A DNA stretch of 64,000 nt, from contig CM074809.1 of NCBI GenBank assembly GCA_037447605.1, forward strand, positions 3,276,689 to 3,340,688. The letters are read 5' to 3'. The translations under genes were made by a program, and so were the position numbers. The first letter of the stretch is position 1. The number at the start of each line of letters is the position of its first letter. This document shows, piece by piece, positions 1 to 64,000 of the stretch. This stretch comes from Zygnema circumcarinatum SAG 698-1b (taxonomy: Eukaryota > Plantae > Zygnematophyceae). A model generated the notes under the pieces. That model was not told the origin of the DNA. It did no database searches and saw only the letters and a list, made by a program, of their open reading frames with translations.

Positions 1-26
1 TGATAGTCCTTCCTTCCAGTAAGCTG

Positions 27-3000
27 ATGGATCTGAAGATGGCCTCAGCTGGCTCCTTGGTGACTGAGTATTCTGCTCTGAGCAGTGATCATGTGGCCAC
101 TTTTAGCTGCTATTCCAGAAGAGCGAAGGTGGGGGGGACTGCTCCAACACGTGCAGTTAGGGCAGTTGGGCTCTCTGGAGGGGGAGATTCCCTCTTGGTA
201 CTATCAACTGCAAAGAGCAGTATCCGGCAATGCAGGTTTGCGTCTGTGGCAGGAAAGGAAGTGCTTTCACATCGTCTTTGCAACCTTAGGCCGAGGAGAT
301 TTGCCGGAGCCGGAAATGTCTCAGGTCTGCGGAATTCGGAGAGATGCTCAGGCCGCCGGTTCTTGATAGCCGCCCAGAGGGATGCCAGTCGCGATACTAT
401 TTCGGATACGGAATTGCCGGAACCGTCGCACCCCTCTGTAGAATTAAAGGTGAGTTCATCTACTTTGTTGCCTGTTCTGGATTTGAGTCGCATCCAGACT
501 TTCAAGGGCACCACCTTTAGGCAACTATTGATTCAAATTTAGTTGAAGCCGTTCGTTTTTGTCTGCATAGAGACTGCAGGGTCTGTAAGTTCAGGTCCAG
601 CTCGTAAGAGTTGTAGTTTTGGATGATCTTCTCTGTAATTGGAATTTCTTAACGCTCGGCATTCTTCCTTTGCTCTGGGGTTGGCCTGATGCTGGAGTGG
701 CCAACCATTTTAATTCTCCTTTCTTCAATCAAGCCCGAGAGAAAGAGCTCTTCATGCTTCCCTTAGCAGGATGAACCTGGTTTGACGAGTCCCGGCCTTT
801 CTTAGGTTGCTGATTGTGCGCTGCTCTGCGCCTCAGTTGATGCGGTAGTTTTGAGGGGCTGAGGTTTTTGAAAGGATTTCTCTCCTGGCTAGTGTACGTT
901 CAACTCATTTCTAGAGATGTATAGGTATCAAATTCACTTGTGCTGTGGTTGGTACGCTGTAAATGGATGGCTTCTAGCTGCGGTTGAGTCTCTGAGGTTA
1001 GCGATTGAGCGTTTCCTAGTGCCCGTATTCAATTGTTTAGTTCTTAGGTTTGTCTACAACTTTGAAAGTATTAGTAAAGGACCTCAGAGGTATTCTATGT
1101 ATTGAATCGATATCGCATGGAAGATTGGGCACCGTACATGCATCATGGGCGAACCCTTAGTGGATGATACTTACGCAGCACAAGCAACTGCAATCTTTGA
1201 AGGTTTTCAGGATGGTCCAATGTTCCTCTGTAGTGTTCTATAACTTATTAGAGACGGTTATAGTGGCCTTTTGAAGGATTCCAAGTTTGGCACAGTCATT
1301 CATATCGAACTTTTAAAAGGGGCAGGCTGAAAACGTATTTTAGTATTCCGCTTCAATTAGGGGTCGGTCAAGTGATAAGGTCATAAACTTGTAGATAGAG
1401 AACCTGACATGGTTTGTCAAAATATTGTTTGATTGTGATTAAATTTCTACTGCGTACTGCAAAACTGAATTTGAAATTGATGGCTTCCTTAAGTCAGTTT
1501 GCTGTTTTGTACGGCCGTCCTTGAGGGCTCTTACCACTTTAGAAGTTGTATAAGGTCAGAGCAGGAAGGACTCTTAACACCATCCTAAGCATGGAAATGA
1601 CTAGTTTGACAGTGAGAACAATATAACCTAAAAATCAGACAGATAAACGGGTGCAAGCATTGGCCGACCACTCTGAACTATTTCAATTCAACGGGGCTGT
1701 ACAAGCAGTTGCCAGTCCTATGCCAAAAGGTGTTGGCAGAATTGGTTGTCCCTTTCATTGTCGTCCCTCTTCTGAGCCCGCAAGTATTCTGCTGAAGCTC
1801 GATTTTCCTTTCCTTTGCTGAGAGTTCTTTGCTTGTGCTTGAATCCTTGCAGATAACTGGAGGGGATAGGGGCACATGGAAGCAGTTACGGCCCACAGGT
1901 GCGCTGCTTGGCTTGGCTGGTTTGGTCGCCGGACTTAACTTGGAAGGGCCGGGCTCAGTATTAGAGGCTATGGGGGTGTTGGCACTAATAGTAACAGTGC
2001 ATGAATGTGGCCACTTTATGGCTGCTCGGCTTCAAAACATCCATGTTACCAAGTTTTCCATTGGGTTTGGGCCGATCCTTACTAAGTTTCAGGGGAAGAA
2101 TGTTGAGTATACACTCCGAGCAATTCCATTAGGAGGTTTTGTAGCCTTTCCAGATGATGACCCTGACAGTGACTTTGCTCCTGACGACCCCGACCTTTTG
2201 AAGAATCGTCCTATTCTTGATCGAGCCATTGTGATAAGTGCTGGGGTTATAGCGAATGCCATCTTTGCATATACAGTGTTGTTCACGCAAGTGAACACAG
2301 TCGGAGTTTTGGAACAAACGTTTGGACCTGGAGTTGCTGTTCCAGATGTGATTCAAAACTCAGCGGCTGCCCGGGGGGGGCTGCAAAGTGGAGACATTGT
2401 GTTAGCTGTGAATGGTCACCCACTTATGTCAAACCAAGCCTCAGTGATTGAGTTAGTGGAAGCCATAAAACAGAGTGGAGGGCAAGGGGTTCAGTTCGAC
2501 CTTTTGAGAGGGGAGCAGACCTTCTCTTTGGAGATTGTATCTGATAAGGCGAGTGATGGGAGCGGCCGTATTGGGGTGCAATTGGCTCCAAATGCGGAAT
2601 CTGAGCGAGTGAAGGCGAAGGATTTGGGTGAAGCAACATCATTGGCTTCAGAAGAATTCATGCGGTTACTCTTTACTGTAGTCGACGGTCTCAAACAGAT
2701 AGTCTTCAACTTCTCTCAGACTGCAGAGAGGGTATCTGGCCCGGTCGCTATTGTAGCTGTGGGAGCGGAAGTGGCAAGATCTGATGCAGCGGGACTCTTC
2801 CAGTTTGCAGCGATTGTAAATTTAAACTTGGCAGTGGTGAATATCCTCCCTCTCCCTGCACTTGACGGCGGTTACTTGGCACTCCTCTGTGTGGAGGCAT
2901 TGAGGGGCGGTAGAAAGCTTCCAAGTGGAGTGGAGCAGGGAATCATGTCATCCGGGTTGTTGCTGCTATTGGGAGTAGGGGTTGTACTAATGGTAAGGGA

Positions 3001-3037
3001 CACATTGAATTTAGGGTTTCTGGATGGCATATTATAG
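27..3037 (+). CDS. ARASP: Plastid membrane zinc metalloprotease, RseP/site-2 protease (M50) family with PDZ domain; 2 exons (27-449, 1853-3037)
   Basis: Exon 2 has HECGH (HExxH), GPILTKFQG..EYTLRAIPLGGFV, NRP..DRAIVISAGVIAN, a PDZ-like GDIVLAVNG and NILPLPALDGG (NxxPxxxLDG). Exon 1 is a Ser/Arg/Ala-rich transit-peptide-like ORF ending AAG|GTGAGT at 449; the acceptor TTGCAG|ATA at 1852/1853 is phase-0 compatible. Start may be ATG 27 or 39. Confidence 0.92.
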
Positions 3038-4036
3038 GGGGCTAATGTTACATGGTTTTGGCTTTAGGTTAGCCTGCAGTAGGTTTTTCCACCTGAGTTC
3101 TTTGTGATTGGAACTTCATGTTCTATGTATTCTTTTCAAAGAAGTATTGTAGGAATAGGAAGCAGGCTGGCAAGTAGGCCTTGGGAGGATGTCTACCTTT
3201 GCCCAAATAAGCAGACTATACATGAAGCTGCTGAGTAGGGATCCTCCACCTGTACCTGTTGGGCTCCTCTATGGAGCAGCTGTGTGAAAGTTTGGTTTGA
3301 TTTGTATTGGTCTCTCCTGCTCTATGTCTACTTCAGATTTTTTGGATTTTTCCCATGGTTGATTTGCCTCTACTACTTCAAGCGAATGATGGCCTACAGT
3401 TTGTCTCTAATCCATGGGGATGTGTTCGTTTCTTGGAACTGAACTTAATGGTCATAGCTTACACATGGTAAGGAACAACATGGAGAAGCTCTCGCTTACA
3501 TCGAGTTACACAAAAAGGATGAGCGAACATGGTGGGAAAAGTGCCAACTTGACAAAAGCACTCTATACATGCATTGTCTTCCACTGCATGTTCATGCACT
3601 ATCCTCATACCTTGCCCATCTTGCACATGCCCTTGGCTTCCTGGCTTGACTTGGCTTGACTTGGCTTGAGAGAACGGCCCGACGACAAGAGAGGATCAAA
3701 CTTATCCGGTTTCACATGGACGGGAGCACTTTTTGTGGCCTCTCTTTTGTGTGGCGCACACGCTCTCGCTCTGCCTCAGCGCCTGGTCGCACGTTTCACT
3801 ATGGGGACTGGAGGGGCATCATAAGGGGCAAAATGGATTGGCATGGCACATCATAAGCGTATGTTTTACGTTTTATAGAGGAGGTTTCTTAGGATCTCAG
3901 ATCTTGGCAGTAAATCAGTTGCCGTCTGCTTCCTCTCCAATCCAGGAAAAACGGCGGAGAGTGTGGCGGTTCGTCAGACGACAGGGTGGTTTAGTTTGCA
4001 GCATATTTCTGCATTTTAAAGCCAAAGGTGAAGCAG

Positions 4037-6823
4037 ATGCCTCGCAAGGACAAGGCTCCGGCGTACGGCCCTCGGGGAAGGCACGCTGTGAAGGGCAGCA
4101 ACGGAAGAGGAGGCTCTGTGGGAGGGAGAGGAAAGAGTGGGCTCGGTTGGAGTAATAAGGAGAGGTTTGGAAGTGGGAGAGGATTTCCAGAAGGGGAGAG
4201 AGAGGGCCAGAGGAGCTTCGAGGAGGGTGAGGGCAGTGGAGGAAGGAGAGGAAGAGGAGGCGCGAGAGGAGGGGGAGGGCTCTCAAACGGGAGAGGCAGA
4301 GGAGGTCTTGGTGGAGGTTACCAAGGCGGAGGTAAGGACGTGCGCATAAGAGCCTTTGTAGTGTACGAACTTCAGAAATTATTGGAGTGTGCTTCTTCCT
4401 GTAATATCATAGGTTTCTTTTTTTGATTTTCGATCATTTTCTTCTTCTGGTTTTTGGTATATTTTTAGTTTTCTGATTTTTTTTCTTCCTTTCTTAGTTT
4501 GCAGGGGTTCCATTTCTTTGGCTGGTCTTTTGGCATGCAATCCATTTGTCTGCACAGAGGGTAGTGCTGCTGAAGCATAGGTCTTGAGTTTTAAGTCATT
4601 TTTTTAAAATGTCACTGCACCAAGGAATAGCATTTCATGTTGTATCTTTACTTTTCTTATGCAAGCACAGGCTTCAATACAAGGATTTCATACGTTCGCT
4701 TACTATGAGTCAGACTTGGCCCATTAATCCCACGTCTACCCCACCTTCTGTCGCTCCCTATCTTTCTTGCTTCTCACCTTCTCTCACTCGTTGGTCTGGT
4801 CTATAGCTTTCCCTCTTCCTCTCGCTCTCATATTCTTATATTGCTTTGGCTTCTGAATTCCATTAAAGATAGGTGACTGCAGTTCTCTGACGTATTTGCA
4901 CTTGCATGTCTCTTTTCGCTTGGTGAAAATCAGACCTTCATGGCGGTCAAGACAATGGACGGAACAACTTCACAAGGCTAAGCAATGGGCCTCCCAATCC
5001 TATCAAGTTTGCAGCCATTGGGTTTTCCTATGGCTCTGCAGAAGAACAGCTTTATAAGTCTGTTGGTGGAGGCAGATCGAAAGCTGCTTATCGGGGGAGG
5101 GAGGGAGAGGAGGCGGAAGGGGGAGGAGTTAATACCATTGGCAGAACCAGTGATGGTCTGAATTTTAGAAAGAAAGAAAGCAAGATGGAAAATGCAGCTA
5201 GTGAAAGGAGTGAACCTGTTCAGAGCCCAGTGCTGGGAATCGACTCCTTGAATGGATCTCAGTATATAGGTAATTCTGCTAATGGCTTCAAAGCAGGCAC
5301 ACATTTCACAACCGTTTTGGATGATGAGGATGTTGAGGGGGAAGAGGTTGTATGGAAGCCTCAAGGAGAGTCTAAACAAGATATGGAGCTTCAGCAGGAC
5401 TCCAAAATTGTCATTGAAGTACTATCTGAAACTGAAAATTATCTCAGCTTTGAAGGAGTAATGAGTGAGATAACTTCCAATACTGTTTGTCGGATGGAGG
5501 ACGGGCTCAAAGAGGAACCGAGCTGTGTTGGGCTTCAGAACAAGTGGAGGACGGAGGTTGCATTAGGGTTTGTAACTGCGTCGGGCAGTAGTCCTGCCGA
5601 TGCTGCAACTGAGAATGATATGAAACTTGGTTTCAAGAAGAGTGATTTCTACTCTTCTTGCAATGAGGACTCGTCGCATGCAGGCCTAGGATATCATGCT
5701 GAAGAAAGCATCCCAGATTTATCATGTGGTCCAGGAATAGGGTTTGAAAGCCTGTGCTTAAACAGTGATATTTTGGTTCCGGAAGAGTTAGGAATGGCTG
5801 CAGTTTTCGTTGATAGGGGTCCTGGAAGAGGCAATTTTAGCTCTGCTGAGTCCCAAAGGCCTAGACTGTTGGGTGGGTCAATGATCAAGGAAGGAAGGGA
5901 CGAAGCTAAACCCGCAGAAGCAGAAGTATTGGATGCTGGTTTTGGCCCAAGTGTGGATATCAGGAGGGAAACTAGCGAAGTTGCAGAGGGGGGGGTTCAA
6001 TATCAGTGTTACAATGGAGGTTTGGAAGACTTGTCGCTCCAACCCATCGGAGAAGATGAAGGAATATCAACCATTCCTCTGCAAGGAGGGAAAGAAGGCA
6101 AGCATGTTCCACACTTCGCTTTGCCCACAGTAGTGAGCTTCAAGAGCTGGATGAGGAGAGAAGAAGATAAGGCTGGGCAGGAGAACAAAGGGAAGGAGGA
6201 AAGCCAAGTAGAGGAAATGCAGAAGGAGAAGGGGAAGGTGAAGGCGAAGGAGGAAGGGAGCTTTGACCCTGTTCTTGACAGGGATAAAATTTCAAAGGCA
6301 TGTCTCTCAGGGAATGGAGGAGGCGTGTCTGTGGGATCTTTTCTGCGAATTGGCGGAGTAAAGGTTTATCCTAGTGGGGTTCAGGGCAAAGGGGGGAGAG
6401 GCAAGGGAAGCACGTGGGTCCGTGAGGGGAGAGGCAAAAGGAAGTTTAGTGGGAGAGGAGGACTTTCAGAGGCCTTGCGGTTGTCCAAAGCGGGGGAGAT
6501 TGAGGGAGAAGAAGAGGACGAGTGGGAAACGGACTCTGACGCAGAATTGATGGGTGGGAGTGATGAGAGCATAGAGGAGGAGCTCGCTCGAGATTATCTG
6601 GCGAACTTAGAAGGGGAGGGCGAGGGGGAACTGGATACTGCATGGATGCTGAAACGGAAAATTGGGGAAGATGAGCCTTCGGAGGAGGAGGAGGAGGAGG
6701 AGGGAGAGGAGCAGACGTTGCAGGAGTTGCTGCAGGCAAGTGATGAATTCTTTGTTTTGCTGATTTGTTTTGTTGGTGTTCCCTTGTGTTGTTCGGCGAA
6801 TCCTGAACCTGCTGCATTGCTCA

Positions 6824-6888
<65 letters not shown>

Positions 6889-9706
6889 GTGTTATGCCAT
6901 CTGTTTTTCGGAAACCTTTCAGTTGACACCCTTATCCTCGTCATTGTTGTTTTTTTCTAGAATTTGTTCGGTGTTGTTGGAGTTGAAATTTGACATTGTG
7001 AGTGGACATGGGCATGCTCAGGGGCTGGAGTTTGGGGAAGAGAGTGGAGCGGAACTCAACTCAGAAAATGGATATGACGAGGATGATAGTGATGATATGA
7101 ACCAAACAGAGGGGTCCTCAAAAGAAGATGAAGATGGAGATGATGATGATGAAGAAGAAGAAGAGGAGGAAGAAGAAGTAGAGTTGAGAATTGAACAAAA
7201 CAGTGCACTTAAAAGAAATTTGAAGCCGGCTCCGCAGACGTCTTTTAGTCAGTCTATAGTCATAGCAGAACCTTTCAAGCCCAGTCAGCCAAAAGGGCGT
7301 GATGGGAAGTTCATAGAAGTCCCTAAAGAGGCCTGGTTGCGGGGAAGCCCTTCCAAGGAACAAAAGAAAGGAGAGGGAGGAGTGGTAAGAGGGGGCAATA
7401 AGGGATATAAGAAGAGTAAGGGGAAGAAGTTGGCCATTGAGGACGACAGCGATGAAGAAGAAGGAGAGGAGGAGTTCATATTGGAGTGGGAGGAGCAGAT
7501 AGAGGCTTCTTTCCTAGCAGAGAAAACAAAGAAAGGAGGGAAGCAGAAAAGTAGGATACAAGAGGCATTTTTTGCTGAGCAAGAGGAGGGCTATAATGGG
7601 GATAATGTCCACAATCAATGGCCAATAGGAGGACGGCCCAGCAATAAGGGAAAGAAGAAGAAGAAGGAAAAGGCCATTCCAGGTAGGAAGGATTCACTGC
7701 TTATTACTTTCAATTCTCATGTATTGGAGCTTCGAGAGGTTCTGTTGGGGCCAAAAGGAATGAATTACCTTTAGACGACTTTGCATTTGCTTTTTGGTCT
7801 CTTGAAGAAATCTGCTTCATATCAAAGCGCGTTTGACTGATTCATAGGGTCTTTAGGATGACTTTTCGAACTCACAATGTTAAGTATGATGACTTTACGA
7901 TGCAGGGGAGAAGAGAAGGCTTCGGCAGGAGCAGATAGAGGTGAAGCGTGCTCAGCGATTGGAGAAAAATGGGTTCAATATTCGAGCCATCAACAAAGTA
8001 AGCCGTGTGTTGGAGAAAAGAGAACTTGTAACTTTTCATTCGGTCGATGTTGCTTCAAAAGAACAGTCAGTCATCTGAGTTATCAGTCTTTCCTTAGATG
8101 CAGGTCTTGTTCCAAACTCCTTATTGTGAGCATGCAGTGTGTTAATGTTGCCGTTTTGTTGGGTTGTTTTCATGAATTGACTGGTCGACCTCTGGTTGAT
8201 CGACCGATGCAGGCATTGGTCCGCGTTGTTAAGGAAGATTTGGACATGCACAGTTTTCAGCCCATGGATAACAAGCAGAGAGCCCAGGTAAAAAATCCAT
8301 GTTTCATACACATACATATATATACATATGTGTAGATATATATGTCTACATTTGTAAATTTTATTGTCTTTAGCGAGTGGGATAGCTGAGGATCATAGTT
8401 CGATATGCACTTTGTTTCTTCCTTTATGCACAGATTCCGCCGAATGTTAGTGAAAGAGAAATGGAATTTCGGAGGTGAAGTCATTTTCTATGAGATGGGG
8501 TTTTGCCTGCGCAGGTCCACAAGCTGGCGAGCATTTATCGGCTCAAAAGTGGAAGCCAAGGAAGTGGAAAGAAACGGTAAGCTCCTCCTACTGTTTTCGT
8601 CATCTTTCTTTGAAAAAGGGCTAAGAATGATGTTTGTTTCCAATTTTTTTAAAAGTGTAAACGAGTAGGTCAGGTTCTAAAATTAGGAAGGATAGGTGGC
8701 GAAGAAGAACATCTGCAGTTTAGTTTCTTGTGAAAAGTAACATTATGTCTCTGAATTGTTGTTTTCTCCTGGAGAGAGCAGGTTCACTGTCGTGACTCGA
8801 ACTCAGTACACTGCCATGCCCTCTCCAGCAGATGCTGAACGCCTTTTGAAGGTACGGTCGACTTTGTCCTTTTTTTAAAAACCCTAAAAGTTGCTCCATG
8901 TGGAACGGAACTCTGTTTCTGAGAACGGAAAAGCGTCAGCAGGACCCTCCTTCCCTTCTTCTAAAGGAAAGTTTTTTTTGTGTTTCCTTGAACTGCAGAT
9001 GCTCGAGCGGGCATTCACTGCTCGTGGCGTATCGAATGTATCGGGATATTGGACGGATAATAATGATTTCCAAACCCCGTCAAGGCCTGAACAGAGGCGA
9101 CTATCGAGTAAGGCGAAAAGGGCAGCTTGGCAGGTCTTGAAACAGCAGCAAACTCCCGGAGATGGGTCCGGTAGGAAGGCAGGAAGGAGAGAGAGAGGAG
9201 AGAGAGAGTGGAGCAAGTCGGGAAGGAAGAGTGGCAACAGGATGGGAGGGGGGTCCTCGAGTCGAAGCTTGGCGAGTCGACCGATGGAGTTTATCTCAAG
9301 TGGAGTGATGGGAGAAGGTCCCCCCAGGAAGGAGGAGGGAGAGGATATAGCAGCTCGTTTCTCATTGTCGCTTTCTGATGATGGGGGTAAGAAGAGCCCT
9401 ATGGAGGCAGCTGGAGGAAGGCCAAGCTCATATCCTGGCAGAGCTCCCAACTTTGGGAAGAAGCAGAAGGGAGGACGAAAGGGCTTGGGAGAGGTGATGG
9501 CTTCAAGCTCAGCCTCTGCTAGCCAGACAGTGCTGTACGGATTTGGAGAATTTGAGGCTCATACGACAGGGTTTGGCTCGCGGATGTTGGCAAAGATGGG
9601 GTATTTGGCGGGGAAAGGGCTCGGAAAGGACGGGCAGGGAATGGCTTCCCCTATTGAGGCAGTGAAGAGACCCAAGATGTTGGGGCTCGGGGCAGACACT
9701 CAGTAG
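4037..9706 (+). CDS. R3H- and G-patch-domain RNA-binding protein (SQS1/Pfa1-like), large RGG-rich and acidic low-complexity N-terminus
   Basis: Phase-consistent exons 4037-4331, 4934-6735, ~6923 or 6983-7682, 7906-7997, 8213-8287, 8515-8576, 8782-8851, 8999-9706. R3H region reads PMDNKQRAQ|VHKLASIYRLKSGSQGSGKKR|FTVVTRT; C-terminal G-patch reads GFGSRMLAKMGYLAGKGLGKDGQGMASPIEAVKRPKMLGLG. The exon-3 acceptor is uncertain. Confidence 0.88.
6824..6885. repeat. (CT)n microsatellite in intron 2 of the R3H/G-patch gene
   Basis: About 30 CT units seen directly; they produce the spurious SLSLSL and REREREREs in the ORF track. Confidence 0.97.
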
Positions 9707-9748
9707 GGTGCAGCTGGTGGCTGGGGGGGAGGGGGGGGGGGGCGGCTT

Positions 9749-9830
9749 AGACTTAGAAAAGTTTCACACTACTTGAGTTCGAAATCAGTAGAATGCTTTC
9801 CCGTGAAACAAGTGGTAAACAAGAGACATA
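9749..9830 (+). repeat. Dispersed repeat family A, copy 1 (core GACTTAGAAAA...GAGTTCGAAATCAGTA)
   Basis: Aligns by eye with 13362-13420 (+) and ~27450-27563 (-). Confidence 0.7.
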
Positions 9831-10284
9831 GAAAAGTACCCACCTTCTTCAAAAATGAACTCACTTTTGACCTTTTCAAGTCTGGAATGCCCCAAAAGGG
9901 GAAAAGGATTCGAGGAAGAGGAGGTGCCTGTAGGGCGTGACTCAGAAAGTATGTTTTGGGGGTCTTATTGGGGCGCAGCTGAATTTGGTTTTGTCCTTCG
10001 TTGGAGGTTTGGGGCACAGTTTACTTGAGAGGGAAAATGGGATTAGATAGAATTCGGGGAATTTTGAGAGACGATGTTTGTTAAAACCTGACGAAGAAAA
10101 TCAAAAACGTGACAACTTGTGGGTGGTCTCCGTGAGTTTGAAACAAGAAAGTTCGACAGTTGTAATTGGAGTTTGGTTTAGTTTGGTTGTGGGGCTCCAT
10201 GGCTGCTGTTGATGGGAGCAGAGCTAGTTGGACCGTTATGAGAACGCATCCTCCTGCACATTGCTCTTGCTCAAAGGAAAGCAA

Positions 10285-10420
10285 GGCGTAGTTTTCCGCT
10301 CTTAGCTTCTTTCTTTTATGCTTAGGTGCTTTGCGACCAGTCCCTCGTGGTTCCCCATGCTGCTTTTTTGTCCATGTACATTTGATGGCCTCGCCATCGT
10401 GAGTTCAATGCCATTTTCCC
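10285..10420 (+). repeat. Dispersed repeat family B, copy 1
   Basis: GGCGTAG..TTCCGCT.TTAGCTT...TGCTTAGGT...TTGCGACCAGTCCCT.GTG...TTTTGTCCATGTA.ATTTGATGGC.TCGCCATCGTGAGTTCAATG recurs at 35890-36020 (+) and, inverted, at 36082-36170. Confidence 0.8.
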
Positions 10421-10748
10421 CTGTTGAAAGCGATTTGAAAGCAGTAATAATAGCATTTAAGATGGCTTCGTTTGCATCTTTCAGCCGATCGATTTCTCGA
10501 ATTTTAAAGCGAACAAATAGAAGTAAAAGAAAAAGAAGGAAAAAAAAGGGTAGAAAAAGAAGGGTCTGTGTTCACGAGCACAAATGAATGGGAGTTTTTT
10601 CTAGAGTACGGGCTCTTGAAGAGGGAGAGGGGCCAATCAGAGGCTACCATGTCAGCAATTGTGTACACGAGGCAAGCCGTGATTGGTTCCAGTCGAGAGG
10701 GTACCTCGAGTGCAGAAGAAGGGCACTGAGAGCAAAGAGTTGCAGCGG

Positions 10749-12919
10749 ATGTCGCCCTTCCTCGCGGCAGGGCGCCTCCTGCCATGGCTGCCCGCTGCCT
10801 CGGCTCGCGGGAGCCCCTTCGCTCTCCTCTCTCTCTCTGCAACGCTTCTCTCTTCTCTGTCTTGCGAAGCAGAGTGTCCTGCACTCCGTGCCTCTCAGCT
10901 TCTACGCTCACGCTTCGTCCTTCGTCGGGACATCTCTTATGTGTATGGCAGGAATGGCTATTGCAAGTCGGGAAGGGCTGGAAGGGCACTTGGAACACGA
11001 AGCAGGATTTCTCCTGTGATTCCGTTACAGAAATTGAGGCCAACTTTTTTAAGCGAGCACATTAATTTTGTAGAAAATGGAAGGAAATATAGTGTCCTTG
11101 GAGCAGCTATTGCAGGGAGCTCCGAGCAGCTCGTGGCCATAGGCCCTGCAGACATCCTCTATTCTTCCAAGTGCTTGAAAGAAAGCGCAAGGCGTCTCGA
11201 AATTCCTAACCCTCAGTTTCCCACAGCGGCCTATGTACATCTCCCTTTTTGTCGCCGCAGGTGTCATTATTGTGACTTTCCCATCCTTCCAGTTGGTGAA
11301 AATATCAGCGGTGCGCATGTGACTGGGCGGATGCGAGAGTATGTGAATCTTCTTTGCAGAGAAATCTCTGTTGCCGCTTCATCTGTTTCTTCAGAGTACA
11401 GTGGAGGAGATGCTTCCACAATGCAGAGACCCTTGGAAACTGTATTCTTTGGTGGCGGAACGCCTTCACTCATTCCTGCAGCTCTGCTCAATGAAGTTCT
11501 TGGTTGCATTCGGGAGAACTTCGGGGTATCTCCGGATGCAGAAATTTCTATGGAGATGGATCCTGGGACGTTCAATGAGGAGAAGCTCAGAGCATTCTTG
11601 GATGCAGGTGTGAATAGGGTTAGCATTGGTGTGCAGGCTTTCCAAGATGAGCTTTTGAAGGCATGTGGACGAGCACATGGTTTAGCAGAAGTTTACGATG
11701 CAATACAGACTCTTCAAAGGGTGGGAGTCGAAAATTGGAGCATGGACTTGATTTGCAGGTATGAGGGTTCCGCATACAACAGCAAACTTCATTGATTTTA
11801 GTTTTTGGACAACAACTTGTAGCGCGTATAAACGCTGATCATTACTTGGAGCTATTTCTTAATGTTAGCGATGTTAGGACAGGATAGCGATGGTTCCATG
11901 AATTATCATTTTGGACTAGCTATGCAAATCATGATCTCCGAAAAACGTTTCTAGTCCAACAATCAGTCAGCCATGAAATCATGGAGGTAGGCCTGAAAAG
12001 GTTCTTTTGCTAAAGTGCTGATGCTAGAATACGTAGCTCAGATAAAGTCTCCTTCAGGAATTCTACTCGGGTTCTTACTCTCATTCTTGAATGGCCTTTG
12101 GTCCATTTTTCAAACGATTGTACTGTTGCTGTGGTGTGCAGCTTACCCGGGCAATCACTCGCAATGTGGCGCGATTCATTGGACAAGGCCATAGCATCAA
12201 AGCCCAAGCACATTTCAATTTATGACCTGCAAATTGAAGATGGAACTGCGTTTGGACGGTGGTATAAGGCAGGCGAACGCCCTCTCCCTACTGATGAAAC
12301 ATCTGCAGAGATGTTCCAAGCAGCGTCGTTTGCATTATCATCGGCTGGCTACGAACACTACGAAATCAGTAACTATGCACAACCAGGATTTCAGTGCAGA
12401 CATAACTTAGTCTATTGGCGAAATCAACCTTATTTAGGGTTCGGTCTTGGATCCACAAGCTATGTGAATTTGCAGAGGTTTTCCCGCCCTAAAAAGCTTT
12501 CCGAGTATACAGACTGGCTCGCTGCATACGAGTTAACAGCGGGAGCTATTGAGTGGCCGAAAGACACCCCTGAAGACAGGCTATGTGATGGTCTCATGTT
12601 GGGCCTCCGCCTGAAGGAAGGCTTAGCAGTGGACGAGCTGAGGGAAGCCTTCGGTGAAGAGACGCTTTTGGCGGTTTTGAAGGGCTTGCTGGAGCATGCT
12701 AAGGTTGGAAACGTGCTCTTCTTGGACGAGCTTGGAAGGAGAGTTCTTCCTGAAAACGCCCTTGTAGAGAGTGGTAGCCCTAACCAGAACCCTAACCCTA
12801 ACCCTAATAATGAAGTGGTTGTGAGCCGGCAAGTCTGCAGAATACGGCTTAGCGATCCCGAGGGGATTATGTTGTCTAACGAGATCATCTCTTCCCTTTT
12901 CAGCTTGCTGCCGTCGTAG
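10749..12919 (+). CDS. hemW: HemW/RSAD1-like (HemN-family) radical SAM heme chaperone, organelle-targeted; 2 exons (10749-11758, 12142-12919)
   Basis: YVHLPFCRRRCHYCDF (CxxxCxxC preceded by HxPF), TVFFGGGTPS, EISMEMDPGT, GVNRVSIGVQAF, DLIC|SLPGQ, HISIYDLQIEDGTAF, YEHYEISNYA, HNLVYWRNQPYLGFGLGS. GT-AG intron 11759-12141 is phase-2 consistent. First in-frame ATG is 10749. Confidence 0.92.
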
Positions 12920-13361
12920 GCTTCAGTGACAGTAACTGAATGGAAACCTCAGGTTCCACTTCTAGCCCTTTTTGTACATTTCGGCAAGGGAAAGTTTTGA
13001 CAGCCACTTGCGCCATGAGGTTCATGGGTTTGCATTTTCTTTTTCTTTTTTGGCTTGCTGGGAAGCCGTTGGCAAGAAACCGACAAACTTCAGAATCTCG
13101 AAGAAAGGGCCAGCAGAAAGATGCCAAAATTATCAACCTAAGCCTATTAAATTGCCAAAAAATAAACATAGAAATGAAACATCAGCACAATTGGACAGGC
13201 ACATCTGACGACCTGAAAGATGAATACGAGTTTCAGACTTTGCCTTCACGTTATGGAATCCGAATTTGCCTGCTACAAACTCTGGCTCACGGACCGTATC
13301 AACCCACAGGAATGCATATCGGGAAGGTAAGTGAAAAGTGAAAGCCCCTTAATAGGGGATC

Positions 13362-13420
13362 GGACTTAGAAAACGTAACACGCTTTGGAGTTCGAAATCA
13401 GTACAACGATTCTCCGCAGA
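13362..13420 (+). repeat. Dispersed repeat family A, copy 2
   Basis: GGACTTAGAAAACGTAACACGCTTTGGAGTTCGAAATCAGTACAACG matches 9749 onward, with exact 11-nt and 15-nt blocks. Confidence 0.7.
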
Positions 13421-13793
13421 GAAGAATTCGTTTCTTCTTCTACATCTTCTTCACTTCTTCTCCTTCACAACAAATTTGAAGGATCGATCGAATCGATCTT
13501 TCAAGTTTGAACCCCTCCACTGAGAGCCGTGAAGGGACAGAGAGACCCCATTGGTACTTCCTGTACAGCCAAATGGCAATGCCTATCCCTTTCTAAATAG
13601 AAAAAGAGAGCGGGAAGGGGGATGGGAAGAGAGAGGGAGACGGCGGGGAGAGAAATAAAAGCCTTGTTCTACTATTGGCATGCGAACAAAGAATTATACT
13701 ACATGGAACTGTTCCCTATTCTATGCTCCGTCCAATTACAGACAATTTCCAGCCGCACCGTTCACTGTATCCTGTTAAGTCCTTTCCAGGAAG

Positions 13794-16700
13794 TCAACAA
13801 TCCAAATCCCCCGCCCTGGAACCCCTGCCATATCTTTTCCAGCCTCTATCTACTTCACTTCTCAGATCCCCAACATTCGCACTATGTGGACGGGGGCTTC
13901 TCCCAACGGTCGATTTTCTTGACTTGATCACCAGCCCTTCTTGATGTCTCGCAGTGACTTGATCAGAACTATCTAAGGGCACATTTTGGGCGGTACTCTC
14001 CCTCTCCACAGAAGGCCCACCGACACCACTCCAGCCTTCCCAATTCCTTCTCCGGGGCTTCTTTTGGAACGCAGAGAAGATGATCCTGGGAACCTCATTG
14101 TATGGGTCGGCATCTTGCCTTTTGCCTATTCGATGCAGTCTTTTTGCCTTCTGCCTGTTACCCAGTGAGTACACGATAGTCTTCCACTTCTGAAATAGAG
14201 CGGGGTAATGGGCTGCCTTCTGTGCTCCTTTCGCAAAAATCTCAAGAACCTCCTGTGGCATGTTCCGACGCGACCTCCTCTCTGTATTTGTTTCAAGTAT
14301 TCTTTTCTGCCATGGTCTTGGATATGCTGAATTATTCTTGGACTTTAGATTGTCACCCATGTAGCCATTGGAAAAAGAGGTTTGGCTGGTTTCAGATGAT
14401 TCAATTACATCTCCTTCTACAGGGAAGCTTTCAGGGCCTGGGATGGGTAAGTTGTCGGTCGACGGTTCAATAGCTTCCTCCAAAAAGTCCAATCGCTCAA
14501 TCGATCCTTCTTGTTCAGTACAGCTCAAGGACGGCATTCCTTCCCCTGCCCCTTGCCCTCCTATCCTTTTCCTCGCCATTACAGTTTGTATGTAGCTTGT
14601 CTCCGAGTTTAAGTCCTCAAATAGCTCAAGGCAAGCTTGATGTGTGTTCATCAGATTACCAACAGATCGGAGACTGTCGTCATCCGTGGGCGTGACTTGG
14701 CAACCTGCCACTTCCCTTTCTTCTTCTTCTTTCTTTCTTTCTTTCCTTTCCTTTCCCTCATCTGTTTCATACAACATGCCTTCAATCTCCTCCTCTCCGG
14801 TTCCTACTTCCACACAGTTCAAGGTCCTCTCCTCGTGAGTCTCCTCAACAGCTTCTGGGACTCCAAATGCTATGCAGGTTCTGCCATTGCATGCAGCCAT
14901 GGTGGTGTCCACTGAAGCCTTTTCGTCTATCACCTCCTTTGCCTCAGCCGTGCTTCCATTCTCTTTTTCATTTTCCAGTGGGCTATCTATGCCTCCGTTC
15001 TTCTCACCTTTACTTCTCCATACTCTCCACTCCATCATTCCCCACTCTGCCCATAGAGGTCCGTACCTCGGACACGCCTTGCAGCCCGCCTCATAAAGCT
15101 CCCTTGCCATCTCAAAGTCCTTCTCACGCTCTTCCAACTTTGCCCAGGCAAGGAATAGGTAAGCGCTTTGGGGGTTGAATTCGAGGCCCCGATCAAACAC
15201 TGCCCGTGCCTTTGGAATGTTCCCCAACTCCAACTCCCACAGGGCCCACTGCAGCCATGTTCGTGTAAGATGCGGGTCAGCTTTAACACTATGGCGGAAA
15301 AGCTCGGATGCCTCCTTCACTCGCCCCATGCTCTTTTCAAAGAGAGCCCATGAGCGCAGAATTCGTGCATCTGCCTACACAGACGAGCAAGCCACCAAGC
15401 ATCAGCATCAGCATAAGCATAGGCATAAGCATAAGACTCAGTACACAAGACTCCGCTCATGAAATGGCCCAAAACACTCGAGAACACATTGCGGAGCTAA
15501 TTAGGAGAAGCGGAGGCCAAAATAAATGAGAGGAACAAAGGAGAGATAGTGCAGACTAGGAACAGACTGGATGAAAAGATGCCGACTAGAAACCAAAAGC
15601 GGCAAATCCAACGATTCAAATCCAACTCACAGGTGCCACGTGGCATCCATTCAATTTTCCCACGATCCATGATGGATCGCACTTACAACCCGACTGGACT
15701 AGTAACCATGACCATTTGTGAAACTATTCCAATTATGGGCAAACAATGAGCGATTGGAATCGAGATTGAAAAGGGTGCATGAACTGCCAACTCTATGCCC
15801 CGTTTGTAAAGTGAGAAGGTCATGACAACAATGTGTAAACGTACGCCTTTAAATCTGTCCTTTGACCTTCTCATCCTCAATGGAATGGGCTGAACACTCA
15901 CTGGTGACGCTGCAACTGCGTCTGCAAAAATTTGGCGCGCTGATTCAGGTCGATCTCCATTGGCCTCAATAGTCGCCAACTTCTCATACATTATTGCTTT
16001 GGCTTCGTTGGATAGAGTACCTTTGAGAGCCTCTTGTGCGAAAGCCCGTGCCTTACTAACAGCTCCGGTTGCTACTTCAACCTCCGCCAACATTCCAAGG
16101 ATGTGTGAATTCTCAGGGGCACTCTCCAGAGCATTAGTTAGCACCCTGCGGGCCTCCTGGAAGTTTCCACGGTCCTGTTTGCCCCCAGGAACAATCACAT
16201 CCAATTGTATTTCAATCATCTGATTTTCCAAAACATCAGATTTTTTAAGCTTCATGTCGCTCACACCCTAAAGACCACATACATTCAAGAGGCCATAGAC
16301 TTGGCGTGAATCTAGATTGAGTTGCTAGCTCTGCATCGTAAATTTTCAGTTTCTCTATGTCGTTTCCGGCCCACACCTATGCTGCACTGCTCATTGGACC
16401 TTACCCTTCGACTTCTCTTTGGTTTCTGAACTTCCCACCTTCTCCAACATCCCCAAAGCATGACGCAGATGCGCATTTGCAGGGTCCACACGAAGCCCAG
16501 TCCGAAAAATTTCAGCAGCATCGTCCAACCTACCTGCAAGTCTCCAAATAAGTTTCACAAGGTGTAATTAGAGAAAACACTCTAAATGCTTGAAAGGCAG
16601 ATAAGAGCCAATTATTTGGATGTGCGTTGAGGCAAAAGAAGCATCTGATTAGTTCCCCTTCGACAACCCATTTAAAAACTACCCCAGTTTGTAGTAACTC

Positions 16701-19700
16701 AATGATATTGGCACCTATTGAACCTCGTCATCGGTGCTGGCACTTCCTCGATTCTAAGTCTGAAGATGATGTAGTGTTATGACAAACTATTCAGTGTACA
16801 TGAAAGAACAATGGTAAAAACCTTCAGAGTCAAGACATAATGCACACAAACCCACCTTGTGAACTCTCAAAGCGGCCCCATTGAAGCCATGTAAAGGGAA
16901 GTTTTGGGTCTCGATGAGCAGCTTTTCTGAACAAACCCCGTGCCTTTAATTCATTCTTTGCCTCTGCTTCAACTGATGCCCAAGCCTGTATAGCAGCTGC
17001 ACCAAACAAAATCAGAACCATAGGACACCTCTCGTAGATCTAACGATGGCTATTTGAATTAAATGGACAAGAGGGCAAGTGAATGACAGGAAATAAACAT
17101 AGCCACTATACTGCCGCCATGCTCTTTTGAGGAAAGACATGCAACCTGCAAGATTGAAGCAGCGTCTTTTCCAGGAATCTCCGTTCCCCTCTTGAATAGT
17201 GAGCGTGCCTTTTCGAAGTTACCCTGTTGCCATTCTAAACGGGCCCATGCCTGCCACAAGGTCCACAGATAGCCGTCAATTCTCTGTTGTGTTCAAGACA
17301 ATTGGGCACAACAGTAGATAGAGTTGAGATGGACTACCTGTGCTTGCTTACTGAAATGCGACCTAAAGTACCTGACATTGAATGAATCAAAATGCCTTCA
17401 ATTTCACCCATCAATGCTCTTGTAAAAAATCAGCGACTGGAGTAGGATCTGCTAAGTAAGTGGAAAGCTGGCAAAAGCTGCATAGGGGGGGAACAAGGCA
17501 ATAACAGGTCATAGTGGATGAAAATGGTATGTTTACGGAAGCAAATGCACGCAGAGTGAAATGAATAGCAGTAGAGGTTCAACCCGCTCCTTGGCAATTG
17601 ATTCTGCATCCTCCCAATCAACTAGAAGCGTAGGAATGACATAATCTCCACACAAGATTCTTAGTGCGATGGATTCACTGAAACGACCACTTAGTGCAAG
17701 AAATCTTCTCACCAGCCAGGCATGGCCGTGTGTTGGATCCAATGTTGTAGCTTGTCTAAACAACAAACGGGCCTCATCAAACTGCCCTTCTGATGCCTCC
17801 AAAAGTCCCCAAGCCTGCATCCTTCACCATTTGAAGCTCAGCATCTGTTACAAAGACAAGCAGTCTCTTCACTCTCTTCACTCCCATACAACTGTTGAGG
17901 TGGAAACCAAGTCTTGTAAGTTGCGCTGCTCGGACCGATAAGAAAGACCTCTTATGGTCTTAAGAACTCTTATTCTCAACTTAATGGGGTCCGGAGGAAA
18001 ACACACAAAAATACGACCTGTCCTCCTATGGGAACAGAAACCAATATATTAAAGGAAATACAGATGTACTGATCGTTGACCTACCTCCGCTCTGTTCTAA
18101 AGCATGACTCCCATACCTGCAAAGTGGGCACATGGTCCGGCACCATCTCTGCCCCTTTCTGAAATAGCTGCCGGGCCATTCGTATGTTTCCCCTGCGCTG
18201 CTCGAACACTGCCCACGCTTGCCAGCTAGGGCCATGATACTGGTCAGCTTCTGTGGCTGCTTTAAGGAGCTCGCGTGCACGCTTTGTTCCTTTCTCGCCC
18301 CTTGCTGCCTCCATCAAACCCCATGCCTGCACAGGTCACCGCCAATTAGAAACCTCAAAGCTTCAGATGTCAACTTACGCAACTTATCTGAGTGAAAGAA
18401 AAGAGATATGAACTGCCCCTTTGACGGAATTGCACTTTAGCAGGCATCAGAGATGACAAGATTGGCAGAGCATCCCTAAGGTATCGACAAGATCAATTTT
18501 CAAGCTCAGAGCACATTCATTCTAAGAATCAGCTCTCCTGCCAAAAAAAGACGACACCGGTGCTCTTTCCAGACAGTTATTTCAGCTAACTTTTCATCTT
18601 GTCCAGAGAAACAATTAGCTGGAACGGCCAAAAAGCTAATCACTGGTATATGGCCCAATAGGGGACGTTAAGGCTTATGATTCGTGTATGACAAGCCAAC
18701 ACTCTTAACGTCCGGGATACCAAGGTCCCAAGGAGAAATATTAGAGTTCAAACCTGGCGAACTGGGGCATTTGCGGGATGCGCAGCCACTCCTTGTTTAA
18801 AATGCTCACGCTGTTAAACTCCAACCACAGCAAGATCCCGAAAATGGCCTCCAAAAGTCAGCTACAAAATGAACCGGTTCTCCAAAGATTCAACAAAGAA
18901 ATACTATCCTGATCACCTTAGAGCACAAAACATTTGTTATCCACCCAGCATCAGGGAGATGAGGTTGAGCATGGCTCTTAAAAAAAAGGAAGAAAATCTG
19001 GAACACCAGTAAACACGGCTATTGTTTTCCAAGCAGAGGTATGCTATCAAATCCTGGTGCCTCAGCACTGTTTGGAACTCTCCGAAACTGAGTATGTTTG
19101 TGATTGTGGCAACTTTTGTTGCAAGATTTTGCAGAACCTAAGCAGACCCGAGCATCATCATTTCTGCCAGAGTTCAACAACCATAGCCATAGTTGGCAAG
19201 TACCATGAATGAACGAAAAAGTCATTCCGAAGTTTCAATAGGTATTGCCAAAGCCTTTATCATCAACTCTCCGCGTTCAGTTTTCACTGACTGTAAATTA
19301 AGGATTGTAAATCAAAAGTTTTTACTAACTATCAGTAATTAAGACTGATAGCCAAACTCTTCAGCTGTCTTTTAATTTTAAACAAGGATGCGGAATCCTC
19401 ACAAATGACCCGAACAGGTACAGAGTGACGTGTGGAAGGTCACCAAGGGGGAGAAGACTCTACCGCAACTCCACGCTGACCGTTCCGCCACTCGAATAGT
19501 CCGGCACTTGTAAGAATATGCACATTGCTTGGAAATTCAGCTATCAGGCTATCAAAGGCTGCTCGGGCACCCTTGACGTCTCCTCGCTTCGCCAATAACA
19601 GAGCATTCTTGTGTCCCTCCTTCGCTTTTGCCGCTTCTGCAAAATCGTATGGAGATTGCCACGATGATAGGAATGACTAGGGGGCAATGCTGGACATGAA

Positions 19701-20491
19701 TAATGCAAACCTCTAGCAGAACACGAGTTTACGCTTCACATTAGGAGGGTAAAGAATTTCAGGCACTAGATAAGTGCATGTTTGTCGCCACAATTCCAAG
19801 AGCCTGTATGAAGCATAGGGCGTTTCACTCCATGGCGAGCTGCTTGCACCTTTCCAGCTTCAAGCGGCTTTGATCTTAACGTAAAATTGCTTGTGACTCG
19901 TTTCCAAAAACTAATCCGCAGTAGCGAGAACTCACCATCTGGCACTCGCTGCCAGCGCTTCCTACTTAATCTCCCTCCCCCAGGATGCTGCGTGGCTAGC
20001 GGTCTTGTACTTTCTGTAAGGCAGAAGTGAGAAAAGAAGAATGCAAGCACTTAATATAAACATGGTTTTTAAGTACAGAATTTGCACATGCAGGTCAGAT
20101 CCAGTCCTGACCGCAAAAGGAATCACGAAGGGAATGAAAAGGACAGAAGGAAACAGAACGGTGACTGTGCGGGAAGGGGATGAAACGCGAGAGAAAATGA
20201 GAGACTGTTTCATATACTTGTTGAACGCTAGAAGCGGGCCTCAGAGAATTCCTTACCTGCATTCACTTGAGCAAGGAGCTGGAGTGTGAAATTTCCGTAC
20301 TTATCCAGTAGGAGAGTCGGCACTGCTCGGCTGCCCTTATCAAAACAAAGGGTTTCATTTCGTACATTATTCGAATTTCCGGAAAGACAACTGTTCACGC
20401 TAGCTTTTCTACTCCTTCTGCAGGCTTTATTGTGTAGAAAGTTTGAAAAAAGTGCACAAGGATCCTTATGGAGGTGCTGGAATTGAAGCAT
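13794..20491 (-). CDS. HAT/TPR-repeat helical protein, Mbb1/HCF107-like organellar RNA-maturation factor (~1060 aa, 11 exons)
   Basis: Phase-consistent exons 20491-20257, 20013-19829, 19676-19464, 18810-18754, 18326-18117, 17814-17713, 17250-17146, 16985-16856, 16533-16439, 16174-15902, 15374-13794. Repeats such as QAWGLMEAARG..ARELLK, WQAWAVFEQRRGNIRMARQLFQKG, QAWGLLEASEGQFDEARLLFRQA and WLQWALWELELGNIPKARAVFDRG. Exact orthology not established. Confidence 0.85.
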
Positions 20492-20857
20492 TGTAGCGTT
20501 TGATATGATCTTTTGGAGATTTCAATATGAAATTGCATGAGGCACGGAGAAAATATTCAACTTAAGTGGCTCCAAGATACAGAAAGTTGCGCAGCGCAGT
20601 ATTTAAGAAATTGGCGAGCGTTCAAGCTCTTCCTGAATAGAGCACTCCAGGGGAGCAGCCAGCAGCAGTCTGTGGGCGGAGGCCGGAGGGCTCCATCCAT
20701 CCCTGCAGAGGAACGACCCTTCCTAGTCCCTGCACTCATGAATGTCCCAGGACCGTACCGTACGGCCCATGGCCATGGCCATGGCTTCAGTGCTGGCTCA
20801 TGTATGCATGCATGCGTACACTGCATCGGAAATTGTCAACAGTTCACAAAAGTGAAT

Positions 20858-21080
20858 ATATTTCTGAAATCCAAACGTACGGAAAGGGAGCTTTGCCCGC
20901 CTCTGCGTTGAACCTATCGGAAATTCGGAAAAATACTGAAGATATTTCTGAAATCCAAACGTACGGAAAGGGAGCTTTGCCCGCCTCTGCGTTGAACCTA
21001 TCGGAAATTTGGAAAAACACAAAATGTTTCTGAAATCTAAACGTACGGAAAGGGGAGCTTTGCCCGCCTCTGCGTTGAAC
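20858..21080 (+). repeat. 84-bp tandem repeat, ~2.7 copies, in the divergent intergenic region between the HAT gene and ASY1
   Basis: Unit ATATTTCTGAAATCCAAACGTACGGAAAGGGAGCTTTGCCCGCCTCTGCGTTGAACCTATCGGAAATT... starts at 20858 and 20942; a third, diverged and truncated copy starts ~21026. Confidence 0.92.
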
Positions 21081-21661
21081 CTGCCCCAGTACTGTACCAA
21101 GTCCATGTACGGTTTCGTACTGAAGGAACAGCGCCTCCGGACCGTCCGTTCAGGTGTCCGTAAATCACCATTGGCCGTCCGATCACGACGTGCTGGACGT
21201 CAACGTCCGTACTTGAGTCTGTCAGTAGGACATTTCCACCGTTCATTTTTCTTGACGTGGCGTCATCCAGGCCGTCCGTTCTTGCAAGATGCCCATTGTT
21301 GGTTCCTGCGTGTGTTGCGCCTTTTGGCCGCAAGCCCCGACAAACTTTTTAACTTTTCATCGTTTGAAATTTTTTGGGCCGGCCGGGCCTGGATTTGAAT
21401 TTGGCCGCCCGCCGGCCGCCCTTTTGCCTGCGCCAAGAAGACTTGGCGCCCGCCCGCCCGCCGGTACAAGAGCGCGTGCGCTTTGCTCGCTTGCAGGGCA
21501 TTGCAGGAGGGGAGAGAGTGAGAGAGGGAGAGAGAGAGAGAGGGAGGGAGGGAGGGAGGAAGGGAGCGAGGGAGGGAGGGGCCTCTTGGAGGAAGGGACA
21601 GCGCCCTGCAGGACGCCGAGCAGTGAGCGGAAAGTGAAGCTCCGGTTTGCAGCCGTCAGCC

Positions 21662-24600
21662 ATGGTTAGCTATTCTGACTGACTCAAGGAAACACTGTTT
21701 TGGAACATTGTGTACTGCCTGAAGGGGTCTCTCGAGCTGCAGGAAGGAAAGAGAAAATAATGAATTGGAAAAATCTTGGAAATTCTGTAGGTGGTTTCGT
21801 GACTTGCATTCGCTTGAGACACGTGCCTCGGAAGAGTAACTTGTGTTGATATTCTCTTGACTTCGGTTGTTCACTCTTCTGTCTAATTATCGTGATTTCT
21901 TCTGTGCCTCTATTACCGTTATGTTTACAGGCAATAGCTCAAGCTCAGTCAGTCAAAGAAGTAACGCAAATCTCCGAGCAAGAATCACTGCAGCTGGTAC
22001 AGTGATCTCATGTATCCTGAATCTGCGAGAAGTAACTGCTGTTTTTTTTCAGGTTACTTACCTGATTATTGTTTCTGATAAGCGTCTGTGTGAATGGCCT
22101 GTTTTCATGTTCAGACAAGGAACCTGTTGCGTATAGCTATATTCAACATCAGCTACATTCGGGGTCTGTTCCCTGAAAAGTATTTCGATGACAAATATGT
22201 TCCTGCCCTGGGTGAGTATTTTTTTCCGCCAGTAACGTGATGGAGGGGCGCTATATGCACTTTGCCGAATGCAATCGACCACATCGGTTTTCCAGCTCGA
22301 CAACTGAGTGAAACAACAGACGAATGATGATTGAATGAATTGCACGGATCTGTCTGTGTCATTTCAAGCCGCTTAAAAAACTCTTTGGACCAAACATGTC
22401 TAGTACTTGACGCTGAAACACATTTCGTTACATTTTTAGGAGAATGTGATGCAGAGAACTGAAGGAAGTTTGGATATTTTTTGGTCACATTTGCTCTTCC
22501 GTGCACAGAAATGAAGATCAAGAAGCTGATGCCACGAGACGCTGAATCACGCCGGCTCGTTGACTGGATGGAGAAAGGTTTGTGTGCGATGTACCATCGA
22601 AGCATGCACAAAACATTCCAGAATATTATGGCCATTACACTGACTCTATTTATTTGGCCGTCAAAGCAGGTGTTTCCGATGCACTTGAGAAGAAATACTT
22701 GAAAACATTAACGTTTGCTCTATGTGAGGCTCTCCATGGAACACTTCTTGAAGAATATACTTGTAAGTTCGAGGTGCTCAACCACTTCGTCAATGCTCTG
22801 TCGAATAACACCGCGTGCAGGCAAGACTAATTGTAAAAGTTTTCTTGGACCTACATCCACTGCAGTTTTGATTCAAAGCTCTAGTGAGGAAAGCTGCCTC
22901 TGTTTTCCTGATGGCAGTCACATTCAGCTACGCCTCAGACGCGGAAGTATCAATGGATATTGCACGAAGTGGAGACTCAAAGAAAAGCAAAACGTTTAAA
23001 GCATCAGCCACGGACGTGACTCCAACGCAAATGAAGTACGCTTCCATCTTCCATCTTAATTGTCGAAACGTTGAGCATATCAAAATTAGTTAAATCACCG
23101 AAGCTTGTTTGACCTGTTGGTTTTCATGGTGCCAGGTCTTCGGCATGCAAAATGGTGCGGACTCTTGTACAACTCATGAGAACACTTGATGGAGTTCCAG
23201 ACGAGGTGAGCCTTTGGGTGGCGGGGGTGCTTTTCTTGCAAAAATTGTAGGATCACCTTCACAGGTCTAGGCCTATCTTTGTTCATGCCTAGAACTGATG
23301 CCGGATCAATGCTTTGGCTGCAGAGAACAATTGTGATGAAGTTGCTCTATTACGACGAGGCAACTGTAAGTTTAACTTTGTTTGTGCTTCGTGCACATAA
23401 TTGGAAAGCTATCTTGTCTATTTGTAGCATGGCCACCTCGTCCTGGCTTCGGCAGAAAATAGAGAAACTGGATTTGTCCCAGTCCATACCTGCAAGGATC
23501 TCATGACTTTGTAAGATGCCTACTCCATTTTTTCTAATCGAGGTTTCTTTCGTAATTAATCTACCTTGCGTTTCAGCCGAGTGATTATGAGCCACCATTT
23601 TTTCGCGCCTGCAATTCTGAAGACCACATGACGTGGGCAAGGAATCCACTGAAAATGAAAGTCGGCGATGTTAACAGCCGGCACTACACGTTAGCACTGA
23701 AGGTAAGTGCGAGCTTCTGATGTTTTCGCTCTCGTAGGCTGTTGGAAGTTGCTGTGTATTTCCAGGTTGTTTCTCAACCAGGCTTAGTAATTAGAATATT
23801 GTAAGGGTCGAAAGATAAGCATGAGTGCAGTAAAATGTCCTTGCGTTTTTGTTGGAACATCAGGTGCGAAGTGTTTTGGATCCATGCGATGGAGATGAAG
23901 AGGCGGAAGATGAGGGGACTCATGGCTCTGAAACTGCCGGTGATTTGGACTCAGCTTCAGAATCTGAAGCCGAGCAGGAAAGCAGAAAGTTGACCCAAGA
24001 CGAAGTCTCAAATAAGGTAAGCTGTTACGACTACTCGTTTACATGCTCTCCGCCTGTTGTCTGCATCGGTCTGTCCGGAGATTTGAAATAAACATGGCTA
24101 GACTTTGATTGTGGCTGCCTTTCATTTGGGCAGGCAATTCAAACGACCTCGACTGGCGCTGGTAAACGACTTTTTGCCGCTCCTGGTTGTGAGGTTCCAT
24201 TTCAAGATCCTGTCAGCGATGTTTGCTCAAAAATACACCCTTCGTATGCGTTGTCCATAGCAACTATATCGTTCAGAATCCGCGAAGACAGTTCTAAATT
24301 TTGTAATGGCATTCGTTAGGGTCCATGCAAACGATCTTGTCGTTAAACTGAGGCAGGGAACTGCCCCATCTGTTGAACGAGACAACAAGACTGGAATTTC
24401 AGCAAGCAGGATCTGATATGGTGTGGAACATATGCAGACGTGGCCATGAAAGACGAAGTGGACGAGGTTCAGCCTATGCAAGGGTCTGACGGTGAGCAAC
24501 TTTCAGTAGTCCCTGAGCAGTTTCCGCTCAAAACCTTTGTGCTTTCCGCTCGATTTCCAAAAAACAAAAACTCCATCTGATTCCTTCTTAGATGTTTTAG

Positions 24601-27411
24601 CCTATCTATTACCTTTATGATCCCAGCAATAGGCCAATGACAACCGAAAAAGTGACACAGGCTTGAATCAATGGCTTCCTCTGGTGACGTGGGCTATGTA
24701 GCGAAGTTGGAATGGATGTAGGAAGTGCATTCCGCCACATTAAAGTGTGTGCTGCTGCTATGGCAAGCACATGAGGTCCCTGATAACACTCCACAGAAAA
24801 AAACATCCCAGTTTCCAGTTTCAAGCGTCCCGACGCTGCTCTTAAACAAGGTTTGTTATGTTGATGACAATCAGCGGAGACAGAGGATGAAAGTTTTGAG
24901 AAGAGCAAACTCACGGAGTTGAAAGCGTGGGTGACGTCAAGGCACAGCAATAACATCGACGTGGCTGACGCCATGGCCAGCTTTCCAGATATGTCGGTGG
25001 TAAGACAGACGTCAGAGTTTTTGTTGAATGCGCCCTTGTTTGAAGCTTCTCAGCATAGACCATGAATTTATTTATATTTCTTTGTGAGCAGTGTTTGAAT
25101 GGTTGAAGTAACAAGTATGTAAAATCAATTCTGCAAAAATCACAATGTTCCGCCATTGCTGAACCTTTGACTGTCTGGAGTTGGCAGGTACTCATTGAAG
25201 GTCTGGAGCCCTGATTCAGAACCAACCGCCATTGAAAAAATTAAGCGGCTCCTTTCATTTCGCGTCTTCAACTGGCATTTCGTTATTCTATTTTCTTTTT
25301 CCACAGTTGTGCAATAACTTCCCTGATGCCGCTAGAAAATGAGCAAGCGATGTTAAGACGAAGGGGAAGTATTTCCTTGATGTTGTTTTTTTGCAGATTT
25401 GATGGAACGTCTTGTAAAGGAGAATACTTTAAAGCGACTCGGTCAGGATCTGTACTGTCTTGCCAGAAAGGTGGGTAGCTGCTTTGGAACACCACCAAAT
25501 TCCTTCATATTGCTAAAACAATGGAAATGCCTTTTGACATATTCTTGGTGTGATTCACGATGCAGGAAGAGAAACAGGAGCCACTGAAACTGATTGATTC
25601 TCCTCAAGGGTCCTCGCCGTTTGACACGAGCCAAAAAGATTATAAGAATGAGGTCAGCAGCAATTACGAGGAAAAGGTTTACACAAAGGTAACCTGGAAG
25701 CTCTTCGCCGTTTTGCAGTTCCAATGGATGTTAATCTGTGTAATTTGCATGGACTGCGCAAAGAACTGCCTAGAAGCAGAGAGCCTATGCAATAACAACA
25801 ATCACAGCCCACTTTTTCTGCGACTCCAGGCTTTGTATCACGTGCTTCAGCTAGAGCACGTTACCATGTCATCACTCCAGAAGAAGCTGGGCCGAGAAGT
25901 TGATAGTACTACTGTGAAGGCTCTTATCGACAAGATGGTCACCGACGGTTACCTTGAGTCTGTTCCTTCCAACAAACGGCTGGGTGAGTGGACTCTGGCT
26001 AATCTTCAAGCCACCAATCATCTCTCTGGTTCATTTGCTGCTTGGGGATAACATAGTTGTTTTAATGTATTAACGGTGAAATGGAGGTTGATTAGAAGTT
26101 ATCTAGATGTAAGGTATTGACAGTGAAGGCGAGTCCAGGTCGACGGGTGTTACGGACTCCACAAGCGGAAACTAAGCTAAAGGAGGTGAGCTTCCCATTG
26201 TGCTCCATAATGTTTGCCTGAATTATGTGCTTGCCTTCAGTAAACGAGATTCGCGATGAAAGTATCGCACGATTTCACCTTTGACTTCAAATGTAGCAGT
26301 GCTCATGGTTTTCAATCCAGCGACGTATCAATAAAATTTGAACTCGATGCACCTACACGTAAGTGGCAGACTAAACTGTGCACTTATTAAATCATCTGTG
26401 TGTCTCTGAAAATGACACAGATCGTGGCAGCAGTGAAATCCTGCGCCATTCAGACACTGGAGACAATGACAACTGACAATACAGCAAAGCTTGAAGCGGT
26501 CCAGAAGAACGGTACGATGTTTGAGCGGATTTTAAAAACTATTAAGAACCGAAGGTGGCTATAATGTTCTCTAGGCAATGTTCGTAGTGAAATCAACTAA
26601 TGGACACGGCCTATACCTCTGGTCTTCTCCCTTCTTCACGTGTCGCTGTTTTGAAGCGCCGATCAATTCACAAATGGATGTCAACCACCTGTGAGGCGAT
26701 AGAAAAGTCGGTTCAGTCGGTTTAAGTCGGTTTATATCTGGGGCAATATTACCTCTGGGGGTAATAGTTTTCTCATTTCGCTCTTAGGGACGATGCAAAC
26801 TGACGTTTTTTCTAACGAAAGCTGTATCATTGTCGTCTCATTCAACTCAGTTCCTTTCGAGGGAAACGGCTCGACGATCGCTCAGCAAGTTTCTCTAGGA
26901 TCGGACGTGACAGTGCACCAACCTGGTGCGGAAATCACTGAAAACGCTCGGGAGAAACGTTTCAAAGAGCCCAATCGGCTGCAGAAACAGATGATCGGCT
27001 CAGGCAAGGTTAGCCTTCGACATGTTTTGTAATTCTCAAAGCCGTACCGTTCTTCTCATTGAATCCAACAGAGATTTGCTATGGGAGACTGCGATATCTA
27101 CATAGTCCATAAGTGACAGTGTCATGTTGAGGCCACTGAGTGGCACACTCCTGTCAGATCCGCCCCCCTACGTCCTGCATTGACTGATGGAAAGTAAGCT
27201 ATGACTCCAGGAGGACTCTTCTGGCTCCGTCAGAAAGGATGCAACTCCAGCGGGAAGCTGCACATCACCTAATCGGAACATGATGTCTGACGCTTTGCTG
27301 GCCACTGGAGCACGGCGTTACCACGATAGCCAGGAGTCTCTGGAGTCCAACCGGGTTCGAAAGGCGAGCACGGTAAGGAGTGCGGCCTGCATTCTGGAGC
27401 GCATAACTTAG
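21662..27411 (+). CDS. ASY1: Meiotic HORMA-domain axis protein ASY1/HOP1 (~20+ exons; 3' end uncertain)
   Basis: Exons 21662-21664 (ATG only), 21931-21996, 22115-22211 ([24 protein letters not shown]), 22509-22577 ([23 protein letters not shown]), 22670-22762, 22918-23035, 23136-23205 ([17 protein letters not shown]), 23324-23365 ([12 protein letters not shown]), 23577-23702 ([10 protein letters not shown]), 23864-24016. SWIRM/winged-helix-like exons at 24875-24999, 25188-25200, 25397-25470 and 25830-25984. C-terminal RVRKAST near 27350-27372 resembles the ASY1 closure motif. The terminal exon is not resolved. Confidence 0.93.
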
Positions 27412-27449
27412 CACGTCGCTGTGTGGCATTTATTTGTTTTGAAAGTCTC

Positions 27450-27563
27450 TTTACCTACTTTTACTTGTCTCTCGAAAAGAGTACTTTTGAGTCCGCTTTC
27501 TCTACTCATTCTATGCTAAGTCGGTACTGATTTCGAACTTCATGTGTCAAACTTTGGAAAGTC
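27450..27563 (-). repeat. Dispersed repeat family A, copy 3 (inverted)
   Basis: Reverse complement reads CAGACTTTCCAAAGTTTGACACATGAAGTTCGAAATCAGTAC...GAGACAAGT...GGTAAAGAGAC, matching 9749-9830. Confidence 0.6.
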
Positions 27564-28571
27564 TGATGCAAACCAAACCTCCCTTCCCACCCCCAAGAAA
27601 ACGAAGTTGTTGTAAGCGTAAGATCATTTCACACTTCACATTTGAGGGCTTTTAGGACTTTGGGGCTCGTATGGGTTTATCGACGACCTAAAAAGTCCCA
27701 CGATCCTGGTCGGTTTTTTCTGTGATATGATCAGGTCATCGATCCCATCCATCAAGCGGCGAAGCGTTTCCGGAGTGAGACGTGATTCAGGAAGGAGCTC
27801 GGAGAGCGGAACAGCAGCATGCGGTACCAACTGACTCCTTTCACGCGGCATCACTTCCTACATCCACGCATATGTTAATTTCTGTAGAAGCTCGTGGCAA
27901 CAACATTATTTAGGCTAGAGATCCACCGGAAGACCAACCTATTATTTCAGTATAACCAATGATGTTACGCTATTTGAACTCCCTTTTTGCGTTACGGGCA
28001 CACATGAAGACATTCCTGCTTTGAACTTCAGGTCGGCTGGGTCAGCTGGCTGACGAGGTGTGGCCTAAACACTACTCTACGAGTGTGACTCGCTGAACAG
28101 GCATGCTATGAGGCGCCGCACGGGAACTGAACGACTTTACTCTTCTTGTTACTTTTGTTGTTATCATTCTCTTAATTGTCTTCCCCTCTTCATTCCTTTT
28201 ACTGTCTATTGCTGTCCGTGGGCTGGAAAGGTGGTCTAATCAAGGGCGTTCTCCATAGCACATTGTTCAACTGCATGGTTGCCAGTGATCCTTAGCGTGC
28301 GCGAAATTCTGGATGAGTTTTGAGTTTCTGAGATTCAATGTGTCAGTGATTCCTGAGTGGTTTTTATAAGTAGAGATGGTTTGCATGGACTGTGGTTCAC
28401 GTATCACTCAAAAAAGAAATCAAACCGCGAAAAGAAGAGCGCGAGGGGAACCAACTAGGTCACCAGACGCATCACCAGTTATACTTTTACGTGAGCTGCA
28501 TCCGAGGCAGAGGAATTTGCAGCTCCTTTGGAAAGCGTGGTACTCCTCTCTACGCCCAACTTACGTCCCGT

Positions 28572-28586
28572 AAACCCTAAACCCTA
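28572..28586 (+). repeat. Two tandem plant-type telomere units (AAACCCT)2 / telo-box
   Basis: AAACCCTAAACCCTA seen directly; function unknown. Confidence 0.6.
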
Positions 28587-29318
28587 GAAAGAGCAAAGCC
28601 TCTAATACCAGCACTTCCAAGAGGCTGCAAAAGCGCCCCCCCCCCCCGAAATTCTGGCTGGAAGCATTTCTGTTCCTTCTAAAGATACAAAACTGATAAA
28701 AGCTGATACCAAGTTAGAGGAGATAACACCACGGCCCATACGATGCAACAAAGCCACAGAACGTAACGAGGCAGGGACGAGGGAGCTTTGCAACAGCAGC
28801 GCTAAATTTTATTAATCGCTCGGCAACCGACCGCTGACTAACAAGTCATTTCGTGACCCAACACCAAAAAGTAAGAACCGTACACAGGTTTGAGGTTTGC
28901 CCGCCACCGAAATCTCCGTTTTCTCGTCCTCAAGTTCCCACAATAATTTAGCGTACAATAAAACTAAAAAGGGACAAGGAACTAACAACTAAAAACCCCG
29001 AATAAAATCAGGGTATGCGTTTTTGCCTCTGTCGTTGCACAGAGGAACATGAGTCGCCATGGGTCCGTATCCTAAATGAACGGCAAATGGCGAGGTCTGG
29101 GGTGGAAGGTAGTTCCGCCACTCGTACTATAACGTATAGTACGGTTCCACAGCACCCCCCTAACTTCCTACTAACGACAATCGACCCAAGATCATGAAAT
29201 CTCCAACACCATACGAAACACCATCATAAAACGTTTGCCTACGGCTAATCAAAAGCAGGAGGGAGAGAGGGAGGGAGAGAGAGAGAGCAAGAGAAGGAAA
29301 GGAATCCATCAATTCCTA

Positions 29319-30834
29319 CTATGCCTGCAGGGCTCGGTTGTGAACCCGAGCTCGGTAGAGTTCCAGCAACGGCGACTGCTGGGCAGCCTCCTCCCCCCCG
29401 GCTTCCACCACAGCCGAAAGCTCCACTTTTGCCCCCGCCGGAATGAAGAATATGTCGCCCACGCGGAGGCCGCTGAAGGCCTCCTTCCCATTGTACAGTT
29501 GAGTGATGGCCCCATTGCCTTTGTATGCCATGAGGATGGAGGGGCCCAGAAGCACAGGCGCCTCATAGGTCTCTCCCAGAGGGACCGCAATACGCTCCAC
29601 TTCAAACTCGTCAAAGGGTGGGGAGTAGACCGAGGTGCACCGGTCGACCGGAGTTCCCTTCAAGATCTCAGGAGGGCCCTGCAAAGGCAGGACCGAAGGC
29701 GGTGTATGCTTCAGAATTGCCCTTTCGCTAGCAATCAAAGGGACTCGACATGCATCACTGCAACGCACGGCAGATCATTCCGTGGCTTCACCCACACCCC
29801 TCTCCCCCACCCGGCATCCTCATAGTGACCATTCTACTCGCTGAAAACGGCCAGCTATGAAATGTGCGATGCTACTCTCACTGTTTCTGGACTTGTACGT
29901 GGTTTACATGGTTGACCTCATGAACTATTTTTAGCTCGTCATCATTCTATCGAGAAACAACAAGCTGTCGCGTCTGAAGGCTGATTGTATGTGCATTCCA
30001 CGCTAGTGCAGACCAGTGAAAACGTCAGCAATCGAAGGAATCTACTCAGATCCACCCCGTGACTCATCACCTATGGTGACACATTTCATGACCAAACTTA
30101 CTCAGTATTAGCATTACACTGATGGAGAAGGGATGTTTTCCAAATTGTTTCTACAGAAAGCCAAGATACCTACATTTATCACCTTTCGTGAAAAGATCAA
30201 CAACTACGGTTTAGTACCACACAAGGTTACCAATACCTTGTTTCTCTTATCTTTGTCATCATGTGTTGTGCAAGCGTGAATGCGATTGATCCTAACTCAG
30301 TGTGAGATGTGAGGACTGTCCCGGAATATAGTTCATGCAGAAGAGGTTATAATGCATTAAGGTACCTATGCCGTACTCTTCTTCACATGTATAAGACTTG
30401 GACGTTTTCAAAGTGATGCATGCTCCATCGCCATCACCGGGAAAGAAAAAGCCCCGTCCTCCAGATATTGGATACTACAATTCTGTGTAGGCCTGGGTGA
30501 ACGCAGGCATTATGTGTACTTGACAGCCTTATGCTTACCTGATTGTATGTCAACATGGAGCACAAGTTGTCTGTGTCTCGATACTTGGGAGTCAACCCTG
30601 CTCGTACAACATTGTCTGAAGCAGCCATGCACTCAATGCACTCCCCCTTGAGGTAGGCATGGGGTTCGTTAGCAGCCAAGTAAATGGCTTCCCCAACAGC
30701 TAGAGTCAAGTAATTGAGGAAGTAAATGGAGAAGACACCGACATCCCCGTTGTATTGCTGCTCCACTCGAAGGATCAGTTCCTCTTTTGGTGTAAGTTTC
30801 CTTTCCTGCATGATACAGAGATAGCATGCGTGGC

Positions 30835-30890
<56 letters not shown>

Positions 30891-32682
30891 CAAACAAAGG
30901 AAAAAATGTTCATAGCGGATCTGTTGCAATCTTCCTCAGATGTTGCAGCTTCTGCTTTGGGAAAGAAGTAAAAGAGAACTAGGGTGACTTTCCCAAGAAG
31001 TAAACGAAAAAGATAGTTTCCGTTTAGCAATATGCTTTTCTCGGACGTGGCACCAGCTCGTGGAGCTCACATGAAAACGTAACAACTATTTACAGAGCTG
31101 TGGAAGGCTACCTTACATCTCTTTAACTTGAACATCAATGATTTTTGGCTTCCTCACTAGACAAAGTCATTACTGAATTGCTTTCAAAAGTTAGGCTGGT
31201 AGAACTGACTGGAGCATGCAACGAAGGAGAGGAGTACAGTTCAATGGCTCACCCACCTTCTTCTCTGTATTCAAGCGCTCGATCAGTTTTGCCAAATGCT
31301 CAACGACGGAAGCCTTGTCACTTGTCATCAGAGCAGTGAACGCTTTCCGCAATGCAGTCTTCCTTTCGTCCTCACTTGCATCACTGGACAGACCAATGAC
31401 GGCTTCAGAGCCTTCCTTGCCAACTACAGCGAACAGCTCCGGCACAGTCTCCAGACTTTCTTTCAGCTCCTGAAAAGGACAAGGATTTTTGGAACGGGGG
31501 AGGTAAGAACGAGAATCGGAATGTGCCTCCTCTGAGTACGGAATAATGTAATGTGATTGCAACTTGCAAGGAGATGCAAAACAGATGTTGAGAAGCAAAA
31601 TCTCTCCCTCTGAACAGAATAAAAAACTCAACGTCTGTTCTGTAAGTTTTCGTAATCCCAGTACCTTTTGAGTAAAAAAGGAACTCTTTGAACCTACACT
31701 ATTAAACCTAACAACCCTGCTTAATAGTGCACCGCTTTCCTTCAAAATCGCCTGATCAACCAAGAGCATGACAGGAAATCCACAGGCTTACACGCGGAAC
31801 CTTGCGATAGCACAAAAAGGAAAAGAGCCATGGACAAAAGCCGCTGCGGCTCCATAAGAGGTAGTTTACAAGTGAAACTAGCCTCCAACCGATCCAGCCA
31901 GCATTCTCAAGCGTCACAGTCACTCTCACTGGAAAATAAAAATTCTGCTCGAAAGTTTCTTCTTCCTACCTAACTGCAAAGGTCGGTTAATGGACAAAAG
32001 GTTGGAAGTAAACAACCTAATCTACCTTTTAAGGAATCGAGCTCACCGGCATTGTTACAAACGCACAAAGGGCTTCAAACTCAGTCACAGCCAGTGCCAT
32101 CTCCGGTTTATGGTTGTCATCCTTATAATTTGAAGGCTGCTCTTTGTGCAGCCTTTCAGCCAAGGTCTTGTCGGGGTGAGCTTGGATCGATAATGCCTTA
32201 GCCACAGATAGAACCTATACAGCAAACCAATCTCCAAGCCAGTCAGGAAACGCTCAAGTCGCGGCAACTAATGTTATTATACATTTTTCACGAGTCATAA
32301 GTAAAAAAAGGCATTGCAGAAGGAAGGAAGAAAACAGCTCCTAATGTTTAATAAATCTGGATCTGTTCTGTTGGAAGACCTTCACAAAGAGCTTCGATAC
32401 CTTGAAAAGGAAAGGAAGCTGACCACTCCACTTGGAATTGACTGCCTCTCCCAGAGCCTCAGGATGTGCTACCAGCCATTCTTTCAACAAGACTGTAGCT
32501 CCTCCATCCTCCAGCAACACCTTTGAGGGTCCGCTTGGATGCGTCCCCATCCAGAGCTCCGCATACGGCGTCTCAACCTTTAACTCTTGCCCGCTTCCCA
32601 GCGCATAGAGCCTACCAACGGTGCTGCCGTTCCCTTTGATACCCCAGTCGTAGGTCTGCGCCACACACTGCAAGCGCAACAT
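29319..32682 (-). CDS. PMI: Mannose-6-phosphate isomerase, type I (5 exons, ~429 aa)
   Basis: Exons 32682-32401, 32214-32047, 31469-31257, 30805-30539, 29678-29319, all phase 0. Motifs [25 protein letters not shown]|[64 protein letters not shown]; the Zn ligands Q, H, E and H are present. Confidence 0.96.
30835..30893. repeat. (GTCAAG)n hexamer microsatellite, ~10 units, in PMI intron 3
   Basis: Seen directly; reads (TTGACC)n on the gene strand. Confidence 0.97.
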
Positions 32683-33151
32683 GGCTGACACTTAAAAGAG
32701 GACGGCGCTCCGTCCTCCTCCTCCTCCTCCTCCTCAGATCAGCCCACACCAAAGAGAAATCCTTCTCCTCCTGCTCTGCCGGTATATCTGCAACGCGGAG
32801 ATAGCTGCCTGCCTGCCTGCCTTTAACAAGTGCGGCAATGCGAAGTTGTCTATCTGCCTGTCTGCACTCAGGCAGAGCACATGCCCTCCCTCTCCCGCAT
32901 ATGCTCGCGCTGGACGGTCCAGGCGCCACGCTGGCAACTCGACCGCGCCTCACCAGTAACATGCGCCACGAATAAACATTTTGACACGTGTCACGTCGCG
33001 ATTGGAACATGCTGGACGGCAGGTTGTCAAGGGCAGGCCACGTCCGTGGCGGAATCATTGCAATTTTCCGCCGTTGGGACTCCAGTAGATGCAGCCCTGT
33101 GACTGGTTCTATGTACGGAACGGTGTGCTGCATATAAAACCGTTTTATAAA

Positions 33152-34094
33152 GGGTAGTGATATTTCCACCCCTTTTTTGGATCCAAACACCCCTTCCCGG
33201 CCGGGCAGATTTCAAAAGGGATTAAAAACGGAAAATACTTTTTTCACACCTTTTTGGAATCGATACCCACCTTCTTCCGTTGGCTGATTCTTTTTTTGCT
33301 AAACAAGGAAAATGATACCCCGTCACCGCATTTTGAATACTGTATCCCGCCTCCCTGAATTTTTTTTTTGAGGGAAAAAAATATCTGCCTGCCCGAATCC
33401 GCTCGGAGCGGAAGATCCGTCCGCCACGAGATCGTTCGCGGGTGTCCGTCCTTCACACGTGCTTGTCAATCGCATCTGTCGATTTCCCTCGCAGATCGCA
33501 CCACTGCAGATTACCGTTCGATCTGCAGCCGGGCTCGATCTTAGCGAATGGAAAGCGCCCACGAGTGACGAGTGACGAGCGCACGTGCGAGTGCGCGCAT
33601 CCCTCGGCCCGAGATCTCGTGCATTGTCAGCTCTCAGCCAATCAACATCTTCCACGTGTTAAATTTTTGACGTGGAAACCTTTGATTGGTCCAAGCTCTC
33701 AATGTACGAAATATTGGGTTCCTCAAAGTTTTGACCGTACGACATATGTACGGACAAACTTTTGAGACGAGTTTGGCGGGATACGTGGGCACGTGCCATT
33801 CGCTGTGACCGAGCCCGGCTGCAGAGCAAATAGTGATCTGCCGTGTTGCGATCTGCCAGGGAATCGACGGCTGCGATTGACCGCACGCGTGAAAAAAATT
33901 CAGGTAGGCGGGATATTCAAAATGGGGGTGACAGGTTACTTCCTTGTTTAGCAAAAATAAAATCTCCGATGGAGGGTGGGTATCGATTCCAAAAAGGTGT
34001 GAAAAAAGCATTTTCCGTTTTTAATCCTTTTTGAAATCTGCCCGGCCGGGAAGGGGTGTTTGGATCCAAGAAAGGGGTGGAAATATCACTACCC
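33152..34094. mobile_element. Non-autonomous foldback/MULE-like DNA element 1 (943 bp, ~210-bp TIRs, 8-bp TSD)
   Basis: Left end GGGTAGTGATATTTCCACCCC...GGATCCAAACACCCCTTCCCGGCCGGGCAGATTTCAAAA is mirrored at ~33895-34094. Flanked by TTTATAAA at 33144-33151 and 34095-34102; this TSD is itself palindromic, so the boundary is slightly ambiguous. No transposase. Confidence 0.82.
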
Positions 34095-34214
34095 TTTATA
34101 AAACACTTTTTAGGATTTTCGTACAGTAGTACGGCTACGCGCTCGTACGGCAACCTCTTCTCTCCTGCCAGCGCCAATCCGCCATTAGTACGACCGTACA
34201 TTTCGTTTATTTTT

Positions 34215-35271
34215 GGAAAATTCTATACTCACACCTTTTTTGTCTACACACAGGCCTCTTTTCGCCGGGCAGATTTTAGAATAGCACAAAAAAAGAACAC
34301 ACCTTTCACACCTTCTCACCTTTTTTTTTTTCACCTTTTTTTTCACACTTTTTTGAAATCGACACACCTTTCTCCATCGGGCAGATTTTACCCCCTCTTG
34401 TTTTTTTCAGAGAAAAAAATATCGGCCTGCCCGAATCCTCTCGGAGCAGAAGATCCGTTCGCCACGAGATCGTTCGCGGGTGGCCGTCCTTCACACGTGC
34501 AGAAACTATACACCGTCGATTCTAGCGCAGATCACACCACGGCAGATCGCACCACGGCAGATCGGCAGATCGCACCACGGCAGATCGGCAGATCGCCGTT
34601 CGATCGGCAGCCGGGCTCGGTCCCAGCGAATGGCACACGCCCACGTGTCCCACCCAAGCCGCTTGAGGTCCGTACACAATTCGTACGGTCGCAGCTTCGA
34701 GGAAAGTCTAAATTCCTTGCATTGAGAGCTTGTACCAATCACCATCTGCCGCGTGCTATTTTTGGACGTGGCAAACTGTGATTGGTACAGGCACTCAACT
34801 TTTTATTGCGTTTCTGACTTTCCTCGAAGCTGCGGACGTACGCCTTTTGTACGGTCCTTTGAGCCGGCTTGGGTGGGACACGTGGGACACAGCCCGGCTG
34901 CTGATCGAACGGTGATCTGCCATGGTGCGATCTGAGTGAATATCGACGGCGGAAAATTATTGCACGTGTAAAGGACGGCCATCCGCGAACGATCTCGTGG
35001 CGGACGGATCTTTCCCTCCGAGCGGATTCGGGCAGGCAGATATTTTTTTCTCTGAAAATAAATGATAAGGAGTAAAATCTGCCCGACAGAAAAAGGTGCT
35101 CACGGCGCTCGGCCGCTCAGGAGTAGCGTGTATCGATTCCAAAAAGATGTGAAAAAAAAGGTGAAAAAAAAAAAGGTGTGAAAGGTGTGTTCCTTTTTTG
35201 TCTATTTTAAAATCTGCCCGGCGAAAAGAGGTCTGTGTGTAGACAAAAAAGGTGTGAGAATAGAATTTTCC
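34215..35271. mobile_element. Non-autonomous foldback/MULE-like DNA element 2 (1057 bp, ~300-bp imperfect TIRs, 8-bp TSD)
   Basis: Left end GGAAAATTCTATACTCACACCTTTTTTGTCTACACACAG is mirrored by CTGTGTGTAGACAAAAAAGGTGTGAGAATAGAATTTTCC. TTATTTTT lies at 34207-34214 and 35272-35279. Short internal direct repeats GATCGCACCACGGCA at ~34535-34595. Confidence 0.85.
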
Positions 35272-35478
35272 TTATTTTTTTGCGGTCGTACGGCCATTCT
35301 AAAAGTGTTTCAAAACTCTGAAACGTTTAGATACTAGAACGTTCTAATTCTGAAAAACTCTAAAAGTCCCTTGTACAGTTCCTTGTCCCTTGTCCCTTGC
35401 CATCCCTATTGCTGCAAGGGATGCCGTACGGTGCTGCTGGCCCTGGGCCTTGGGGGCTAATCATCAATAAGCGAACCA

Positions 35479-35909
35479 TTGGTTAGGGAGTGGAGGTATT
35501 GGCGTTGGTCTCAAGCTTCACGATGCTCAAGCTCAAGCTCAAGCTTGCGGCCCTTCGCAAGGAGCGTGCATATGCTCACCGTGATGCAGCCGACGACTTT
35601 GTTCCTGTGGCTATTGAGATTTTTGGTTGCCTCGACACCCGTTTGGATACCTTCCTTCGCCAGTGCGCCCATCGCTCCTTCAAGATGCACGGCCCCGGAA
35701 GCCCTCCTCCGGCGATCCTGGCTACCTTTTATCGACAGCGTATTTCCGTCGCCCTTCAGCGTTGCCTCGCTGCTACGCTTCTTCGGCGTGCTGCGGTTGT
35801 GGTGACCGTGTTGGTGGACTTCCGCCGCTCCCTCCTTGCGATGTGCCTCACATCGGTGACCTTCGCGGCTGCTTCTAGGGCGGCGTTTAGGCGTAGGTTC
35901 CGCTTTTAG
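35479..35909 (+). mobile_element. 5'-truncated 3' fragment of an RLE-type (CRE-like) non-LTR retrotransposon
   Basis: ORF 35490-35909 reads ALRKERAY...FVPVAIEIFGCLDTRLDTFLRQCA...FYRQRISVALQRCLAATLLRRA. This matches the (K..Y)...F.P.A.E.FG...RISVALQR pattern of the C-terminal restriction-like endonuclease region of early-branching non-LTR elements. Confidence 0.75.
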
Positions 35910-36170
35910 CTTTGTTTTATTGTGCTTAGGTCCGTTGCGACCAGTCCCTTGTGTTTGCAGATCATGCTTTTGTCCATGTAGATTTGATGGCTTCGCCATC
36001 GTGAGTTCAATGAAATTTCCATCCATTTTCACGATGCATCCCACATACAAAAGATTGCATTGCCTCTGGGCGTAATTACTTATCGAGGCCATCAAATGTT
36101 CATGGACAAAGTCAACATGGGAAACCACGAGCGACTGGTCACAAGACCAAGACGTCGAAAGACCTAAGGA
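35890..36170. repeat. Repeat family B, head-to-head inverted pair (copies 2 and 3)
   Basis: 35890-36020 matches 10285-10420 directly; 36082-36170 matches it in reverse complement. Confidence 0.72.
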
Positions 36171-36249
36171 AAAAAAGAAAAAGTCTTGAGCACAAAGTCT
36201 ACTTCTACTTGCGCTTTCTAGGTACTGATTCCAGCCATTTGACTCTCCT

Positions 36250-36510
36250 ATTGGTCGCCTCCAATGGTTGCCAACCATCCGATCGTGGCGAACGTTGGCA
36301 TCGGACAAAATCAACCGTTGCCTCGGTCGCCAGCGGTGGTTGGTCGTTTTTATCTGCCAGCAAGGTATGAATTTTATATGGTTGCTCGCCATGCCAATGG
36401 TTGCGAACCACTGGCCTCGGACCGTCAACCATTGCCAATGGTTGCAGCCATTGGCTGCTTTGGAGTGCCAACCATCCCAATAGCTTGCAGCCATTGGCCG
36501 CCGCGTCCAC
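36250..36510. repeat. Array of CCAATGG-TTG-N3-4-CCATTGG palindromic units upstream of COA3
   Basis: For example CCAATGGTTGCCAACCAT (~36261), CCAATGGTTGCGAACCACTGG (~36393) and CCAATGGTTGCAGCCATTGG (~36436). Confidence 0.75.
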
Positions 36511-37074
36511 TGGACCGTACACAGTTCGTACGCAACCAAGCTGGCTCAATTTGTCGTGTTTGCCAGCTAATCTCGACGGCGGAAACAGCCGGCCGGTCAC
36601 ACACGTGTGAGTATCGATTCCTTATACCATACTGTATTTGAAAATACCTTACCGTACGAGCGTCCGTCGGGCGATTCGGACGCAGTCCCATACAGGCCAA
36701 AACGTCCTCTCTAGTCAAATTCGCCCACTGCCCTTGCGCCGGCTGCGGCCGCCTCGACGGCTAGGCGGCGGCGTGCGGCTGCGGCGCCAGCTCAGCTCGC
36801 TTGTGCGACAAATGCTGCCGCCCCCTTTTTTTTGACACGGCCGTCGTACCAACCAGAGAAATCTTCGCCATGTCAAAAAAAAAAGTTTCAGGTCCCGCAC
36901 TCCGATTGGCCGCCTAAAATTTGGAGCGTGCCTCGAGTGATCTGTGATGCGCCTCCATTGCTTCCAATCCGTACACTATTGTATTATATCGTATGGATTG
37001 AATGGTTTCGTATCGTATTGCATCGTATCGGTGGCCTTCCAGGGCATACGGCAGCCGGCGCAGACCCGGTGCTA

Positions 37075-37095
37075 ACCCTAATTTTAACCCTAACC
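37075..37095 (+). promoter_or_regulatory. Telo-box-like elements upstream of COA3
   Basis: TAACCCTAA twice, ~80-100 nt before the ATG and followed by a CT-rich tract. This is one mismatch from the AAACCCTAA telo-box known from plant translation and organelle genes. Confidence 0.4.
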
Positions 37096-37175
37096 TTCCG
37101 CCATAGCTGCACATCCCATCCCTTACAGCTCTCTCTTTCTTCTCAGATTACGTCCGCCCGGCTGCGATAGCCGCC

Positions 37176-37358
37176 ATGGCTAAGCCCTTTGCCTCACGTG
37201 CAGGCCTTCCCTTGCAAACTCGGAACTATCTTGTAGCCGGTTCCTTGGCGCTGTTCGTAGGGGGCGTATATGTCTACACTATGCGAGCGGTAGGTGGGCA
37301 GGATGACATAGGGGATGCGGTGAAGCGGCTGGAATTGAAGGAGGATAGCACCAAATGA
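37176..37358 (+). CDS. COA3: Cytochrome c oxidase assembly factor 3-like small mitochondrial membrane protein (60 aa)
   Basis: RNYLVAGSLALFVGGVYVYTMRAVGGQDDIGDAVKRLE: a single TM helix followed by YTMRAVGG.D and a short coiled segment, as in plant COA3/Coiled-coil-56 homologues. Good start context GCCGCCATGG. Confidence 0.8.
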   Translation: MAKPFASRAGLPLQTRNYLVAGSLALFVGGVYVYTMRAVGGQDDIGDAVKRLELKEDSTK

Positions 37359-38094
37359 GGCGTGCAGAAGAGAAAGGAGCTGACATCAGGGGTTATCAGT
37401 AGTTTTATGTTTAGGCTGTGCAATCTGCGGTCTGCGAGGGAGAACGGCGGGAATCTTCGGATGGAAGTGAGGAAAATCTCAAGATATAGTGGTGACTTTG
37501 GAGGTCGAACGCGCGTGTTTGCGGTCGATTTATCTTTTTGTTTGGTGAGCATCTGATCTTTAACGCAAAATGTCGAATAGCTTATTGTCAGCAAAACGAA
37601 GAGTCTTCTCTGTTTTGTCGAGAGCATGCTGCAGGAAGTGAAGGGAAGTGATTGCCTAGAAAGTTCTAAGTGGTGCGCATTCCTTATCAGGATACGGATT
37701 TCATCTGCTTCCTTTCTACGTCTATTCAAGTGTATGCCGCATTTGGAGATGCACGTACTCTGTTTGCAGAGAGGTTCCTGTGGATATTGTGTTTCTTCCA
37801 GATATAACGTTCGCTGATTGGACTGCACTGAATTTATTTTATTGTTCGTCAGGTTGCAGGAGACATTAATGAAAGCAGCAAGACATTCTAAGCTGATTTA
37901 TCCATGGCGAATGGCTAGAAACTGCTGCATAGGATAGGTCCGCCGTATCGCGAGACTGATTTACGCTTGCATAAGGACTTAGACTATTTTTACTCAAAGC
38001 AACGGACTAGAAGCCTAAAATATTGAACCATTCAATGTTCGGTTGTTCCAATATTCTGCTTAAGCTGAAATCTATTTGGACATGTTCATTGATT

Positions 38095-38240
38095 CGCAAC
38101 CATAAGAATGGTTGGCAACTATTGGACGTCCAATGGATGCGGCCAATGGCAATGGTTGATTGGGTCCTACGCCAATGGTTGGCAACCATTGGCGTCCAAT
38201 GCTTGCAGTCATTGGCAATGGTTGGTCCAGTGGTCCGGCC
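38095..38240. repeat. Second CCAATGG/CCATTGG palindrome array, downstream of COA3 and inverted relative to the upstream one
   Basis: Contains CCAATGGTTGGCAACCATTGG (~38172); the reverse complement of 38108-38240 aligns loosely with 36410-36510. Confidence 0.72.
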
Positions 38241-38998
38241 TTTTCAATGTCGTCAAACTCCCCCTTTTCAAGACAAGTCTACTCCAAATTTTGGCTCCCA
38301 ACCAGAAAACCAGAAGTCAATTCTGGTTGAGCAGCTATAGGGTTTTTGCTGAATTTCTTGCAGTAGTGAAACATTACATTCAAAAGACTATACATCATCG
38401 TCTATTTTTCAAAAGAGTGACCTTCGACTCATGAGAGGAAAGATAATCGCCAACCTGTGTTTTTTTCACATATGGAACCCATCGCCTTTGACTTGCCATT
38501 TATTCCAGCTTTCCAGACGGTTCTACTACTCTTATTTCCGCACTAAAATGGAAATAGCCCTACGAGCCGCTCAATGCATGCGCATGCAATGTGAATCTAT
38601 CTATGGTCATTCCTCTAAAGACTGCTCGCTGCCAAGGTAAGAAGAGCACATGGGAGCACATGTACCCCATTTATTCAGTTTCCCTACTTTGCCTGAAGCC
38701 CATAATCTCGAATTCTCCGAAATAATCGATCAACAAAGCAATTCAATAGTGTACAACCTAACGCAAAAAAATCATGAATTGTGTCGTTCGCTGCGCATGT
38801 CCCATTTTCTGTAGCCAGTGCAGCAGCTACGTTCCCTTCCCTCCTCCTCGCCCCACACCGCCGCCGCGAACCTTATGCGAAACCAAATGAAATGGGACCC
38901 CTCCAGTCTGCCCCCCCTCAGATCGCTCCCCAACCCTTCCTATTACACTCAAATTTCTTCCTCTTCCTTTTCCCCCCAGCGCCTGAAGCTGAAGGGGG

Positions 38999-41949
38999 TC
39001 ACATGACCCCCTGCGTGGCCGCGTGCGCCTTGAGCCGCGCCAGCGCGAGGCGCGTGTCGGCGAGCCGCGAGTCGAACTTGGCGTGCAGGTACTCCGTGGC
39101 GCCCAGCTGCACGTGGAGGTCCGCCACGTGGGCGGGCAGCGAGGACAGGGCCGAGAACCGAGGCGACTTGGGCGGAGTCGCATACCTCGGAGAAGTCGCA
39201 TAACTTGGGGTCGCATTACTGGGCGACGCGTATCTCGGCGACGTCGCATATCTCGGCGACTTGGGCGGTGTCGCATAGCGCGATGACGTCGCATGCCTCG
39301 GCGTCGCATAACTCAGCGTCGCATTACCTGGCGACGCCGAATACCTCGGCGACTTGGGCGGCGTCGTATAGCGCGGGGACGCCGAATACTTGGGCGACTT
39401 GGGCGGCGTCGTATAGCGCGGGGACGCCGAATACTTGGGCGACTTGGGCGGCGTCGCATACCTCGGTGACGTCGCATGTCTTGGCGACGCATTACTGGGC
39501 GACGCATATCTCGGTGGCGTTGCATACCTCTGCGACCGCGACCCGGGCGTCGGGGGCTGGGGAGACCTCGACCTGCCCGAAAAACTTTCCCGCCCCTGCC
39601 CGTAATACCCACTACCCGACAAATCCGGCGGCCCGCCCTGTCCGTACACTGCGTCCTCCCACGAGTCCCTCCGTACGTGCCTCCTCGAGCCGGGCGAGAG
39701 CAGGCCCCCCAGAATCGCACCCTCGCCAAGTTGCCCTCCCCCGCAAGACGACGGCCCTAATCCGTACCGCTCGAGGCTCCCCAGGCAGCCCCGGCTCCTC
39801 CCCGCAAAAGGCGCCGCGTACCGCGCCTGCTGCTCCGCGTCCGCCTCGCGGCCTCTCCGAAATGGGCTCCGACTTGGCGCCCGTTCAGAGGGCTGCCAGC
39901 CCTCGCACGGTACTCCTTTTGGACTCGCACTCGGAATCAGGATCGGCGGCCGCCGGTCCCTTGCAGTTGCATCTTGCGCGCATGCCAGCCGTCGATCACT
40001 ACTGCATGGGATCATCTGCGACCGTCGATCTTGGCAGTCGGCGAGGTACGTGCCCGCCGTGAGCAGGCCGGCGGAGGGCGTCTCCGAGCCGTCGGCCTCC
40101 CACGAGTCCGCATCGGAGGCGGAGAGGGAGGCGGAGGAGCCCTCACGGCCAATCAGAGCGTTCCGCGTCAGCTCCACCGGCCAATGGGAGGTCTTCACGC
40201 CGCTTTGGAGCACAGGGCTCGGACATGGCGGGGCACTCCTCCGCTCGGGGGTGCGAGGCAACGCGGAGGAGGAGGGCCTCTCCCACTGCAATAATAAAGG
40301 TGAATAAACTAATAATCATCAGCACAAATTCATATGAACAGCCGAAAAGACAAAATAAAAAATAAATTAAAAAACGCAATGCCCCAAATCACCTAAAACA
40401 CGCTCTTGAAAAACATGAAACCCTACCTGAGGTTCTGGAATGACTATGCATGGGCGAATAGAGGGGCTGCGCGGCTTCCTTCCACCTCCGTCGGCCATGG
40501 CTGCCCCCCCCTTGCTGGGCTCCTCCAGCTCTAACCGCCCTATCTCCTCCACCACGCTGTCGAAGGAGAGAAGCTTTCCTGAATCTGCCTCTGAGGAGGG
40601 CCGGTAAGAGGCGCCAGGAGAGATGAGACCCGCGTCGAAATCGAAGGGGCTGTCGGGGGAGAGCGTGCGGCGGGGCTTGGGGGAGGAGCTGGGAGGGAGG
40701 TTGAGGGAGAAGGGGAGAAGGAGGTGGTTTGCGTGGGAAGCGCTTGTGGGAGAGGGCGGAGGGTAAAGGGGAGCGGAGCGGATGAGCAGCCGCGGGAAGC
40801 GGTTAACGAGGAGCTGCCAGCTGGCATGGGCCTCCTGCACCACTTTGAGCGCATTTTCCCTACTCGCCACTCTCTCGTTCAATCCGAACACATTCGGAGT
40901 ACCATCTGTTTCCATTACACAAACAGAAAACTCGCTGAGTTCACATACTACAACAAGAGATGACAGAATGAAATGCAACACATAGTACCGAAAAAAAAAA
41001 CGATCTCGTCACCATGTTGAGATTCCTAGCGAGATTTGAACTCACCACCTCTGCTGCAGCGACACATGCGCAGCCATTCCCGTAACCGTTCCGTTATGCC
41101 CGGCAGCACGCTCGGCAGATCGACCGCACTCTCCACCAATCCCGAGCACGCATCGTCCGCCCTAATCGCCAGCACCTTCCAGGAAAGTTCCAGCTGCCCC
41201 ATGCTCCTGTCAAACTCTATGAGAGCGAAGGCGCCAAGAACCTTCGCGGCGTATATCTCCCCTACCCTCGCTTCCCTTGCGCCTATCTCCAACACTTCCA
41301 TGGGTCTGCCATTGTATGGGAGCCCCCCATACTCAAGATTTGGGAGCTCCGAGTTCGCCCAAGTCTGCGGCAGCATTCCGTAATTACATGGAGCCCCCGT
41401 TGAGAAAAGGGAGGGTTTAGCTCCTGCCGCTCTGACCCTGAACCCTCCCCTCCCGCAGCCCCTGCGCGTTCCGATCACTCCTTCCAGCTCGCCTTTCCCT
41501 GCAGCACCAGGCGGAAGCTTCCCGGAAAATTCTACCTCCGAACGGCTTCCAGATACTCTGCCGCCTCCCTCCCCGCCCTCTCCCTCCTCAATAGACGCGC
41601 ATTCAAGCTCTACATACGCGCCACGTGGCGTCTTGCAGACCACCGTAATCAGAGAATCCGAGGCATGCAGGGGTAGGCCGTGGAGCGGCGAGATTTCCCA
41701 CCCCTTCCTGTCAAGGAAGCGCATGCAGTAGCCGGGCGTTCCATTCGCTCCGTTATCAGTTACCCGTGAAACTTCATTGAGCAGCGGCGACACGTGGCGC
41801 GACCCCGAATGCCGCGGGAGGCTCCCGCTGCTGCTCTGAGAGCTGGAGGAAGCTTCTCCGAAGCTGCTGGCCAAGCTCGTGAAGGAGTCGGTGTCGAGGC
41901 TGGGGAAGCGGAGCGGGCCCGAGTCCGTCTCCCACTCCGAGTTCCCCAT
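38999..41949 (-). CDS. Family-I soluble pyrophosphatase-like pseudoenzyme fused to a long disordered S/T-P repeat tail and a C-terminal helix (~889 aa; exons 41949-41046, 40905-40427, 40285-38999)
   Basis: PPase fold motifs EISPLHGLPL, CNYGMLPQTWAN, PMEVLEIG, KVLGAFALI, WKVLAIRADD, LPGITERLREWL and, across intron 1, RGD|GTPNVFGLNE...ALKVVQEAHASWQLL. Both introns are GT-AG and phase-consistent (1 and 0). Start is the first in-frame ATG after the microsatellite. Confidence 0.85.
39165..39530 (-). repeat. Coding tandem repeat (45-bp core unit) giving YSASPRYTTPPKSPK-type peptides
   Basis: GACTTGGGCGGCGTCGTATAGCGCGGGGACGCCGAATACTTGGGC is repeated exactly at 39351 and 39396, with diverged copies on both sides. 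Confidence 0.92.
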
Positions 41950-41980
41950 CTCTTGATTCGCCACGTGTCGCCAGGGGAAA

Positions 41981-42330
41981 TGAGCGAGAGAGAGAGGGGA
42001 GAGGGAGAGGGAGAGGGAGAGGGAGAGGGAGAGGGAGGAGGGAGAGGGAGAGGGAGAGGGAGAGGGAGGGAGGGAGGAGAGGGAGAGGGAGAGGGAGAGG
42101 AGGGAGAGGGAGAGGAGAGGGAGAGGGGAGAGGGAGAGGGAGAGGGAGAGAGGGAGAGGGAGAGGAGGGAGAGGGAGAGAGGGAGAGGGAGGAGGGAGGG
42201 AGAGGGAGGGAGAGGGAGGGAGGGAGAGGGAGAGGGAGAGGGAGGAGGGAGGGAGAGGAGAGGGAGGGAGAGGGAGAGGGAGAGGCAGAGGCAGAGGGAG
42301 AGGGAGAGGGAGAGGCAGAGGCAGAGGGGA
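41981..42330. repeat. ~350-bp (GGGAGA)n-type purine microsatellite immediately upstream of the pseudo-PPase ATG
   Basis: Seen directly; it is a TC-rich tract on the gene strand, probably 5' UTR or proximal promoter. Confidence 0.95.
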
Positions 42331-43346
42331 GCAGGAGAGCGAGTCCTTCCGGGAACGTTTCTTTCTCTTTAGTGGCACGCGCTGCGGCGCGGAGGGGCCG
42401 GGACTTTCGTATGGTACGGACGCGCCCGCCGGGACCGGGCGGCAGCGGGCGCGCCGGCGCCATCAAGGGCGGATCCGCGCGCGCATCGGACGAGATCGGC
42501 GATCCGAGGGGCTGTGTCGGCAGCGGTGGTCGGTGGGTGTCGGTGGTGTCGGTGAAGGCCGGGGGCGAGGGAGCGGGAGCCACGTGGCATCACGAGGGCC
42601 GATGAAGACAACGGTTTTGTGGACGGACGCCATGTGAGAAGCGTTGACCGGCAGGAGGGAGTGACACGTGGAAAGTGAGGTGACGTGGTACAAGTGGACG
42701 TTTTTGGTTGCTGGCGTTATCGGCATTTAGGGTGCTACGTTGCTGACAGACTGGCCTCAGTTACTGAAACGCTTGCCGCCAAAAGCTGTCGGGAGAAGGA
42801 TCGACGGCTGAGAGGCGATCGCGGGGCTGGAAACTTGTTTGGCATTTTTTTTTCCCACAGAAAACGACGCGCTGCTGTTGGCAGGACGTTGACGTGCGTA
42901 CAGTTTCTACCTGATAGTCTGAGACTAATACCTACCGTACGGTTTTTTTTTTTTTTTTTTTCAGAGGCAAGCCTGCTTCTTCTCTTCTCCTTCGCTCGTG
43001 TTAGGTTGCNNNNNNNNNNNNNNNNNNNNNNNNNNNNNNNNNNNNNNNNNNNNNNNNNNNNNNNNNNNNNNNNNNNNNNNNNNNNNNNNNNNNNNNNNNN
43101 NNNNNNNNNTCAGCGGGGTCGCTGTGGGGAGTCATCCGTGTCGCCCGAACTCCACGTCCCCTTTCACACCTGCCCTGCGAGTCTTGACACTTTGGGATTG
43201 ACGCGCGCACCCTCACCTACCCGCCCCCAACGGCTTCTCTCTCGCTTAATTTGATACTTTTGAACGGTTATCGCCTTTGTGCTTGATCGTGTTGCTTTTG
43301 CACGGGCGGTCACTCGGTCCCCCCATTTGTCTGCTGGGGGGCCATC

Positions 43347-46300
43347 TGTTAGTGTATAGTAGTTAGTCACTAGACAAGTTGTTGTTGGTAGATCAATTTG
43401 TGTGCCTAGGTTGTAGTGGCCTTGTGTGATGACTGGCCAGATTTACTGGGCTGTGGCATTGACTTTGGTTGGTGGAGGCTGTGGTCAGTTAGATTACCAG
43501 ACTACTACTATTTTTGAATGTGATGTGGTTGCTACGTGGATCCTTGGAGTGGATCCACATGCTATGATGGCGCTAAACCTGCTGTGGGAATCCAAATAGT
43601 GACGCTGCTGCGCTAGCCTTTGGACTGCTGATTTGCGCTTGGCGCCAGTGGCGCCAGACTTGTCGGCGCGTGACATCAGGTTGTACGGAGCTGCGTCCAT
43701 GTTTGGTGGCGTGGAGACGACGCGAGAGGACCGACGCGCCATCGATCTTGGAGGCAAGGTCAGATCCTACGGCGCAAGACGTGGACCGGATGGAAGACTG
43801 AGTCGGATCTGACGGGGCTGATGTACGGGATCCGTGTAAGTCTACTAGGATCCGACGGCGCAAGATGAGGATCGGGATAGGGCCCTTGCAGGCCGCTAGT
43901 CGATGTTGTGGAACATCGTTGCAAGATGTCACGTGTGTAGTGACATACATTTAAGGACTTGTTTCCTTGAAGGCAGAGCAGTTCATTCAGGCCGCCCAGA
44001 GTTCTGCCACGCTCGTCTCGTGCGCGACACTTACATGACCTCGTGCTGTGAGGTAGTGAGCTGTGAGATTGCTGAGCGTTCATCCCAGTGGAGACCCCCC
44101 AATGTATGAGTGAATTCACTATTAAGGGATTTTAGCCAGGAGCTTTCTCCTATTCATTTCTCTCGCTATTCCGCTGTGCATTATCTGCGCTATTTATCCT
44201 TAAGAGTGGCTACGAGTGAATGTGAGAGATTTGAAGATGTCATCGTCATTGCACGCGACTCTCCGATGGAGGGTGACCCAATGAGGAATCGGACGGCAGC
44301 AGCTGGAAGGAGTCCCTCCACCAACAAGTGGTATCAGAGCTCATGGAGACTCGGAGGACCACGTCAAGTTCAGCATTCCGGCCTTTGATGGGCAGGATTA
44401 CAAGGCGTGGAGATGGAGGTTGGTTCCCCTGCTTGTAGGCAAGGGGTTGCTTGGGTATGTTGATGGCAGCATCAAGGCGCCGGAGTTACCGGTTGGAGCC
44501 TCAGCGGAGCAGCAGTCGGAGCACGACGTGGCGCTCGCACGATGGAAAGCCAAGGACAACAAGGCCCTGACGCAGATTGTAATGAGCGTTAGAGGAAGTC
44601 CGTCCTCTATGCTTTATGATCTGAAGACCTCTCATGCCATGTGGAGATGCCTTGAAGAAATGTATGATGTAAAAGACAATGTGACGATCGTCAGTCTTTA
44701 CACGCAGCTAGGCAAGATGAAGATGACTTCAGATGAGAAACTAGAAGCTTATATGGTCAGGTTTGATGCTCTGATGGAGAGGTTCATAGCCCTTGGGAAA
44801 CCATTAGAGGCAGACCATAAGATAAGCCAGTTTCTAGGGGGTTTGACCAGTAGATTCGATGTGGCAGTGGCGGCTTTGAGGACAGTCCTGACTAATACCA
44901 CGATGACTCTTGAGCAAGTCAAGCGTAGGATAAAGGAGGAGGACTCCATTCAGGCGGTCGGCAGCCCTGAGGAGAAAGTGCTTGCGTTGCACACTCGACC
45001 GAATCGAAGAGGAGGCGCCTCGAAGTCAGCCCGAGGAGAACGCTCGGCGATTACGTGTTATACGTGTGGCAAGATCGGCCACTACTCCAGCGATTGCTTC
45101 AAGAACAGAGGCAGCCAAGAGAAGGGAGGAAACGCGACTTCATCCAGCAAGAAGGAGAAGAAGGCGTTCAGTGGCACTTGCTTCAAATGCAAGAAGAGAG
45201 GCCACAGGAGTTCAGACTGCAAGGTAGCAGTTGAGAACAACCTCATGCTGGCGGAGAATACTGAGAATGCGTTTGTTGGAAGGATTCAGGAAGAGGATCC
45301 GAAGCGGCCGTGGCTGATTGATTCCGGCGCTTCTACGCATATGTGCGGAGACACATCGATGTTCTCCAAGCTCGACGACTTGAGAAGACACGCTCAGTCC
45401 ATTCAGCAACCGGTGAAGGAGTCACCGTGACGAGAGGTGGAGCCGTGAGGATGGTACTCGGAGACGGCTCGGTCATCAATGAAGAAGACATACAAGAGAA
45501 GTTGTCAATTGGTGACGTTCTTCACACCCCTGAGCTAAAGCAGAATTTCATGTCTGTTAGCCAAGTGTGTAAGAAAGGATACAGTGTTCTGTTTGAGGAG
45601 AAGTCATGCGTGGCCATCCATACAGAAACTGGGAGACAGCTGTTTAGGGGTTATGAGAGAGGAGGGCTGTATTATCTTGATTATAAGAGGGAGAATTATG
45701 AGCATGCCAATGCAATCTCAGAGAATGCCGTAGATGTATGGCATAGAAGACTTGGTCACTTACACCATAGAGGAATGCAGCAGTTGGCTGCGAAGGGGTT
45801 AGTCCGTGGGCTAGACCCGGGTGTAGTGGAGAAGGAGCTTGGGTTGTGCCAGGAGTGTGTGGAGGGCAAGGCGCACAGGAGACCATTCGTGAGGAGTGGA
45901 GACGAGTCCTATCGAGCGCGAGAAAAGTTGGAATTGGTACATTCTGACTTGTGTGGCCCAGTTACACCGGCGACCAACGGCGGAGCACGTTACTTCGTCA
46001 CGTTCCTCGACGATTACTCGAGGAAGATTTGGATTACGCTCCTCAAGAACAAGTCAGAGGCTTTCGGAGCCTTTCGAGATTGGCTGAACCAGGCGGAGAC
46101 AGAATCAGGACAGAAGCTGAAGGCTTTGCGCTCAGACAATGGCGGCGAATTCAAATCGAAGGAGTTCGCAGAGTTCCTGAAGAACCGCGGTATAAGGCAT
46201 GAATTCTCTGCCCCCTATTCCCCTCAGAGCAATGGAGCAGCTGAGCGAGTGAATCGGACATTGGGGGACATGGCTCGGACCATGTTGATTGATTCCCCCT

Positions 46301-48109
46301 TTCCAGCTTCTTTTTGGGGAGAAGCGGTTTCTACTGCTGCGTACATTAGAAACAGATGTCCGTCTTCTGTTCTGAAAGACCAGGTCCCTGAGCAGATGTG
46401 GAGTGGGAGGAAGCCCACAGTTTCCCACCTGAGGACCTTTGGCGCGCGATGCTGGGCTGCACTGCCCAAGGCGCGACAGAAGAAGAAGTTTGACCCCCGA
46501 GCGGTGGAGGGTTATGTTCTCGGCTATAACACCAACAGCCGCACGTATAGGGTGTGGAACCCTCGACTGCAGGAGGTCCTGAGCACGAGGGACATTACAG
46601 TTGATGAGGGAAGTGCTGTTGAGCGTGTTGCAGACTCTCAGATCTTTCCTCCAGCGAAAGCGGATTTCGAGATCGTGTATGAGGAGGGAGAGACGAGTGG
46701 AGAGCGTGATGTCACTGTGCAGGATGCCAGCACATCACAGAGTGAAGGAGCCGAGCCAGCAGCTGCGTCAAGCGAGCCTGCTGATGTTGGAGAGTCGCCA
46801 GAGGAGGCGCATGCGGAGGAGCCGCAGAATTCGACGGAGACGATTCCAGTGCACACTCAGTTGAGTGAGGAAGAGGAGAACTCCGTGGAGACGGTGCCGC
46901 TGCACACGCAAGAGTCAGAGGACCTTGAAGCGGCCGAGAGAGAGGCTATGTTAGCTAACATGCCTCCAGGTTTTGTACCCGGACTCTACTTCTATCCGAG
47001 AGGACGAAGCGCGAAGGAGATTCGGAAGAGCAGTCGGGACAGGAGGCGACCAGATCGGTACTCGCCTGAGAACAACCTCATCCAAGAAAGAGTGCCTTCA
47101 GATTCAGCTGACCTCGTGGGAGTTGCCCATTGCTTTATGATCACGGAACCACAGACCTTTGAGGAAGCACACGACGGAGTCGATGGCGACAAATGGCGGG
47201 TGGCGATCGATAGCGAGTGGGACAGCTTGATAGAGAACGGCACGTGGAGGTTGGAGGAGCTGCCTCAAGGGAGGCGAGCTANNNNNNNNNNGGCCAACCA
47301 GAGTGATTGGCTATACAGACTCAGATTGGGGCGGTGATGTAGATACATCGCGCTCGACTTCAGGTTTCATTTACCTGTATGGAGGTGGAGCGATTTCGTG
47401 GAGCTCCAAGTTGCAGGACTCGGTAGCGTTATCGAGTACAGAGGGCGAGTACATGGGTGCTTGTCATGCTGCAAAGGAGGGCGTGTGGTTTCAGCAGTTC
47501 TTTGATGAATGCAAGAGAGAACAACGCCCGATTACCTTGTTCACCGATAATCAATCATCGATTGCCCTGGTGGGAAACCCGGTGTTTCACAAGCGGACCA
47601 AGCACATCAGAGTGCAGTACCATTATGTACGGGAGTTGGTTCGAGGAGGGTTTGATCGATGTGAAGTTCGTAGGCACGAAGGAGCAAGCCGCCGATATGC
47701 TGACTAAAGGAGTTAGCGGAGAAACCCTGCTGGTGAATGGCAGGTTGGTTGGGCTGGGGCCCATGCAAAACTAAAGTCCCAAAGAGGGGGATTGTTAGTG
47801 TATAGTAGTTAGTCACTAGACAAGTTGTTGTTGGGACATTAGTTTTGTGTGCGTGTGTTGTGTGTGTGGCCCTTGGCGGCGATGTGCGCCTAGACCGACG
47901 GGCNNNNNNNNNNAGGAGCTTTCTCCTATTCATTTCTCTCTGTTATTCCGCTGTGCATTATTTGCTGTGATTCACTCTGTGAGTAAAATGGGCTATGAGT
48001 GAATGTGAGAGATTTGAAGATGTCATCGTCGATTGGAACGCGAACTCCGATGGAGGGTGACCCGAATGGAGGAACGGACGGTAGCAGTGGAGGAGTCCCT
48101 CCACCAACA
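43347..48109 (+). mobile_element. Ty1/copia LTR retrotransposon copy 1, full length (5' LTR 43347-44326, 3' LTR 47793-48109 with an internal gap, TSD CCATC)
   Basis: LTRs run TGTTAGTG...CCAACA; PBS TGGTATCAGAGC (tRNAiMet) at 44329-44340; PPT AAAGAGGGGGAT at 47781-47792; CCATC at 43342-43346 and 48110-48114. Confidence 0.95.
44345..47774 (+). pseudogene. Copia gag-pol of copy 1 (Gag with two CCHC knuckles, protease, integrase, RT largely hidden in a gap, RNase H)
   Basis: CYTCGKIGHYSSDC and CFKCKKRGHRSSDC; WLIDSGASTHM; WHRRLGH...CQECVEGK; VHSDLCGP / RSDNGGEF / NGAAERVNRT (DDE); GYTDSDWGGD, SSTEGEY, TDNQS, KHIRVQYHYVRE, ADMLTK. Order PR-INT-RT-RH is copia. Frameshifts near 45380 and 47650. Confidence 0.93.
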
Positions 48110-48528
48110 CCATCCGGCATGGCTTATGAGTTATTTTGTGATGTGTTCTCTCCCGATACGAGCGAGGGTGGATTTGATTTGTTCTTTTAGCTTGCTTCCA
48201 TCATTGCCCAGGGTCGTGTCCCGGTGTTTATTAGTCATCTCTTTACTTCGGCTCGTCTCGTGGCTCTCGCCAAGCCTGTCGGCGGCGTTCGCCCCATCGC
48301 TGTGGGGGAGGTTTTGTCTCGTGTGGTTGCTCGTGCTATGTGTTTGCAGTTGCAAGGGGCTTTTCAGAATCATTTTTCCCCTTGTCAATTTGGTGTCGCA
48401 AAGCTGTCGTCCATGGTATTCGAGTGATGCTTGACCTTCATCCGGATTGGGTGGTTTTACAGGTTGATGTGACAAACGCTTTTAACAAAAGCCCGTGAGG
48501 AGATGTTTCCAGAGTAGCGCGAGGCTCC

Positions 48529-49576
48529 TGTTAGTGTATGATAGTTAGCATGAATTTGTTGGAACATTAGTTTTGCGGCTTTTGTGTTGTGTGTTTTCTT
48601 TGGCGGCGGTGTGCGCCTAAGTTGTAGGCGGGAGTACGGACATTGGTCGGTGGAAGAGGCGCGGCGCGGCGGAGTCAGAAGTGACGAGGCGCAACGCAAC
48701 GAATCGGAAACTGACGTGGCGCGAACGCGGCCGCGGAGCGAATCGAAGATGTGACGCGACGTGCGAATTTGCGCGCGAATCAAAAGTGACGCGGCGCGGC
48801 GTCAACCTTTGGATTNNNNNNNNNNGTCAACCTTTGGATTGAACGATTCGGACTTGACGCTATGCGGCGTCAGAATATCGGCGCGCGATTCATCATTGTA
48901 CGGAGCTGATTCGAAATGTCGGTGGCGTGCGACGACGCGGAGTTTGACGTGTCATCTATCTTGGAGGCAGGGTCAGATCCTACGGCGCAAGACGTGGATT
49001 AGCTTAGAGTCCGACTTGGATCTGACGGAGGTGATGTACGGTATCCGTGTGAGTCGACGAGGATCCGACGGCGCAGGATGAGGATCGGGATAGGGCCCTT
49101 GCGGGCGGCTAGTTGATGTTGTGAGCTTCGTAGCATGGTAGTGTCACGGATGTTGTGACATAGTATATAGTGTGTTGTTTTGTTTGGTTGTTAATCTTTA
49201 ACTTCTGGATTATCAACGTAGTTATTGTAGACTCTGAGAAGCTGAATGCTCGTGTTGCTTAACATTACACTTGCTTGTGCTGCGAGGTAGTGGGCTTTTG
49301 AGTTTATTGGGCTATTTGAGAGGGGGTCTCTCATTTGTGTTGATAAGATTATTATTAAGGAGTTTTAAGGCCGAGAGCTTTCTCCTATCCTTTTCTCTCT
49401 GTTATTCCGCTGTGCATATTCTGTGAGGTTCACTATGTGAGTAAAATGGGCTATGAGTGAATGTGAGAGTTTGGGAAATGTCATCATCGATTGGAACGCA
49501 AACTCCGATGGAAGGTGATGAGAGTGGAGAAGCCGGCCGGCCGGCCGGCGACCGTGGAGGAGTCTCTGCATCAACA
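48529..49576 (+). mobile_element. Solo LTR of a second copia-related family (TSD GCTCC)
   Basis: TGTTAGTGTATG...TCAACA, with GCTCC at 48524-48528 and 49577-49581. It contains an N gap, so a hidden internal region cannot be excluded. Confidence 0.82.
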
Positions 49577-49617
49577 GCTCCTGCACCTATCGCCTCTATT
49601 TTTCCCTTTGTTAGTGC

Positions 49618-51086
49618 TGTTGGAGCATGGATCTGCTGGCTGCTCCCAGCGCCACCTCGCGTGTCGCCCTCCATTGGAACTCCGGTTCCCACCGATGAAG
49701 ACATCTTCACTCTATCTCACTTCACTCATAGCCCATAACTCACAGAATGAACGCAGAGACGAGCACAGCGAAAATCACACACGAGAGAGTATAGGAGAAA
49801 GCTCACGGCTCTAAAACTCCTTTATAATAAGAATGTCACCCACATNNNNNNNNNNGTCAACCTTTGGATTGAACGATTCGGACTTGACGCTATGCGGCGT
49901 CAGAATATCGGCGCGCGATTCATCATTGTACGGAGCTGATTCGAAATGTCGGTGGCGTGCGACGACGCGGAGTTTGACGTGTCATCTATCTTGGAGGCAG
50001 GGTCAGATCCTACGGCGCAAGACGTGGATTAGCTTAGAGTCCGACTTGGATCTGACGGAGGTGATGTACGGTATCCGTGTGAGTCGACGAGGATCCGACG
50101 GCGCAGGATGAGGATCGGGATAGGGCCCTTGCGGGCGGCTAGTTGATGTTGTGAGCTTCGTAGCATGGTAGTGTCACGGATGTTGTGACATAGTATATAG
50201 TGTGTTGTTTTGTTTGGTTGTTAATCTTTAACTTCTGGATTATCAACGTAGTTATTGTAGACTCTGAGAAGCTGAATGCTCGTGTTGCTTAACATTACAC
50301 TTGCTTGTGCTGCGAGGTAGTGGGCTTTTGAGTTTATTGGGCTATTTGAGAGGGGGTCTCTCATTTTGTGTTGATAAGATTATTATTAAGGAGTTTTAAG
50401 GCCGAGAGCTTTCTCCTATCCTTTTCTCTCTGTTATTCCGCTGTGCATATTCTGTGAGGTTCACTATGTGAGTAAAATGGGCTATGAGTGAATGTGAGAG
50501 TTTGGGAAATGTCATCATCGATTGGAACGCAAACTCCGATGGAAGGTGATGAGAGTGGAGAAGCCGGCCGGCCGGCCGGCGACCGTGGAGGAGTCTCTGC
50601 ATCAACAGCTCCTGCACCTATCGCCTCTATTTTTCCCTTTGTTAGTGCTGTTGGAGCATGGATCTGCTGGCTGCTCCCAGCGCCACCTCGCGTGTCGCCC
50701 TCCATTGGAACTCCGGTTCCCACCGATGAAGACATCTTCACTCTATCTCACTTCACTCATAGCCCATAACTCACAGAATGAACGCAGAGACGAGCACAGC
50801 GAAAATCACACACGAGAGAGTATAGGAGAAAGCTCACGGCTCTAAAACTCCTTTATAATAAGAATGTCACCCACATNNNNNNNNNNGGACCGCACTAAGG
50901 GTCTGACGCGGTTCCGCCGACATCACCGACATCCTCCGCGCCCGAAAAGCGTACGGGCCACCGACATTTGGCCCGACCGTATTTCCTAGGAACACTACTA
51001 GCAGATCTCATGTTTCCCAACTGAGGACCACAACAATGTTAGTGTGAACCCGTACAATGTCTAACTATAGCACACTAACACTAACA
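49618..51086 (-). mobile_element. Reverse-oriented LTR (solo or gap-collapsed element) of a third copia-related family (TSD AGTGC)
   Basis: The minus strand runs TGTTAGTGTTAGTGTG (51086) to CCAACA (49618; 50649 in the duplicated block). AGTGC lies at 49613-49617 and 51087-51091. Confidence 0.78.
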
Positions 51087-51441
51087 AGTGCTTTATTATT
51101 TTTATTCTCGCTCGAGCCCTCTCCTTTTCCCTCTTGGCGGTACCAGCAGTTTTCTTAGCACTCTCGAGTCTGCCACAAGGACGCGCTAGGGCGATCCTTT
51201 GGGGGGTCCATTATTCGCTTTGGCACACCTTTGTAGCGAAACGCTATAGATCGGTTGTATGGCCTAGTACTTACATCCATGGTTGCCTTTTAATGGTAAA
51301 GCACATGTGTGGGTACCGGGAGGTCCTGTGTTCAAACGCTCTTGAGGGCGGGTTTATTACAATGGTATCAGAGCCTAATTCCCGGTATTTGCGATCCACC
51401 CTAAAAACACCGTGATCTCTGAGCATGGTACGGGGTTCCAA

Positions 51442-52901
51442 TGTAACAAACCCGCCTCCAGCAAGGTTTGATCTCAGGACCTCACGGTATTCACCTAAGT
51501 GCTTTACCATTAAAGGCAACCGCGGATGTAAGTACTAGGTTATACACTCCATGTATACTGTTCATTACATTCCTCCCCACCTAAACCGTGCTCGTCCTCG
51601 AGCACCATGCTCAAGGGTTTTTACGAGCGCGTTCAAGCTCCTTCATCATATGGACCTACAGACTTGGCTGCCACAGCTCAACCAATCTGTACCATGCTCA
51701 GAGATCACGGTGTTTTTAGGGTGGATTGTGTTGATGTATAGGTACATCAAGGTGTTGGTACTTAGTTCCTAGCATGGATGTTGTCCAAGAGATCATGTGT
51801 TGATGTAGGGGCAATGTCATGCATGAATGGTCATGTTTGGTGTAGGACCAAACATGGGGGATGCCCAAATGTTAGGGCAATGTACGGAAGGTCTAGGGAA
51901 GGTCTAGGGTCGTAGATTTACGGCTTAGGCTGAGACCGTACCAAAGGGGGTGCGCTGGATGCGCATTAATTGGTCTGGAGCGTGACCGTACGGACGGCNN
52001 NNNNNNNNGTCACGTGACAAAGGCCGCCATGGTATATGAGGGAGCAAGCTTGGCTCCCTACTTACTCACTCACTCGGAACGTTATGCTGCTCAACCTTCG
52101 TGTTAGGAAGAGTAGGCAGAGGCTGAGGCCTTGAGGAGTCCGGCCTTGTGTAGGGGGTCGTGAAAGAACTATCTCTCATCATGGTTAGCTCTAGTGAAAG
52201 AGTTAGAGATGTGTCCCTCTCGTGTTGAGTTAGAGGAGAAGTTCAAGCAAGCATATAGTGCTTAGCTACTACAGTTGGGGTGTAAGCTGCCTATCAGTGG
52301 ATAGGGTAGTGCTCATGAGAGAAGGAGAATCGAGCATAAGGTTATATGTAGATTTCCTAAGAGAGCTTGTATTACACCTATGAATGTTAAGGAGTTTTAG
52401 GGCCGAGGGCTTTCTCCTTATACTTGTGTCATTTGTCACATGTGAGTCCTTGTGTTGGATTGGAGTGATGGATGAGTGGAGGCGAACATTGTATGGGCGG
52501 TGTGTCGCATCACATGTGGAGACCATTGGAGGAGCGTGGAGCTGAAGGAGCCAAGACCATGGAGGAGATGAAGAAGTGTTCTTGTAGGTGGCGCGTTTTG
52601 TTTTCCGCTGTGCGCACCTGGTGAGGGGAGGAAGAGAAGGCATATCGTGGCGGAAGCGGTATGTGGCCTAAGTAGAAGTGGAAGAAGTTTTAGAGTTTCA
52701 CTAAAGCATGTTTTATCCTTCCACTAGTCTCTCTCTACTGCCCCCTCACACCAACAGATTGCAAATACCGGTCCTTAGGCTCTGATATCAATGTAACAAA
52801 CCCTTGCCTCCAGCAGGATTCGATTTCAAGTGCTTTACCATTAAGAGGCAACCGCGGATGTAAATACTAGGTCATACACTCCCTGTATACCGTTTGTTAC
52901 A
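51442..52901 (-). mobile_element. TRIM-2 (diverged subfamily) inserted in reverse into TRIM-1; LTRs 51442-51569 and 52792-52901
   Basis: Reverse-strand LTR/PPT (TTCCTCCCCAC at 51570) and PBS (GGCTCTGATATCAA at ~52778-52791); same internal sequence as TRIM-1 and TRIM-3. TSD not clear. Confidence 0.82.
51729..52756 (+). mobile_element. Solo LTR of the large-LTR (LARD-like) family inside TRIM-2 (TSD GATTG)
   Basis: TGTTGATGTATAGGTACATCAAGG...CTCACACCAACA, with GATTG at 51724-51728 and 52757-52761. Same LTR as at 57409 and 62185; shortened by an N gap. Confidence 0.88.
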
Positions 52902-53850
52902 TCGAACCCTTACTGGCCTGAGGGGCTAAAGCCGTAGTCCATGTGTTGAAAGAGCTTGAACGCTGCTCGTGAAAACCCTTGAGTGCGCTCAAGGACGAGC
53001 TCGATTTACGTGGGGAGGAATGTAGCAAAATGCTATACATCGGTTGTATGGCCTAGTATTTACATCCGCGGTTTCCTTTTAATGGTAAAGCACATGTGTG
53101 GGTACCGGGAGGTCTTGTGTTTGAACCCTCCAAAGGGCGGGTTTATTACACCTTCGTGCGCTTTGGGCGTCTGCACAGGCCTTTTTAGGGTGCCTTTTCC
53201 CTTCGGTTGCTGATGATACTCACATTCTCTACCTTGTTGATCAGGTGGTTGCTGCTTTTACTGATTTCAGTACTCGGCTGGCTTCCTTGCAGCTTACTGT
53301 CAATTTGTCCAAATGTTTTGCTTGGTCTCCAGTTGGTCTCCCCTCTTCCCTTTCGCTTTCGTCGGGTATACAGACTTGCTCGGACGCGATTGGTATCCGC
53401 GTCCTTGGTTGCCCTTTTGGGGCGTCATCATATGTTGATCGTTTTGTGGAGGATGCTTTGGTTGAGGATGTGTCTCAAGTTGATGAGTTGCCTCATCTTT
53501 CTGATCCTCAGGTGGCTTTTTCCTTACTCGTTGTTTTGCCTTACGTCCCTCTTACCTTTTACGAACCCTCCCTCCTACCGTTGCTTTTCTCGCTTCCTTG
53601 CAATCTTTCGACGAGCATTTATTTTCTGTGTCATCGCCTTTTAGGTGCGAGTATTTTTGACCGGCCGGAAGGCCCGCTTGCTCGTTTGCAAGCCTCGCTT
53701 CCTATTCTTGGCGGTTAGGGGCTTGTCCCAACTACGCGGGTTGCATCCCCGGGCTTTTTGAGTAGTTGGGCTCTTGTTGCTACGGTGTTAGCTTCGCGTT
53801 TCCTTGTGGATGATCGTCCGTTGCTTCAGTCCGTTGTTGCTCATGTTGAT

Positions 53851-54247
53851 TGTAACCAAACCCGCCCCTGGCAGGGTTCGAACACAGGACCTCCCGGTAC
53901 CCACACATGTGCTTTACCATTAAAAGGCAACCGCGGATGTAAGTATTAGACCGTACAACACATGTATAGCGTTTCGCTATATTCCTCCCCACCTAAACCG
54001 TGCTCGTCCTCGAGCACACAACTCAAGGGTTTTCACGAGCTGCATTCAAGCTCCTTCAACACATGGGACGATGTACGGTTCAGACCTTTTGGCCAACCGT
54101 ACCATGCTCGGAGGTCACGGTGTTTTTAGGGTGGATCGCAAATACCGGGAATTAGGCTCTGACAGGCCATGTAACCAAACTCGCCTCTGGCAGGGTTCGA
54201 ACACAGGACCTCCCGGTACCCACACATGTGCTTTACCATTAAAAGGC
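53851..54247 (-). mobile_element. TRIM-3, reverse orientation: 3' LTR 53851-53981, internal region 53982-54169 (188 bp), 5' LTR from 54170 interrupted by copia copy 2
   Basis: Same LTR, PPT and degenerate PBS as TRIM-1. This copy shows the uninterrupted internal domain and the best-preserved GTTCGAACC box. Confidence 0.88.
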
Positions 54248-57200
54248 TGTTAGTGTATAGTAGTTAGTCACTAGACAAGTTGTTGTTGGGACATTAGTTT
54301 TGTGTGCGTGTGTTGTGTGTGGCCCTTGGCGGCGATGTGTGCCTAGACCGACAGGCGGCGGTACAGACTTTGGTCGGTGGAGAGAGCGGGCGCGCGGAGC
54401 CGAAGTGACGAGGCTGACGTGACGATTTGAAATGTGACGGGCGCGACGCGACGCTGAGCGTAATTGAAGATGTGATGCGACGCCAAACCGCGCGTAAATT
54501 TGAAGTGACGCGGGCGCCGCGCCAGCCTTTGGATTGGCTGATTTGACTTGCCGCGGCGGGCGCTGCATTGTCGGGCGCTACGCTGATTCAGAATTGTACG
54601 GAGCTGGCCAATTGTCGGGTATGCGGAGACGACGCTGGTGATTGACGCGGCTATCTATCTTGGAGGCAAGGTCAGATCCTACGGCGCAAGACGTGGATTG
54701 AACGAAAGGCTGAGTGGATCCGATGGAAGCCAAGAGCTGGATCCGTGTGAGTCTACGAGGATCCGACGGCGCAGAATTAGGATCGGGATAGGGCCCTTGC
54801 AAGCTGCTAGTCGATGTTGTGAAGCTTCATAGCATGTTGTCACGTGTGAAGTGACATTGTATTTAAGGATTGGCTTTTGTTGTGTAGGCTAATTCATTCA
54901 GGCTGTTGTAGTCTCTGTTATGCTGTTTGCTCGTGTTGCAACACTACACTTGCTCGTGCTGCGAGGTAGTGAGCTGTGAGATTGCTGAGCGGCCGATTTG
55001 AGAGGGGGTCTCTCAATGTATGAGTGAATTCATTATTAAGGAGTTTTAGAGCCAGGAACTTTCTCCTATCCTTTTCTCTTTGTTATTCCGCTGTGCATTA
55101 TTCTGTGAGATTCACTCTATGAGTAAAATGGGCTATGAGTGAATGTGAGAGAGATTTGGAATGTCATCATCGATTGGAACGCGAACTCTGATGGAGGGTG
55201 ACCCGAACGGAGGAACGGACGGGAGCAGTGGAGGAGTCCTTGCACCAACAAGTGGTATCAAAGCTTATGGAGACTCGGAGGACCACGTCAAGTTTAGTAT
55301 TCTGGCCTTTGATGGGCAGGATTACAAAGCATGGAGATGGAGGTTGGTTCCCCTGCTTGTTGGCAAGGGGTTGCTTGGGTATGTTGATGGCAGCATCAAG
55401 GCGCCGGAGTTACCGGTTGGAGCCTCTGCGGAGCAGCAGTCGGAGCACGACGTGGCGCTCGCGCGATGGAGAGCCAAGGACAACAAGGCCCTGACGCAGA
55501 TTGTAATGAGCGTAAGAGGAAGTCCGTCCTCTATGCTATATGATCTGAAAACCTCTCATGCTATGTGGAGATGCCTAGAGGAAATGTATGATNNNNNNNN
55601 NNAGATGAAGATGACTTCAGATGAGAAACTAGAAGCTTATATGGTCAGGTTTGATGCTCTGATGGAGAGGTTCATAGCCTTGGGGAAACCATTAGAGGCA
55701 GACCATAAGATAAGCCAGTTTCTAGGGGGTTTGACCAGTAGATTTGATGTAGCAGTGGTGGCTTTGAGGACAGTCCTGACTAATACCACGATGACTCTTG
55801 AGCAAGTCAGGCGTAGGATAAAGGAGGAGGACTCCATCGAAGATGTCGGCAGCCCTGAGGAGAAAGTGCTTGCATTGCACACTCGACCGAATCGAAGAGG
55901 AGGCGCCCCGAAGTCAGCCCGAGGAGAACGCTCGGCGATTACGTGTTATACGTGTGGCAAGATCGGCCACTACTCCAGCGATTGCTTCAAGAACAGAGGC
56001 AGCAAAGAGGAGGAAACGTGACTTCATCCGTCAAGAAGGAGAAGAAGGCGTTCAGTGGCACGTGCTTCAAATGCAAGAAGAGAGGCCACAGGAGTTCAGA
56101 CTGCAAGGTAGCAGTTGAGAACAACCTCTTGCTGGTAGAGAATACTGAGAATGCGTTTGTGGGAAGGATTCAGGTAGAGGATCCGAAGCAGCCGTGGCTG
56201 ATTGATTCCGGCGCTTCTACGCATATGTGCGGAGACACATCGATGTTCTCCAAGCTTGACAACTTGGAGAAGACACGCTCAGTCCATTCAGCAACCGGTG
56301 AAGGAGTCACCGTGACAAGAGGTGGAGCCGTGAGGATGGTCCTCGGAGACGGCTCGGTCATCAATGAAGAAGACATACAAGAGAAGTTGTCAATTGGTGA
56401 CGTTCTTCACACCCCNNNNNNNNNNTGCCCATTGCTTTATGATCACGGAGCCACAGACCTTTGAGGAAGCACACGACGGAGTCGATGGCGACAAATGGCT
56501 GGTGGCGATCGATAGCGAGTAGGACAGCTTGATAGAGAACGGCACGTGGAGGTTGGAGGAGCTGCCTCAAGGGAGGCGAGCTATTGGCTGCAAATGGGTC
56601 TTCAAAGTCAAGAGGAAGGCAGACGGAAGCGTGGACAGGTACAAGGCGTGGCTAGTGGCGAAGGGATATGCCCAGCAGTATGGGGTTGACTACATGGAGA
56701 CGTTCGCTCCAGTGGTAAAGTTCAATTCCTTGAGAGCCTTGATTTCCATCGCAGCGGCTGAAGGAATGCATGTCCATCAGCTGGACATCAAGACGGCATT
56801 CCTGTACGGAGATCTAACGGAAGAGATCTACATGGAGCAGCCGGAGGGGAAGGTGGTCCCAGGAAAGGAACACCTAGTCTGTCGACTAGTGAAGAGCCTA
56901 TATGGTTTGAAGCAGGCGCCTAGAGTGTGGTATGAGAAGATAGATGATCTTCTGAGGAGGAATGGTTTCGACCGATTCGAAACAGATCATTCCGTGTACC
57001 GTCAAGGAGAGGGGGCGGACATCATGTTCGTCAGGATCTACGTCGATGATCTCATAATGGTGAGCCTCTCGCTTGAAAGAATCAGTTCCTTGAAAGAGTT
57101 GCTTCAGGCAAACTTCAAGATGTCAGATTTGGGGGAGGCGCAGTATCTGCTTGGAATGCAGTTGAAGAGGGGGCAGGATGGCAGCTTATTCTTGTGTCAG

Positions 57201-57408
57201 AAGAAGTATGCATCGGATATCCTTGCCCGGTTCCACATGGAAGATTCTAGGCCATGCTCCAGCCCGATGGAGGTAGGCGCTAGATTGTCGAAGGAGATGT
57301 CACCTTCGAGTGCAGCAGAGGCGCAGAAGATGTTCGGAGTGCCTTATAGGTCTGCGATTGGGAGTCTGATGTACCTGATGATTGGAATGCGTCCGGATCT
57401 GGCGAAAG
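54248..57408 (+). mobile_element. Ty1/copia copy 2 (5' LTR 54248-55250, PBS, gag, protease, gap, RT), interrupted at 57409
   Basis: Same family as copy 1. RT ORF 56529-57408 has IGCKWVFKVK, YKAWLVAKGYAQQYGVDYMETFAPV, HQLDIKTAFLYG, LVKSLYGLKQAPR, IYVDDL and YRSAIGSLMYL. Frameshift near 56010. The 3' end is outside the window. Confidence 0.93.
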
Positions 57409-60400
57409 TGTTGATGTATAGGTACATCAAGGTGTTGGTACTTAGTTCCTAGCATGGATGTTGTCCAAGAGATCATGTGTTGATGTAGGGGCAATGTCAT
57501 GCATGAATGGTCATGTTTGGTGTAGGACCAAACATGGGGGGTGCCCAAAGTGCTAGGGCATGGTACGGAAGGTCTAGGGAAGGTCTAGGGTCGTAGATTT
57601 ACGGCTTAGGCTTAGACCGTACCAAAGGGGGTGCGCTGGATGCGCATTAATTGATCTGGAGCGCGACTGTACGGACGGCGCGCGACTGTACGGACGACGC
57701 GGAAATGTTCGGACGCGGAGGTCTTTGGCGCGAAAGGCGGATCTGCACTAAGCGACATGATTGGTCGCGCCAGAGTGCAGATCGCGACGCAATCTCCAAG
57801 CGGAACATGACTCATGATTAGGTATGTACTTTCGAGGTACGGACATTGGTCGGTGCTGAGGCCCAGCGCGGCGGAGTCAGAAGTGACGTGGCACGACGCG
57901 GCAGATTCGAAAGTGACAAGGCGCGACATCAGAATGTCGGCGCAGTGAATCAGGAGTGAGGAGGCGCTGCATCAGCAGTGTCTCATGTGGAGGACAGTGG
58001 CGAATCGGAAGGCGCCACGTGTCAGATTCGGGGTAAGTAAGCCTGTAGGCCTAGGGTCGGGTGGCGACCGTAGGCTTACGGGGTCCCACATACAGTTGAG
58101 TTAGTGAGGAGTCAGATCGTACGGTGCAGGACGAGGATCAAGATGAGGCTGAGTTGGATCCGACGGGCTGAGGAGCTGGATCCGTGTGAGCCAAGGAGGA
58201 TCCGACGGAGCACGATTAAGATCAGGATAAGGCCCTTGCAAGGCGCCGCATGGGTGGCCGTGACATGACGGCGTCACGTGACAAAGGCCGCCATGGTATA
58301 TGAGGGAGCAAGCTTGGCTTCCTACTTACCTCACTCATACTCACCACCTCGAGACGCTATGCTGCCTCAACCTTCGTTAGAAGAAGAGAAAGGGCAGAGC
58401 GAGAGGCCATCTTGAGGAGTCCGGCCTGTAGGGGTCGAAAGAACTGTCTCTCATCATGGTTAGCTCTAGTGAAAGAGTTATGGATGTGTCCCTCTCTCGT
58501 TGAGGTAGAGGAGAAGTTCAAGCAAGCATGTTGTGCTTAGCGTATCGCAGTTGCGTAAGCTGCCTATCGCTGATAGGTAGTGCTATGAGGAGGAGAATCG
58601 GCACAAGGTTATATGTAGATTTCCTAAGAGAGCTTTATTACACCTATGAACGTATGAGTTTTAGGGCCGGTGGCTTTTCCTTATACTGGCTATCCGTCAT
58701 ACGCCAGCCCCAGGTTGGATTGGAGTGATGGATGAGTGGAGGCTAATTATTGTGGGCGGTGTGTCGATCACACGCGGAGACCATTGGAGGAGCGCTGGAG
58801 TCAAGGGAGCTCTAGACCATGGAGGAGACGAAGAAGTGTTCTCAGAAAAGCGACGCTGCTTTGTTATCCGGCCAGCGCCAAGCATCTCGGTGAGGGGAGG
58901 AAGAGAAGGCATATCGTGGCGAAAGCGGTATGTGGCCTAAGTAGAAGTGGAAGAAGTTTTAGAGTTTCACTCTAGCATGTTTTATCCTTCCACTAGTCTC
59001 CTTCTCACACCAACAAACGGTATCGCAGCCTATGGTTGAAGCCCTCGATATCGGCGCTTAAGGTCTGGCCCTAGAGCTTATGGGTGAAACTCTAAAGAGT
59101 ACAAGTGATGTTGAGGGTCCCGAGCGCATCGGCGAGTGGATGCAGCTCCCTTGAGAGTATATGGGTTCCAAAGGAGAGATCCTTGACTAGAGAAAGAAAT
59201 GAAGGAATGGGCTTTCGGGGAGCCTGGGCATTGGCTCAAAGGTACTAAGAGGGATAGATATGGTCAAACCTCCTAGTCACGCTTGATGGTTCTGCTTGTA
59301 GCAAAGTGTTGTCGAAATAGTCACTTTGGAGAAGCATGAAGGAGAGAATGCGTTTAGAGTTCAGTCTTGATGTACCATGGAAAGAGTGCGTAAAGAAGGC
59401 TGACAATCCATATTCCGGTCTGGCTGCTTTTGAGAGACTTGGCTCGAAAGTCAAGGTCCAACGGGCGTGGAGGTGGTGCATTGAGTTGCACACTTTCGAG
59501 GTGACCCAATCCTCAAATGTGAGTTGGAGGTGGCAATAGTGAGGGACGCATTGCCGGCGCGGACTCACCTTGACGCCATATGCTCGGATATGCGTCGAAG
59601 GCTGGGTTGTTTCCATCAAAGGATTCGGAGAGGAGGACTTTGACGGCACTCTCGAGAAGTGAGAGGGCTCCGCCATATCGGTGATTGCCATGGTATGTGG
59701 AGGGGATGACCCTTCAAGCACACTCTGGGATTGTGAGACTAGCTGGGAGTTGGGAGATCAATGAACTAGAATCTTCACATAGGTTGTGGGAGAGGCTAGG
59801 AGAGGTGCTGGGTGGCAAGGAGTGCCACGGATGGAAAGAGTTCACTTCAAATGCGTTTGGGGTGAAGGAGGCCCAAGATCTAGGGTCTAAGAGAGAGAGC
59901 TGCCCAAGGAACCACATTGTTAAATCCCACTAAGTCCGGTGGACGAGCTAGTGGAATTGATAGTCACTAAGATGTTGAAGTGATGGACCACTAAGGAGGA
60001 GTTTAGGAATTCCCCAAGGAGCAGTTGAGGAGATCAATCTCGAGGCAGGGAAGGTCGTGCAACTTCCCCCTATGAGGAGTCTACTTCAATGAGGAGTAGA
60101 TGTACAGGCGAGTAGAATGGATAGAGTCAAAAGGAATTGACAACCATTCAAGGAGGGGCAAGGCTGAAGTCGGACAAGGAGGATTCCACTCCAAGTCGAC
60201 ATTTTGGAGCCGTGAGCTCGTGGAGATCACATTGCTAACGAACTTGCAGAGCTTATCTTGTGGAGGGATCATTCGGATCCAAGGAGACGGCATGGTGGCT
60301 CAAGTGTGTCCAGACGTGGACGGAATCTTTGTTTGAAGAGTTTGCTGGGAGTGCACGCCTAGTTTACTCTCTGAACAAGATAGTGACCTATTCGGCGGTG

Positions 60401-63400
60401 GTTTGAAGCTGTCGATCTCAAGAGAAGCCGGGTTATAGTCGGGTGGATCTCGGCGAGAAGTGGCGCATGTACCGCCGGAAGACAAGTGAAGTACTCCTTT
60501 AGCCACAAAAGTTTGTTTGAAATTTTCCTTAAAAAAGCGAATTTATTTTGGAGGCAATCAAGTGGAGTTAGATGCCGGTTGCTGTGAGTTACATCACATG
60601 CAGATGGCGACCCTCATGATGGGATAGAGCGGAGTAGCTTGTACTTTTCAAAGAGGAAGGTGCGCGAATGGACCCGTTGCACGATAGCCAGGAGCTCAAG
60701 ATCAAGGAACTCTGGACACCTAAGCTAAGAGCTTGAAGATGCTTGCAAGGACCAGGATCTTGAGAGGTGCCTAGGTCCAGAAGTCACAAGGAGGGAAGAG
60801 ACGCCGACATGGAGCTAGTGTGATCGCACTCATGAGGGGATGGCGCTCTTATGCAAGGTACCGCACCCTTGCATACCTTGTGTGTGATAGAGTTTTGAGG
60901 GGGAGGTTTCGTTTCCCTCAAAGGAAGAAGATAGTAAGACTCGGCGACTTGGTTGGAGGAGGATGCTACAAGGGTAGCCCAATTGGCCCAATCAAGCTTA
61001 TCATTAGCGGGGGAGCAGCTAGACGATGGACCGGTGATGCTGACTTCAGATGACTTCTCTCCGAGATAGGAGACATGAAGAAGGTGCTATGATAGAGGAG
61101 GCTGAGCAGTCTTGAAGAGTTGAAGCGACGAACTTGAAGGTTTGAGGAGCTGCGAGTGATCATGGAGATCAAGAGGCGGCAAGGAGCGCTTGAAGGCGCG
61201 GCTAGTGGCAACGGAATCAAGGGACGAGCAGAGTGTGGAGAATGTCATCATGATGATGGTGCAGTACACTTCCCTTCGTGGTATTCCTTAGAAAGTCACT
61301 AAGCTAGAGTGAGGTGTTTTCAGATGCATATGAAAGGTGCAAGAATTACACTCTTTGGAGAAATTGACATGCAATGAAGAAAGTGTCAAGCAGGGTTTGT
61401 AGGACCCTGATAAGGGAAGAGGAACATCCGGTTTGCCAGCTCATTGATGGAGAACATGAGCAGAATTGAGACCCCAAAGGTGGAGTACAAGAGGAGGGTG
61501 CCAAGATGTCGAAGCTAGAGTTGTGCTTTGGAGGACCAGGCCTTGTACAGGTAGGCTGTTTAGCTTAAGAGGGGGTAGGCAAGGTGTTCAGATTTGACCT
61601 TGGCAGATGGCGCTGAGGAGAGATTGTCCATGGGGGACATGTGAGTAGAGAGAATGTCCATGGGAGGACATGTGAGTTCATAGTGCGAGGTCCCAGGATC
61701 GTGTAGTGGAAGTTGTTAGAGAAGGCGGCACTTCATTTGGATGGAGGCCTACAACAAGTGGCGAGAGTACCACAAGGAGGATTCATGGGACAGATATGAA
61801 CGACCTCATGTTTATGAGGGGGTGAGCGGCATATGGAGAAGCTGTCTTCATGGATATGTGAGTTGGGAGGAGAAGATGGGACTTCTCAGGTTTACCTTGG
61901 AGGATGAATTCCTTTGAAGAGTTCGAGGTTGAAGGTTCCTCACCACATTGTCGACAAGGGGTAAATAACTACCAAGGAGATTGTGATGTGCAGGATTGCA
62001 CATGGGCGAAGACCATCTATTGGAAGAGGTGGCCCGGGGGAGAGTGCAATGGCTGTTGCATTCACGGCGGAATCAATTCAAGGGAATTGATGTGCAAGCC
62101 AAGAAGGCATGCCTAGTTAGTTGCTGCTGCTTTAGGTGCCATGTTAGAGAAGCTTGCAAGGAACTTACGTACCAAGAGGGGGATTGTTGATGTATAGGTA
62201 CATCAAGGTGTTGGTACTTAGTTCCTCGCATGGCTGTTGTCCAAGAGATCATGTGTTGATGTATGGGCAATGTCTTGCATGAATGGTCATGTTTGGTGTA
62301 GGACCAAACATGGGGGGTGCCCAAAGTGCTAGGGCATGGCAATGGAAGGTCTAGGAAGGTTCAGTATCGTGATTTACTACTAGGCTGCATCAGTATCAGG
62401 GGTGCGCCGGATGCCGCGCATTAATCGATCTCGAGCGCTGACCAGACGGGACGGGCGCTACGATCAGACGGACGACGCGAAATGTTCGACGCTGAGGTTC
62501 GGCGCGCTTGATTCGCATCTGCTTACATGATTGGTCGCGCTGTGAGTGCGTGACGCGACGCACTTCCAAGCGGAACATGACTCATGATTAGGTATGTACT
62601 TTCAGGTACCTGACATTGGTCGGTACGCAGGCCCGGGCCGCTGGGCGAGTCGTAAGTGACGGGCACGCACGCCGCGCATTCGAAAGGACAAGGCGCGACA
62701 TCGTAATGTCGGGCGCTAGCGAATCGAGGAGGAGGGGCGCCGCGATCGCCAGTTGTCTCTGGCGTGGAGGACAAGGGCTTAATTCGTGGAAGGCTTCACG
62801 GTCGCATTCGGGTGGCCTCGTGAGGGCCTAGGTCGGTGGCGACCGTGAGGGCTTACGGGGTCCCACACACATGTACCGAAGTTAGTGAGGAGTCGACGAC
62901 GGCAGTGACGGTGGATCAAGATGAGGTCAATTGATCCGGACGGGCCGAGGAGCCGGATCCGTAGTCAAGGGAGGATCCGACCGGAGCACGCATTAAGATC
63001 GTGATAAGGCCCCTTTGCAAGGCCGCATGGGTGGCCGCGGACATGACGGGCCACGCGACAAAGGCCGCCATGGTATATGAGGGAGCAAGTTTGGCTTCCT
63101 ACTTACCACACCATACCACTCACCGAACGCTATGCCGCCTTCAACCTTCGCAAGCCAGAAGAGTAGGCAGAGGGCGAGGAATTGAGGAGTCCGGCCTTGT
63201 GTAGGGGGTCGTGAAAGAACTGTCTCTCATCATGGTTAGCTCTAGTGAAAGAGTTATAGATGTGTCCCTCTCGTGTTGAGGTAGAGGAGAAGTTCAAGCA
63301 AGCATGTTGTGCTTAGCTACCAAGTAGCTTGGGTGTAAGTCAGCTTCATCGCTGGATAGGTAGTGCTCAGAGAGTGAGGAGAACGGGCATAAGGTTATAT

Positions 63401-63813
63401 GTAGATTTCCTAAGAGAGCTTGCAGGTCACAGTCTATGAATGTTAAGGAGTTTTAGCCGCAGGGCTTTCTCCTTATACTTCTGTGTCATCCGGTCACATG
63501 TGAGTCCTGTGTTGGATTGGAGTGATGGCTTTATGGGAGGCTTACTCATTGTATGGGCGTGTAGTCGCATCACACGTGAGAGACTATTGAGGAGCTTGGA
63601 GTCAGAAGGAGCCGAGACCATGGAGGAGATGAAGAAGTGTTCTTGTAGGTGACGCGTTTTGTTATCCGCTGTGCGCACCTGGTGAGGGGAAGAGAAGGCA
63701 TATCGTGGCGGAAGCGGTATGTGGACTAAGTAGAAGTGGAAGAGGTTTTGGAGTTTCACTCAAGCATGTTTTATCCTTCCACTAGTCTCTCCTTCTGCCC
63801 CCTCACACCAACA
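57409..63813 (+). mobile_element. Non-autonomous large-LTR element (LARD-like): LTR 57409-59015, ~3.2-kb internal region without intact ORF, LTR 62185-63813
   Basis: ~1.6-kb LTRs TGTTGATG...CCAACA; degenerate PBS (AACGGTATCGCAGCC) after the first; PPT AAGAGGGGGAT before the second; no pol domains recognisable. Confidence 0.85.
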
Positions 63814-64000
63814 AATGGTATCAGAGCTTATGGTTGAAGTCTTGGAGCATTTGGTGCTTAAGGTTCTGTCCTAGAGCTTATGGGTGAAATCCTAAAGAGT
63901 GCCAAGTGATAGTGAGGGTCCTGGAGCGTACTGAAGTGAGGGATGCAGTTCCTTGAGAGTATGGGTTCCAAAGGAGAGATCCTTGACTGTGAGAAAGAGT
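63814..64000 (+). mobile_element. Start of a second internal unit of the same element (tandem LTR-int-LTR-int array)
   Basis: The LTR end is followed by an intact PBS TGGTATCAGAGC (63816-63827) and sequence homologous to 59030-59200, instead of the expected TSD GAAAG. Confidence 0.85.

Follow-up and report, generated by a model that had tools for sequence, protein, structure and literature searches.

Analysis of the window, a 64,000-nt stretch of DNA from Zygnema circumcarinatum, indicated that its minus strand carries an intact, expressed member of a family of pseudo-pyrophosphatases (pseudo-PPases), in which a predicted non-catalytic head module is combined with a disordered, putatively phospho-regulated tail, a reading to which we assign a probability of about 70%.

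Gene structure and transcripts

The minus-strand gene comprises three exons, with a coding sequence of 2670 nt that encodes 889 amino acids. Coding exon 1 (41046..41949) specifies residues 1-301 and the first base of codon 302, and opens with the first in-frame ATG of the gene (41949-41947); the N-terminus of the 889-aa protein is similar to that of a relative, P0001. Exon 2 (40427..40905) completes the PPase fold (GTPNVFGL...ALKVVQEAHASWQLLVNRF) and continues into a Pro/Ser-rich linker, with 63% identity over 52 aa to the relative P0003, while exon 3 (38999..40285) encodes the tail, residues 462-889, and ends with the stop codon TGA at 39001-38999. The two GT..AG introns measure 140 nt (intron 1, 40906..41045, phase 1) and 141 nt (intron 2, 40286..40426, phase 0). 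RNA contigs from three runs of one study (X2, X3 and X5) skip exactly these two segments, an X1 contig piece begins precisely at 41046, and one run of a second study contributed pieces from exons only. The gene is transcribed and spliced, as seen in assembled contigs. The first-pass annotation had described an intact, cleanly spliced open reading frame of about 889 aa, had proposed that both introns be checked against RNA and had held that a lack of expression combined with a dN/dS near 1 would speak against its reading; the exons delimited by the X2, X3 and X5 contigs give a 2670-nt frame, each intron is skipped exactly in all three runs, and spliced transcripts are present. A (GAGGGA)n / (TCCCTC)n microsatellite (41982..42343, no strand assigned) ends 33 nt before the start codon and so falls within the promoter or 5' UTR of the gene.

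Fold and active site of the head

Profile, PDB and structure searches, run exon by exon, revealed a family I pyrophosphatase-like domain at about residues 63-338 (40796..41763, minus strand), split by intron 1. Exon 1 matched Pfam PF00719 with 50.2 bits (cut-off 23.5; E 3.1e-13) over profile positions 31-120 of 153, and phmmer against the PDB retrieved 25 sequences at E<=0.01, headed by the acidocalcisomal PPase of T. brucei (E 1.7e-17) and including yeast Ipp1 (E 5e-13). Pfam gave no match for exons 2 and 3, nor did the PDB search for exon 2. The similarity is far beyond chance, and these comparisons indicate that the head is homologous to eukaryotic-type family I soluble inorganic pyrophosphatases. 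The AF2 model of exon 1 reached a pLDDT of 85.6 and a pTM of 0.81, and Foldseek matched it to human, trypanosome and yeast PPases (6c45, 5c5v, 1wgi) with a probability of 1.0 and a TMq of 0.64-0.73; an ESM Atlas match gave a TM of 0.76, with an rmsd of 1.4 over 192 residues. The ESM Atlas feature search returned ordinary PPase clusters only, with recognition below the reliable range. By these models the head retains the PPase barrel fold, and the motifs NYGMLPQTW, SWKVLAIRADD, VFGL and ASWQLL are all present. A family I PPase sequence with its structural motifs preserved (NYG.LPQTW, WK..AI..DD, FGL and W..L) is what had been read by eye in the first-pass annotation, which had also suggested the structure prediction, and the PF00719 and PDB matches, the four motifs and the predicted fold uphold it.

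Within the head, residues 120-169 (41443..41592, minus strand) form a loop of low model confidence, in which an acidic/Gly-rich insertion is followed by GELEGVIGTRRGCGRGGF. This loop motif is identical to P0003 at 17 of 18 positions; what looks like an insertion is in part a conserved motif, a point that the earlier reading had missed.

The active site was compared at 13 positions (yeast numbering E48, K56, E58, R78, Y93, D115, D117, D120, D147, D152, K154, Y192 and K193). Only three residues are identical to the enzyme in both hmmalign and MAFFT, namely E58 (E116 in the window protein), Y93 (Y190) and K154 (K258), the whole pattern being K E E S Y N R E E S K C R; all 45 active sequences within the same alignment have 13/13. 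The substitutions are E48K (K106), K56E (E114), R78S (S180), D115N (N213), D117R (R215), D120E (E218), D147E (E245), D152S (S256, with a 6-residue insertion), Y192C (C296) and K193R (R297), and HMMER alignments, hmmalign and MAFFT agree on all of them. All five metal-binding Asp and most of the phosphate-binding residues are replaced, and the charge is swapped at three positions (E48K, K56E and D117R). Along the minus strand, YNGRPME stands in place of the metal-binding GDNDPxD (41296..41316; D115N, D117R, D120E), EFDRSMGQLELSWK in place of DEGExDWK (41176..41217; D147E, D152S, K154 kept, 6-residue insertion), and C296-R297-C298 in place of Y192-K193-x (41056..41064). The acidic residues of DxDPxD and DxxxxDxK bind the Mg ions required for catalysis, and D-x-D-P-x-D, which we take to be the metal-binding signature of the PROSITE PPASE pattern, is unmatched in the head, which reads N213-G-R215-P-M-E218. 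With the Mg-binding Asp and most phosphate binders substituted, the head has very probably lost the ability to hydrolyse pyrophosphate through the known mechanism. Nine of the replaced positions (E48, K56, D115, D117, D120, D147, D152, Y192 and K193) and an insertion near D152 had already been noted, and recur unchanged in the three alignments; R78S is a further substitution. Two candidate placements were rejected: AGKGELE, which follows the loop and was set by hmmalign on the K56/E58 strand, where the AF2 strands and MAFFT put GAYVELE; and R171 as the equivalent of R78, a position at which both alignments place S180. R171 is a family-specific conserved Arg ('PLR').

The pseudo-pyrophosphatase family

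Among the best 150 representatives of 50%-identity clusters, about 66 were 'dead' sequences, and the active ones all had 13/13 active-site residues. Phylogenetic analysis with FastTree placed 62 degenerate representatives, including the window gene, in one clade (support 0.84, and 0.98 for the active side) with no active enzyme inside, and the window gene grouped with P0003 and P0005 (support 0.92). Named members came from Mesotaenium and Closterium only, both among the algae nearest to the land plants; those of Mesotaenium include ME000420S07042, ME000124S00201, ME000565S08349, ME000311S05214 and ME000191S02480. The tree and alignments point to a large, lineage-specific, monophyletic family derived from a eukaryotic-type family I soluble PPase, and to the window gene as one among many paralogues, which the first-pass annotation had not recognised; the homologues with the same kind of substitutions that it had proposed to seek amount to at least 62 cluster representatives in this one clade.

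The family has conserved residues of its own, including LSWK and REWLR-C-x-C. At the position of E48, 43 of 61 representatives have K or T, while E occupies that of D120 in 44/61 and S that of D152 in 38/61. Shared derived residues present in the window protein are K106, E218, S256-W-K258 and C296-R-C298, and tails of 200 aa or more occur in at least 30 representatives. In the comparison with P0005 (L001), the sole relative with DNA, dN was 0.36-0.48 and dS was saturated (NG86).

A word-index protein search with exon 1, within a length window, gave two matches only, and searches with the whole of P0003 and with its C-terminal 64 aa found neither the window's protein nor further helix-bearing relatives; the window's own protein seems absent from that collection. 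In the literature we found no published description of this family, nor of any pseudoenzyme family derived from family I PPases. For the architecture, which the earlier reading had not recognised among characterised plant proteins, the literature searched likewise yielded no characterised orthologue family; finding one would, on the terms of that reading, have told against it.

The tail and the proposed function

The tail comprises about 550 residues. In a single-sequence AlphaFold prediction of exon 3 alone, pLDDT was below 50 for exon-3 residues 1-383, and the one helix spanned exon-3 residues 384-424; the composition of the tail, which is basic, agrees with disorder. The tail is predicted to be disordered, and the long disordered tail of the first-pass annotation is thus borne out by composition and by single-sequence AlphaFold, itself weak evidence. 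The tail contains 30 Ser/Thr-Pro sites, eight of which match [ST]Px[KR]. A repeat block that is basic, rich in Tyr and devoid of acidic residues holds ten SP[RK][YF] motifs. Sequence and RNA contigs revealed tandem 45-nt (15-aa) repeats (39162..39536, minus strand) with units of the type SPRY(A/T)TPPKSP(K/R)YSA, in which TPPK fits the [ST]Px[KR] CDK consensus; two of the units are identical in DNA, and the X2 and X3 contigs have one unit fewer than the genome. The short Trp-acidic motif SWEADG (40088..40105, minus strand) also occurs in the tails of P0003 (EWESADG) and P0005 (PWESAGG), and a second copy, DSWEDA, lies further along the window tail. The predicted C-terminal helix (residues 845-885; 39014..39136, minus strand) is 55% identical to the C-terminus of P0003, the nearest relative, while the ~450 aa before it cannot be aligned between the two proteins. 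An amphipathic or coiled-coil helix was unsupported, the hydrophobic moment being no higher than in shuffles.

The pseudoenzyme reading proposed at the outset, with fold kept and catalysis lost, is supported by the AF2 and Foldseek results, the replacement of 10/13 residues and the conserved family. We propose that the head would act as a stable module for binding or assembly, without catalysis, and that the disordered tail of ~550 residues would do the regulated work: its sites, repeats, Trp-acidic motifs and helix may together serve as a platform for phosphorylation at multiple sites, able to recruit partners or to self-associate. That the tail is phosphorylated is putative, being suggested by motifs only.

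Four other explanations were weighed. The one that fares best, though unlikely, is that the head is a ligand sensor, its pocket binding an anionic phospho-ligand (phosphate, PPi, polyphosphate, inositol phosphate or a phosphopeptide, perhaps of its own tail) without metals or hydrolysis and relaying occupancy to the tail. Net negative and filled with metals in the enzyme, the pocket is here roughly neutral or positive, with K106, R215, K258 and R297 opposite E114, E116, E218 and E245; K154 is kept in 52/61 and E58 in 50/61 family members, and the family-specific conserved residues cluster round the old active site. However, K56, R78, Y192 and K193, the classic binders of phosphate, are all substituted in the window protein and variable across the family, and the Arg at D117 may simply form salt bridges to the acids that are left and thereby shut the pocket. 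A more speculative, unlikely reading would make the head a newly evolved sensing module and more than an inert scaffold: its remodelled pocket, with the family-conserved Cys-x-Cys at the former Tyr192-Lys193 site and Arg at D117, would respond to a metal, a redox signal or a phospho-ligand by binding it. Under this reading the family would have expanded, in the algae nearest to the land plants, into a set of proteins under phosphorylation control that act in signalling or form condensates and are linked to stress biology.

It is improbable that the dead head heterodimerises with an active family I PPase, which it would tether, inhibit or relocate. Pseudoenzymes often regulate their active paralogues, eukaryotic family I PPases are dimers, and the fold is well retained, but dozens of divergent paralogues exceed what the regulation of one housekeeping enzyme would need, and yeast Trp52, which adjoins the conserved Arg51 and which we take to be an interface residue, is Gly110 in the window protein. 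We regard as very improbable a new chemistry, in which conserved Cys (C105 in VC.TP; C296-x-C298) would create a new site for metal binding, redox or catalysis and make the head an enzyme, or a redox or zinc sensor, of another kind. Cys does take the place of Y192 in 36/61 representatives, and C-x-C and VC.TP are conserved in the dead clade and missing from active enzymes; yet C298 is conserved in only about 50%, and C105 is probably core-facing because it lies on a beta strand just before the E48 position.

Least probable is a non-functional relic, a transcribed, decaying duplicate whose long frame arises as a side effect of sequence rich in GC and in repeats: long ORFs do occur in other frames of this stretch, D115 is N here and D in 31/61 relatives, and nine family-conserved positions differ, but the reading is largely refuted by the precise splicing and intact 889-codon frame across three exons, by a retention of family-conserved residues that is normal for the family (40/49, 11th lowest of 62 and no outlier), and by a C-terminal helix and loop motif conserved with a 53%-identical relative (P0003). 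The same remodelling runs through a large, monophyletic family that has conserved residues of its own, so that decay into a pseudogene does not explain the gene.

Family I pyrophosphatases are textbook housekeeping enzymes, and for the algae nearest to the land plants, lineage-specific expansions of signalling genes are a central question. In Feng et al. (2024; PMC11096116), the GO terms reported as enriched in orthogroups specific to Zygnematophyceae include 'pyrophosphatase activity', and in the text supplements of that paper no PPase entry was found. The pseudo-PPase family may contribute to this enrichment, a link that is a lead and not a finding because the GO term is broad; if it does contribute, automatic annotation labels non-enzymes as enzymes. 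For the question of what new uses a metal-dependent hydrolase fold is put to, this family is a clean case, and direct tests are feasible, as both Mesotaenium and Closterium can be cultured and a phosphoproteome is available for Mesotaenium (10.64898/2026.05.21.726866).

Compared with yeast Ipp1 and human PPA1 (PF00719), the window head shows the same fold and homology along the whole domain, with NYG.LPQTW, WK..AI..DD and REW.R retained; unlike them, it keeps only E58, Y93 and K154 of the 13 residues and no metal-binding Asp, and the protein has an additional loop of ~30 residues, six residues inserted ahead of SWK, and the tail of ~550 residues. The trypanosomatid VSP1 (acidocalcisomal / vacuolar soluble pyrophosphatase; PDB 5c5v, 5cuy), the best sequence match among solved structures, likewise joins a family I PPase core to an additional region, but it is active, and that region is a folded N-terminal domain whereas the window protein has a disordered C-terminal tail. 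The Drosophila inorganic pyrophosphatase NURF-38 is reportedly a structural subunit of the NURF chromatin remodeller, and offers a precedent for the family I PPase fold as a building block in a protein complex, although it is active and tailless, and chromatin is no part of the window evidence. For the tail, neurofilament KSP repeats and the RNA polymerase II CTD heptads, which are multi-site Ser/Thr-Pro repeat tails, likewise consist of short tandem repeats that abound in S, P, T, Y and K/R and offer many sites to proline-directed kinases; the window unit differs in its 15-aa length and sequence, shares no homology with them, and its phosphorylation is putative. Finally, STYX, the inactive myotubularins and the D1 domain of PTPRU, whose folds and chemistry are unrelated to those of the window head, are pseudoenzymes that similarly lost catalytic residues while keeping the fold and the surrounding conservation, with a presumed binding or scaffolding role.

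Gene structure and transcription

The ORF listing and the sequence revealed three open stretches on the minus strand, and contigs assembled from three public RNA runs of the same organism (X2, X3 and X5, all from a single 2025 study), placed on 38700-42400, exactly skipped two GT..AG segments of that strand, 40906-41045 and 40286-40426. Exon 1 was thus delimited at 41949-41046 (904 nt), exon 2 at 40905-40427 (479 nt) and exon 3 at 40285-38999 (1287 nt), giving from the first in-frame ATG (41949) a coding sequence of 2670 nt (889 codons and a stop), and confirming the intact, spliced ORF of about 889 amino acids proposed in the first-pass annotation, with RNA support for both introns. Run X1, from a second study (2019), gave only low-depth pieces, every one intra-exonic and one beginning precisely at 41046, where exon 1 ends. 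The contigs skipping both introns and the intra-exonic X1 pieces indicate that the gene is transcribed and precisely spliced; being assembled contigs, they bear on presence and splicing, and not on level, strand or condition. A lone C>A difference from the window at 40193 (exon 3) in an X1 contig, at a depth of only 2, may be an error or a strain difference. The N-terminus of the product (W-E/D..SG....D.F.S..SS) is similar to that of a relative, P0001. A 360-bp (GAGGGA)n / (TCCCTC)n microsatellite (41982-42343), masked as a repeat in contig placement, ends 33 nt 5' of the start codon, and the frame continues open across it without an ATG.

The neighbours are ordinary nuclear genes (M50 peptidase, radical SAM protein, TPR/HAT protein), and Copia-type LTR retrotransposon coding regions (gag with zinc knuckle, integrase, RVT_2) lie upstream at 44420-57449; no functional link to the gene was found among the other features of the 64-kb window. 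A far deeper-covered transcript (37176-38975; X1 depth about 175 vs about 3 on the gene) adjoins the 3' end, with RNA contigs extending more than 1.2 kb below 38700. Its sole plausible ORF, 37176-37358 on the plus strand, would encode a 60-aa peptide that probably spans the membrane; the transcript thus points to a small convergent gene whose long 3' UTR overlaps the end of this gene.

Fold and active site of the head

Searches used separate minus-strand exon segments (41047-41949, 40427-40903 and 39002-40285). Exon 1 matched PF00719 with 50.2 bits (cut-off 23.5; E 3e-13), and among sequences of solved structure it matched 25 pyrophosphatases (PPases), the top one being the acidocalcisomal PPase of T. 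brucei (5c5v, E 1.7e-17), with yeast Ipp1 at E 5e-13. The domain runs on into exon 2 (GTPNVFGL...ALKVVQEAHASWQLLVNRF), which shares 63% identity with P0003, a 978-aa relative; within the head's loop, GELEGVIGTRRGCGRGGF is identical to P0003 at 17/18 positions. The AlphaFold2 model of residues 60-301, built from a 107-row family alignment, had a mean pLDDT of 85.6 and a pTM of 0.81, and was poorly defined only at residues ~120-169. Its top Foldseek matches in the PDB were eukaryotic PPases only (human 6c45, T. brucei 5c5v/5cuy and yeast 1wgi; probability 1.0, TMq 0.64-0.73), while the ESM Atlas search returned a Streptophyta PPase cluster (TM 0.76, rmsd 1.4). Homology and modelling thus agree with the earlier family I assignment, and the head keeps the family I pyrophosphatase fold.

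The 13 canonical active-site residues were scored by hmmalign to an HMM from 19 active matches and independently in a MAFFT alignment of domain sequences (A2), with concordant results. In yeast numbering, only E58 (E116), Y93 (Y190) and K154 (K258) are kept, while E48 is K106, K56 is E114, R78 is S180, D115 is N213, D117 is R215, D120 is E218, D147 is E245, D152 is S256, Y192 is C296 and K193 is R297. Three of 13 residues are therefore identical and three changes are conservative. All five metal-ligand aspartates are lost, as the first reading by eye had noted; each of the 45 active sequences in A2 has 13/13. Family I PPases work with three to four Mg ions bound by these Asp/Glu residues, while K56, R78, Y192 and K193 hold the phosphate. 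With most of these ligands replaced, hydrolysis of PPi by the known route appears very unlikely.

A conserved family of degenerate relatives

Exon 1 was searched exhaustively with phmmer against 1.84 billion cluster representatives; 849 proteins reached E<=1e-3, and 228 of them E<=1e-10. Among the best 150 matches the 13-site score was bimodal: active enzymes had 13/13, lower only in truncated sequences, whereas about 66 representatives retained 0-3 of the five Asp. A FastTree phylogeny built on 129 domain sequences united the window protein and other degenerate representatives, 62 in all, in one clade containing no active enzyme (support 0.84; active side 0.98). Within it, the window protein grouped with P0003 (53% identical) and P0005 (553 aa, 47%), with support of 0.92. 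The clade has conserved residues of its own: VC.TP.G.W, PLR, PWN.G.LPQTWA, D..PLEV..IG, GEVY.VKPLGAFAV, LSWK..AIA.DDP and LPG.LE.IREWLR.C.C. Relatives with related losses thus form a real and conserved family. The window protein retains 40 of the 49 positions conserved at >=70% in other members, the 11th lowest of 62 (family median 0.86, minimum 0.69), and so is not drifting away from the family. Organism-named members come only from Mesotaenium endlicherianum (five JGI Mesen1 models) and Closterium sp. (four NCBI entries); since the remainder are Trinity or Logan transcripts without organism names, restriction to Zygnematophyceae is a statement about named members and not a demonstrated range.

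Tandem arrangements also occur. P0004, from an 18,685-nt NCBI contig and placed outside the main clade, has 5113 residues and about 20 pyrophosphatase-like domains, all degenerate (e.g., E48K/T, D120E, D152S); K154 is frequently retained. P0011, P0025 and P0144 carry 2-4 PPase domains, each with 11-13 of 13 active-site residues including all five Asp.

The tail and a possible mechanism

The long disordered tail previously proposed was borne out by prediction: folded alone, exon 3 had pLDDT <50 at residues 1-383 and a single helix at 384-424 (protein residues 845-885), with no significant amphipathic moment. Over 44 residues this helix shares 55% identity with the very C-terminal end of P0003 (E 4e-12), while the ~450 residues ahead of it do not align with P0003, a contrast that points to selection on the helix. 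Exon 3 encodes a basic stretch (pI 10.2) in which S, P, A and R are abundant; it contains 30 Ser/Thr-Pro sites, eight of them fitting [ST]Px[KR]. Residues 700-845 hold 14 Tyr, 22 Arg/Lys and no Asp/Glu, with ten SP[RK][YF] motifs in 45-nt tandem repeats (39162-39536). One unit (39348-39392; 15 aa) is missing from the X2 and X3 contigs relative to the genome, and because two neighbouring units have the same DNA sequence, this reflects either assembly collapse or a copy-number allele. The Trp-acidic motif SWEADG (plus DSWEDA) recurs in the P0003 and P0005 tails.

The spliced mRNA, kept fold, lost catalytic set, family-wide new conserved residues and disordered, repeat-rich tail with its conserved terminal helix are supported directly, and favour the pseudoenzyme interpretation of the first-pass annotation. 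The best inference is a scaffold with a phosphorylated tail: the head would act as a non-catalytic binding or assembly module, its pocket possibly closed by pairing of R215 with E218/E245, and the tail would provide a multi-site platform for proline-directed phosphorylation that recruits partners or self-associates. Competing with this scaffold are a metal-free sensor of a phospho-ligand, a regulator of active PPase and a new Cys-based site; a relic is the last alternative, set against the family-wide conservation.

Full-text literature searches found no description of this real, conserved family of dead family I PPases, and neither the Spirogyra nor the Ancylonema genome paper mentions pyrophosphatase. 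In the Zygnema genome paper (PMC11096116), 'pyrophosphatase activity' is one of the GO terms enriched in orthogroups specific to Zygnematophyceae, with no PPase entry in the text supplements; the term is broad, and its enrichment may be partly due to the family described here.

Follow-up and report, generated by a model that had tools for sequence, protein, structure and literature searches.

The closest described relative of the elements considered here is Helenus, a TRIM with a tRNA-derived LTR that was published in 2024 by Kojima under the class name TRIMp3 (PMC10886601), so that the view taken in a first-pass annotation of this locus, that Cassandra has no known tRNA-type equivalent, no longer holds. 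Helenus includes one Selaginella family, Helenus-1_SMo of Selaginella moellendorffii, and insertion of a SINE into an LTR has been proposed as the source of its tRNA part (PMC10886601). In Cassandra itself, the LTR harbors a 5S rDNA core of ~70 bp with an A box, an IE and a C box (PMC10853983). The locus described below probably contains three insertions of one abundant, non-autonomous and non-coding Helenus-type TRIM family with an LTR core of tRNA descent. Its assignment to the Helenus type (TRIMp3) follows from the tRNA blocks, B box and canonical spacing retained in this core, and judged by these sequence features the elements are a new family of the published Helenus kind rather than a new class.

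Region 51232-54247 of the 64-kb window (the whole stretch of DNA that was analyzed) holds six LTRs of ~130 nt, belonging to two subfamilies and forming three TRIMs (Table). This composition had been recognized at first reading, together with a Met PBS, a PPT and a lack of coding capacity, and LTR pairs, PBS, PPT and ORF comparison now agree with it; specifically, stop-free stretches compared between the TRIM copies revealed no reading frame common to them. The family plan consists of an LTR of ~130 nt, an initiator-Met PBS, an internal region of ~190 nt, a PPT and a second LTR, with apparent target duplications of 5 bp. PBS sites number five in the window vs 0.26 expected (20-fold over chance), each beside an LTR end, and GGGGAGGAA purine tracts adjoin the 3' LTRs. 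In their paired TG..CA LTRs, PBS and PPT, lengths of 427-454 nt and lack of coding capacity, the elements conform to TRIMs.

Table. Features of the three TRIMs and of the insert within the inner element (window coordinates).
Feature	Position	Strand	Remarks
Outer TRIM, subfamily 1	51232-53150	+	LTR pair 89.2% identical; colinear with copy C after excision
Outer TRIM 5' LTR, TG..CA, 130 nt	51232-51361	+	
Outer TRIM PBS TGGTATCAGAGC, initiator-Met type	51363-51374	+	
Conserved 38-nt internal block, outer TRIM	51394-51431	+	100% identical to inner block 51689-51726 (-); 95% to 54099-54136 (-)
Inner TRIM, subfamily 2, within internal region of outer TRIM	51442-52901	-	LTR pair 89.7% identical, colinear alignment
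Inner TRIM 3' LTR; B-box region GAGATCAAACC	51442-51569	-	
Inner TRIM polypurine tract, sense AGGTGGGGAGGAA	51570-51582	-	
Solo-LTR-like TG..CA insert splitting inner TRIM	51729-52756	+	TSD GATTG at 51724-51728 and 52757-52761
Inner TRIM PBS TGATATCAGAGC, 1 mismatch	52779-52790	-	
Inner TRIM 5' LTR; 21-nt deletion spans anticodon-arm-like part	52792-52901	-	
Outer TRIM polypurine tract GTGGGGAGGAA, adjoining 3' LTR	53010-53020	+	direct reading
Outer TRIM 3' LTR	53021-53150	+	
Copy C, youngest TRIM, subfamily 1	53851-54247	-	LTRs 97.4% identical over 78 nt
Copy C 3' LTR, 131 nt ('best LTR' of first-pass annotation)	53851-53981	-	
tRNA-like module, copy C 3' LTR (tRNA positions 17-69)	53867-53919	-	nhmmer 11.8-12.0 bits, E 0.01
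B box GTTCGAACC, copy C 3' LTR	53875-53883	-	
Copy C polypurine tract, sense AGGTGGGGAGGAA	53982-53994	-	
Copy C PBS, damaged, sense TGGCCTGTCAGAGCC	54155-54169	-	
Copy C 5' LTR, final 78 nt only	54170-54247	-	
tRNA-like module, copy C 5' LTR	54186-54238	-	nhmmer 12.1 bits, E 0.008
B box, copy C 5' LTR	54194-54202	-	

The TRIMs do not lie side by side: pairing of LTRs by identity places a minus-strand TRIM inside a plus-strand TRIM. Neighboring inverted LTRs are just 76-79% alike, vs 89.2%, 89.7% and 97.4% within the assigned pairs, and with nested inserts removed (leaving 454 nt of the outer element, and 427 nt of the inner element once its own insert is excised) the elements are colinear. 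The inner TRIM is flanked by TCCAA and TCGAA, which agree as a TSD at four of five positions, while the outer TRIM is bordered by ACCTT (51227-51231) and (A)CCTT (53150-53154), a TSD match requiring a 1-nt slip. The 5' LTR of copy C is interrupted at 54247 by another LTR element, starting with TGTTAG at 54248. An N gap (51999-52008) falls inside the solo-LTR-like insert and outside all TRIM parts; two relatives of this insert, at 57408-59000 and 62185-63813, contain ~595 nt at the corresponding position, and the real gap length is probably ~0.6 kb. The matching insert halves and the TSDs speak for the present order and orientation on either side of the gap. That the inverted LTR pairs are artefacts assembled from short contigs, and not genuine elements, is very improbable. 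The region was indeed assembled from ~1-kb contigs linked by 10-N gaps, and includes a perfect 38-nt inverted repeat (51394-51431 and 51689-51726), yet no junction contains a gap, all junctions are accounted for by nesting (TG..CA ends and 5-bp duplications GATTG/GATTG, TCCAA/TCGAA and ACCTT/(A)CCTT), and the nesting model yields the correct LTR pairs by identity. Both this reading and that of a palindromic element were dropped in favor of nesting on the grounds of LTR identities, TSDs and colinearity.

LTR positions ~45-118 resemble tRNA. Retained are a D-loop/3' D-stem block AATGGTAAAGCAC, a variable loop and 5' T arm GGAGGTCCTG, and a near-perfect B box GTTCGAACC, the head of the module reading AATGGTAAAGCAC...GGAGGTCCTGNGTTCGAACC. 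The B box had been located at 53875-53883 and also in the LTR beginning at 54170, and direct reading confirmed both occurrences; as TTCGAA is a palindrome, however, the strand cannot be assigned from the B box by itself. A sequence profile built from 19 tRNAs and run with nhmmer (E-values referring to the whole 64-kb window) matched the copy C LTRs without gaps over 53 nt, from D loop to T arm and on the sense strand only. These two LTRs are the best two matches across the window at 12 bits, a score reached by 0 of 2000 dinucleotide shuffles (maximum 5.2 bits), in support of the original claim of an LTR core that is tRNA-like at the sequence level; the positive control Helenus-1_SMo scored 19.4 bits with the same profile. 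Older copies gave 2.6-4.3 bits or nothing, limiting significance to copy C and the consensus, and both significant matches are therefore the two LTRs of one element. The proposed canonical spacing between D loop and T loop was likewise borne out: the D-loop GG and TTCGA are separated by 34 nt, a spacing shared with canonical tRNA and with Helenus-1_SMo. Allowing up to two mismatches, the pattern TGGTARAGC-N27-GTTCRANNC occurs five times in the window vs 0.04 expected, always within TRIM LTRs, and the copy C 3' LTR module fits it with no mismatch. Genome-wide majority letters (sense GCACTGGTGTGGGTACCGG) also restore a 5-bp stem, CTGGT/ACCGG, at the position of the anticodon stem.

This likeness does not extend to a cloverleaf. 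The LTR core had been judged not to be a working tRNA, and its stems are indeed unpaired; the tRNA covariance signal that had been suggested as a check failed to appear. An Rfam search at E<=10, covering the 4.5-kb region and the 151-nt LTR alone, returned noise matches only, with no tRNA (RF00005) and no ribozyme family, so that the elements do not qualify as hammerhead retrozymes. Because Rfam E-values are multiplied by 4227 families, which could hide a weak tRNA likeness, a custom tRNA covariance model (R1) was built, and it gave 2.9-3.0 bits, under random hairpins. ARAGORN found no tRNA in the LTRs at thresholds down to 75%; a call appeared solely at -ps70, a setting that also yielded calls in 253 of 1000 shuffles, whereas Helenus-1_SMo was recognized at the default threshold as tRNA-Arg. 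The idea that the B box might be more conserved than the rest of the LTR found no support, as it is among the least conserved parts across the six copies (core identity of 0.85 vs an LTR mean of 0.90), and is intact in copy C only. The best conserved part of the LTR is the D-arm/A-box block, in which 18 of 20 columns do not vary and the longest invariant stretch spans 15 (permutation p 0.03), and the D-arm block is invariant across all six LTRs. Compared with the box motifs of Helenus, both boxes of the present family carry one mismatch (TTGCC...TGG vs TRGCY...YGG in box A, and TGTTC vs GGTTC in box B).

It could be argued that the family is an ordinary Pol II TRIM, whose resemblance to tRNA is a chance or convergent pair of motifs without tRNA ancestry. 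We consider this unlikely, even though the covariance signal is missing, ARAGORN calls the LTR no better than noise, significance in the tRNA profile is confined to the LTRs of one element, a TATA-like CTATACAT is conserved ~30 nt upstream and the putative A box contains TTTT. Against it stand the 53-nt gap-free colinear match to the tRNA profile (0/2000 shuffles, top of the window), the exactly canonical spacing, and an independent similarity to the bona fide tRNA-derived LTR of Helenus. Given their tRNA-like sequence with a B box, the units could also be taken not for LTRs but for tRNA pseudogenes or copies of a SINE; however, the TG..CA bounds, the direct pairs enclosing PBS, internal region and PPT, and the lack of an A-rich or LINE-like tail make this extremely improbable. 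Finally, the first-pass annotation had raised the rival view of a Cassandra relative with a 5S-derived promoter, TTAAR-N15-16-AAGTACTAGG, on the opposite strand. This motif pair does exist on the plus strand, for instance at 51510-51545, yet it runs antisense to the PBS, the 130-nt LTR contrasts with a Cassandra LTR and its ~70-bp 5S core (PMC10853983), and 5S_rRNA (RF00001) has no match at E<=10 in either the 4.5-kb region or the 151-nt LTR alone, so that a 5S origin is effectively refuted, with a negligible probability left to it. As far as its sequence can tell, the most probable ancestor of the middle part of the LTR is a tRNA or the head of a tRNA-derived SINE.

In subfamily 1 the sense strand carries TTTT within the A-box/D-loop region, and no T run of at least four follows the tRNA-like module, unlike in three Helenus LTRs. 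An efficient Pol III genomic transcript is disfavored because the TTTT sits inside the A-box region. The TATA-like CTATACAT occupies LTR positions 13-20, ~30 nt upstream of the module, and is kept in all full LTRs. We tentatively infer that in master copies the module may serve, or may once have served, as an internal Pol III promoter of type 2. The chances are about even that the transposition template is made by Pol II, presumably starting downstream of CTATACAT, while production of this template by Pol III today appears possible but doubtful. A more specific proposal strikes us as decidedly unlikely, namely an active TRIMp3 transcribed by Pol III in a host other than Selaginella moellendorffii, with the weak T4 of the A-box region as a leaky terminator. 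Under this proposal transcription would pass T4 in the 5' LTR but stop at it in the 3' LTR, and the resulting very short R of ~15 nt would coincide with the most conserved LTR block, CCGCGGTTGCCTTTT; if true, it would show how a Pol III promoter could yield a full LTR-to-LTR template.

Mobilization may occur in trans, with copies reverse-transcribed and integrated by an autonomous LTR element also primed by initiator-Met tRNA. In a search for such a partner, no similarity beyond the PBS was found between the post-PBS sequence of the TRIMs and the Copia elements of the window. Copia elements carrying the same PBS sit beside the TRIMs. The family is abundant and recently active: 494 contigs of one sequencing run fall on 340 nt, 100 of them at >=99% identity, and in run X3 the depth is ~10 over unique flank vs 2,000-39,000 over the TRIM element. 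The depth profile of one run presumed to be RNA resembles that of DNA runs, a comparison relating to contigs only. A metagenome scan with the 20-mer GCCTTTTAATGGTAAAGCAC returned two unrelated low-GC contigs with ~34 nt matching and no tRNA there, a full-text literature search with the core 13-mer returned only an unrelated primer, and Pfam had no match for the LINE-like ORF at 53245-53718.

Since the idea of a tRNA-type TRIM has already been published, the value of this family is incremental. To our knowledge, Helenus-type TRIMs have been reported in plants from one species only, and as a single family; the present one, whose host belongs to another lineage, would widen the range over which the class is known. 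As an abundant and recently active family, it would also allow functional promoters to be told from relics among tRNA-like LTR cores. In annotation, tRNA-like LTRs may be taken for SINEs or tRNA pseudogenes, while nested TRIM copies can resemble inverted-repeat elements.

Among known systems, canonical Pol II plant TRIMs share the size, architecture, nesting behavior and abundance of the present family, but are devoid of its small-RNA-like LTR core. Cassandra is likewise a TRIM of plants that has an initiator-Met PBS and, in its LTR, a segment resembling a small-RNA gene, although its LTRs are longer than the ~130-nt LTRs seen here. SINEs lack an LTR pair as well as PBS and PPT, and depend on LINEs for their mobility. 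Those derived from tRNA (SINE2) share with the module a decayed tRNA head that bears A and B boxes, and are a probable source of the module, which in the present family sits within TG..CA LTRs. Helenus-1_SMo belongs to a different host, whose M50 protease is 65% identical to that of the present one, and its internal regions and LTR ends are unrelated to those of the present family. In-register identity of the tRNA-like part is just 41/76, ARAGORN calls tRNA-Arg at default in Helenus-1_SMo but not here, and T4-T6 directly follows the module in three Helenus LTRs, whereas here TTTT lies inside the A-box region and none comes after. Nevertheless, the GG-to-TTC spacing is 34 nt in both, and the variable loop and T arm agree with the Helenus-1_SMo LTR at 18 of 21 nt, a level matched by only 0-1 of 3000 shuffles.

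Self-comparison of 50500-55000 and a blastn search of the window with the best element reveal six copies of a unit of about 130 nt, together with a common internal sequence. The first-pass annotation had reported these six LTRs as three TRIMs; the observation is real, but the LTR identities correct the pairing to a nest. Neighbouring inverted LTR units share a mere 76-79% identity in pairwise comparison, ruling out the inverted-LTR elements that were the first impression for two of the three TRIMs. The pairing of LTRs by identity and the low likeness of adjacent inverted units therefore give a nested structure, in which a minus-strand subfamily 2 TRIM (51442-52901, the inner TRIM) is inserted into the internal region of a plus-strand subfamily 1 TRIM (51232-53150, the outer TRIM), and is itself split by a TG..CA element with a perfect GATTG duplication. 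Flanks are TCCAA and TCGAA for the inner TRIM, and ACCTT and (A)CCTT for the outer. After in-silico excision of the inserts these elements measure 427 and 454 nt, respectively, and align end to end (LTR, PBS, internal region, PPT, LTR) with copy C, the youngest TRIM. The 5' LTR of copy C lacks its first 52 nt, where another LTR element starts (TGTTAG at 54248), and its PBS (54155-54169, minus strand) is damaged, TGGCCTGTCAGAGCC, despite the high LTR identity. A 38-nt internal block is 100% identical between subfamilies whose LTRs are only 78% alike, and recurs in copy C at 95% identity; a role as a cis-acting packaging or dimerisation signal is conceivable.

Coordinates of the TRIM LTR pairs and of other features in the window
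Feature	Coordinates	Strand	LTR identity
Outer TRIM LTR pair	51232-51361 with 53021-53150	+	89.2%
Inner TRIM LTR pair	51442-51569 with 52792-52901	-	89.7%
Copy C LTR pair (subfamily 1)	53851-53981 with 54170-54247	-	97.4%
38-nt internal block	51394-51431; 51689-51726; 54099-54136 (copy C)		
Innermost insert	51729-52756		
N run	51999-52008		
Relatives of innermost insert, parts matching contig ends at gap	57408-57679 + 58273-59000; 62185-62454 + 63052-63813		
Copia-type elements	44329-47337; 54248-57452		
M50 protease ORF	1829-3037		
ORF between outer TRIM and copy C	53245-53718		

The innermost insert is solo-LTR-like, with TG..CA ends, and contains an N run that lies outside every TRIM part. 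Contig ends at this gap match two relatives of the insert. In these relatives the aligned parts are separated by about 595 nt, so the 10-N gap probably represents some 0.6 kb of solo LTR. Order and orientation across the gap are supported by matching element halves and by duplications on either side. An initiator-Met PBS at 63816 follows the relatives.

The PBS TGGTATCAGAGC occurs at five sites in the window, against 0.26 expected, all adjoining LTR ends, and three of the five belong to Copia-type elements. Two such elements (gag, integrase, RVT_2) have the same initiator-Met PBS as the TRIM, one PBS (at 55253) falling within a gag ORF (55161-56021); sequence comparison of both with the TRIM found no similarity outside the PBS. 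Each TRIM 3' LTR is adjoined by a purine tract (GGGGAGGAA), and no reading frame common to the copies was found. Contigs of four public runs indicate a very abundant family with young members: one run yielded 494 contigs on 340 nt, 100 of them at least 99% alike, and in another, depth was about 10 on unique flank versus thousands over the element, depth not being equivalent to copy number. Elsewhere in the window, an uninterrupted 402-aa ORF encodes an M50 protease of the chloroplast ARASP type that includes a PDZ domain, its nearest named relatives (Diphasiastrum, Marchantia, Sphagnum, Selaginella) being 65-68% identical, with 65% for Selaginella and the maximum for Diphasiastrum and Marchantia. 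Between the outer TRIM and copy C lies an ORF that by eye resembles a LINE reverse transcriptase tail (NLSKC, ILGxPxG), but Pfam returned no match for it.

The tRNA-like core previously proposed for the LTR is borne out at the level of sequence but not by structure tests. Against a profile HMM of 19 E. coli class-I tRNAs, both copy C LTRs align gap-free over tRNA positions 17-69 (12.0 and 12.1 bits; 0 of 2000 shuffles above 5.2 bits) and are the two top matches on both strands of the whole window (E 0.008 and 0.01), other LTR copies ranking third and seventh; the Helenus-1_SMo LTR, a tRNA-derived Selaginella control, reaches 19.4 bits. The canonical spacing also holds, D-loop GG to T-loop TTC spanning 34 nt in the LTR, in Helenus-1_SMo and in canonical tRNA, and matches to the spaced D-loop/B-box pattern are confined to TRIM LTRs. 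Aligned locally, the LTR agrees with that of Helenus-1_SMo at 18/21 positions in GGAGGTCCTGNGTTCNANCCC, a match equalled by 0-1 of 3000 shuffles. Family majority letters alter the copy C sequence to form a 5-bp stem at the expected anticodon-stem place; this version covers one 131-nt LTR for scoring only and is not a full-length family consensus.

Rfam, in contrast, matched neither tRNA nor 5S at E<=10 in 4.5 kb or in the 151-nt LTR alone. Since each Rfam E-value carries a factor of 4227 for the number of families, a covariance model was built from the same 19 tRNAs with the cloverleaf supplied, and there the LTR modules score 2.9-3.0 bits, under random hairpins, so that covariance signal for tRNA is absent. 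ARAGORN made no tRNA call across the window and called isolated LTRs only at 70% of threshold, a level at which it also made calls in 253 of 1000 dinucleotide shuffles; the published Helenus-1_SMo LTR was called tRNA-Arg at default threshold. Thus the module is not a tRNA, and its sequence points to a likely decayed descendant of a tRNA or tRNA-SINE head. Two otherwise unrelated low-GC metagenome contigs (L001 1944-1977, L002 3681-3714) have a common 34-nt stretch including the 20-mer GCCTTTTAATGGTAAAGCAC; no tRNA is found there, and the match is probably due to chance.

Which polymerase makes the TRIM template is a separate matter. Pol III, the maker suggested by the first-pass annotation, is a doubtful though conceivable candidate from the LTR motifs, while Pol II has about an even chance. 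In favour of Pol III, the young subfamily has a near-perfect B box, the module has tRNA-canonical spacing, and about 30 nt upstream of it is a TATA-like CTATACAT, a type of motif that assists Pol III when it precedes plant tRNA genes. Against Pol III, subfamily 1 carries TTTT within the A-box/D-loop region, with no further sense-strand T4 before the copy of this motif in the 3' LTR, and the T4-T6 found directly 3' of the tRNA-like part in three Helenus LTRs (Kojima 2024 supplement) is absent here. Conservation of the boxes is divided. The D-arm/A-box block is nearly invariant in the six LTR copies (18/20 columns, 15 of them consecutive; permutation p 0.03), whereas mean identity in the B-box core is 0.85 against an LTR mean of 0.90, the core being intact in copy C only (TTCAAA, TTTGAA, ATCAAA or ATCGAAT in the others); no majority change in the B-box region appears among the rows listed for public-run contigs. 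Because post-insertion decay is neutral, such copy-level conservation says little on master-copy function, and because the TTCGAA core is palindromic, the B box alone leaves the strand unfixed.

The first-pass annotation knew of no described tRNA-type equivalent of Cassandra, but such elements are in the literature. Helenus was defined by Kojima (2024, PMC10886601) for TRIMs from fungi, animals and one plant whose LTRs contain tRNA-derived sequence; the paper suggested that they arose when a SINE inserted into an LTR, and proposed to call TRIMs that have Pol III promoters TRIMp3. For tRNA-derived LTRs, this is still the only work cited in a 2026 survey. In Helenus-1_SMo, the plant family, from Selaginella moellendorffii, the LTR measures 120 bp and the internal part 85 bp, with a TSD of 5 bp (PMC10886601). 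Identity with it is ruled out, as neither the LTR ends nor the internal region are related and the two agree in register at 41/76 positions. Nor is the host S. moellendorffii, given the 65% identity of the M50 protease to its Selaginella counterpart. By sequence comparison, the Zygnema TRIM family is distinct from Helenus-1_SMo, a new family of a kind already described.
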